56,940 bases of DNA, taken from positions 1-56,940 of the forward strand of contig JAAOMT010000467.1 in assembly GCA_016748015.1 (NCBI GenBank), written 5' to 3'. The notes below the pieces were generated by a model. That model searched no databases, was not told the DNA's origin, and worked only from the letters and a program-made list of their open reading frames with translations. Positions 1 through 56,940 of this stretch are shown here, in pieces (the first letter of the stretch is position 1; each line of letters starts with the position of its first letter). The translations under genes were made by a program, and so were the position numbers. Source of the stretch: Geosiphon pyriformis uo1. Its lineage: Eukaryota; Fungi; Glomeromycota.

Positions 1-176
1 GTATTTTGGTTAGAATAGACATTGCCACCGACCAAATTTATTTTATGTAGGGCGTCGACATTAATTATTTGGTGAGAAAAACCAGGCTTCTGCGTTGCCT
101 CTTCCTGGGTCAAAACAGGTAGGTCGAGGATTTTTGAAAGGCCAGCAGCCAAAAGTAGTGCGTTATAGCTTGACAT
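1..176 (-). CDS. 5' end of a Ubl-ART family paralogue (copy 1), running off the left edge of the window
   Basis: ATG at 176 (- strand) reads [58 protein letters not shown] with no stop. It is colinear with the N-terminus of the 1363..2340 gene, and its upstream DNA (177..~397) matches 2341..~2540. The Ubl and ART parts lie outside the window and are inferred. Confidence 0.8.
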   Translation of the reverse strand, partial: MSSYNALLLAAGLSKILDLPVLTQEEATQKPGFSHQIINVDALHKINLVGGNVYSNQN

Positions 177-519
177 TTTTTTAAATGAAAGCTAAGTAAG
201 AGTGTAAGAACTGGAAAAAGGCAGAAGCACCAATATTTTCTTTAAATACTTTTACTTTGTTTAAAAGACCGCAGTCATAGGCATTTATTAATAAATCCAA
301 TGAACAAGATTATTTCCTGAATTGAGGTTTTGTTGGAAAGCTCATATCACACATCGCTGTACGCCCACATATTATTTCCTTATCACTTTACCTTACTACG
401 GTTATAGATCGATAGCTTGCTTAATCAGTATTTTTTTAATATGACTTCATTAATGAAAAAAAACGTATATCACTAGGTCACATAACCCTTTATTTTTTAT
501 AACTTCTTTAACACGTTTT

Positions 520-930
520 AACATCGAGTCAATAAATCGAGCAATGGAAGTGCATTCTACGTAAAAGACTGCCTTCTCCAATTAATCCTCTGTTCCTTGC
601 TTTCGGTTTTGGAGAATCCAATTTTTAACTTTCCTTCACATATTTTCTATTGGCGATTATAAAGTCACAAAACCAAGATTATCTTGGAGATCTTTCACAA
701 GTTTGCACTTGTACATTGGAGTGTTTTTTTCCTGAAATATTGCTTTTTCAGCGGTCATAATCATTGGATAAATTATACGACCAGTTTGATTAGAATTGTG
801 AAGCTCACTTTTATGACACCATATACGAAATTTTGCATACGAATCAGTGCTTATAGAGGATTTAACTGTCGAAAGAATAAGTCGCCAATCCTTTTTGGTC
901 CAATGCATAATCTTTGCGGCAGACATATCT
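520..930 (-). mobile_element. Decayed Tc1/mariner transposase fragment
   Basis: The - strand gives HWTKKDWRLILSTVKSS (cf. WTxxDWxxVxFSDES), FQEKNTPMYKCKLVKD (cf. FQQDNAPxH) and SPIENI (cf. LxPIENLW). It is internally deleted and the catalytic acidic residues are degraded. Confidence 0.6.
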
Positions 931-1362
931 TATTTTGAAATAATCGTTTTAATTTTGTGTAGCCCCGGAGTACATATATTATAAAGTTTGTTTTGAAAGA
1001 ATATATATTGAAATAATGAAGTTTTGTTTAACAAGGCTATCCCACATTCACCAGATTCACCGATTCAAAATATCTAAAATATTACTATAATTAATTCCAA
1101 TTTGTCTTTTAATATAATTCTTGAATTGTTAAGAGTCGGTGAATTTCCATAGTTTTCCAAAATAAATTTTATTATCTTGCATAATATGAATTTTTATTAA
1201 AAAGCAAAAATTTAAAACTACTATCATTGAGCTTTTGGTAGATAAACAATACAACATAGGAGAAATATTTCATATTTGGTAAAAAAACTAATAATTTAGA
1301 AGCTAACATTATAAATAGTGTTTCCTCATCCAATAAAGAAAGCCAAAATTAAATCGCTGTCA

Positions 1363-2340
1363 TCATAGTCTCTTGATGCAGATACCATATGCGCGGATAT
1401 CTTCGTTTTGGGATGATATCCAATATTCACCAAGACCTGTTTTTTCCCGGGGGATGCGAGCAAGTGTTGCGGGATTGACTCTATTCTGCACAACAATACT
1501 ATATTGAATGCCTTTAAAGGTGAACTTTTCGGCATATAACTCGGCAACCTTTATATCAGGGGTTGAATAGATTCCATGGCCAAACATGAATCGTTTTCCT
1601 TTACTCAACAAATACCCCTCTTCGGCAATTGATTTTGCATTATGTTTACCAGTTCCATGGTAAGAAACGGGCCAAGCAGTTGAAGAGACTCCAAGCCATT
1701 CATTATCCAACCCATATTTATCTGACACTTTCAATGCAATTCGGTTCCAACCACATGGACGAACATAGGGTAACACTCCTCGAGTGAAACTCCTAGTATC
1801 TTTAATATTGGTAAAGTCAAAGTCGAATTGTGGATCTAAGCAGTTAGAACTGATAACATGAATACTGGGATTAGCATAACCACCACGAATACGCAACATG
1901 AGATGGACTGTACTCTCTCGTTGAATATCATACTCAGCCACGGTGTGGTCATCTTCAAGTTGTTTTCCAGCAAAAATAAGGCGTTGTTGATCTAGGGGGA
2001 TACCTTCCTTTGCTGCGATCTTTTGTTTTAGGTAATCAATAGTATCGCTCGAGTTAACCTCAATAGTTACAGTCTTTCCAGTCAGGGTCTTGACAAAGAC
2101 TTGATGAGTACTAGCAGTTTCAGTCGAGCCTACTTTGTAGATTGGTCTTGATTGATGATTGGCAATAGCCTTTTCAGAATAAATATTACCACCAACCAAA
2201 CTTATTTTATGTAAGGCGTCGAGGTCAATTATTTTGCGAGAAAACCCAGCCTTCTTCTTAGCATCTTCCTGGGTCAAAACAGCTTGGTTAAGAATTTTTG
2301 AAAGGCCAGCAGCCAAAAGTAGTGCGTTATTGCTTGACAT
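1363..2340 (-). CDS. Ubiquitin-like domain + PARP/NEURL4-type ADP-ribosyltransferase fusion (copy 2), single exon, 325 aa
   Basis: The start is placed at MSSNNALL (ATG at 2340), matching both paralogues. The Ubl at 2106..1879 is about 55/76 identical to yeast ubiquitin by hand alignment and ends LMLRIRGG. The C-terminal domain has [29 protein letters not shown], a Tyr 11 residues later and GEYWI, i.e. the ARTD/PARP H-Y-(Y)-E layout. Confidence 0.9.
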
Positions 2341-3321
2341 TTTTTTAAATAGAAGTTCAGTGATAATGTAAGAACTGGAAAAAGGCAGAAGCAGCAATAT
2401 CTTCTTTAAATACTTTTACTTTGTTTAAAAGACCTTAGTTACACGGTTAGAACCATTTATCAATGAGTCTAATAAGGTTTTTGTGGAAAGTTAATATCAC
2501 AACTCGCCACATATCTTTTCTTTGTCATTTTACCTTATACAGTGATTCTACTTTTCATGTAACATTAAAATTCTGATGCTAAGATTTCTTTTTGGGAGTT
2601 ATGATTCAAAACCTCAACTCTTGTGAAATATTGGGAACATGATTTTGAAACGATGCAAACTTCAGTTATTTATTCCGCTATTTATGGGTTTTGTTTTGCC
2701 AAGCTCGAATAAATACAAAAACTTGACCAAATTCAAATTTTTTCTGATAATTTTCACTATGAAAGTATCAAGTGAACTCGGTCTATAAAAGTTAATAAAG
2801 CATAAAATGAAAAGATTTTTTTGTGCCGAATTATACGGTACAATTAATCAATTCTTTAATGGAAAATTTCACAGCAATAATTATTTTTTATTTAAGAAAA
2901 GATTCAAGATAAATTTATATATCCGGGTGGTTGGTCGTGCGTTGTAAAAAGTGTAAGCCTTGCCTAAAGTTTAACTTTTTAGGGGTAGGAACAATTTAGG
3001 TACTAAGTGTGACTACACTTTAGAATGAGTTTTTACTTTTTTCGTCATTCTAAATTTCCTTGGCTTTTATTAGATGTTTTCCATCAAAATTGGATATAAT
3101 GCGGGGAATGGTTGTTAGAATAATTAGGAGAAAATTATTTAGATTTTTCAAACTAAAAATTCCTATCAATATACATCTACTCAATCGTATCTCATTGTTC
3201 AGAAAATACTTTTGGTTGACCGAAAAAAAATAAAGCAATATACAATGAGAAAGAAATAATATTTTCGAAATTTTTATAATTTACAAAAGAAAAGACGCGT
3301 GATGAAAAGGATAAAGATAAA

Positions 3322-4892
3322 TTAGTGATCCTTAATAATGCCATTTGTTCTAATAACTTGGAAAACCTCATATTCTTCCACCTGGAACGTATCAGTACTT
3401 TGACGAATCGCTTGTTCATAATCACTTTGTCGAGCCTGAGATAATTTGGATTCTCGGAAATCATTACCCAACAAGCTTAGGTCACCATCACCCCAAATGG
3501 GTCCATGTTTCTTGTGACATTTCATAGCCTGACTTGAATTAGAAACAAGGCTACAACAACTATTACCAAGTTCGTTTTCATCCATTGAGAAAATAAAGCT
3601 GTCAGTTGATCGTTCAAATCCCGAATGAGAATTCCAACTATAAGGATTGTAGCCACCGATTATTTCGTTAGTTCCTCGTACTCTTATTACCGTCAAAGTT
3701 GGACCTTTTTTATCGCAAAGACGATGAAACGAGGCTGGGGTGAAACCATCACGACTTCCACGAAGCAAAAGTCTAAATTCAAACGGATTGGTAACGAAAT
3801 GTCGTTGAATATCTTTTTGGTCGATCCAAATAGCCACTAGCGCCGCATTTTTGATATTAATTAAGACCGAATCAATGTGACTTGGTTTCATGTTCATTAT
3901 AAGCCAATTCCACAATCCAAGCCGTGGAGGTAAAATCGGCGATTCGATTTTATTACTCTCATTGGGGTGAAGATGATGGATTACCACATCACGAAATAAT
4001 CGCCGAGGAATGATTTTTTTGAATGGAACAACATTCCTATCAAAATCTTCAGATGATATTTGAAAATATCGAATATGGGGCAAGAGTTTTTGAAGGATTT
4101 TTTGTAAAGTCCCGAATTCATACTTTCCCCATTGAGAACCGGCCAAAGTGGAAGGTGGCATTTGAGAGAATCCCCATTCCATTATACGTGTCCATATATC
4201 AATTTCGTCTATTGCAAGGTCGTCGCGAATGAGCAACGATACGAGCATGTCTTCATCGAGAGCTGAAAAGTCTTTTGACATGAAAATCGTTTCTGGATGT
4301 TTGTCTTTGATCATTGTGATGAAATTCTGAAGTGCCAAGAAAGCTTCATGTTGAAAGGCGATTCTGTGAACAAGCGCAAAATTCTCACGTATCCAGTCAG
4401 CCTTTTCAGATATGAGATGATCTTGTAAATAGCCGAATAAATCTTCAAGGCCAAGTTCGTCAGCGGCAATCAAGATATCAAAGATTTCAGCAGTATCATA
4501 TTTTATCAGGCAAATCATACCACCATATATATAGCTATTAGAAAAGTAACGGAATGAAAAATAGCTGTTTAGAACCTTTTTCTTGATTATAAAGAAAATT
4601 TTGATATTATAATAAGAAAAAGTGAAATGATTTACCGTAGAATAACCCCAAAAACGAAGGGAGAAATGTTTGGCTTTTTGAAAAAAATCATATTTGCCCC
4701 CTGAGTTCTTGCCCACTCATTGCTCAACGCCGTTGCAAAATACTTTGAACGGGATCGTAATATCAAAGAATGAGCTTTATAAGTTTGGCTTTTATCACCT
4801 TCCCCTACTTCAATTGAAACATCATGATCCCGAGCGTTATCGAGAAGTTTCGTAAAATCTCTTGATAAAAAGGTTAAAAAATCGAGTGCCAT
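3322..4892 (-). CDS. BTB/POZ-BACK-TLDc domain protein, 2 exons (4892..4636, 4534..3322), 489 aa
   Basis: Exon 1 has the BTB start DVSIEVGE..YKAHSLILRSRSKYFATALS. A GT-AG phase-2 intron at 4635..4535 joins VILR to YIYGG. BACK-like LLIRDDLAIDEIDIW; TLDc motifs LLLRGSRDGF, FHRLCDKKGPT, IIGGYNP, GPIWG, FQVEEYEVF. Confidence 0.92.
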
Positions 4893-5529
4893 TTTCTTTT
4901 CTTGATCGAAAAATTATTAAAGTAGGGAGTTAATAGTTTGTGAGAAAAATTTTTAACATTAATTTGCTTACATAAAAGCAAGTGATTTTTCCTGGATGAT
5001 GAATTGGTTGACGGGGTTGTATATATAGAAAATTGTTCAAACTTAGTTCTTTTGTTTATTGATCCCTTATTGAGAACAAATGAACACCATTGTTCCACTT
5101 GAAACGAGAAGCTAGATGCCTCTTCTGAAGCTGTCAACCAAGTTAAAAACCGCAAATACAAACAAACTTGTAGGTTGAATGAGCTCCAATTTCATCTCCG
5201 TGGGAACTTTTTGTTTAGAATTAATTTTAAAAAACTTTTGCTGATTTCAAAGAATATGCATAGTCGTTGATATTTTTATTCTTTCATATTGAAAGTTCTA
5301 TTGAGAGGTGTTTCATAATCTGCATACATTTTTTCCGCAAATTCTCAGGTTTTTTGGGAGATCACTTCCAAATTTAACAATTTTATCGTTTCACTCGATT
5401 TTGATTCACTCAACTATTTGATACCAAAAGGGAAGACTGCTTCATTGTGCGTAAATACAGGTACAGATTAAAGTGAGGATTGTTAATTTTTTAAGCAATG
5501 TTTTCTTGTCGATAAATAGGTGAAAAAAT

Positions 5530-6130
5530 TTTCAAAATATTTTGATGGGTAATCTAAACTCCTTCAGGGCTTCTTGTTTTTTTTTTTTACAGATGTTTAT
5601 TTTCTTTAAAGAACAATTATCTATTGCCAGGGTCATCTTTTTTGAATATCTTGAATTATTTAGGGGGAAATGTACAAAAAGCCATATGATTCGCCAGACT
5701 CTTGAATACAATCGTATAGAATGAACCACTCCAGTTACATTTCTAAACCGGAGATTTTTCAGGTTTTTAAGGCAAACAAGGTCACCATTTAATGTCGGCC
5801 AACATTAGCCTTACATTTCAGAGGTACGCTAAAAGATTTCTTATACTCTTTAAATTTTTAATTCTCATACCGATGATTTCACATTGTTTGTTCAGCAAGA
5901 AAAAAAAACGCCTTCTTGCCATACATTGAGATCTGATTGAACTCCATTTATTTTTGAGAATTTGAAGTTTCTTTTTTTTTTCAACCTCTGACTCTGCATA
6001 CATAATTCTTGTTTCGATCAAGCCTCGAACCTTCACTATCACGAGAGATAAAGCTAATCGAATAAGCGTGTATCAATTTTCCTCTCTAAGATCTGAATCG
6101 GGTTCTTTGCATTGGACGTTATCTGACATC
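5530..6130 (-). pseudogene. Decayed coding remnant, possibly the N-terminal part of a glomeromycotan protein-kinase-like gene
   Basis: Coding-like composition from an ATG near 6130 (MSDNVQCKEP) with many stops and frameshifts. Fragments LEWFILYDCIQE and QEALKEF loosely resemble the EWIPYxxF and VALK segments of these kinases. No catalytic motifs seen. Confidence 0.3.
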
Positions 6131-7875
6131 TTTTAAGGATGATCCTTTCCAATTCCAAGATTCAAAATTTCATGCCTATTTTATTTTTTTAAATTTTTAT
6201 GCTTGAGGATGATCGGAAACACACACGAGTTCAGCTAAATGTTCGATATAAAGTTAGCTATTTAAAAAATTTATCATTCCATCATTAGTAATCACAGGAT
6301 TTTTTACATGACCTTTTACATGTATTATGATGTTTCATTTAATTATTTTTAGATCTTCCCCTACCATAAGATATACAGTATTCAACAATTGAAAATGCAA
6401 ATGAATAAATTTGAAACGGTTAAAGAATGAGTTTGACCCGAAGTACGTTTCATAGTCGACACAATAGATTGAATTGTTCGTAATTTTGAGCCGAATAGTC
6501 AAAATGATGATGCAGGATTTTATTTAGAATTTAGAGGTATAATGATGTATAATGTATGGTGTAATATGATAGAAACCCGGGATATTTTTTCAACTCTTAT
6601 GCATGTAGGGATAAAAATATCTTTCCGTAATAAAACTGTATATGCATAACAGGAGAGTAAGAACTTTTATAGAAAAAAAGGTAGGCTGCAAGAGCAAAAC
6701 AATTTCATTATTAAATGATCAACAATTTCTATCCATTGAGAAAGCTTTTTACATGTAAATAGAAAGTTTCAATTGAACTTTCCAAAGCGCAAGAAAATCA
6801 TCCTATAAAGAAAGAACTTGGGAAATCTTCAAGACTCATAATATTTATTTTTTGAAAGGGTTTTTTTAATATTATTAAAGAATTGTGAGATATAAAGGAT
6901 AAATATTGATTGTAAATTGTAGGATTAAAAAAAAATGAAAATGAGAATTTTACATTAATAAAAACATACAAACTTAATGAATGAAGGAATGAATGCACAA
7001 ATATATACATTTATATTTATATATTTATATGAGCCTTCTGTTTATAGAATTCTAGAACATATATATATCTAAACATGAAGTTTAGCCTGTTTTATTTTCT
7101 CAGGATTATTGATGAACTTTTCATTTCCCATGATTGAATTCGTTATTTTTTGTTATAGATATCAGAACAATGAGTTTTATGAACGTCTAGAAAATTCTAT
7201 TAACCTATCGATCAAGATAAATGGTTTTTTGGGAAGTGATCCAAATATCAAGTTTACATGAGAATTTTTTTTTCTTTTTTTGAAAAGATGATCGAGAAGT
7301 TCTTTTAAGAGACTAATTTTTTCTATAAAAAATAATATATATTATGATTATCAAAATTTAAACATAAAATTGTATTTCTAAATTTCTACAAGGGACCAAA
7401 ACGAATTTGAATTCAATTTTTTTTTCCATCATACAGATTAATTAAATTTGAATAAGGATTCCCCTATAATTATATAATTGAACTGACTAAATTAAATCAT
7501 TTAATTTTTTTACAATTCCTTTATCAATTTCAAAAACTAACAAATATCATGCTTGTTAGAATTATGTAACATACCAAATTCACAAATGCTATTGAACAAA
7601 GGTAATGTGTAAAAAGTACGAATAAAATTGTGGTCGTCATTTATGGCAAGATCGACATCGTTGCACATCTAGTCGATTCTCTCATCATGTGAAGGTGTGT
7701 GCTACAAATTTTCATCGTCTAAATAAAAATAATTTGTCTAATTGAAAATATCTACTAGCTTGCTATAAATAGTGTTTTAAAATCAAAAACAAAGTGGTTA
7801 AAGAAATAACTGGGTAATAATATACAACCCCCTAAATTAGAATAATTTACATGAGAGATCGTCACAAAAATTCTA

Positions 7876-9729
7876 TCAGTTTTTTGGAGATTCCTTTGGT
7901 AAAAGACCTGAAATTTGACCGTATGACTGATCAGCACTGGAATTTTGGCTGATACCACTGCTTCGTTTACTATCATATGCTTTCTTTCCATTGACAAAAG
8001 ATTGTACTTCATCGATAATGTGTTTCAAACTATTTTGTTCCGAGTTTCCAAACAAAAACCCATTCAACCCAAAGATCACACCATTAATTGCCAATCCGGT
8101 GACCGCAAGTAGTATTATAATGTTTGCCCAACTATCAAATTTCAAAACATTCCCAGCCACTAAAGCCTCAATAATGAATCCGACAAGTATGAGCACAATT
8201 GAAATCCAAAAGAATGATAGATGGAAACGCGCTGTCGATATTGATGTCTTTAAATCGTGTGTGAGTAAGTCCACCAAATTTTGATAAATTTTAGTTTCAA
8301 GATCTGGTAAGCTATCATATGCCGCTTGTTCCCAAATTGATAAAGGTATGACAGCATTTTTGTCACGACCGACTAAGGTGAAGACAGCTTCGACACCAAA
8401 ATGGTCCGAATAAGTGCAGTTTAGCTCGGGAATGGTTTCGGTAAATACCACCTTCACATTGGAACACCAAAATCTTGATGTTTTACGATAAAATACATAA
8501 TCAATTCGTTCACCCGCATTACATTCACGTTCCGCATCTTTGGCGGTCCGATTACTCCAAGTGTTGAGGGGTGAATTACTAGTAACCCCTTTCTGTGAAA
8601 TAGCGGTAGCAGGATCATGTGAATTCGAAATTTGCTGGTTAACCGACGTTGTTGATATGCTAGCCGGTGTTGTAGGAAATTGTGAGGGCCAAGCATCAAT
8701 CATTTGGCCATGCTGTGTGATTATCTTGTAAAGTAGACTATCAGGATTATTATTAAAATCTCCTAACTAATAGTGTCCATTTTGGAGATTGATTAATAAA
8801 AACGTTAAAAATTTTGCAATAGGAACCATTTAAGTAACCCTTGAAAGAGTCAAAAAAAAAAAAAAAAATACCACTTACAGCAATGACATTTCTTCCACGA
8901 GCAGCTGAGCTTTTCAGTATATTGGCAAGTTCCCAGGCTTGGGAAACTCTATGTCCTAAATAAATATCATTTTTCTTTGATCCATAACCAGCGTGTGTCT
9001 AAGAATTTACAATTTATATGTGAGAAAGTAAAATTAAAAGTTTTCATGAAATAAACGAAAAAATGGTTAAATTTAGGCACATAAACTCACATGAGTGGTA
9101 AAAACTTCGATGCATCCGGCAATCGGATGATCTACGAGAACACTCCCCGCACCTTTACCAACGTACCAGTCACCATGTGTAAATTTTATCGGGCGTCCAT
9201 TCAAACGATATGGGTGATGTGATAATTCAAGAATTGGGTATCGTGACAGAATTACTAATCCTCCACCTAAGATACCACTTCAAAACAAAATAAAAGGTAT
9301 TGAAAACCTTAAAGTTGAATGGGTGGAATTTGAAGAATCAAATATTCTAATCTTCATGAAAATAAGTAATTTCAAGTTTTTTTTATTTTTGAAATTCCTA
9401 CCTATGAAAAAATTTCCCATACGGAAATCGTCTTTTAGTTCTATTTCTGATGAGTTCGTAATTACTATAAACCCATACTTCCTGTAGACAAACAATGTCG
9501 TAGTCAGAAATAGCCAAACTGTCGGCAATGCTTTCCATTCGTTGATTACGCTTTTTTGAAACATATTTTAAGCCCCTATTTTTTTTGATAGAAAGTAAAA
9601 GAGAAAAAGTAAGTTTTGAAAAGGAATGATATGCAATGATTTTGAATTTATTGAGGTAAAGAAAGATTTCTGCACATGCCAGCAATTTAGCGAGACAACT
9701 TTAAGGGTGGTCGTATTTGAGCCGCTCAT
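7876..9729 (-). CDS. ISC1: Inositol phosphosphingolipid phospholipase C / neutral sphingomyelinase (DNase I-like EEP fold), 5 exons (9729..9680, 9575..9402, 9277..9091, 8998..8879, 8766..7876), 473 aa
   Basis: The spliced product has LKVVSLNCWGLKYVSK, DIVCLQEVW, GLVILSRYPI, GDWYVGKG, TTHTHA, LGDFN, RIDYVF, YSDHFGV and two C-terminal hydrophobic helices. All exon phases are consistent (1422 nt); intron 1 is GC-AG. Confidence 0.92.
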
Positions 9730-9842
9730 ATTCGTAATTTCTTTAAAGAGAAAATTAAGTTTAATATGTATATAAAGACGTTCTTTGAATATTCTTTTAG
9801 GTCTAAATATTTTGTCGGTTCGAAAAATGAAAAATCTATGTT

Positions 9843-9890
9843 ATTTTTGTTATTGTTGTTGTTGTTGTTGTTGTTGTTATTGTTGTTGTT
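9843..9890 (+). repeat. (TTG/TTA)n microsatellite upstream of ISC1
   Basis: Direct reading: ttgttattgttgttgttg... Confidence 0.9.
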
Positions 9891-11520
9891 TCTTTTATTT
9901 TTATTTAAATTAATGAAGGACGCTAATATTTTGAGAAAAAGAAAATTAAAAGGAAAAAATGTACCAAAGATTATATAAGATATGAGTAGAAAAAGGAAAG
10001 CAATGATCAACCAACATAATTAAAACCAAATCTCAGTTTTCTAGAAAGAGTATTGTGATTCGTGCTGAATGAACCATTATGAATTTAGTACAATGTAACA
10101 TCCTTTTCGTTAATCATTACGCAAATTATATTGGATCATGAATACAAATTCTTTATGATGATTAAGTGTGAAACGTCACATTGTGTGCACAACGGGGTTT
10201 ACCAATCAGTAGAAAAAGAAACTATTGTCAAACCAGAGCGAAAGGGTTTTTTGCATGAAAAAGTTTTAAAGAATCACATTTAAAAACCTCTAAGTGGTTA
10301 TATTGAAATTTTTGAATTCTGTGAAAAAAATTCCACAAATGGTTGGGATTTTTGAAGATTGGCAAGCGAAAAATATTGACAGACAATATTGAGTTTTTTT
10401 TTTTCTTGTGTGTGTCACATAAATAAAGAATGGGGAAGAATTGAAGGGAAAAATTTATACATGTGAATGTGAGATTTTATAATTTTAACTTTTTTTGTGT
10501 GAAATGTTTCCTGTTGCGTTAAAAACTTTAATATAGGTTTCACATCTTAAGAGAGTGGGTTGAATGAAGTCTATGAACTTTGAAAGGCTCCAATAAATAT
10601 ATTCAATATTTTAGATTTTTTTAAAGAGCATACATATAAATAATATTTTAAATTTTAAATTTTTTTTTGGAATTTGACATTTATTAATGACTAAAATAAA
10701 ATATATATTAGTTTAATTGAATCAGATTCAGGACCAAAAATTTTTTAACAATTTGACAAAACTTTATAATATTTCTAAAGAAAGGGATTTTTTTTTTTGA
10801 TGAATTGAATTAACTTTAACTTTAATAAAAAAAATCTATTCAATTAAATTAGTTTTTTGGGTTTTATAATGATAAGATCCTAAATAGATAATCTAGTAAG
10901 AATTAAGTTTGGCGTCTGCTTGCAGCAAAAGATTTTCTATCCTATCCTCTCCTATCGCTTCATGAATGACTAATTTTCATGACCGACTTTCGAATCATTT
11001 TTTTTTCATTTTTCCAAGAAAGGAAAATAGATAAGGAAATCCCCTTTTCATCTTTCTTGACTTACTCTTGACGTCATATTGGTTGATTTTAAAACTTTTG
11101 TTTTCATATCTGACTTAGTATGATAATTTTAAAAAGCAGTTTCGTTTTTTCTAATGCTTTAATAAAAAAATTTTTAAATAATAAAAATTTTTTTAACAGA
11201 TTAAAGATTTAAACAAGAAAAAACAATTTTTTTTTTTAACCGATTGATTGATTCAAATTACTATTATTAAAAGCAAAATATGTTGATATATAAAGATTAT
11301 GTCTAAAAGATGAATAGTTTCAGAATTTTTAGAAATGGTTTGATACCTTCTTATTTTCAAAAATAAATTCAAGTTGCTTAGAAACATTTAATCAGAAGAA
11401 AATTGATAAGAAAATTCAAAATCTTTAAAATTTTCTCATCTAAGAAAATATAAATTTTATAAAATCAAATATTTATTATTTAATATATTTAATTTCCTAT
11501 CTTAAATAATAATAAAAAAC

Positions 11521-11554
11521 CCTCCCCCTCCTCCTCCTCCTCCTTCTCCTCCTC
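11521..11554 (+). repeat. (CCT)n pyrimidine microsatellite
   Basis: cctccccctcctcctcctcctccttctcctcctc in an otherwise AT-rich context. Confidence 0.85.
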
Positions 11555-11640
11555 TAACATATTTAAATTTTGGCTAGATATATCTTTAAATTTGAAAGTT
11601 TAAAAATTAGAAAAATAATTTTTAAATATTTTAAGTATTC

Positions 11641-12144
11641 TTAATCATAAAATTTAAATATCTCATCTGAACTAACTCCCAGTTTTACAACTTTAACCTC
11701 GAAATTTGAAAACTCTTTTTCACTTTGAAAATATTTACGATACTCTTCTAATGGTAATTCTTCTCGATATTTCTCACACATTTTGATAATAAGCATTAAT
11801 TCATTGAAATTATATTCCGGACTTGGAACTGTATCAATATCTTCCTTTTTTTCTACCATCGTGTCATTAATTCGTATCCAGGAATTAGGAGCCAATACAG
11901 ATCCAAATTTTTGTTCCACTTTGTAAGGTTCGACTTCATGAGGTTGCATCGATGAAAATATTGGTAGAAATACCCCCAATTTTTGTGTGGGTTGTTCAAA
12001 GTTCTGGGTATGATTTCTTATCTCCAAATTGTTGTTTTGAAAATTAGAATAGTTTTGAATTTGCGTTGGCGTACAGTTTAAATCAACAGGGAAGAATAAA
12101 TCTTTGGGAAACGAGTCACAGCTATTAAAATTGTTTAAATACAT
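11641..12144 (-). CDS. Hypothetical protein, 167 aa, single exon
   Basis: ATG-initiated 504-nt ORF with higher GC than its flanks and normal amino-acid composition; no motif recognised. Confidence 0.55.
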   Translation of the reverse strand: MYLNNFNSCDSFPKDLFFPVDLNCTPTQIQNYSNFQNNNLEIRNHTQNFEQPTQKLGVFLPIFSSMQPHEVEPYKVEQKFGSVLAPNSWIRINDTMVEKKEDIDTVPSPEYNFNELMLIIKMCEKYREELPLEEYRKYFQSEKEFSNFEVKVVKLGVSSDEIFKFYD

Positions 12145-12984
12145 GTGTGCGGATGATTTTCTGCAACTGGAAAGTCATAGATATGTAGTGGATAATTAGA
12201 TTCTGCAAAATTTATAAATTTATGTGGTGAGTTTGGGTCTGTGTCTTAATACATTTGCATATTTTATACTAACTTGAATTAATCTACTTCAATTAAAATT
12301 TACCTAAAAGGTGATTCGAAACAAAATCCAATAAGAAAAAATGTCAAAAGTTTTTAATCTTTTTTTTTTTGAATACTTTTTCTGTGATACTTTTATGCAT
12401 CATTTTTAACGATGGATACCGATTAATTGATTCTATTTTAATTTTTAATATATATATATATAGCAATATTATAAATTTTAAAAACTATATTACATATAAT
12501 AATAAAATTTTGTTATTTAAAGACAATTTTGATACCCAAATAATTTCTAGTTTTACAGTTATCAAAAGTAAAATCTAACGATTTTTGAATAGTTATCACA
12601 CTTTATACTTTTGAATTTTTAATGGGAATTTCAGTAATGTATTATTGAAAAAAAAATCCTCATTACTTGTTCTTTGGAATGCTAAATCTTTGTGTACTAT
12701 TCAATTTCGTTGTGAATTTCCAAGTCCTGCTCTTGGCATTTCGCTTTTGTTACCGATAATTTGACTTTCATATTTAGTTATGAAATTATAATTTTCTTAA
12801 TACATCTATACCTAAGACTAAAAAATACACCTCAAGATAACTTTTCTTCAGAAACTGATGTCAACTGAATCCGTCAAATTAATCTTACCAGTAATACAAT
12901 ATTCTATCTTACACTTTGGGGGAATTGATCATCTTGAAAGTTATTCCAAGTAAATTTTGAAAAGTCCTCAAAATTACCAGGATT

Positions 12985-13782
12985 TCAAAGCTTAATCTGA
13001 CTATCAAACTTGAATATGCCTTCAGTTTGAATACCCAACTTTTTCCAGACACCCCAAGTTGAATCATAAGCCTCATGATACCAAATCGGCACATTCTCTT
13101 CGTATGCGTTTTCCCGATCTTTAAATATGGAGGAATACACTTGACAAACATCAAACTCTGGTTCAATACCATTGAAATAAAAGTATCCCAATGCCGCCGA
13201 CGAGGCAATTCCCTTTTCAAATGAATTGAGACTCTCTTGATTTTCGACAAGCTTATTCTCAATCGGATGAAATACTATTCCTGTTCCAAGAGATTCGTCT
13301 TGAATATGCAAGAAATTTGATGGTTTTTGTGTACTTTGTAAAGTATGAAGAATAAAAGAACTATTTTCTGGTGGAATGAAGGCACTCTTTGAGGGAGATG
13401 GATTCATATCGCTTAATATTTGATCACCATATTGATGGCCTCCTTTCATAGAGGAACCACCTATAAATTTCTGATAAAAATATAAGCGACGATTAAAAGG
13501 CTTTTTTTGCAATATTCTATTCAAAGTAAATTAAAAATTACTCTATATAATTATTTAATGTGTTCAAGAGTTAACAAAGAATGTGAATATTTTAGAACTT
13601 TAAGAAACCTTGGACTTACCTACCCTCTTTACTTGACTCGTAGAAACTTTAGTCGACGAGGACGAAGGTTGGTGACCGGTTGATACATTATCAAACTGAG
13701 AGAGATAATTTGTCGATAGAGATAATACTCGAGAGGTTCTCGACGAAAAAATTGGTCTGTTAGAGGTTCTGTAACTAGTCAT
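12985..13782 (-). CDS. Hypothetical 2-exon gene (13782..13620, 13460..12985), ~212 aa; possibly truncated by a premature stop
   Basis: The Ser/Thr-rich exon MTSYRTSNRP... ends in G|GTAAGT, and the phase-1 acceptor ATAG| at 13461 restores the frame of the 12985..13524 ORF. Coding-like sequence continues in frame after the TGA (NPGNFEDFSKFTWNNFQDDQFPQSVR). Confidence 0.5.
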
Positions 13783-14106
13783 TTTCTGCAAGCAATGTGG
13801 TTGTTTACTCAAACCAAAACATTCTCTTTAAAGATCAAATGATGAGTGATTCATGCAAGTATATTAGTAAAAAGATTCTTTTCATAATTATCAATTTAGA
13901 AAATATATATAATCATTCACAAGATACTCTGAAAAAAAAAATGCCTTAAATTGAAATTTATTTGCTTTCTAAAAATGATTGGCGAATCAAATTGTGTGTG
14001 ATCAAATTAAATAACAAAAAACAAGTTTTAAACCTGCATGTATTTAACTTGTTATTCAATTTCCCCAATAAATGAGTCCAGCTCACATTATTTTGGATTT
14101 CTAAAA

Positions 14107-15636
14107 ATGGAAAACAATTTGTTGTTATCTCTTGTCGCGGACCTAACATCAGCTTTGCAAAACTCAAATCATCATGATGTTGAAATTGAAATTGGTGAAC
14201 AACCAACTATAAAAATTTTCAAAGCTCATTCTATAATTCTTGCTGCCAGATGCCCATATTTCTCTGCGGCTCTCTCAAAATTTTGGGTCAAAAGAGAATC
14301 AAAAATCATTACAATGACGAAACCGAATATCAAACCAGAAATTTTCGAGGAAATTATCAAGTAATTTTTATACTTTGATATTTTATCTCGTGGGTTTTAA
14401 TAAATTTCCCCAATCTCAATATTAAATGTGTGAATATCTTCAATATTTTATGAATCCATCCCAAAAAGATATATATACACTGCAAAAATTTCCATACAAT
14501 ATTTAGAAGTGGAGTGTGTTATAGATATTTTGATGGCTGCTGACGAGCTTTTACTCGATGAATTGGCTGTCTACCTGCAAACGTACATGGTTACTCATCG
14601 ATCTGAAGATTTAAACCAAAAATTTAATTTGGTTAACCAGGTTGCTTTCAGCGTTGGCTCACTAGATATTCTGCAGAAATATTGCACAGATTTTGCTTGT
14701 AAAAACTCTGAGCTATTGTTTGAGTCTATCGAGTTTTATTCTTGGAAAGAAGCCGCTCTGATTTCGCTTCTCAAGCGTGATGATCTAAGAATGGAAGAAT
14801 CATACATATGGGATAAAGTTGTATCCTGGGCTATTGAAAATGCAGGTTTATTAAAAAATTTTAAGGATTGGTCTCCAGAGGATATTCAAAAATTGCAAAT
14901 CACTTTATGCAACGTTATTCCCTTGATCCGATTTAACCTGATGTCTTCTTCCGAGTTTTTCTTCAATGTGAATCCAATTTCTTTAGCTTTGCCTCAAAAT
15001 TTATTCCAAGAACTGCTAGAATTTTACCTGGTGCCAGGATCTGAAAAACTTTTTACATCACCGCCACGTCAAAGAAAATTTAATTCGAAATTTGATTCAA
15101 AAATTATTAACGAAATACAAACATGTTGGATTGAATGGTGGATTAGCGGCAGCAATGAAACATCAAAGATGCCAAAAAAGGAAAATAAGTTCAACAAAAA
15201 ATTCGAACTTCTTCTTCGTGGCTCTCAAGATGGCTTTAACACGAGCGATTTTCATCGTTTATGTGATAATCAAGGTCCAACGGTTATCGTGATCAAAATT
15301 AAGGGAACTAATGAAATCATTGGTGGTTATGCTTCTGCTGATTGGAAATCAAACAACCAATTTGGATTTGCCAAGGATTCGTTCCTGTTTGCTTTTAGAA
15401 TCAATGATGATCAAAAAATTATCCTGAGTCGACTGAAATTGGATTCACGGCTGGCACTTGGTTTTGATCGAACTAATTGCCCATGGTTTGGAAGTCCTGG
15501 TGATTTGAAAATGGCAGGAAATTTTCAATTAGATTGTGCGTGCTATTGCAGAAGGGGTGCATATGAACTTGAAATTAGATCAACTACCGCATGTTTTTCT
15601 GTTGATGAATATGAAGTATTTAAAGTATTATCGTGA
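14107..15636 (+). CDS. BTB/POZ-BACK-TLDc domain protein, 2 exons (14107..14360, 14469..15636), 473 aa
   Basis: DVEIEIGE..FKAHSIILAARCPYFSAALS; GT-AG phase-2 intron 14361..14468 before YIYT; LLKRDDLRMEESYIW; LLLRGSQDGF, FHRLCDNQGPT, IIGGY, FSVDEYEVF. Confidence 0.92.
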
Positions 15637-15899
15637 AAAACATTGGATAGAAACATTAGTTTGGAATTTTTACATCCGAAATATCTTATTTAGATGACTA
15701 CTTTTTTTTTACCCTTTATGATTTTGAACACTCAAGATATTATCGAATACTTAATTTTTATAAAATTTTCCAAAAGTTAATTCAAGCAATCGGCTAAATT
15801 TTTACTTGTAAAATGACCGATTTCAGTCTGAAATATGTGAAATTTTCCCTTATCTAACTAATAAAATTCAGATAATTAAGAAATAAACCATATTTAATT

Positions 15900-18800
15900 A
15901 TGTATTTAAGCAGCTATATTATTGATTTTATAAACTATTGTTAAAGGTTTAACACTCTCAATATATCTATTTCTTTTATAACAATAACTTTACGAAATAT
16001 GAAAATTTTTCAAAAGAGAAATTAATCATTAAAATATTAAAGAAGAAAAAGGTTTTTAATTGCACATAGATTTAAAATTCTGAATTGACAAGAACCACAT
16101 TTTATGATTAGATTTTTATTAGATTTTATTTTCACTGATAAACAATAATAAATTAAACTGAAACATCAAAATTACAATAAGTTATAAACAAATATTAATG
16201 ATAATGAATGGACTAATTTTTTTAACTTAGCACAATTAATCTAATATGAAATAAAATGTTTTCTTGAATGTAGTTCTTTTACAATCTACTTTATACATTC
16301 AATAATAAACATAAATTACATGCTTTTTATATATAGCTAGTCATCTAAATTAGTTAAAATTATATTATACTAAAACATCAGTATTTACAATCATATTACT
16401 TATATATTCCTTAACTTTACAGACACTAACAACTTTTTTTTATCATACTAATAAACAGTAAAACTATTAAAATCTACAAAATATTCAGCCAATAATTAAG
16501 TTAATATATTTAATAAAACACATATGTGCTTTAACTTTAAATAAAATTGTTTAATCATTTTTTAATTTACTTGTTTAAAAAACTTTAAAATTAATTAGTT
16601 TTTAAATATATGTTTTCTAATTATAATTAAAGCAAAAAATAAAAAAGACGGATTGATAAAGAAGCTCATACCCCCGAAGAAATTCAAAAATTTTTAGCTG
16701 ATATTCCCACTCAAAGAAATAACAATTACTTTAAAAAAAATAACAACCCAAAAAGATTTTTCAATAATAAAAACAACTAAAAAAATTATTGTAAAAGTAT
16801 TTTCTTAAATATTTTAATTGCAAACCAATTTTTGACTGTTTTAGTAATATTTTTTTTAGTTAATAATATTTTTTAGCCAAAATATTATTAATTATACACA
16901 CTAAAAGTAGATTTAATGTTGTTATAATTATTGTAAAAAATTCTAAAATTTTAACAATAAATTATTAATTAAGTTACTGTTACTTTTATTATTATTTTAA
17001 GTAATTTTAAAAAACCTGAAAAGCACAAAAGGTAATAAAAAGACCAGTTTAAAATTTACAAGTTAAGAAATTTATGATTAAACAATCAGCTCAAAATATT
17101 ACAAACTTTAAAAAAACTCAATATAAATGCCAATTTGTATTTGTTTAAAAGTTTTTAGATCATATAAAAAAAAAATGATAGATTACATTATTAAAAAAAT
17201 TTAAAAACAAACCAAATTTTAATTTCAAGCTTTTTTAAATTAAAGTATCTTACTTATTATATACAATATTAAAAATAAAATCAAACTAAATTCTATAATT
17301 AATAATAAAATAAAATATTACCAAGACCAAATACAGAAATTGCTTATCAAAAATAGTTTTTTTTAATATTTTACTTGCAAAAAATTTAATATTTATATAA
17401 ATTTTTATTAATTTAAGCTTAGATAAATTTTTTAGTAATAGAATAATATTATAAATTAATTATTAAAATATAATTTATTTTAAATAATATCTTATAATTA
17501 TATAGTTTAAATATAAAATTTTTTATACTATGTAAATTAATAAGCAATAAAGTAGTAATAATAATAATAATAATAATAATATATATAATAACAGAAAAAA
17601 ATTATTAATTATTAATAAAATTTATGTTTTTGTTTAATAATTTTATTTTTATTATTTATTTTGTTTAAATAATTTTTGATAAATTTAATTATAGATGTTT
17701 TTTTTTATTTTTTTATTTGTGAATTATATTATTTGAATTAATTAATTTTTTTATAAGTAGATAATTTTATAATATTTAAAATTAATTATAATATTTATTA
17801 AATTTATTATAAAAAGTACTTTTATATTTAAATAATATTTTAAAAAAACTAATAAAAAATTTATTTAATAAAATAATCTATATTTAAATTTAAATAAATT
17901 AATTAAAAATAAATTATTATTATTTAAAAAAATATAAATATTAAAATTATATAAAATATTTATTGTTTTTTTTTGTTTTATATTTAAGTTAAGATATTAC
18001 ACCAAAAATATTTAAAATTAATTAATGTTTTAAATTATGTTATTATTATTAATATTAATATTAAGTTAAGCTTTTTAGTAAGTTTAATATATATTTATGT
18101 TTTTTTTATATTATTATTAATTTGTTGTTATAATTCTTAAAATTATAAATTAGCTAGTTATTTAATACTATTAATTATTATTATGCTTATTATTAGATTT
18201 AATAGTATTTTATAATAATTTTTAAAAGCTTTAAAAAATTTTATAAACAGTTTTTAAGTAAAATATATTTTTAATTTTTCTTATAAAGTTTTTTAATTGC
18301 TGTATTATTGTTTTATTAAATATTTTAGTTAGATTTTTTAAGTATAATATTTATATATTTAAGTTAATAATAATAATAATTAATTAAAAATAAAATTTTC
18401 AAGTTTTTAAACATAATTAATATTAAATTTATATTTATTTATTTTATTATTAATCTATTATTTAATGCTATTTTTAAATTTTTATTAATAAATTTGTTAT
18501 TGTATTTGAAAGTAATTATATATGATTTAAAACTATATTTTTTTTACTTTAAAGTTTTTTATTATTCTTTTTTTATTTAAATTTAATATAATAGATTAAG
18601 TTAAATAATCTAAATTAAATATATTTTATGTATTTTTTATATATAATTAAATATAAATTTACTATTGTTAAGATGAATTTATAATGTTGTTTTGGTTGGC
18701 TTAAGTAACTAGTCATATATAGAAAAATGTATAATTCACACTTAGTTTAGATTACTTAATTTAATATATTATATTAAAAAAAATATGAATTTAATTTAAA

Positions 18801-21800
18801 TTAAATTATATTAAGTTTATAAAAAAAATTTATTTTAAAAAAACATTTTATATATAATTGTAATTAATATATTATTGTTAATAATAATACTATTTATTTA
18901 TTTAGTAGTTTTATTTATATTTAACTTAATATTAGCAAATTAATACTTTTAAAAAGTTATTTATTAAGTATAGATATTTTTTTTTTTTTTTATTAAAGTT
19001 TAATGAGTAAAGTCCAAATGTTACCTAGTACTATATATCATTCAAATGATCTAAACTAGGTGCGAATCATGCCTTTGCTACACGTGACCAGACACTTAGA
19101 CTAGTCAGAACAACACTATACACTTATATAAACAGAAGCCATATTACTAACACCTGCATAAAACAAACAACACTTACGATATTCAAAACTGATGCCAAGT
19201 GCATCAGCAACTCCTAACAACCTAACCACTCCAGCTGAAAGTCATGCAGAAAAACCAGAAACAATAACAGGAATGGAACCATTACGTGGAATCAACTTAT
19301 TCTTCTCCATAATGGCCCGGTGTTTCATATGGACCAGCCAGATATTATCACGAAATGCAAGACAAAATTCACGTACAAAATTTACAATATTAACCACTGC
19401 CACCTTAGGATCCTTGTAAACAGAAACAGACTTGTGATACCAATCACCAAAAACAAAGTCCTTACACAAGGCCGTACTGACAGTCATGTTTGAAATGCAA
19501 GTTAACAACAATTGTAATATGCACGAAAAAGAATGAAACAGACCAGAATACACTAGATATTTTTATTTAAAAATATTATTAAAACTATTTATATAATTAA
19601 TTTTATTATTAACTAATTTTTTGCTAATATTATTTAAAGTTTTATTAAAAATAAATATTTTATTTTGAATTATAGCAACTATATTGTTTAATTTTTTATG
19701 TAAAGCAAAAAAAATATTTAACAAAATAATTATTAAAGTAACTAATTTACTAATTAATTTAATAGTAAACTTAATTATTAAAGCCAAAACATTCTACCTA
19801 AATTCCAAAAAAACCAAGCAAAAACCAATTAGAAAATCATTAATAACAATAATAGCAATAGGTAAAAATCTAATAATAAATAAATTTAAAAAAACAAAAA
19901 CAAAAGCTATAATATAAAATTTAGTTTCAACAAAATCTAAAATTTTTAAGAAAAGCACTAAATTAAAAAATAAAGTTAAGAGAAAAAAAACAACAATATT
20001 TTATAATTTAAAGTCAAATATTTTGACATTTAAAACACCACTAACATTTAAATGTTTTTTATCAAATACAATATTTTTTTAAAATATTAGTTTTAATATA
20101 ATAATATTCAAATTATTTTTAAAACAAAAAGTAATAATTACATATTAAAACTGTTTAGTGAAATTGAAAAAATAAAAAATAAAACAAATATAATTACCAA
20201 TTTGAAAAACCAGCTTGTTAATTTTAAAACCTAAACAGTTAAAAAATAATTAATTAATTTGGTCTTAAATATATTATAAAAAAAATAGTTTTTTTTAATT
20301 TATAAAATAAAATTTTTTAATATTGTCTTTGCTTATTAATATATTAAAGCAACTGTAACTATAATATAAAATTTAAAATATATAATAATATGTTATTAAA
20401 TGCCAGCTGATTAAAAAAAAACTTCAAATATTTTATTATAAATATTAAAAATTGTTTTAATATTAGTTGTAAATATATTTAAAAACATATTAAACAGAAC
20501 AATAACAATAAAAAAAGAAAGAAATTTAGATATTATTATAAATTTAGTAATCTTAAAAATAGAAAAAAAACAGAACTTTTAGCTTAAAATACAGTATTTA
20601 AAAAAACTTGAAAAACAAACTCTATATAAAAAAGCTTCATATTGTTTTTAAACAAAAACTTAGCATTAATAAATTTTAGACTAAAAAACAGTCTTAATAA
20701 AAGCTAATTTAATTTTAAAATAAACATTAAGCATTAAAGTAGTAGTTACTTATTTAGTAAATCTTTGATAATTAATAATTGTTTTTTAAATATTATTAAA
20801 AACAGCATTAAAAAACAAAAAAAAAGTAGTTAATTTAGTTTTTTTCTAGTTGGCTTAATTTTTAAGATTAAGTTATCTAATAAACTAATTTATTAAAGAT
20901 ATATTCAAAAACATATTTTGTTTTGTTTTAGAATTACAACAAATTTTTCAAATTAGTTTAAACAATTACAATTATATTTTTTAAAATATATTAAAAACAA
21001 TTAAATTTGGCAAAAACATTTAATTGCTATTTTTAATAATTTTATTTCTAAAAGTTTTAAAAAATTGGAAATAATGTTTTTTAATTTTTTATTTAAATTA
21101 CTGTATAAAATAACTGGATAACTCTGTATTTTTAATTTTGCAAAATTATTGAACATTAATTCTCACAAACAATTTACACTTTTATTAAAACTGTATTTAT
21201 ATTAAAAAATTTTAACCAATTTATTAGTAAATATACAAAATATTATTAACCAGTTCTTAATTAATGAAGAAAAAATTTAACAAATATTCTTAATTTTATT
21301 ACTTGTTTTTGTTAAAAAATCTGATTTTGTGCTATTTACCAAAAAAATTGATACTATGTTTAAAAAATTAAAATTTAGCTAACAGTATAATAATTATAAA
21401 TTCAATATTAGGTTTTTTGAATTAACTAATTTATTAACAATTTATAAATGTTGTTAATACTAAACTGCTATAAAAATTAGTAAGAGTTTATTTGAATAAT
21501 ATCAATATTTCTTTGAATTTTATCTTTAATATTTTAAAAATTATAAAAGTAAAATTTAAACTTAATATTGAAAAATATTTATTTTAATAAAAAAATTTTG
21601 ACAGATTTTGATTATAAGATAAAATCAAACCAAAATTTAAAAATATATTACATTTCAGTTTCCTAAATCACAATTGAACTTAAATTTAACTTTTTATTTT
21701 AATAAAATGTGTATATATATATTGGCAATTTGGAAAAAATAATTTAAATACAGTCATTTACATTAAAAATTTTACTTTAATTAAAAAATATATTATAACA

Positions 21801-22780
21801 ACAATTGTTTTTAACAATCAACAATATCAAAATTAAAAAACTAATTTAACGCATAATAATAAGTTTAAATACTATTACCAAAAATTCATTTTAAACTTTT
21901 GATTTTTTAAATTAGTACACAATTTTCTCAAAATATTTTACAAGACTTTGAATTAATACTTTAGAATTAAGAAAAATCTTCTTAAAAACAACAAAAACAG
22001 TAATAAAAATATTTTTTTTGCTTTTTAACATAATTATTCCAAAAATTAATGACAACTTTGAAAACAAATTTTGAATTTTTTATTACAATTAGTGAAATTT
22101 AAAATAAATATGATTAGAAAAAAGATGGTTTTTTTAGGCTACATTTACTGGTACTTTTTAAAAAAAAATTACAATGTTCACATTTCTAAAAATGTAATAA
22201 TTTAACAAAAACTTCAAAAGTGTTTTGATAAGTAAACAGCAATTGTATTTCATTTTATATATTTTTTTACATTATAAAATCAAACAAATAGATACTGGAA
22301 CTTCAAGCAACAAATCTTGCTCTAAAAGTTGTTAAAAGACAAATTTATAAAAAATTCAAGACTTTAGCTAAACCAAACTAATGCCTACTGCAAAACTCTT
22401 TGACCTAACACATTGGAAACTTTACGGAACTAAAATTTTAAACAATTTTCAACAAATTAAGTCTAAAAATTACAAACAATATTTTGACTTTAACAGAACT
22501 TAATCTTAAAAAAAATTATGTTATCAATCGAGATTTAAATCATAAATTAACATACTTCTAATTACTAGCTTAGCATTAAATAATTTTTTTTTTTAAATTA
22601 TTAGTTAGTTAAAATAATTATTATTTTAAAAATTTCTTGCAAAACAATTTGATTCCATTCAACATTGGTTACTTAAGTCACTAGTGAATAAACACTGTTA
22701 TATTCAAAATAAATAAAGTATCTTTGTTTTAAATAATTTATTTAATTTAACATTGAATGTTCAAGGTTTTAATATTATTC
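15900..22780. repeat. Extremely AT-rich tract of decayed, probably transposon-derived DNA
   Basis: About 7 kb with no credible intact ORF and very few CG dinucleotides. It contains a LINE-like 3' end and a segment also found inverted near 53800. Boundaries are approximate. Confidence 0.6.
18977..19560 (-). mobile_element. 3' end of a non-LTR (LINE-like) retrotransposon with poly(A) tail, 5'-truncated or decayed
   Basis: The - strand frame LCKDFVFGDW...FVREFCLAFRDNIWLVHMKHRAIMEK...FSA*LSAGVVRLLGVADALG...VYISV stops at 19118..19116, with one internal TGA at 19244..19242. About 125 nt of 3' UTR follow, then A15 (T-run 18977..18991). IW..(R)..HR resembles the post-zinc-finger C-terminus of LINE ORF2. 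No RT domain seen. Confidence 0.65.
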
Positions 22781-22793
22781 TATAAAAAGTTTT

Positions 22794-23051
22794 TCTTTAA
22801 TTTAATCTAATTTAATTTTTTCATAAATTTAGTTAATTTTGCTTAATTATTAAACTTAAATTATTTTTTAGCTTATACTTATCAAGTTTTTGGTTTTGGA
22901 TAGCATATTTTTAAGTTGATTCTTTAATTTAATCTAATTTAATTTAATTTTTCATAAATTTAGTTAATTTTGCTTAATTATTAAACTTAAATTATTTTTT
23001 AGCTTATACTTATCAAGTTTTTGGTTTTGGATAGCATATTTTTAAGTTGAT
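22794..23051. repeat. Near-perfect tandem duplication, ~127-131 bp unit, covering the HMG gene stop codon and 3' UTR
   Basis: 22794..22920 and 22921..23051 both read tctttaatttaatctaatttaa...ggttttggatagcatatttttaagttgat. Confidence 0.92.
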
Positions 23052-23983
23052 TGATCATTTAAACACGAAAAGAAGGAATCTATTTGAGGGGTGGTCATTT
23101 CCAAAAATTGTTCGTGCTCTTGATAGGGAAGAATATAGTGTTCATATGGGTTTTGTATATGTTGTAAATTTATTTTTTCAGGAATCAAAAATTGGTTTGA
23201 GTCCCACGAATCATTTGTGTTATTTAAATTTATAGATTGTTGTAACTCCATTGAAAAATCATGTTCATAAAGTATTAATGAATTCAGGGAAAAGGTATCA
23301 AAATCAGAATAAGTAAAATCATTTGTTCCTTGCAAGTACGGTATTAATATTTGAGTGGTGCTAGTATTAATTAGGTCAGAATGGCTTTCTGAGGCGTCCA
23401 AACAAAAATTTGAAGAGTCATGCGAGATATTCAGCCGATCATCCGAAATTGTATTCAAATAACAAAAATTATCCAAAATAGGTTGTTTTAATGTTGTCTG
23501 AATGAGGGATAGACTCTCTTTCCTTTTATACTCATTTTTCTTAAGATTCATATGTTTTAATGGTAGATTTTTACGCTTTTTTACATGGTATGGAATCCAA
23601 GAATGCTCAACAAATTCTAGGGATTTCATTCGAGCCTCGGTTATCAATTTTGCATTTTGCCGAGCTAATTTTTTATAACAGTCTTTAACTTCTTTAGGCT
23701 CTCGCCTCCACGCTTCCGCAACCTTAGATGAAATTTGGGTCATGCTAGGCTTCAACCCACGTTTTTTTATTTCCTTTATATACTCAAGACGATATATGAT
23801 GAAACTATTTGAGGGTTTTTTCTTTTTTATAGCCATTTTTCGTAATTTTTCCGTAGTAATCTCAGAAGGTAAAGGAAATTTGATTCCAAAATCTTGAAAT
23901 TTATCCGAGCTTGAAACATTTCGAGGGGTTAAAGAGTTTTGAATTGGAGTTTCTTTAATATTTGGAATCCCAAGGTTTGACAT
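23042..23983 (-). CDS. MATA-type HMG-box transcription factor, single exon, 313 aa
   Basis: KKPSNSFIIYR...SMTQISSKVAEAWRREPKEVKDCYKKLA is a sequence-specific HMG box (PxNxFxxYR, IS, W, Y), followed by a basic patch and an acidic low-complexity C-terminus. Confidence 0.9.
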   Translation of the reverse strand: MSNLGIPNIKETPIQNSLTPRNVSSSDKFQDFGIKFPLPSEITTEKLRKMAIKKKKPSNSFIIYRLEYIKEIKKRGLKPSMTQISSKVAEAWRREPKEVKDCYKKLARQNAKLITEARMKSLEFVEHSWIPYHVKKRKNLPLKHMNLKKNEYKRKESLSLIQTTLKQPILDNFCYLNTISDDRLNISHDSSNFCLDASESHSDLINTSTTQILIPYLQGTNDFTYSDFDTFSLNSLILYEHDFSMELQQSINLNNTNDSWDSNQFLIPEKINLQHIQNPYEHYILPYQEHEQFLEMTTPQIDSFFSCLNDQST

Positions 23984-24889
23984 ATTCGCAACGTTTTAGA
24001 ATCTTTTGAATAATGTATATGAACTTGAAGTTTTAAAAATAAAGAATTGATGAATTCTCAATGTTGAAAAAATTTCTTGGATTTTCGCCACAATATTTAT
24101 ATTTTTTACAGATGGATATCATTAACTATTATTGGAGAATTTAGGATCTTTTGAACAAGTTCTAACCGAGTACCGTGTTTTCTTGATCTCTATTCAGCCT
24201 TATAGCCGAAAAAGTTTTATACAAGCCACTCGACTTGTAGAAAATTTTCTATTTTACTGATATAGAACGAACTGGGCTCTTTTTTGTTTTGATTTTGAAC
24301 TTTTTTGTTTCTCGAATTCTTTGAACGAAAAAATTTGATTTTGGGAAAAACTTGCACAAAAAAATTTTATTAAATTTCATGAATTTAAAGACCGAGTTCT
24401 CTATTGAATTTACAAGTTTATGAGAAATCAATTTTTTTCTGAAAAAAAAAAAGGTTCCATTGATGCTAAAAACCTCGCTATTGTTATATCTGCCAAGAGG
24501 TCTTTGTCTCGTTCTAACTCCTCTTTCAGGCTAGATTATCATTTAACATTGAATCCAATTACCCTTTCAGGCCAGATGATCATTTTTAACCATCGAATTC
24601 AATTATTGGATAATTAAATACATGTATTAAAAAGTTAATATAATCGAATTTTGTCAATTCATTAAATAATTGCTTTTATATATTCATTCGATCTGATGAA
24701 ATTAATGGAACCGAGTAAAAACCGATTGTTGCTAATCTTTATTTATGGCTAAAATATATACCTTCTAGCAATTTCCCCTTTTTTGCTCGAAGGCATGGAG
24801 GAGCATTAAATAATTATGCAAAATTTAAAAGATATTACAAAATTTTTGATACTTGGCCGACTTACAATTTTTACACCAAATAAAATTTA

Positions 24890-25880
24890 TATCTAAATAA
24901 TACTTTGTCGACCCTCTATTTGACTCTAATACTGCTTCAATTCTCCTTAGAATTGAGGCAATAACTTTTTGGAGAACAGAGTATCGAATTTCTTCCATTC
25001 CTCCTTTAGCGCAATTTTAAGTTTGACCACAGACCTCGGAAAGAGTTCGTGTTTTAGATATTGTTCTTCAAAAGTTTCCAAATTTTCTCAATTGAATTCA
25101 GGTCAGATAGTCGTAAATTTATTTTTTGTTAACCATTCCTTGATATTTCCTGCACTATGGATTGACGCGTTATCTCGCGTAGCTTCCAGTTAACAACTTA
25201 AATACACTCTGAAATGGAAAAAAATTGACTTTTAAAATTTCAAGGTAAATATTTGCATTTATTCTTTTACCATTTTTTTTGTATTCATCACAAAATGCTA
25301 ATGGTCTTTTGAATCTTCCCCCAGATTCTCGTCCACTTTTGAAAGTAGGGACCAAGTAGTTAGCATTAGAATTTTTCTCCAGCGTACCGCAAAACTCTTG
25401 GATGCCGTAATTACTTCCCAATTTTCATACTCGTCTCATCAGAAAAGACAACTTTTGCCCAATCGTAAGTGGTTTCATTTTTATTTCCTCATAAAATCTA
25501 ACATCTAACACCAGTATAAGTATTTGTTTATAAGATTTTAGGTTTTTTTTGCTGCGATATGTGAGTGAAGTTTGGAGTTATAGAGCACATTTGTGGCAGT
25601 TGAGAAACTACATTTTTAGACCCAACTTGTTGAAAATTTTGTGGAGTGATGCATGTCGTTTTCTTTGGCTTTACAGACTAATAAATCTTTGGTCTTCCAA
25701 AATGTGGCAAGTTTGCACTTTTTCCTGTTCTTTGTTGTTACTTGTCAATAAAGCGCCGTATTGTAGTGTGGTCACGTCATAGCATTTTGCGATTTTAGCA
25801 GGATTTTATATTTTTCATGTATGCCAGAATCTTTTCTTTGTCAATTTCGTTTAACTGTGTACGAATGGGTATCATTTTTT
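24890..25880 (-). mobile_element. Tc1/mariner (DDE) transposon, pseudogenised transposase
   Basis: - strand fragments: RDHTTIRRFI (HTH region), WAKVVFSDETSM, YLVPTFKSGR, YLEILK, DNASIHSA, DLNSIEKIW, LKEEW, RRIEAVLESNRGSTKY. Many stops and frameshifts; TIRs not identified. Confidence 0.85.
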
Positions 25881-27170
25881 TACGTAACAATATGTCAAAT
25901 TTATTTGTTAAAAAGTGTTGTCTTAATTTTTTTAAACATGGTTACATTTTTGGGAGTACATTGAAAGTCTGTTATGTAAATAATATGGTGATTATGAATG
26001 GATTCCATGGGAGTGTTTAAAGAAATCAAAAATCCTGGTAAGGAAGGGTTTGACATAATTTATAAAGTAAAAATTCATGTAATATAAAACACTATGATGA
26101 AATGAAATATAAAAAAGAAAAAATTAATAGGAAAGGAGAAAAATTAATGAATGATGAAAAATTAAAAATGAAAAATGAAAAATGAATAATGAATAATGAA
26201 AAATGAAAATGAATAATGAAAATGAAGAAGCAATAAAATTTAAGAATAAAATTTTTGAAAGATATGATCAAATTATTATTCACATTTATATTCATCTAAA
26301 AGTTTAAAATTCATTTATTCACTTAATTTAATTAAATATTTATTACTTTTTCATTTTTGCGAGAAGTAAGGTTTCCAAAAATTTTATTATTAATTCATAT
26401 ATTTTTTATGAATAAAATAATGATATTAATTTCCATGTTTATATTTAACAAAAATGAATAAATGAATAAACATAATAATTTTAATATTTATAATCATTTT
26501 TAATAAGAATTAGAAATGGTATTTTTAAAGTTTTTAGCTAAAAATGAAGTATAAACAAGTTTAAGCCATTGTAAATTATAATGTAAATAAAGCGAAATAA
26601 AACTTAGCCATTCTCATTTTTAGTAATAAATTTTAAGTTACTTTTTTGAAAAGAAATCGTTATTGTATCAATAGTAATTTTAGATTAGAATTTAATGCAA
26701 TATCAAAATGCATCTTTTCAAAGCTTCATGATGAAATATTTGGGAAATTTGAAAAATCTGAAACAATTTGGGTAAATCCCGTTCTCGATCTATAAATAAA
26801 TCAAAAATTTTATTTTAACTCATAAGAAAATCTTTTATTAATAGAATTTTCATCCTCAAAATATAATTTTTCTGTTCATTCCCAGACCTTTTCTTTTTTT
26901 ATTTTTGATCCCCATCCAGTCATTTTAATAATAAGAGTATATTAATTTATATGTATATATAAACAGTAGATGATGAAATATTTTTGCCATCACATTTCGA
27001 TGTAGCTAGTTTAGAATATTCAAACAGCATTACCTCTGTGATATTAAAAGCTGTTAACGCCCTAGAATTGAGTAAGAAAAAAATTTATTTATAAATAACA
27101 TAAAATTTTTCACTGCAGAAATGTGAAAATATATAAATTCTTAATTATAGTTCTTTTATGCCAAGATTTT

Positions 27171-27238
27171 AATTTCACAATAACTGATCGGAATGAACGT
27201 TTTCAATTTCATAATAACTAATCGGAATGAACGTTTTC
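27171..27238. repeat. 34-bp tandem duplication
   Basis: aatttcacaataactgatcggaatgaacgttttc / aatttcataataactaatcggaatgaacgttttc. Confidence 0.9.
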
Positions 27239-28039
27239 ATAAGGTAGGATGGAGGTAAAACTTTTTTTTTATTCAAAAATAATTCGGATAAAAGTTGAAT
27301 TCAATGATTATACGTTGGTGAGTAATGAAAATTTGTAAAGTTCTTTTAACGGCCAAATTGGTTTAAAATCTTAATTCTTTTTAATATTAATATTTCTGTT
27401 AATACTATCAGACATTTAATTTCAAATAATTGAATGTTACACGTTAGTTTGTGAGATGAGATCAAAAATTAAGATTTTAGATGTCGAAATAGATATCATT
27501 GAAAAAAATAATAACCAGTGACCGGTATCATTTGTTCGATTCTCCGACTAATTTTATATTTATAGTAGATTGTATTTTAATTATAAAACATTTTTTTTTG
27601 ATCACCAAATCGGACGAAATATCGGAGTAAAATTTTTGTACAGTATGATGAAAAGTTAAATTTTTAATTTTTAATTAACAGAAATATGGCACAATATTAT
27701 GTTTTTTTCCTTTTATAGATACATTTCCTAATAATTATTTTATTCCTGGTCAAAGACTTCAAGATTTTCGTACTCTTATTGTAAATACGAGAACACACAG
27801 GATACAAATAGAACCACATCCCGAAGTCGTTTAACGAAAATTAGAGCCTAAAAAGATTTTCATGTTTCATAAAGGGGATTGTTTATTAGGTCTTTTTAAA
27901 CATGTTCCATTCTATGTCAGGTGTTTATTGACTAATTAGATTTACAAAAGAGAAAATTTTTTAAGGGGGTTATTTTTTTTTTAAAGTTTCAAAATTGTGT
28001 GTACTATGCTCAAGATATATTTTTTTTATTTGTTACAAA

Positions 28040-28097
28040 GGGGGGATGGGATGGGATGGGAGGGGAGGGGAGGAGAAGGGAGGAGAAGGGAGGGGGG
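28040..28097 (+). repeat. G-rich purine tract matching the G-quadruplex pattern
   Basis: ggggggatgggatgggatgggaggggaggggaggagaagggaggagaagggagggggg: more than four G3+ runs with short loops. Confidence 0.75.
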
Positions 28098-28363
28098 TGA
28101 ATTCAATATTTTTTTTCACCAAAAATATTGATGTTTGATAATCCAAAATAAAAGAAATAGATATAAATTTAAAAACTATTTTTTCTCTTATTATCTCGAT
28201 TTTGTAATTAATGTTATATTCTAAGAATCTAATTTGAAAAAAAATGAAACGAACATAGTTAAAACTTTTTTTTTGATTTCTTGACTTTTGATTCATTGGA
28301 AAAATAAATGATGTTCTGAGAAATATTATTAGCTGAGTATCGGGAATTTTTTTTCTAATCCGA

Positions 28364-28374
28364 TCGTTGTCGTC

Positions 28375-28427
<53 letters not shown>

Positions 28428-28450
28428 AGTCATCGTCATCTTTATCGTCG
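28364..28450 (+). repeat. (GTTGTC)n / (GTC)n compound microsatellite
   Basis: Direct reading; it explains the DNDNDN pseudo-ORF 28033..28545. Confidence 0.9.
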
Positions 28451-28848
28451 AAAGGAAATGATTCTAATACCAGTAAAGTTATGCATTTAACAAAAACAAT
28501 AACGATATAATAGTCTCTAACGTCATTTAATTGACAGTAATTCAATCAATGATTATCTGTTACACGTTATTGATAATGGATGTACACTGAGGAGTTATTG
28601 GAAGTTTCACATGGAGCTTCTTTCCCAGTTTAGTCTAAAAAGATGCATTAAATATAGCACAGATATTGGTTTCGAGGCACTATTTTTACTTTTATTAATT
28701 TGTAACATTATTTTGATATTTTACCTAAAAATCATTGACAAAATGTGTATCGGTAAAATTTAAGTTGGGTTTAATTCAATGACTATATTAGAACAAGTTT
28801 TTCAATTACTATTAAACCAAGTTTTCAATTATTATTGAATCAAATTTT

Positions 28849-28887
<39 letters not shown>

Positions 28888-28907
28888 NNNNNNNNNNNNN
28901 NNNNNNN
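28888..28907. other. Assembly gap (20 N) flanked by poly(A) runs
   Basis: N run preceded by A-run 28850..28887. True distance and orientation across the gap are unverified. Confidence 0.99.
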
Positions 28908-29290
28908 AATTATTAAAAAAAATTTTAAAAAAAAAAAAAAAAAAAAAAATGTATAAAAAGAACAAAGATTATTTTTTGGTAACCAACATCTGTTTCTTTC
29001 TTTTTGGAAAGAAAATCAATACAAAAAAAAAACGATATTGAAAATATTTTATTTTATTTTATTTTATTTCAAAATCAAATTTCATTTTAAAAAAAGAAAG
29101 AAACAGAAAAAAATTTTCTCCCATTTTTATGTATTTTATGCTTTGAAAAAAAAATTCCTAAAATTAAAATATAAAAGTCTTTTAAAAAAACGAACCAGCA
29201 ACAAAAAAATATATTTTAAAAAAAAAACATTTGAAATTTGAAATTTGAAACCTTTTTTTGGTTTACTTTTAACAAAAATTTTTTGGAAAA

Positions 29291-30172
29291 ATGTATCTTT
29301 CGAAATTCTTTTTCAAAATTATGATCACTTTAAATCTCGCATTGACATCGTATAACATTGTCAATGCAGCTCCAGCTCCATCACCACCAGACGGCTCAAC
29401 AACATGGACAGTTGGGGAAAAAGTAACAATTGCGTGGGGTGAAAATGCAGACTTACCACAAACCAAGGATATGTCTGGAATTACAATCACCTTAATGACA
29501 GGGGCCGATTTGGCTCAAATTCCATTGGATGTGATTGCATCAGGATTAAAAGTTTCAACCAAATCAGTAGATTATGTTGTTCCACCATTGTCAAAATTGG
29601 GATATCCGGCGGGAAAAATTTATTTCATAATGTTTTCGAGTTCGACAAATCCTTCTTCAGGTGTTAGTTGGTCAACTAGGTTTATTATTGTTGATGGAAA
29701 AACCCCTACAGTCACTTATGACAAGGGTGAACCATTCACGTTTTCACGTAAGTTTCCCCATAGACATCTTGAGATTCGATCTTTTTCTATTTAAAATATT
29801 TCATAAGATAATCGAAATATGTTTCTTTCTTTAATACTAGGATCCCAGGGAAGTTCGGCTCCAACTTCGGGAGTAACAACTAGTGACGGTGGCGGAATTA
29901 CTGTGACAATACCTGAAAAAACCACTGCAATTTCTACCACATCATCAACAACGACTTCAACTTCATCATCTACTACATCTACTACTTCGTCAGAAACTAC
30001 GACAACAGATTCATCGACAGCCAGTGTCGTAACCGTATTTGAGGATTCACAGCCAACAGAACAAGTTTCCACAAATAAAAATTCAGCGGCGAAAACAAAA
30101 TTCAATTCCAGCTGGATTTTCGTGTCATCATTTTTAATCGTATCAGTGATTAGTCATATTGCATTTATTTAA
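29291..30172 (+). CDS. Secreted Ser/Thr-rich GPI-anchored cell-surface protein with Kre9/Knh1-like N-terminal domain, 2 exons (29291..29747, 29841..30172), 262 aa
   Basis: N-terminal signal peptide (..YNIVNA|AP); P.....W.VG..VTIAW, ITLMTG, VPP, YFIMF, WSTRF pattern. GTAAGT donor at 29748 and TAG acceptor at 29840 are in phase. S/T stalk; NSAA followed by a hydrophobic C-terminus (GPI signal). Confidence 0.85.
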
Positions 30173-31169
30173 TTATTATTGTTACTACATTTATTTATTC
30201 TTTGTTGTTATACATTATTGTCCATAATAGCATTCAACGAAAAGGTTTCATCATAAATATAAAAAACTTTTGAAAATTCTTTATCATGAATAATGACCGT
30301 TTCAATTTCTTGCCGCATAATACGTGTGAAACTAGGAGAAATAACAATTTCGGGTTTTCAACAATTTGGCCTTATTATCCGAAAAAGATATTACTTCATT
30401 AAAGCTTTACAATTAGACTTTTCATTAATTTCAATATTTGGCTAAATTCTAATATGTTTCAAGGTATCAAGAATTTTTTTTTCTTGTATAACATATTGGG
30501 ATTCACATTATATCACATCAAACTTTGTACCCCTTATAAATAAATTAAAAATCTTTAAAAATTTAAAATTGTACAGATAAAATATATTTTAACTAAATAA
30601 TAATAATAAAAAAAATAATTTTTTTATTTCAAATTTCAAACCCCTTTTATTTTATAAATAAAAAAATAATCAATTTAAAAATAAATAAATTGAATACTAA
30701 AATTCTAAAACATGTTTCTTTATTTTAATTTATTTTAGCTATATCAATATCAAATTTCATTTTTTTGAATTTTTTTCCATGATATTTTAAACTTTGAAAT
30801 AAAAAAAAATAGTTTAAATGATGAATAAATACATTTTTTTTATCAATTAAATAAAGTTAATTTAAATTCAATAATCAAATTCAAATTTCTTAAATAATTT
30901 TTTTGCGAATTTACTAAATAATCAAATTAATTCAACTCTTAGACTTATGTTATTGTTTATTGATCTAAAGATAGAATTTTATTATCTCTCTTATTCTCAA
31001 CTTGAATTATATTTAAATAAATATAATTCATCGTTGAATGGGTAAATGTAAATATTCTACAGCAATACAACGACTTGCTAAATACAAACACTTGCTAAAT
31101 ACTATATATCATTAAAGATTTCAAAATAGCATGTCATTTACTGAAAATGAATGACTCAAAAAAATAATG

Positions 31170-31714
31170 CTACAACTCAATCGTCGTCATTATCTTCATC
31201 TTTTTGATACAGATACCATATGGGCGAATATCATGGTCTTCAGGTGATATCCAATATTCACCGCTACCTGTCCTTTCTTTAGGGATGCGAAAAAGGGTCG
31301 TGGGATTGACTCTATTCTGCAAAACAACCATATATTCACTACCTTCGTGAATGAAGGTTCTGGCGTGTAACTCGGCAATCTTTATATCAGGGGTTGAATA
31401 GATTCCATGGCCAAACCCGAATCGTTTTCCTTTACTCAACAAATATCCCTCTTCGGCAATAGATTTTGCATTATGTTTACCAGTTCCATGGTAAGAAACG
31501 GGCCAAGCAGTTGAAGAAACCCCAAGCCATTCATTATCAAACCCATACTTATCTAAAACTTTCAGTGCAAATCGGTTCCAACCACATGGACGAAGATAGG
31601 GAAACCCTCCACGAGTGAAGGTTATAGTATCTTTAATGTTTGTAAAGTCAAAGTGGAATCGCGGATCTAAGCAGTGGGGGCTCATAAAAAAGATATTGCT
31701 ATCATTAATAATAA

Positions 31715-31780
<66 letters not shown>

Positions 31781-32219
31781 GAAGACGTAACATTAGATGG
31801 CAGGTACTGTCTTTCTGAATATCATAGTGAGCCAGTATGTGGTCATCCTCAAGTTCTTTTCCACGATTAATAAGGCGTTGTTGATCTACGGGGATATTTT
31901 CAATTGCCTGGATCTTTTTCTTCAGATCTCCAACGGTATCGTTATTCAAGTCAACATTCATGCTCAAAGTTTTTCCAAACAAGCACTGGACATTAATTAT
32001 TCCTCTTCTCTGAGAAGTTTTATCATTTTTGGTAGAATACCACCCACCACGAGCTAGTGTAAGTTGATGCAAAGCTTCCATATTAATTTGTCGCGATTCA
32101 TATGGATGAACTTGCGTTGAAGTAATTTTCTTTGTAGCCGCCTCTTCATTGATCAACACATGTTGATCAAGAATTCTTGAAATACCTGCAGACAATAGCC
32201 ATAGGTCATTATCAGACAT
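31170..32219 (-). CDS. Ubiquitin-like domain + PARP/NEURL4-type ADP-ribosyltransferase fusion (copy 3), single exon, 349 aa, poly-Ser linker
   Basis: Homologous leader [22 protein letters not shown]; diverged Ubl ending LMLRLRGG; [42 protein letters not shown]. Confidence 0.9.
31716..31769 (-). repeat. In-frame (AGT)18 microsatellite encoding poly-Ser
   Basis: Pure act repeat on the + strand, directly after RLRGGG in copy 3. Confidence 0.92.
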
Positions 32220-32547
32220 TTTTTTAATTGCTATTTATTCGGTCAAAAGTGTTGAGACTAGAAGAAGACGACGAGTATTAACCCTATTTATAGACTTTTG
32301 CTTTTTCTATGCTAGTAATTGAAAAATATTAATAGCGACAAAAAAGACTAATAGAATTCATCTTTATCACCAACTTTTTCATGTATCAAAGTAAGGAAAC
32401 CTAAATGAATTTTGTGTCATCGTTGAGAATAATATTGGGACTATAAAAAAAAATTGTTTCCTAAATTTTTGGCTTTTATTGATGTGGTAGTTATGAGCGC
32501 ATTTTTAGCATTTTTTAAATTGATATTATTTTACTCGTGGTAGAATT

Positions 32548-32722
32548 CAAATTTCCATCAGGATTAAAAGCAGAATATAATAAAGAGTAGAAATGTTGCA
32601 TTGATTCAAATATTTTCAATATCATTATTTTCTTCAGAATGAATATCAAATTTCTATCAAAACCAAAAGTAGAATATGATAAAGAGGAGAAAAATTTTAC
32701 ATCAATTCAAATATTTTCAATA
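32548..32722. repeat. Imperfect ~75-bp direct repeat (period ~100 bp) between the lipase-like gene 3' end and the Ubl-ART start
   Basis: aaatttccatcaggattaaaagcagaatataataaagag...ttcaaatattttcaatat versus aaatttctatcaaaaccaaaagtagaatatgataaagag...ttcaaatattttcaatat. Confidence 0.75.
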
Positions 32723-32809
32723 TTTTGGGCACAGAGATTTTCAAAAGAATGCTGACACTTAACAAACATTTTTAAGAAAAGTAATATTCTCTTATTTTTT
32801 ATACTGCTG

Positions 32810-34225
32810 TCATAAATATCCTTCCATTCCAAGCTCGCAATTTCCCATCGTGATTCCAAAATATGGTCCTCGATGCGCTTCTTCAGTTTCAATAACTGAT
32901 CCGCGTTGCCCTGAATTGCATTCCTGATATTTAAATATCAAAGTAATATCTTATTTTTAAATTTCACCAGAATCGTCAAGATTTAAGTTAATAAAAATGC
33001 CTACTGGATTCTCGCCGTGTTTACGTTGATCCGGAACTGGACAGATAAAAACTTGATATTTTTCAATATCATCGCACTCACAGATTTGTTTTGGTATCCA
33101 AAATTCTGTCCCATGATGCCTGAATCCGAGAAATGGATATTTTGGAAGATGTAATCGCGGCACACTATCATTTGCATGAGTAACGCGTGCTATTGTCATA
33201 TTGAAGTGGTTAACGATTAGGGCAAAGTTTTCAACCCCAATACGTGGTTGCCCAAATGTTGCAACTATTGGAATAACTTTCCAGAGCTCAGTATTTTCTC
33301 GAGCTAATTCGTTATGCATTGCTAATGCTGCCATAACTGCGTATGCTATTGATTTTTTTCCAAAGGATTGGTTAAAAATTTATTATGGGTGAATTATTTA
33401 GACCAATTGGGAAAATATTAATTGAAAATCTAGAAACCTTAGTCATATACTTTATCCTGTTACCTACCACCACCAATTCCATGACCGATAAAAAAAACTG
33501 GAATCTTTTGTTCATCCCTTTTTGATACCAAATTTATTAATCGACGAAATAAATCTGGTATTATATATCTCATATCTGTATACCATTCATTGTCCACAAG
33601 AATGTTACGATGTTGCTTATAAGATAGGCCGAACTCAAACTGTTTCAATACACTCTTTCGCCGATTCCATTGTTTTGTGGTGTATTCTGGTCCCTTGAAG
33701 TATGCACTTATTTCTTGTGTATGGGGATCTACATAAAGGTCCCCTGACACGGAATTTGATTAAAATATTAGCGTCAATTTGAGCATTTGGGAATAAATTC
33801 AATTTGAATTAGAATTTACCAAATTTTCCAAATGGTAAATTTCCAATGAATCGCCGAGAATCACAATAAGGTAAATTTGCGATTTTTGCCATTTTCGATA
33901 GGAAAATTTTATCCTGTAGACTGGCTAATCTTTTTGGTGGATATTTTTCGAATGCTGTAAATAAACTATGTACCCTCTTGATATTTTCTCCCATTTTTGT
34001 TTTATCTTCAGGCATATCATCACTTGAATATTCTTTGCGATAACTTGTAGACAACCTCCGAACAGAGGAAGTTTCAGATGTAGATTTTTTCGCCCAAAAT
34101 ATTGGTGAATATCCTTGAGTGTCATTGTATGAATTTTTATCATTTATTGAACCGATCGTATTTGACCGAAATATTATATATGTTATGATAGAGATGATTG
34201 CTAGAAAGGGTAATAAGTGACACAT
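32810..34225 (-). CDS. Secreted class-3 lipase-like protein lacking the catalytic Ser, 4 exons (34225..33820, 33743..33468, 33345..33005, 32923..32810), 378 aa
   Basis: Signal/anchor peptide; AYFKG; FFIGHGIGGAYA (elbow, normally GHSLGGA); TFGQPRIG, RVTHANDSVPRL, GFRHHGTEFWI, ENPECN, HRGPYFG. Three GT-AG introns, all in phase (1137 nt). Confidence 0.88.
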
Positions 34226-35237
34226 TTCAAAAATTCAACAAAAGAAGAGAGTACCGAGATTTAAGTTCAAAAATGAAAGCTCATTTAATTTTCATGATTT
34301 GGTGACGAAACTGATTTTCTTTCATATTGATACAATCGATCATAAATATTTTATTTTCATTAATTTACAAATAATTATATATAGATCATCAAAATATATT
34401 TGATGTCGGAATAAAATTTGACTACTTTATATAGAGTAGTTTAAAACCTTTTAATGAAAAGTTTTTGCGTGAGAATTGACAATTATTGAGTTTAATTGAA
34501 TGTTTCCTTGGGGGATGAGAACCTTAAAAATTTGGGGGCTGATTTAATTTCGAACTCTTTAATAGAACTTGGAAAAAAGAATTAGTCATTATAATAGACA
34601 CAACAAATCGGTTGTGAATTTTTAATAGTAGTACATAACAGCAAAATACTTCTTTTTAAAGTTTCAAAATAGTTGTAAAATAAAAAATTAAAATAATAGA
34701 TAAATTAAATTTTGAGACTTGGATATATATATAAGGGAATTTTATCACTTTTCAGATTAAGGACTTATGAGTAGAATAAATTAAAATTACAATTACAATT
34801 ACCAATTATTTCAAACTTAATAGCACTTGTCTTTAAAAATGAATAATCTTAATTTGAGTTAAAATCTTTTTGAAGTTTTTAATACCAGCCGACCATTTAT
34901 AGAAGCTTTAAAGTCAAATTTAGATAAATTAAAGTTCATATTTCATCTTGTATTCACAGATGTTGTCTTTCTAACCATTCCTTTTCAAAGCCAAAAATAC
35001 GTAATCTGACTTTCGGAATTAGGAAATGAGTAATTCAAGCGATCCAAAGTCTTCATGCCAAATGATTTCAAATTTTTTTTTCACTTCACACCATCAAAGA
35101 TTGAGTTACTTGTGATCTTAATAGCAACGATGTTGTCTCTAGAATGTGCTTTGAATTTTAAACCCTAATTTTACCAAAGGATTTTAAATTTTTCTCTTGT
35201 GAAATATCATCGAATTGATTCAAAATTAAATTTTTTA

Positions 35238-36000
35238 GATGCGACCAAAATGCCGCCCGGATCAATCAGTCTTCAGAATTGCTCTATTTAGTCATTATTT
35301 TATACAAGTGTCCCAATTTTTCTTGTTGTTCAAAGGAGGACATTGGACGTGTAATTCCAGGTAATCTAGTTATTTGATATTTGATCAGCTTGGATGAGGC
35401 TTTTGGTTTTAAATCAAGATACAAAAATTTAGTTCAAATTTTAAAATTTAAGTAATAGCTTTCTCAATGATTCAGTGACTGGAGACAATTACTGGTTTAT
35501 TATTTGATCCAGATTCAGAAATTTATGGAATTCAAACGGCACAGTTTGACGGCCAGAGAAGGTATTAGACACTCGCTAAATAAAAAATCTCAAAAAAAAG
35601 TCGAATATGTCTTGCCAATCATGGTATTGGAGAAGGTTTGGTATATTCTTTACTTTAAAATTGTTGAAAAGTTGAAGCAGTCATTCTTTCTTTAGAAATT
35701 ATGAATTTACAAATGAGAAAGACCTAACTAAATTAATTTTACAGCCTACCAATCCTCGCAGCCTTATAGCTCTTCGACAAGGAAATAAATTTTTGAGCAT
35801 TCAAGCAATGGTTATTACGTTTGCAAGCAACTTATTAATTTCTCCTCATTTACCAGCTTAACGAGCATTATAGCAGGCCAGATAATACACTTCACGACTA
35901 AATTTCCCGTGGCTTTCTTCAAAAAGACATTTTCTCGATTTCCAGCATTGATGAACCGAATTTTAGATTGATTATTCGAATTGTGAATGTAGCTCGGAGA
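35238..36000 (+). pseudogene. Pseudogene of the same GHGIGG lipase-3-like family
   Basis: NHGIGE then G|GT at 35636, ctaac..acag| at 35744, then AY: the same phase-1 intron as in the intact gene. VITF; H**TEF*IDYSNCEC versus HHGTEFWIPKQICEC; an earlier IG..PG|GTAATC donor matches intron 1. Multiple stops and frameshifts. Confidence 0.65.
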
Positions 36001-36475
36001 ATGCGAATTCAGTTTTTGAAAAGGGAAGATGGGACAAAATTTTGGGTGTTATAGTGAAAATCGGGTTAATTGATTGTATAACTACTGATGATGAAGCTCG
36101 AGATTTTTTATCTATTGATTTCTTTAGTTTTGAACCTTGTTTTAGCAAGGCATACCAGGACATCTAATTTGACTCGAAACCGGCTTGTACCCTATAATGA
36201 CAAGACTAAGAAACGAAAAGTTGTAAATTGTAATAATTATTGATGCATTTGTTTAACTATTATTGTTAAATGTTTTGCTTTTTGATAAAGACTATTTTAA
36301 GTTTTGTTTTTGATTTTTTTGACCAAGTTTTAATTTTATGATAATTAAATTTATATAAAAAAATGTATCAATCAAAACCATATTGAAAAAAAAAACATTT
36401 TTTAGAAAGACCCCTTTTTTTATACTAAAATATTATTAATTTTGTTTTTAAACTTTCAATTTATGAATTAAAAGT

Positions 36476-36490
36476 ATTATTATAATTATA

Positions 36491-36522
<32 letters not shown>

Positions 36523-36571
36523 CATCATCACCCTCATCATCATCATCATTATCATCATCATCATCATTATT
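36476..36571 (+). repeat. (TTA)n(TCA)n compound microsatellite
   Basis: Direct reading. Confidence 0.9.
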
Positions 36572-38699
36572 GATAATTCGGATTTTTTAAAATATTTAAT
36601 ATAAATGATTTTTCATATCGAGAGAATATTACGGAAATGACCACATGCTAAAAGTATTTTATTGTTAAACTATATGATCAATCAAACGAATATGAATATT
36701 TAGTTGTAGTTTCATTTGATGAATAGATTTTCTCATGATGCATCTACAATATAATCTTGAAATGAAAACTTGAAATCTCTGTGGGAAGGCGAAAGATCTT
36801 TTAGCAAATTATTCATTTATTAATGAAAAAGCAAAAAAAAGATATATCAATAGAAATTAAATTCGAATTCCAGTTTTGGCTTTGATTAGGTCATAGGCAT
36901 GCGAAATGAGAGCAGAAAAGATTGAATTGTTCAATTTCGTATAAAGTCCTCAGAATTTTAAGATCAAGGCTATCCTATTGAGAGATATTTTGTTGCGTGC
37001 TCTTAAACATAATAGATAAACAAAAGAAAAGCTTTAGTAATTGCACATAATTATGTTTAAGTGACTTTGCTTTTCTTCGGACAAATAAACAATTTATTTT
37101 AAATAAAAAATATATAAATTAATCAAAAAAGTTTCTTTTAATTTAAATGAACAAAACTTTTTATTTTTATATCATTTGCAATTTTAAGAAGTGACTTTTG
37201 TAAATTGCCCTTGGATAAATATTTATCGCAGGTTTGTTGCCCTTATCGTGCTCCTCAGTTCCCTTACGATTCTTTAAACTGTACTCTTCCAAGACTCCTA
37301 TTTGTAGACTTATAATAAATCTCTCGAGCTCAACGATTCAAAATGGAATAAGGGAGATAATTAATATCAGCATCCATTGTGAGCTTTAATTCATTTAAAC
37401 CTTCTGATGGAATTTCTTCTTTTTTCGCTGTTGTTTCGATCATGTTCAAATATTTATTTTTAGAACGAGAGACGATAAATATTCCACATATCACATGTCA
37501 TTATAAACACATAATCGAGTGAATCCTTATCCCGTCATTAATTAATTAACAAATATAATTTGAAAAAGGTGTGTTCATAAATTTTATTGTCGCAACTTGT
37601 TTATTTCCAAAATATTCGATTTCGGCATCATATTTTATTAATTTCTTCATCTACCCATATAGATTTATAGATTTAAATTCTTTATATTTTGCTAACTGCT
37701 TCATTCCTTGAAATTTCCTTGTAAACTTCTAAAATGATGCTTTGAACGCTTTCTAGACTTGTCACAATTAGGAATTTATTAATAAATTCTTTTCTTTGGG
37801 AATTTATCCTTGTGACCATCCCCCTTCTTTCTATAAAGCAAATTGAAATAGATTTTATCGAATATAGTTTTAAATTCAATTTGAACTTTTGAAAGATAAA
37901 GTTTCTTTTTAAAAAATTTTATTCACAACTTGACCTTATATTTCTATGAGTAAAGGATTAATTTGACTATTTTCTCCTTAGCCTTAAAACTTCTTATAAA
38001 CAACTTTTTTTAATACTCTAACTATAGATGATATACTTAATTTTAGAACCTCTTGCTTTAATTTGATTTATGGTCCAATTAATTAAAATTGGCCAACTTA
38101 TCAAATAATCCGAAAGAAGCCGTGAATAGATTTTATAAATGATTGACATTTTTTCATTATTAAAATAAAAGCTTTATTATTATTATAAAAATTAGTTGAA
38201 TACAAAGTCATTTTAATCAGTTGCTTATAGGTATAAGTTTTTATAAAGGTCGAAGGATAATTAAAATCTCAAATTCGGAAATTTTTAAAATAGAATTGGT
38301 TTTGTACTACAATTAATTACTTGCGAACTAAAAATTATTTTTAAATTTCAATTGAAAATTTATATTAAGTTTAATCACTCTTTTAAAGACCCAAGTAGTT
38401 TAAAAAATTTGCTGAATTTTCAGAAAACTATTTAAATCCATTGAATAAATTAAAATAAGTTATTGTTTTTTCAAAAACCATATTTTCTTGAAATTCTATT
38501 TTTATTTAATAGGAATTTTAATTTAAAATTTAATTCAAATAATACATTTACTACGTTTATTTAATAAATAATTTTACTATTTTTTCATTGAATCTATTCA
38601 AAAGAAATATTAATTTGTTAATAATATTGATCTTCTTTCTTTGACCTTATTTTCGAAAAATAAAAAAAATAAAATAAAAAAAATTAATACCATATTTAT

Positions 38700-41100
38700 C
38701 AATAAAGTAATAAATATTTGGAAAAAATATTCTTGATTGAATTGTTCTTAAAAATATAAACAACATAATGTTTTACGATATTAAACCACCAAAATTAATA
38801 TATATTGTTATGGTTAAAACTTTTAGTTTTTAGTTATATTGATTATCCAATTATATTTATTCACATGTATTAGCTACCATATTTTTAGAATAAGTTATTA
38901 ATGTAATTTTTGACTTGATCAAAAACTTGATTATTGACTTAGTCATTAATTTGGACATTGATTTTATTATTGACCTAATTATTAACCAAATCATTGATGT
39001 AATTACTGACTTGATTATCGAGAATATATAAATAAGATTTCCTAAAGCTATAGAAATTCATTCCAAACTAGAATTATTTCCTTAGTTACAAGATTAATAA
39101 AATAATTTCAACTTACTTATGTTCATAATACTATTATTTTTCTTTTTTTTATTTGTATATTATTAGCTTTTATAAAGCATATTGAATAAATGTTTACTGA
39201 AAAGTACAAACAATATCTGCTATTGAATTATAAGAGTGCTAACATGATTCATATAATTATAGCAGCTGTGTTATTCTTTTGTTAACAGTATAAACTATCT
39301 TTCAACTTTTAGATTCTTTTATTACTTTTGGAAAGAATAATAACTGAGATATTTAAAAAACTGATCTTGTATATTAAATTCCTAAACTTTTTTTAGTTGA
39401 ATTTTCTTTTGATTTTTTTTTGTTATACAATATTTGTTTTACTTTGTTATCTATTAATGTGTTATTGTGATTTGTAATAATATATATATTATTATACTTT
39501 ACTGAATATAATTTAATCACTATTTATAAGTTACAGCATATATATATATTTAAACATAAATGTGAATATGCACTTTTTACACATAATTACTTGAATCAAT
39601 TAAAACTAGACCCATTACAATTTTTTAATTAAAAACTGAATTTGTTACATTAAGTTTTCTTAGTTTTTGTTATATTTTAAAGCAAAATTTAATACGTTTA
39701 TTAAAGCATATTGTATTATTTAACAGTTTACAAATGTGAACAAATAATATATAGCTTTAAAACAATATAATTTTATTATTATTTAATACACCAGAATTTT
39801 AATTTAGTTTTTATTAATAAATTAGCTTATAACCGGTTCAAGTCTTTCCACAATTATGCTATACAACTGGTTAAATCAGCCATTATTATAACCAAACTCT
39901 GAATTTGTATTTCAAAATAAGATAAGTCTTTTTTTTAAAAAAAATACCACAAGTGCGTGGCAAATTGATTAACAGTTTAAGCATATCAAATTAAATCAAA
40001 CAATTGGTTAAAATAATATGTTTTAAAATTAGAAGAAATAATTTATAGATTAAAAACAACTAATTGAAATTTTAACATTATAATAGTACTAAGAACCAAG
40101 AATTTTTACAAAATATGACTTTTAAAAAAATTCCAGTTTTAATAACAGCTAGCTTAAAAGCTTTCTGGTTTTTTGAACAATAATTTTTTTCTAATTTAAA
40201 ATAGGAATTTTAATAGTATTTATATAAAAATTAATTAATAAATCAGAGTTATATTAGCTGAAACTAAGTTTTTGAGATAAACCATAACATATTACCACAA
40301 ACCAGTTGTCTAAGTTGAGAACAAAGTTATTGTTTGCTTTCGAATTGAAATTTATTGTTAATATTAAGATGGGTGAAACAAGAGTGATAAAAAAGTTAAA
40401 ACTTCATTTTTTTAAAATCCAAGCTGGGTTCATAAATACTGGTTACAGAATCAAGATTTTCAAAAAATACAAAATTGCTGCTTTCTGGTAAATGAAAGAA
40501 GAAACAATTTTCAAGAATAACAAAGAAAATGGTTGTTATTTTCTTTAGTTATAATTGCAAAAATAATGGTTGTTTTTTTTTTGCTCTGATTGTGAATTTA
40601 AAAACAATTTAATTATTTATATAAATTATTAAAAATGCTGTTTAATTAAAAAATTGAAAAACTATTCTAAACATATTAAATTAACTTAAAAAATATAATT
40701 ATAAAACAAGTTATAATACAGCATTTAGCTAGATGCTTGTCAAAATAAAACCAAAAAATCTTTAAATTTGGTATAAATAATTGAAATTTAAAACACTCAT
40801 AGAATTCAAACAGTTTAAAATTGAACACTATATAATAATTAAATTAAATTTTTTTTTCAAAGAATTAGTTTAATTTTATTGATTTTAAATTTGAATTCAT
40901 TTAATTTTTTTAATTTTAAACTAAAATGTTATTTAAGATTAATTATTTAATTCCTGTCTGAAATTAAAAAATGAATTTGTTTAAAAATGGCTTAAAATAA
41001 AATAAAAAAAAAAATTAATTCAATATCTGTTAAAACATCTTAAAGTCTTAATGAATTATTTATGTACTGTTGGTTTTTGTTCAAATTAAAATAATAATAA
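38700..41100. repeat. AT-rich, CG-depleted tract of decayed repeat DNA
   Basis: No credible ORF; same compositional signature as 15900..22780. Includes a degenerate 12-nt-period array at ~38905..39020. Boundaries are approximate. Confidence 0.45.
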
Positions 41101-41749
41101 TAATGAGTATGCTTAAGAAATGATGTATAACAACAAAAGTTTTTAGTTCTATTCAATATTTCTTAACATTCCAAGTTTTGGGACAATTTTTATGAATCAC
41201 ATCAGTCATATTGTAAATTCGATTCTCCTTATTATATCCATTTTATTATTATTGTTGAAGAATATCCAACTTCTTTAAGACGAGTAGGAACTTTAGCAGT
41301 AGCTATTAATTTTTCGATTTATACAATTAAACCTGTGATTTTGGTGTAGTAAATATTTCCGAACTTCATTACATCAACCCACTATTAATCTAAAATTCTA
41401 TCAGCTCACACTTGAAGGGGGGAACGGTTTAAGAATATTTTCAGACTCATGAAAACAATTAGAATTTTAAAATCTCAGATTTTTCCTAGAAAGCAATAGT
41501 TTTTCCCTGATTTTCAACTGTCAACCATGTGGCAAATTTGCTTATTGATGTAAATTTTTAACGGTTTGTTTGGGTAAATAAGCATTTTCAATTAATTTTT
41601 AACAAACATACCCTGCAGTAACTTTAATGTTTTCCCGTAAGGTTAGCCTTTTCGAATCTAATGGTTAAATTATTTCACGCTCGATCCCAGTCATAACTTC
41701 AGGGTATGAATTATTATCTGTGAAGAAAATCTTTGAGTTCGTCAAAAGT

Positions 41750-42420
41750 AAATTTGTTTCCGAACAATATGTTTACAGCTCTCTATTCTTTTTATCTCCA
41801 AATAAAGGACTATTTTCCAGGATACAAAATGTCGTTATCTTTTACTATCAAATAGATTTACAAAACTGAGTAAATTCTTTGCAAGAGAAAAGTAACTTTA
41901 TAAGGGTTTGAAGATTCCTGATTTCATAATAAACATGACGAAAGCCTCAAAATTTCAGAGAAACACGATTTTTACGTTCAAAATTTTTTCTGATCGAATC
42001 TTTGCTAATCGTCAAGTAAAGTCATATGAAAATTCAAAAATTAGGATGCCATTCCCCATTCCCGAATATATTTAAAGTCGATTTCAAACATCCAATTATG
42101 AGTTAAGATTCTTCCAAACATGTGTTCATTTTGAGCATTTTTACAGGTTTGATGGAGTAAAAAAACTGTATTTCTCATCTTGATCGATACACCTTTTCTG
42201 TTTTAATTATGAGAAAATTTGATTATGATAAATTTTCATATACTCAATAATCGACAAAGTGAATGTTATCATCTTGACCTATTCTTTTTCATCGTATTTT
42301 CATTTTTGCGTTTGATTGTCTTGATATATTTTTCTTGGGGTTGGAGACAGTTTCTAATGATAATACTTTCATCGATAAGAAAAAAACAGATAAGCTATTT
42401 GGAGCACATGTAAAATATTC
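41750..42420 (-). pseudogene. Possible further decayed lipase-3-like gene fragment
   Basis: The - strand reads GFRHVYYEI (cf. GFRHHGTEF) near 41930 in coding-like sequence full of stops. Support is one motif only. Confidence 0.3.
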
Positions 42421-45400
42421 AAAACAACGATAGTCCATTAAAAAACGATTTTTTTCTTTGAAGGTATTAAATAAGGGGCTTTTACCTTTTTTTTCTTCAC
42501 CAAGTATTCTTTCTTTTTCTATACACTTTTTAAATAATTTTTAATAGCCCTTAATAGTTGAAAGGTTCGTCAAAAGATTCGCCAGCCGTTTCGGCTGAGG
42601 TGAGAGAGATGTGGGATGACATGAGGAGTTGATATTAACTTGACGAATCTTCAACGGACACTACAAAACATTTCCTTCAAACGTCTTTTATGCTTTTATT
42701 TTTCTTTGTTGAACAAGGACAAAAACTTTTCACAGAGCAAAATTTTTTCCCAATACTTGATTTCTAAAATCACACATAAAATGATGAACTAAACCTTAAA
42801 TGATCATTTTTAATTTTTTTCTAAAATTCTTTTGGAAGGAACAATATAAATAAACCAACGTAAATTTTGCGATACCTTTTACTTTTGACTACTTTGGTTC
42901 AACCAATTTATCAGATAGTAATTTGATTAACTCATTTTCATCACCTAACTTTCCTTTGTATATTTTTATTCAGAGAACTTATACTTATAAATATAAATCC
43001 CATGCTATATAGAAAATTTCTTGATTTTAATTACACTCTAAGCTCATTAGGAGTATTATCATTAATTTTCCACTTTTTAATCCCAAAAAGTAACCAAGTT
43101 CTCAGGAAGCTTTTTAAACAATGACGACGAATTTAATTACAAAGAAGATTGAAGAATCTGTCAATACATTCTAAACTAAACAACATGAACTTCTTGAAGA
43201 ATATCTTCATCTCAAAAGACATCGCTGTCGGTATGTATCTATTAATGGTTCGAACCCTTAGTTATTAATAGATTGATCTATCTTTTATTTGATAAATGGG
43301 GTGATCCACCTATTTTATCAATTTAATCAATTAGGTGATGGATTAAAAATAAAAAATAATAATATATTGAATTTTTATTAGATTCTTGGGATTTCAAAGT
43401 CGTATAGTTCCTTCCTTAGGAATAAGTATACATAACATCAATTTTTTGATTGGTTGGTTGCTCTGATATGTATTTCAGGAAATTCAATTACAAAAATCAA
43501 AATTAAATTCAATTGATTTCCTCTGGTGGTGTTGAAAGGCAAAGGTTACCCATGGGTTCTCAGAGTTTTTTGAAGAGCTCACCCAAAATATGGTTGCATT
43601 AAGTTGCTAACCTTCACGTCTAAACCCATTTTTTGGTAACTATTTTAAGTTAATTTTCAAACATCTTTAGGCATATATTCCCAACATCTCTAAAGATATT
43701 ACCTAATCACTTAATGGGAAAAAAATATAGAATCGGGTTTCATATAACTATTTTCAACTTGGCATGATAACGATATCGACCAGTTGTCGTTTTTTAATAT
43801 TGCTCAAGAGGTAATTGTAATAATCAATAATAATATTTTTATTTTATATTGACTTGAGTTAATCTTCAACTTCTTGAATCAATTTTAGCAATAATTTTCA
43901 TGCACTTGGCGGCGTTCGTAAAAGAGCTCTATCAAAAAACCACATGGAGATAGGCAAAGGTACTGTTTCATCGGGTTATAGAGTCAAAGTCTACATAGTA
44001 GTAGTAAGTTGTTTGACCGATATGAGAAATTTTACAGATGCAAAATCTAAAAACTTCCAAATTCTCATGTAGTATGAACGGTCGCTCCTTAAAAATACTA
44101 GATCAAACATGTGAACATGCACAACTAAAAATCGCTTTGGTCGATATATGTGGCTTTGCACTTACAACATTCAATTCCACCCAACATTTTTCCCATTTTG
44201 TTGTTTATTGACTATACTATATCCTTGAAAAGTTGAGGCATGCCCTTTAAAACTTGGTTGGTTGCATAGTCTAAACAATTCTCATCACAATTATCAGACC
44301 CTATCAATGTATATAATTTGTATAGATGTTTTTAAAAATTTATTTTTTTCAGTAAACTTCACTTAATGCATCTAGATTAAATCGCACGTTATTCCCTCCC
44401 TTCCCCCACCCATTTTTTTTTCTTTTCTTTTCTTTATTAATTTCAATTAATTCCTTTCTGTTCTGTCTTTGTTCATTCAGTTTTCACCTAATCTTTCGTT
44501 CTGTTCGTGAATTTTTGATTTTCTTTTAATATCTCATACTTCTCCAAGGGTTTCGTCCGAGTTTCCAAGCGTTTTTTCTTAAATTCACCTATTTTTTTTG
44601 AACCATTTTTGTGACTAGTCGTGAATATTTACCCTTTAAAGGTTTTCGAGAAAAGTTTTTTTACGACTTGTTAATCGTTGCATCATTCGTATCGTTCATA
44701 AATATGCAATCCCTTTCCTTTTTAAAGTTGCAAGCTTACATCTAGATTATACACACATATACTTCATAAGCACGTATTCTAAGATAACAACACTTTTATA
44801 ACGTTCTCTTTTTCTGCGCAAAGACTTAATATCTAAACGTTTTAATTCCTTCTGAGACCCAAACAGATTTGCACATTTTCTTTTCCTTCGCTCAAACACA
44901 TTCCATTACCTATTTATTCTAAAAAAAATTTATTTTAAAACACTAAAAGGTTCAAAGAGGCATAAAAAAACTTTTTCATTCATTTTATTTTTTCGACACT
45001 TATCCACCCAATCACTTCATTGCCTTTTCTTAATCTTTTGAAAAAACATGGAACATAATAGTTTCATATTGGAATGTACTATAAGCAAAGAATGATGTGT
45101 AATTTTCGATTTAATGTTTGAGTTTTCCTTGACGATTTTTCCTAGAATAAGCTTTTACTGTTCGTCTTCGTATGAATTAGTTTACATAATCTTTGTTTCC
45201 GCTCCTACTTTTTATAATACCACTATTTAACTGGGTTTTGTTAATTTTTCAAAAGAAATCAATATTTGATAACTGCAAATTTTTTATAATGGCTTGATGA
45301 ATCTGTGGCTAGTTAAAGCTACCTGCAAAATGTCAATCTCTTTTTACGTAATTATAAGAAATTGAAAAAGGTTTAAAAGCTTTATTATCTTTAGGATGAG

Positions 45401-47984
45401 AAATTTTAGCTTATTCCTTATCTTCAAAAGGTTTTTTTTGTTAAAATATTTAATTTAGTAATAACTTTAGGAAAAGGAAATTGGTGTACAACAATCTGAT
45501 GCGCTCTTGACCAACTTCCTTCAACTGCTGAATCATCTTTATGTTGTAGCTTTCTTGTCGCATTTTATAAAACCATGGTGAGCAGTAAATTTTAAATAAG
45601 AGAAATTTTCTTTTAATCAAAAACATTTTTTTTTTACTTTAAATTTCTTCTAATTAAAATTCGAGGCATTATTTCAAAATTTGATTAGCAATTTTTAAGT
45701 GAGAATAAACCTATGGCAGAAAATAAGAAAGCCAATTTAAGGTAAGTATAACAAGGAAATATGGTAAAATTACTTGACTCCATTATTTACTTTATTAGGA
45801 ATTTTTTCGAAATCTTGTATAAGTTTAAACAAGATACTAAATTTATTCACTGGTTTTTTTTCATTACGTCAAATTTTTTTTAAAAGATTTCTTTGTGTTT
45901 TTTTATTTATTTATTACTGTTTTTACTTGGATCTAAAGATCAAATTTTAAATTTTAATTCTTTTACAACAATACATATCGAAAACTATTTTTAGATCTCT
46001 TGAATTAATTCTGACTATAAATAAAAATGATAAAATTTCATTAAAAATTGTAACTTTTAATTACTTGTATAAATCAATTAAAATCAATTTTTTCAAAAAT
46101 ATATATCAAAATATTACATTTTAATTAAATTAGATTTTAAGGTATTTTTTATATTAATTTTATAAATAATAAAACAAAATTTTTAGAAATCAAAATTAAA
46201 AATTTTTGTTTTTATAAAAAAGAATTAATATTAATAAATAATATCAAAATGAAAAAATAATTTGTAAATGTTATAAATATTTTTAAAATATTTAAATTTT
46301 TAATTAATAATATTTAACATCATTAAAATATTTTAATTTTTAATTCATAATATTAACATCAAAAAAAAATTTAATAAATAGTTGTTTTTATATTTTAAAA
46401 AAAAATTAGTGGATTTATATATAAAATTACAGTAGATATACAAATTATGATTGAAATGAATACTTATATGATTATTATTATTATTATTATTATTATTTAT
46501 TGCACATTTATTTTTGACATATCATTTAAAACCATATAGAAAAGTTATTAAATCATTTGTTTTTATGTATTAATTTATTCATATTCAATTTTTGAATTTA
46601 TTTTTTTAGTTTTCTTGGATAAATTTCAATAAAAACACAAAAATTAAGATAAACACTTTTCAAAAACTGTTTTATGATTCAAATTAAGCGTAATAGAGAC
46701 ACTTTCAACACCTTTCGAATAAGATGAGATCATGATTAAACTATGTCCAGATAGGCATCGAAAGAAAGATTTTGTAATGGTAATAGAATTTTCCCTGACG
46801 ATTCTATTAACCAAATTTAATATCATAAAGAATTGCTTTAATCATTTTGCAGATCAAAAACATTTATTACACATGTGTTCAGTCAGGGAAAAAATCATCA
46901 ACCAACATTATCAAAAAAACAAACTAATCTTTTGCCATACATGCAGAGCCTTCAAAACAAACAGACAAACAGTCAGACAAATAAACAAAGCACACATTTA
47001 TACATAAATCTCTAAAAAAAATTGATATATTTGGTAATCGTAAAAAGTTGAAGAAATCGACTATAGAAAAATTTTATCCAAATTTTCTCGGTAGTTCTTA
47101 GAAATAAATTATCGAAAGACTGATTTCAAAATTTTTATGAGATTAATTTGTTTTCATAATTTCTTGGGATTAATTGGTCTATATTGTTATCAGATGCACA
47201 AGTTTTCTATCATATTTGAATTTTAAATCAAAAAAGTGATTTAAGAAACTTAATTTTTCCTTCGATAATTTTTTTAAGGTTATACTTTTGAATGAGATAG
47301 AAAAATTGAATATTGAAATAATTTTTCTTATCATTAGATATCGGTTTCTAAATTGAGTTGTTTAGTTAATGCTTTCAATGATAATTAAAATCTCTGCTGC
47401 CAAGCAAAAACTTTTTTTGATCATTAGACTAGGCATGCGTTCATCAAACGTCGATTTGAAAAAATCGTTAATCAAAGGGAAAATATGATAATTAATGAAT
47501 GATTGAAATGTTTAATCAAATAAAAAACTTTATAATCATTTCTAGTGCATTTTTATAATAAGTTGCGATTGATTTTTTTATACTTTTCTAAAAAAGGAAA
47601 ATCTTAAGAATATAGAAACAAGAAAAAAGGAAATCAAAAAACCCTGTACCCGTTCATCTTTAGACTAAAAGCTTTAAATTTTTGTTACTCAAAACTTGAA
47701 GAAGAAAAATTTTGAAACTTGAAAAAGATTGAAAATCCTTAACGTTAATTTTTTTTTCTTAAAATCGGACTAAATATGTTCACTTTAATCAAATTAAGAA
47801 AATAGTCGGTTTAATATTGTAATAGGATAGTTTTGAAAGATAGAAAATTAAATTTCGGTAAATAATCTACCGAAAATAAGCTCAAGGGTATTTAATTATT
47901 GATCATTAAAATTCTCCTGATATGAGCTTATCAAATAAAAGATTATTCATTCAAATATTCAAATTAATTAAATTCCTATATTTC

Positions 47985-48007
47985 ATTACTATTATTACTA
48001 TTATCAC

Positions 48008-48050
<43 letters not shown>
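47985..48050 (+). repeat. (TTA)n microsatellite
   Basis: Direct reading. Confidence 0.9.
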
Positions 48051-48052
<2 letters not shown>

Positions 48053-49226
48053 AGAGTAAAATATATTTTAAAATAAAATCGCTTAGAAATGAGAATTAAA
48101 TTTAGCATTGCTTTTTATGGGTTTCAGATTTGCCAAAAAACCTTTCAAAAGTTTAATTTAAAAGAAATTTTTCAGGAAATAATCAAGTCTTTTTAGATCT
48201 AGATTGTGACAGTTTACACACAAATTTATTATTAACTTATTTTAGTTTTTTTCTTTTAGAAAATTACTGTTTGATTCATTCAAAACGTTTGCCGATAAAA
48301 GATAAGAAAATTTCAAATTTGGAATATTTAATAGATAACAAAACTCCAAATAATTAAAAAATGCCCCACTGGGGTATCTATTGCACCAAAAGAGTTAATT
48401 AACAATAAACTAATTAGCCTATTGTATCATAGTATCTAAACCTCAACTTTCATAAGAAAAACTTTAGAGAAGCCCTCATAGAACACAATAATAGCTCAAT
48501 TCGTGCAAAAATTGCTTTTATTTGATTTAAAAAATAAAACTGATCATCCACAAACAATCTAAAAAAATGAGATAATTAAATTTAATAACCCTTAAAAATG
48601 AAAAGATTTAATAAAATAAAATAAATAATAAATTGAATCTAGCCAAATTTAAAAATATTTGATAAGTATAGCTTTATCATCAATTCTAAAAAATTCTCCT
48701 AAAAATGTACTTGGATTTAATTGAGATAGCCTGGTTGTCCACACAAGATCAACTAAATTTACATGGTAAATCTATGTAGCCAATTCTTTGAAATTAATTT
48801 TGTTCAAACAACTCATACAAGTTAATAAACTTTTTTCCGATCGCACCTTCCAACCGATACTTGGTTTCAAAATATAGACTAAAAATATGCTTCTTTTTTT
48901 GGGGCTATAAACACGATAATTTTTTAATTGAGAAAACTTTACGAAATAAACTTAGTCAGGATACACCTAATAAAGGTTACCGAGATATTTGAGTTCGATC
49001 TTAATTTTAAATCCTAATTCTCATGCTGTGGAGCCATAATATCCCACACCTTTCAAGAGAAAAACTTTATCACATTGTCAAGAACATGGAGTAGATTTGC
49101 AATTATAATCATCAAAAAAATTTTCCATTAAAAGACCCCCTTCGGGCAGCTCCCCATTTTCTTTTCAAGTTCAAATTTTCTTTTAAATTTTGGGCTTCTC
49201 TGATTGATTACTTTCACACCACAAAA

Positions 49227-49924
49227 ATGATTTCGAGTAATAAAATTCTCCTCTTTGTAATTATCTTGGTCGTTTCAGCTGTCCACATGGCAGCAGGCAT
49301 TTCAATGAATGTTTTGATGTCCCTGTGTAATGCCGAGCGAAGAAAAGTTGGGGCTCACGCTCTTCGAATGGATAGGTAAGACCAGTTTCTCGTCTTGATG
49401 CCACAGTGATGGACTTGAAATCAAAAGGAGTTTCTAAACGTTTTCTTTTTTCTTCACATTTAGTCGTCTCTCACAAGCAGCAACATTACACACAGATTAT
49501 CAAGCGAGGATTAGAACCATGACCCATTCCGATCCGTCTGGTTCTCTCGGAGATCGTATTAGAAGCGAAGGGTTTAACTTTGGTTTTGCCGGTGAAAACG
49601 TTGCTTGGGGTTTTTACTCCGAATCCGCTGTTATGAGGGCGTAAGTATACGTAAAAATAATATCAATTTTTGCTCAAGATTCAAGGTTTTTGATTTCGTT
49701 TCGTTTTACCAAATCTTTTTTTACCATCAAAAATTAGGTGGATGAACTCACCAGGCCATCGTCAAAATATTCTCGAACCCGGATTTTTTTACTTCGGCGG
49801 AGGGTTTGAGCAAGGGTACTGGACGCAAGTATTTGGTGCCCTTCTAAGACGAAAAAGACGTTCTCTTCCATTTACTTTGTCTAAGCGTAATGCAAATAAG
49901 AAAGTTTTTGTTAAAGGCCAATAG
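49227..49924 (+). CDS. Secreted CAP (SCP/TAPS/PR-1 superfamily) protein, YkwD/bacterial-type motifs, 3 exons (49227..49375, 49464..49640, 49738..49924), 170 aa
   Basis: Signal peptide MISSNKILLFVIILVVSAVHMAAG; NAERRKVG..L..DSRLSQAATLH; MTHS; GENVAWG; VMRAWMNSPGHRQNIL; YWTQVFG. Two in-phase GT-AG introns. Mostly missed by the ORF track. Confidence 0.9.
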
Positions 49925-50679
49925 GGATGAGAAAAAGATCCGGGCCAGAAATTTTATAGTTGTAATATTTTTTGTAAAAACCAGAACGCTTTTTAAAATC
50001 GGGTTGTAATTTATTTTTAGCTTCCTAACTTAGAAACCCGTCAAGACAGGCATAGAAAATATGAGAAGCGAACGAGCGTAAAAAATTTGTATTTTATAGA
50101 GTTATCAAAAAATAATTTTTAATTTTCGATGATTTGCGTATGATATTAATAATATATTATAAAAGAATAAGTCTATTTTCGTTACTTAAAAGTTTAAATT
50201 CGTAACAGTTTTTTGTTTTTGAATTTAATTGAATTGCTGGTTAAAAAAATTATAAAGTATTTTAAAGAAAAATAAGGATATTAAAACAGTTCAAGCATTT
50301 TTGAAGAACAAGAAATAAAATATAATAATTTTTGAAATTTCACATATTTAAGATTTATTTTGAAGCCATTTTAAACAGTAAACTGAACTTAAAAACAAAC
50401 TTTTTATTTCACTTAAGCCCTATTAGTTAAAATGATAATAGAGATTTGTTATAATAATATTATTTGAAAGCATTTTATAACGTTTGAAAAATATTTAATT
50501 TAAAATAAGAGGCAAAAAAATAAAAAATTATAAAAACTTTGAGATTAAGTGAAAAATATTACAAAGTATTAAAAATAAAATTTTTAGACATATTAACTTA
50601 AAATTGGTAACAAAATGAATAAAAAAAATATTATTTTTGAAAAAACTTTTATCAATATATCTTTTTATTATTTACAATA

Positions 50680-51720
50680 TACCGTGTGTGTGTGTGACAA
50701 AAAAAATTAACTTTGCAAATCGATCACGGTTCCACGAAAGCACACGAATTCATATAATTAATATTTTATTAAAAATTAATGCGCAATTTTTTGCCTTTGC
50801 TATTGATAATCAACTTGACAACCTCACAATATTGAATTTATTAAATTGATTAGCAAGATTTTGATAAAAAGAATTCCATTATTCAATCATATATTGCTCC
50901 AAATCATCCATATTTTGTGACATTTATTTTTTTACTTTACGTTTAACAATTGCCCATAGACTTTTCAATAAAATTTAGATGCTTAATACATTGACAACCA
51001 GTTAATAACTTCGAGTACATTTTCCGCAAGAAACTTCTTGGCTACTCGATTTGTATACTGGGGATTGTTATCCTGTTAAAAGCTTTACTTCTTCCCAATT
51101 ATTTCATTAATATCTCCAACATGTTGCCGCAAAAATTTCAATATAAAACTTAGAATCCATGTTACACCAAAAACAAAACAAGGTGGTTTTGCCCTTCATA
51201 CAAAAACCACTCCATGAAAAAATTCTTGTAAAATCTTTTGATCTTGGACAAATTGGCCCTTGTAACAATGTTTAATTGTGTTTGGAAATAGTTGAAATGC
51301 TGTCTCATCCGAAAGTAAGGTTTTTCCCAGTTATTATTATTAAAATGAAATTTTTCTCATTGAAACATTTCTGCTTTTGAACTTCCGTGAAGATTAGTGT
51401 AGTGATTGGCAAATTTTTCATATATTTAAATAATTTCAAATGTTTGCCAATTGTCCCATATAAAATATTTACTCCTCTGTATTTAGTTTAATAAAGAATT
51501 CTTATGAATATATTATCCTACTTTTTTCAATATATATTTGCAATTTTCTTATGACAATCATTACAACCTTTGTACTCAATTTTTCCAACTTTTTGAAATT
51601 CTATCGTCCATTTTGAGATAGGCAGTTTCGTAATTTTAGTTAATTTTAGAACAAAACGTTTTACCTTCACTCCACAAAGAAATCTAACTTTTGCTTATCA
51701 TATTCTTCAACCTATTTATT
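50680..51720 (-). mobile_element. Tc1/mariner transposon, decayed copy A
   Basis: - strand LLSDETAFQLFPN (~51310), QDNNP (~51070), degenerate LWAIVKRKV; colinear with the copy at 56190..56940. Confidence 0.8.
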
Positions 51721-51899
51721 TCCAATGTGAGTTATAAACAAACCTACAAATTAATTCAAATTTAGAAATAGTGGAAATGAAGCCTGACACATGAAATTTT
51801 ATTTGAATTTCATTTAATTAGAATTGAATAAAAATTGAAAAAGTCATAGACTGTAATACAAAATGTTTCAAAAATTTATTCTCTCGAGAAGTTGCATTT

Positions 51900-54800
51900 G
51901 ACAAGATTATCTTATGATTTATTTCTCCATGACTAATTTTCTGTAATAAATTTATGGTAAATACTTTTGCATACCAAAAGAACAATTACTAAATTTTATA
52001 TTCCAACCAATACAAAAAAAAGATGCAATCACCATTTCTGTTAATATAACCAAAAAAAACAACAACCAAAGAAGTTCTCTCAATAGTAAAAGCAACTAGA
52101 CAAAACATTGGAAAAGTGGTTTCTTAATTGTTACAGATTTAGACAATCTTTGGTTGTCATTTAATCAATTTTTTTTATTGGCTTTTCTGTAAGTGTTCTA
52201 TTGAAAAAATTTATTAGAAGCAGTTTTGATATTTTTTTTACTGCCAAAAAAATCCAAATGCTAGAAATATTAAATCAGCAGCCAAATTTTTTTTCTACTA
52301 AAAATAACTTCAACAAAAATAGCAAGAAAAACCAATTTTTTTTTGAAAAATAAGGTTTTGGTTTTTTTGTTAATTCCTGGTTTTATTAATAAGAATTAGT
52401 TTCAATTTAGTTTTAAACAATAATGTTTTTTTAATTTGAATACTAATAACATTAATGTGTTTATTAAAATAAATAAAAACTAATATTTGGTTGTATTACC
52501 TAATATAATTATTTTTGGCTAATCTTTACTTATTGAAAAAGCTATGTTTTAGCATACACTCTTATTCAATCAACAAATAATGTTAGTTACTCTAAAAAAT
52601 TGTATTAATGTTATGAGAAATGAAATAATATTTTTTTTTTAATATTGTTGGATTTTTTATTACCAGTTATCAAAAAATTTTCGAATAGGTGATTTTTATT
52701 TTGGTGCCGATTACTTTATCAAAAATTAAACTAAGTTATATGAAAATTATTTTTTAGTTACTGTTTGGTTTTTTTGGTTTCAAAATAATTATTAGCACAA
52801 TAAAAAATTGGTTTATATTCTAAAATTTTGTAGATATTGCCACCAAAGTTGAATTTATTGATTTACTTTTTTATTAAATTTTAAATTGTTTAGTTTGCTG
52901 CAATTTTAAATCAGTTTTTATTTTGCTATTATTGTTCTTAATAATATTTTGGAAGTATTTAATTTCAGTTAATTTAGGTTTAACTTATTAAAAAAAGACA
53001 TATTAAGATTTTTTTATTAAATTAAAGAAAAATTATTATCTTAAAAATACTTTTAAGACTGAATTAATTAATCTTTTTTTGGCTTTACAATTTATAAAAT
53101 TAATAATAATAATTTAAATTTATAATTAAATTTGTGATTATTAATGCTATTACAAATACAAAAATTTAAATTATTTGTAAAACTTTTTTTTGATTTCAAT
53201 AAAGTATTTTTAAAGCACTAATACTAAAAAAAACTTTTAAACTCATTAATCAGTTCTGTTTTATATGGTTAAACTGTTGGTTAATTTGTTGTACTATTTG
53301 TAAATATTTTGGTAAAATCTAATAAAAAAACAAAATAAAACTTTGTTTTAATAAAAAATATAGGTTTAATATTTTATTTTAGTAATATTAATGTTTGTTA
53401 AAATTGTTGATTTTTTGCTAAAAAGCTGAATTTGTTTTAATTTAATATTTGTAAAAAAAATAAATTGTATTTAAAAAGCTTGGATGTTAATTTATTTTTA
53501 AATTGTATTAAAATAATTAAAAGTGTAGTTATACATATTTCTAAGATATATAAAAAATTGGAAGTATTATGAACATTTTAACTATAATATTTGATATTTT
53601 TATTATTAAAAATGACTTTAATATAATTTATTACACAGTGAAATAAAACAAAATATTATAGTCTATAAACTAAAGTATGTGATAAACTAATGTTTAAAAA
53701 AAGCGTATTGTTGTAAAATAGTTTTGATTGTTTCAAGTAGTTAATTTCATACATAAAATGGATGATTTATATTTATTATATATGTACTGTAACATGAATT
53801 GTAAAAGAACTACATTTAATAAAGCAATAAAAAAATCAAAGAAATTATATTAATTTTGTTTTATATAATTATCTTAAAATTTTTTATTTTGTATTATATT
53901 TCTTTAAATACCCATCTTAACTTATTGTTCATTTAACTAAAGATTATATTATGAAGTAGTCTTAAACATTTAGAATTATCTTCTAAATAGACTTGTTATA
54001 AATTTGTTAAATAGTATAAAAAACCAGGCTTTAAGATTAATATTAATTATATTCTGCATTAAAATTAAAAATTTTTATCTAATTTAAAATAAACAAAATT
54101 ATTTCTTTTAAAGTATTATATTAATATAAAAATTACAAAATAATTTATTTATCAATTATTTTTACTAAAATTGATAATAAAAATTTTATTAATAAAATTT
54201 TTATATTTATCTTAATAATAACAATTAAATTTAATATTTATATTAAAATAAAAATTATTATAACTAACAAAAAATTATTACAAAAAGAAAAAAAATTAAT
54301 TGTACAAAAATTTTAAAACTTATTATTATTATTATTATTAAATATTTGATTTTTATATTGGTTAATTTAATTATAAAATTTGAATTTGAATCTCAAAATC
54401 AATTAAATTTATGATCTAATAGTGTTAATATTTATTTAATAATTAATAAAATCCTTTTTATTTAGTAATTAATATTAACTTAAATTGTTTTTAATTTTTG
54501 TTTATATGCAACTCCTTTTTTTAAAATTAATTATTAAATTAATTAATAACTTTCTTATAAATCTAGTTATTAACTCTTTTTATCAGAAATATAAAAAAAA
54601 ATGACTTTTAATGTTGTTGAAAACCATTAATAAATAAATTTTATTATTTTAGCGTTAACAAATATTATTATTTTTTCTCTTTCTTTCTTTCTTTCTTTTT
54701 CTTATAATTTTTTATTTAAAACTAAGACACTTACTCTTATAATAATTGCTTGTGAAAGGAATATTAAATAAATATTAACTTATTAAATTTTAAATGTTTT

Positions 54801-54900
54801 AATTGGAACATAAAATTATAACAGCTATATTATCTTTTAATTACGATTACAAATTATTTTTACACTTTTCACGTTTCTCTTTTTAGAAATCGATATATTA
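51900..54900. repeat. AT-rich, CG-depleted tract of decayed repeat DNA
   Basis: No credible ORF; shares an inverted segment (core 53798..53816) with 16267..16285. Boundaries are approximate. Confidence 0.55.
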
Positions 54901-56189
54901 AAATTAAAATTATTACAAAATCAAATATTATGTTGATTATATTTTATATAATATCTTGTATTCATCGGGAAATAAGCACTACTTAATCGACACGAAAGAA
55001 TACTATATTATCATAATTAAAAAGACATGATCTAAGAAGTATTTGGATTGAAAATAAAAAAATTAAAGCCGATAAATTTTTTAAGCTAGTAAGATTTTTG
55101 TTGTCAATGAAAACAAAATTCGTAAAAGATCAGTAACCAAATTTTTTTTGCAAAATTATTAACATTAAACCGAGATGAGTTTGCCCACTTTTGATATTCA
55201 AATTTTTGGAAAATATTTAATATAAACAAATCAAAGAAAATTTGAACTCTATCTTCAAAACTTGTTTCTAATTCCGTTTTAAATAAGTTAAATATATATT
55301 TTTTCTGTTTGTTTCTTAAAGTGCAAATACACCTTTTTTATGCCAAAACTTGCTTATAAATATTTCTGCACGCCTTAATTGGTAATATCTGTTTTGTATA
55401 AAATTGGACTATACTTAATAAGATTTTTTTTAAAATAAAATTGGCTGGCTTCAATTAAATTCGTCACTAAATATCGGATAGACCATACTTTTAATTTCAA
55501 CAATTTTGGAAATAAATACTTTAAGTCTCAATTTTTTATTAGTCGAATTTTATTTAAAGTTATTTTGTTTGGAGTCGCGTCTTTGATGTGGGAATCGCTT
55601 ATATTCAGAATTTGCGATTGATTCGAAATATCCATGTTCCACATGATGATTTCCAAACTGAAAATAGATATGCCAAAGGGAAGTCATTACAGGAAGCGGT
55701 GATAGTGATCACGATCCGGTATTAAAAACATGACTAAAAAACAACAATGACCAACAATAATTACAAACTAGTTTATTTCCCAATTTATAAAGAGAAAACA
55801 TCGATTATAACACTAATGTGACAAAAACTACATTTTAATCAAAAACTTTCGATTTTATGAATATATGCAATGCAAATATAGTAACAAGCAAATTTAATTA
55901 AAAATGGATCCTTTGGGAAAAGCATTTCTTGTTATATGTTCCTCCGATTTTCACATATAAATAATCTGCTGTAAAAAGAAAGATTAATTTAAGCGTATCG
56001 AAAATTCTATTTGGATTTCTTTATTAATTGAAAAATATCAATTTTTTATTTTTTTTTCAATTATGCCTTTTTAAATATAAGCTTGAAGAGAAAAAATTCT
56101 TTTCATAAATTGTGGAAAATTGATAATAATTTGAAAGTTCAATTTAATTTATAAATCAAATTTAGAAATTAGCTTTATTCATACACAAT

Positions 56190-56940
56190 ATGAGACAAAA
56201 AAAAATTAACTTTACAAATCAATCACAGCTCCAACTAATCATTTAATTAGTATATTTTTAGAAAGACCAAAAGCTATTCATTTTATTAATATAAAATTTA
56301 ATATGTAATATAATATGCAATTTTTCCCTTTCGATAATCAACTCGCAACGCCGTAACATTGAATTTATTAAATAAATTAGCATTGTTTTTGGCAAAAAAT
56401 TCCATTCTTCAACCATATATCGCTGCAAATCATCCATATTTTGCGGCCTTCATTTTTCTAATTCACGTTTAATGATTACCCCATAGATTTTCAAGAGGAT
56501 TTAGATCCAGACTACACGACAACCAGTCAATAACTTCAGTTACATTTTAACTACTCGACTTCTATGCTTGAGATTGATTATCTTGTTAAAAGCACTTCTT
56601 CCCAAGCATGTCATTAAATTTTCCAATATGTTGTTGTAAAATTTCAATGTAAAACTTAGTATTCATAATACGCGGAAAACCACCCTTACAAAAAATATTT
56701 CTACGGATCTTTTGGTCTTGGACGAATTGACCGTTTTCCCTTGTACCAATTTTCATTTGCGTTTGGGAACACTTGAAATGCTGTTTCATCTAAAAATAAG
56801 GTTTTTTTCCAGTCAGCATTAAGATGAAATTTGGGCCATTCAACAACTTTCCTACTTTTGAACTTGCATGGGTATTGATGTATTAATTGGTAGATTTTTT
56901 ATATATCCAAGTGATTTTAAATGTCCCCTGCCAGTTGTGT
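56190..56940 (-). mobile_element. Tc1/mariner transposon, decayed copy B (same family as 50680..51720), truncated by the window edge
   Basis: - strand DETAFQVFPN, FYIEILQQH, QDN, DLNPLENLW. Its end sequence gacaaaaaaaattaactttacaaatcaatcac matches gacaaaaaaaattaactttgcaaatcgatcac at ~50697. Confidence 0.85.

Follow-up and report, generated by a model that had tools for sequence, protein, structure and literature searches.

The window analysed here, the whole of contig JAAOMT010000467.1 from Geosiphon pyriformis (56,940 nt), carries two complete intronless genes and the beginning of a third, all on the minus strand, as are all features located below. Copy A occupies positions 1363..2340 and encodes 325 amino acids followed by a stop codon, while its whole paralogue, Copy B, lies at 31170..32219 and encodes 349 amino acids and a stop. 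The third tandem paralogue is interrupted by the contig end, leaving its N-terminal 58 codons at 1..176 (ATG at 176). Its full 359-aa open reading frame was recovered on contig C659, whose sequence overlaps, in reverse orientation, the beginning of the studied contig. The three intronless paralogues described in the initial annotation were confirmed, each being one open frame uninterrupted by an intron. All three share the same layout of a conserved leader, a ubiquitin domain, a linker and a C-terminal domain of about 165 residues, and alignment of Copy A with Copy B (E 3e-141) excludes chance similarity. Across the Geosiphon genome we counted four intact family copies and two remnants. Open reading frames, Pfam, structure searches and this genome count together uphold the proposed leader–ubiquitin–linker–ADP-ribosyltransferase (ART) architecture and its multi-copy state.

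The family copies are real genes under constraint, as indicated by the evolution of the ART domain, the presence of introns in orthologues and a transcript-like contig. Between paralogues, dN/dS for the ART domain is 0.34-0.68; evolution is fast in the leader and in the ubiquitin part, the latter with values of 0.6-1.35. The Rhizophagus and Rotaria orthologues are intron-bearing. A search for RNA evidence found related sequence in only one public run, X1, in which a 1147-nt contig spans the open reading frame of the third copy with just 21 and 36 nt of flank. This contig resembles a transcript, but the run type is not on record and a DNA origin is possible.

Residues 1-50 of Copy A (2191..2340) constitute a conserved N-terminal helical module. 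The family leader motif, LLxAAxSAI ... H ... GG, is conserved across fungi, rotifers, Hydra and Dictyostelium, and the leader matched no Pfam family in a search with the copies. In the Copy A model this region is confidently predicted (pLDDT 88-93) as a helix at residues 3-17, strands at 21-23 and 34-38, and a second helix at 40-49; the conserved N-terminal helix, in which the initial annotation saw no signal peptide, has no basic n-region. Reading the leader as UIM-like (LxxAxxxS) was considered and dropped, since the distance between the Ala and the Ser varies within the family. Complex prediction between the leader (residues 1-52) and the ART domain (156-325) returned a score of 0.01, in a run that made no use of an alignment and with the partner fold uncertain, and it counts neither for nor against contact between the two. 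The leader is followed by a variable, disordered linker (residues 51-78, 2107..2190; pLDDT 31-39), the length of which differs among paralogues.

The C-terminal domain of Copy A (residues 156-325, 1366..1875) and its counterpart in Copy B (from residue 175, 31173-31697) are compact and basic. A full-length AlphaFold2 model of Copy A (pLDDT 83.8, pTM 0.70) retrieved only ubiquitin folds in a fold search and was uninformative on this part of the protein. With the predicted structure of the C-terminal domain, PARP-type ART folds came top of two independent searches. The best 21 Foldseek matches in the PDB were all PARP catalytic or ART-type domains (PARP16, PARP3, PARP4, PARP12), led by PARP16 (prob 1.0, E 2.8e-3). 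An exhaustive VIA-align comparison with 48,161 chains placed PARP-type ART folds at ranks 1-17, with 106-138 residues aligned at Z 4.9-6.9; the ART-only model has a pLDDT of 70, and Z values below 8 fall in the range that the tool flags as possibly non-specific. Exotoxin A, diphtheria toxin and other ARTs followed at Z 3-3.6.

Profile evidence for this domain lies below threshold. Copy A matched PF00644 (PARP) at 13-14.5 bits (E 0.026-0.056) against a cut-off of 26.7 bits, and no match was listed for Copy B. Similar sub-threshold Pfam matches were seen among 38 relatives, to PARP in 34 (best E 2.3e-5), to DUF3990 in 34 and to ART-PolyVal in 12. Language-model neighbours fall in PARP clusters, an Atlas search limited to named non-PARP clusters gave no match, and one family member is already named 'PARP catalytic domain-containing protein' in UniRef. 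PADLOC, NCBIfam and PHROGs yielded weak matches or none, and matches to MBT repeat and septin profiles (E 0.6-1) were treated as noise. The structure searches, with the sub-threshold PARP matches, support a PARP-type ART fold with an H-Y-acid site for the C-terminal domain.

The motifs assigned to the active site of Copy A in the initial annotation are all present: YHGT at residues 227-230, FGHGIY at 253-258, Tyr269 at 11 residues beyond Tyr258, and GEYW at 304-307. His228 (codon 1657..1659), the predicted NAD-binding histidine, and Tyr258 (1567..1569, within GHGIYST), the predicted NAD-stacking tyrosine, are each invariant in 109/109 relatives. In HMMER alignments the histidine falls on the HG[ST] motif of PARP16 and PARP10, and the tyrosine on the GEGTY motif of PARP16. 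The second tyrosine is present in 101 of the 109 relatives. Glu305 (1426..1428), the predicted catalytic acid, is conserved as Glu in 95 members of the same set and as Asp in the remaining 14; in the Copy A model it opens the penultimate strand and is followed by an invariant Tyr-Trp. The QxR and YW motifs are likewise invariant in the 109 relatives, and the family has invariant motifs of its own, a block of 13 residues and QNRVNP.

The claim that this arrangement matches the PARP1 catalytic layout stands for the histidine and tyrosine positions. Glu305 is a putative equivalent of PARP1 E988, assigned from its position in the fold alone. When the family profile was aligned exon by exon with the two exons of the Geosiphon PARP1-like gene (hhalign), only two short motifs, YHGT/WHGS and FGxGIY/FDKGVY, were paired, and without significant probability. 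For the C-terminal strand region, pairwise alignment with the same gene scored no better than shuffles; a register of E-Y...Y.I..K fits the Geosiphon PARP motif NEYIVY, at that shuffle-level score. The spacing from second tyrosine to acid is also much shorter, at 36 residues in the family against 81 in PARP1 by the numbering of the initial annotation.

Among solved structures, the nearest relatives are PARP16, PARP4, PARP3 and PARP1. PARP16 is the best sequence match in the PDB, its residues 148-193 aligning without gaps to the HG[ST] ... G.G.Y ... Y block. PARP16/clade 6, PARP3, PARP4 and PARP10 share with the family both the His-Tyr positions and a spacing of 11 residues between the two tyrosines. 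Identity between the family ART and small PARP catalytic domains is nevertheless a mere 12-17%. In contrast to PARP16-type domains, the family ART has neither a helical regulatory domain nor a transmembrane tail, and always has the leader and ubiquitin upstream.

Several PARP-like folds are catalytically dead, and the C-terminal domain could in principle be a pseudo-PARP binding module of the kind seen in PARP13 and TASOR. Both of these, along with RCD1 and SRO1, are among the VIA-align matches, Thr replaces the acid in two multi-Ubl members, and the second tyrosine is His in Copy B. Against this, the His, Tyr and acid are kept in 109/109 single-ubiquitin members, including all four Geosiphon copies, and we regard a dead module as very improbable.

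The type of activity was approached through the position equivalent to PARP1 K903, which we took by ungapped register as Tyr+7. As previously noted for the Geosiphon copies, this residue is not Lys, being Val, Ile, Thr, Leu or Cys in 109/109 relatives. The further step, that such a residue favours mono- over poly-ADP-ribosylation, does not hold up, as this is not an established test. PARP3 and PARP4 are H-Y-E enzymes and yet mono-transferases. The small size of the family domain and its lack of a PARP regulatory or helical domain make a mono-transferase probable.

The assignment of the ubiquitin domain is certain (Pfam E 1e-29). In Copy A it covers residues 79-154 (1879..2106) and ends in LRIRGG; in Copy B it covers residues 73-149 (31773-32003; E 1.8e-18), ends in LRLRGG and is separated from the ART domain by a poly-Ser run of about 18 Ser. 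Both PF00240 scores (102.5 bits for Copy A, 66.5 for Copy B) are above the cut-off of 25.4 bits. The Copy A domain aligns residue for residue with ubiquitin in the PDB, its fold matches ubiquitin chains at Z 16.5 and 68% identity, and identity to canonical ubiquitin is about 70%. The LRxRGG tail is present in three of the four intact Geosiphon copies. The residue following Gly-Gly in these three is Tyr, Gly or Asn, and in aligned relatives it is also not Pro. Among the 109 relatives G75 is kept in 94, G76 in 92, R72 in 84 and R74 in 73. Gly-Gly is missing from about 15% of members, including the Geosiphon paralogue on contig C692, and multi-Ubl members have none ahead of the ART domain.

An LRxRGG-tailed ubiquitin fused in frame to another protein is also found in Ub-eL40/UBA52, Ub-eS31/RPS27A and polyubiquitin. 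Fusions of this type are cleaved by deubiquitinases, and linear fusions with an LRLRGG-type tail are rapidly cut in eukaryotic cells. The Geosiphon proteins differ in that ubiquitin is internal in all copies, behind a leader of about 50 residues and a linker, whereas in the classical fusions it is N-terminal. They differ too in that the cargo is an enzyme rather than the ribosomal protein of UBA52 and RPS27A, and in the loss of Gly-Gly from a minority of members.

From the sequence and structural models together we favour, with moderate confidence, the reading that Copy A and its paralogues are active cytosolic, probably mono-, ADP-ribosyltransferases made as ubiquitin-fusion precursors. The ART domain is predicted to bind NAD+ and transfer ADP-ribose. 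The protein would be produced as a linear ubiquitin fusion and cut by deubiquitinases behind Gly-Gly (between Gly154 and Tyr155 in Copy A), which would separate the ART domain from ubiquitin and its attached leader. As the cut would free the enzyme, we propose for ubiquitin the part of a cis-chaperone and release switch. Where Gly-Gly is missing or several Ubl domains are present, as in a minority of members, the enzyme would remain tethered. The biological role may differ by lineage, with stress or conflict the most plausible settings.

Alternatively, ubiquitin could stay uncleaved as a built-in targeting domain, in the manner of UBL proteins such as Rad23 and Dsk2, and bring the ART to ubiquitin receptors or the proteasome, components of which would be its substrates. 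This would suit the members that have no Gly-Gly, with one Ubl domain or several, and the strict leader-(Ubl)n-ART order of every examined member with a complete N-terminus; the pTM of the full-length model also hints at a fixed arrangement. However, Gly-Gly is intact in about 85% of members, mostly after a full LRLR tail, and the ubiquitin surface changes quickly for a receptor-binding module, with dN/dS in the range given above and I44 kept in only 74/109 relatives and K48 in 55/109. We consider uncleaved targeting unlikely.

The linkage of ubiquitin and ART throughout the family raises a different prospect, namely that ubiquitin, either its own or free, is the substrate of the ART. Links between ADP-ribosylation and ubiquitin are already known from the literature, where SidE modifies Arg42, CteC Thr66 and DTX3L-PARP9 Gly76, and the corresponding R42, T66 and G76 are kept in 91, 82 and 92 of the 109 relatives. 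None of these candidate acceptors is invariant, whereas the ART site is. Legionella SidE and Chromobacterium CteC, moreover, are bacterial ARTs of the cholera-toxin-like R-S-E type, a site that differs from the His-Tyr-acid site of the family. On balance this seems quite improbable.

SidE, CteC, PARP9-DTX3L and the fungal PARP-Ubc proteins all couple ADP-ribosylation to the ubiquitin system, and PARP-Ubc combines a PARP6-like domain with an E2 domain rather than ubiquitin proper. None of them has the leader-Ub-ART order.

The family extends well beyond Geosiphon, with 2559 representatives at 50% clustering, and is present in all sampled arbuscular mycorrhizal fungi, in bdelloid rotifers, in Hydra and in Dictyostelium. 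Its description as a fungal peculiarity is therefore not sustained, as the rotifers, Hydra and Dictyostelium carry it equally. ART domains are 55-64% identical between fungi and animals, and the family is likewise conserved into amoebae. Glomeromycotan genomes hold many copies each, and tandem arrays are frequent, occurring on the studied contig, in Dictyostelium AX4, where the array has four genes, and, by gene numbering, in Paraglomus and Gigaspora. In the family tree the rotifer and Hydra sequences are intermixed. Neighbouring genes vary between taxa, with no conserved partner gene, and in the four taxa inspected there was no transposon, viral, NLR-like or other defence gene beside the family genes. 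Carriage as mobile-element cargo was rejected on the grounds that no transposon or viral gene adjoins them in these taxa.

Much of this bears on whether the ART is a conflict enzyme (a toxin, an immune or cell-death effector, or selfish-element cargo) restrained by its ubiquitin fusion until triggered. The patchy occurrence among distant eukaryotes, the arrays and high copy numbers, the intermixed tree and the fast evolution of leader and ubiquitin are all consistent with this, as is the fusion of structural relatives to phage ART or trypsin domains. Set against these are the lack of adjoining transposon, NLR-like or defence genes, the weakness of the PADLOC matches (best E 8e-4) and a degree of ART conservation between fungi and animals unlike that of arms-race effectors. 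We judge a conflict enzyme distinctly unlikely. For the roles first suggested for the Geosiphon genes, whether defence, cell death, effector delivery or the control of endobacteria, the analysis yields no evidence, and the neighbourhoods vary.

A bolder reading, and one that we would give little chance, is that the fused ubiquitin is more than a chaperone and serves as the enzyme's working partner, being either ADP-ribosylated by the ART or cut by a deubiquitinase to arm an NAD+-consuming immune or cell-death switch. If true, a ubiquitin-modifying ART would be a eukaryote-encoded counterpart to the chemistry of bacterial SidE and CteC, and a deubiquitinase-armed switch would be common to mycorrhizal fungi, rotifers, Hydra and social amoebae.

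How ADP-ribosylation and the ubiquitin system interact is under active study (Deltex with PARP9, SidE, CteC, and ADP-ribose-ubiquitin hybrid marks), and this family unites both systems within a single polypeptide. It has thousands of members and no Pfam model. The initial annotation knew of no functional description, and we likewise found no paper on the family in the searchable literature, with a mention in Aravind 2015 or de Souza and Aravind 2012 possible. The most recent kingdom-wide survey of fungal PARPs covers PARP1 and PARP-Ubc only, and arbuscular mycorrhizal fungi here gain an expanded, unannotated enzyme family. As members occur in tractable organisms, among them Dictyostelium AX4 (DDB_G0280589 and its neighbours) and Hydra, activity, processing and targets are directly testable.

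The initial annotation proposed a likeness to NEURL4-like ARTDs; the C-terminal ART of NEURL4 (ARTD17) is described as of an H-Y-E[D-Q] type distinct from classical PARPs. NEURL4 itself carries six NHR repeats, lacks ubiquitin and is reported to be a mitochondrial poly-ADP-ribosylating enzyme. Compared by eye on published motifs alone, its key residues 'HGS' and 'ELEW' loosely resemble the YHGT and GEYW of the Geosiphon family.

The gene family described here encodes a PARP-like ADP-ribosyltransferase (ART) in a conserved leader-ubiquitin-ART architecture that is without description in the literature we searched. Two eukaryote-wide PARP surveys report many links between PARPs and the ubiquitin system (UBCc, UBA, UIM, U-box); ubiquitin itself ahead of an ART is not among their architectures. 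In a 2026 survey that covered 534 fungal genomes, PARP1 and PARP-Ubc were the only types recognised. Full-text literature searches returned no description of the architecture, which a 2015 review of ART evolution and a 2012 paper on NEURL4-like ARTs may mention, and nothing relevant on ARTs in Glomeromycota or on the Dictyostelium gene DDB_G0280589.

The window forms the start (56,940 bases) of contig C49, in an AT-rich genome of 128 Mb. The window's BTB-BACK-TLDc and HMG-box genes, like the closest relatives of the protein, are consistent with a glomeromycotan fungus. Three paralogues lie in the window, as the initial annotation had it; all are on the minus strand. Copy A is an ORF of 325 aa that runs from the ATG at 2340 to the stop at 1363-1365 (-), and copy B is an ORF of 349 aa from 32219 to 31170 (-), with a full-length identity of 56% between the two (E 3e-141). 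The third copy is a partial ORF in the window, where it begins with the ATG at 176 (-) and leaves the contig end, and is found whole (359 aa) on C659, another contig of the same genome. It shares a strand with copy A and begins a tandem pair's second member 1.19 kb downstream, so that the two stand in tandem. Positions 1-4116 of C659 overlap window 1-3212 in reverse complement, with 100% identity across the ART domain of copy A, and C659 reaches past the start of C49, the contig that holds the window. This overlap is assembly redundancy, and copy counts from genome searches are therefore to be lowered by one. A further intact copy on contig C692 has a ubiquitin without the RLRGG tail, while contigs C572 and C606 carry a degenerate copy and a pseudogene fragment interrupted by three stops, respectively. 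In the linker of copy B (31698-31772, -), approximately 18 Ser codons in a row stand between Gly-Gly-Gly and the ART domain, a run that is missing from all other copies.

On sequence alone, the assignment of the C-terminal domain as an ART is weak, though the weak signals agree. In copy A this domain comprises 165-170 residues and is basic, with a pI of 9.2 (family median 9.0). It scores 13-14.5 bits against Pfam PARP, below the 26.7-bit cut-off, and its PDB sequence matches are to PARP16 and PARP10 only (E 0.03-0.5). Weak Pfam matches among relatives were to PARP (34/38), DUF3990 (34/38) and ART-PolyVal (12/38), and the block aligned in the weak sequence matches is the NAD+ pocket, xHG[ST] ... 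FGxGxY ... Y.

Structural comparison gives the stronger evidence. The C-terminal domain was also modelled alone using AlphaFold (pLDDT 70). With this model, the first 21 Foldseek rows were all PARP catalytic or ART-type domains, the best being PARP16 (E 2.8e-3, prob 1.0). In an exhaustive structural alignment against 48,161 PDB representatives, ranks 1-17 were PARP-type ART folds with Z values of 4.9-6.9, which are middling by the tool's own scale, namely PARP4, PARP3, PARP16, PARP1, PARP10, tankyrases, PARP2, PARP15, PARP13, SRO1, RCD1 and TASOR. The next matches, at Z 3-3.6, were ART toxins such as exotoxin A and diphtheria toxin. It is the purity of the list, and not any one Z score, that carries the fold argument. 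The language-model neighbours of the domain are PARP clusters, and an ESM Atlas shape search returned the family's own cluster of 731 members together with relatives that have phage ART, trypsin or TLDc domains as fusion partners. On this evidence, the C-terminal domain very probably adopts an ART fold. The PARP-like enzyme class proposed by the initial annotation, and the fold match it had anticipated, are upheld by the structure-search lists and by retention of the His, Tyr and acid.

Site counts were taken over 109 full-length relatives. The His of YHGT, the first Tyr of GIYS and the Tyr-Trp after the acid of GEYW are invariant (109/109 each); the second Tyr, 11 residues further, is Tyr in 101/109, with the sole His in copy B, and the GEYW acid position is acidic in all 109 (Glu 95, Asp 14). 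Besides these NAD+-site residues, further invariant motifs ([19 protein letters not shown]) are particular to the family. That the C-terminal domain is a dead pseudo-PARP is made very improbable by the invariance of the site. In the model, the penultimate strand starts with the GEYW acid, which by its position in the fold is the candidate counterpart of PARP1 E988. The acid can also be set in ungapped register with NEYIVY...Y.I..K of the genome's own PARP1-like gene, at a score no better than shuffles. This canonical gene lies at C651:760154-760850 (-), reads WGR ... HGS ... NEYIVY and has an intron directly after the catalytic His; other weak PARP-domain loci of the genome are on contigs C531, C771 and C701. 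The residue at the PARP1 K903 position had been taken to favour mono- over poly-ADP-ribosylation. Val or Ile does occupy the equivalent position, but to our knowledge this residue is not an accepted predictor of either outcome. With activity predicted, a mono-transferase is more likely than a poly-transferase because the domain is small and without a regulatory domain.

Residues 79-154 of copy A are ubiquitin (Pfam PF00240, E 1e-29). This part aligns without gaps to PDB ubiquitin chains and, in the full-length model, superposes on ubiquitin with a Z of 16.5 and an rmsd of ~1 Å at 68% identity. Upstream of it are a leader of ~50 residues and then a disordered linker. The leader is kept in fungal, rotifer, Hydra and Dictyostelium relatives, with the family motif LLxAAxSAI followed by a near-invariant His and then GG; it is modelled as helix-strand-helix-strand-helix (pLDDT ~90) and matches no Pfam family. 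Between paralogues the ubiquitin part is fast-evolving (dN/dS 0.6-1.35) and the ART part constrained (0.34-0.68).

The ubiquitin of copy A ends in LRIRGG, followed by Tyr. The Gly-Gly end is kept in ~85% of the 109 members (R72 in 84/109, R74 in 73/109), and the residue after it is non-Pro in the three Geosiphon copies with Gly-Gly and in the relatives aligned for leader comparison. Linear ubiquitin fusions are cut by deubiquitinases. By analogy, the most likely life history for copies A, B and the third copy is that of a cleaved fusion, in which a deubiquitinase cut after Gly-Gly would free the ART domain and would also yield leader-tagged ubiquitin with a conjugatable end. Cleavage is not the whole story, because the ubiquitin sits inside the protein and not at its N-terminus, because the C692 copy and ~15% of relatives are without Gly-Gly, and because members with several ubiquitin-like (Ubl) domains have no Gly-Gly ahead of the ART. 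We regard it as unlikely that the ubiquitin serves as an uncleaved targeting Ubl, and as decidedly improbable that it is the substrate of the ART.

A word-indexed search gave 614 relatives, and 1640 with a profile; an exhaustive profile search with 50% clustering gave 2559 representatives at E <= 1e-3 and 445 at E <= 1e-30. Databases name members 'hypothetical' or 'ubiquitin-like domain-containing', with one UniRef 'PARP catalytic domain-containing protein'. The family was found in every glomeromycotan genus sampled (Paraglomus, Ambispora, Acaulospora, Diversispora, Gigaspora, Scutellospora, Racocetra, Cetraspora, Dentiscutata, Entrophospora, Funneliformis, Glomus and Rhizophagus). Contrary to the initial supposition, it is not specific to fungi, since members also occur in bdelloid rotifers (Rotaria, Adineta, Didymodactylos), Hydra vulgaris and Dictyostelium, including AX4 gene DDB_G0280589; ART domain identity between Geosiphon and these animals and amoebae is 55-64%. 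Longer members (P0147, P0164, P0223) share the family leader, with four or five divergent Ubl domains between it and the ART, and another, P0122, has protein kinase domains besides ubiquitin and ART. The longer members hold the same order of parts, so the family-defining unit is leader-(Ubl)n-ART. Two of the multi-Ubl members have Thr at the catalytic-acid position.

In a maximum-likelihood tree built by quick search from 122 ART domains, Glomeromycota split into several old subfamilies and the Dictyostelium sequences form one clade (support 100). The four copies of the Geosiphon genome also form one clade (support 81) and are thus products of local duplication. In Glomeromycota the family is old; across eukaryotes its spread is patchy. 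Rotifer, Hydra and many metagenome sequences share a clade (support 99) that does not separate rotifers from Hydra, and the ART domains of Hydra (P0044, P0077, P0092) and rotifers (P0089, P0096) have short branches within it. No named animals besides these carried the family in our searches. This mixing may reflect horizontal transfer or a mobile source common to both.

Copies A and B differ markedly along their length. The ART core is 96% identical in nucleotides (1420-1760 versus 31250-31590), with 4 differences in the 120 nt beneath 40 consecutive identical residues, whereas identity is 58-67% over the greater part of leader and ubiquitin. In every paralogue pair, dS in the ART is several-fold below dS in the leader. 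This pattern points to gene conversion across the 30 kb that separate the paralogues.

The initial annotation had further proposed a defence or effector role. Family genes have different neighbours in each of the taxa examined, and none of these neighbours was a transposon or a defence gene. An ART acting as a conflict enzyme is improbable. Of the initial reading, enzyme class and ubiquitin coupling stand; restriction to fungi and a part in defence or as an effector do not. The Rhizophagus and Rotaria orthologues contain an intron. Dictyostelium AX4 has four ubiquitin-domain genes in tandem, with family membership confirmed for DDB_G0280589 only. Related sequence was found in one public run only, as a single matching contig of 1147 nt made up of the 1080-nt ORF of the third copy with 21 nt ahead of its ATG and 36 nt past its stop, plus 10 letters without a match. 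This hints at a transcript, though the tool guessed the run to be DNA.

Two BTB/BACK-TLDc genes are annotated in the window (3322-4716, -, and 14509-15636, +), one of them directly upstream of copy A, and the Atlas fold search gave a TLDc protein cluster bearing a domain shaped like the copy A ART. This pairing may be coincidental because TLDc genes are numerous in these fungi. An HMG-box gene (23042-23983, -), a Kre9/KNH-domain gene (29291-29794, +) and class 3 lipase exons (32957-33750, -) lie between or beside the two ubiquitin-ART loci; the Kre9/KNH-domain gene adjoins a Ser/Thr-rich ORF in a different frame. The stretches at 16001-22000, 38001-40000 and 52001-56000, with 14-20% G+C and without an ORF of at least 150 aa, are extremely AT-rich intergenic or repeat DNA.
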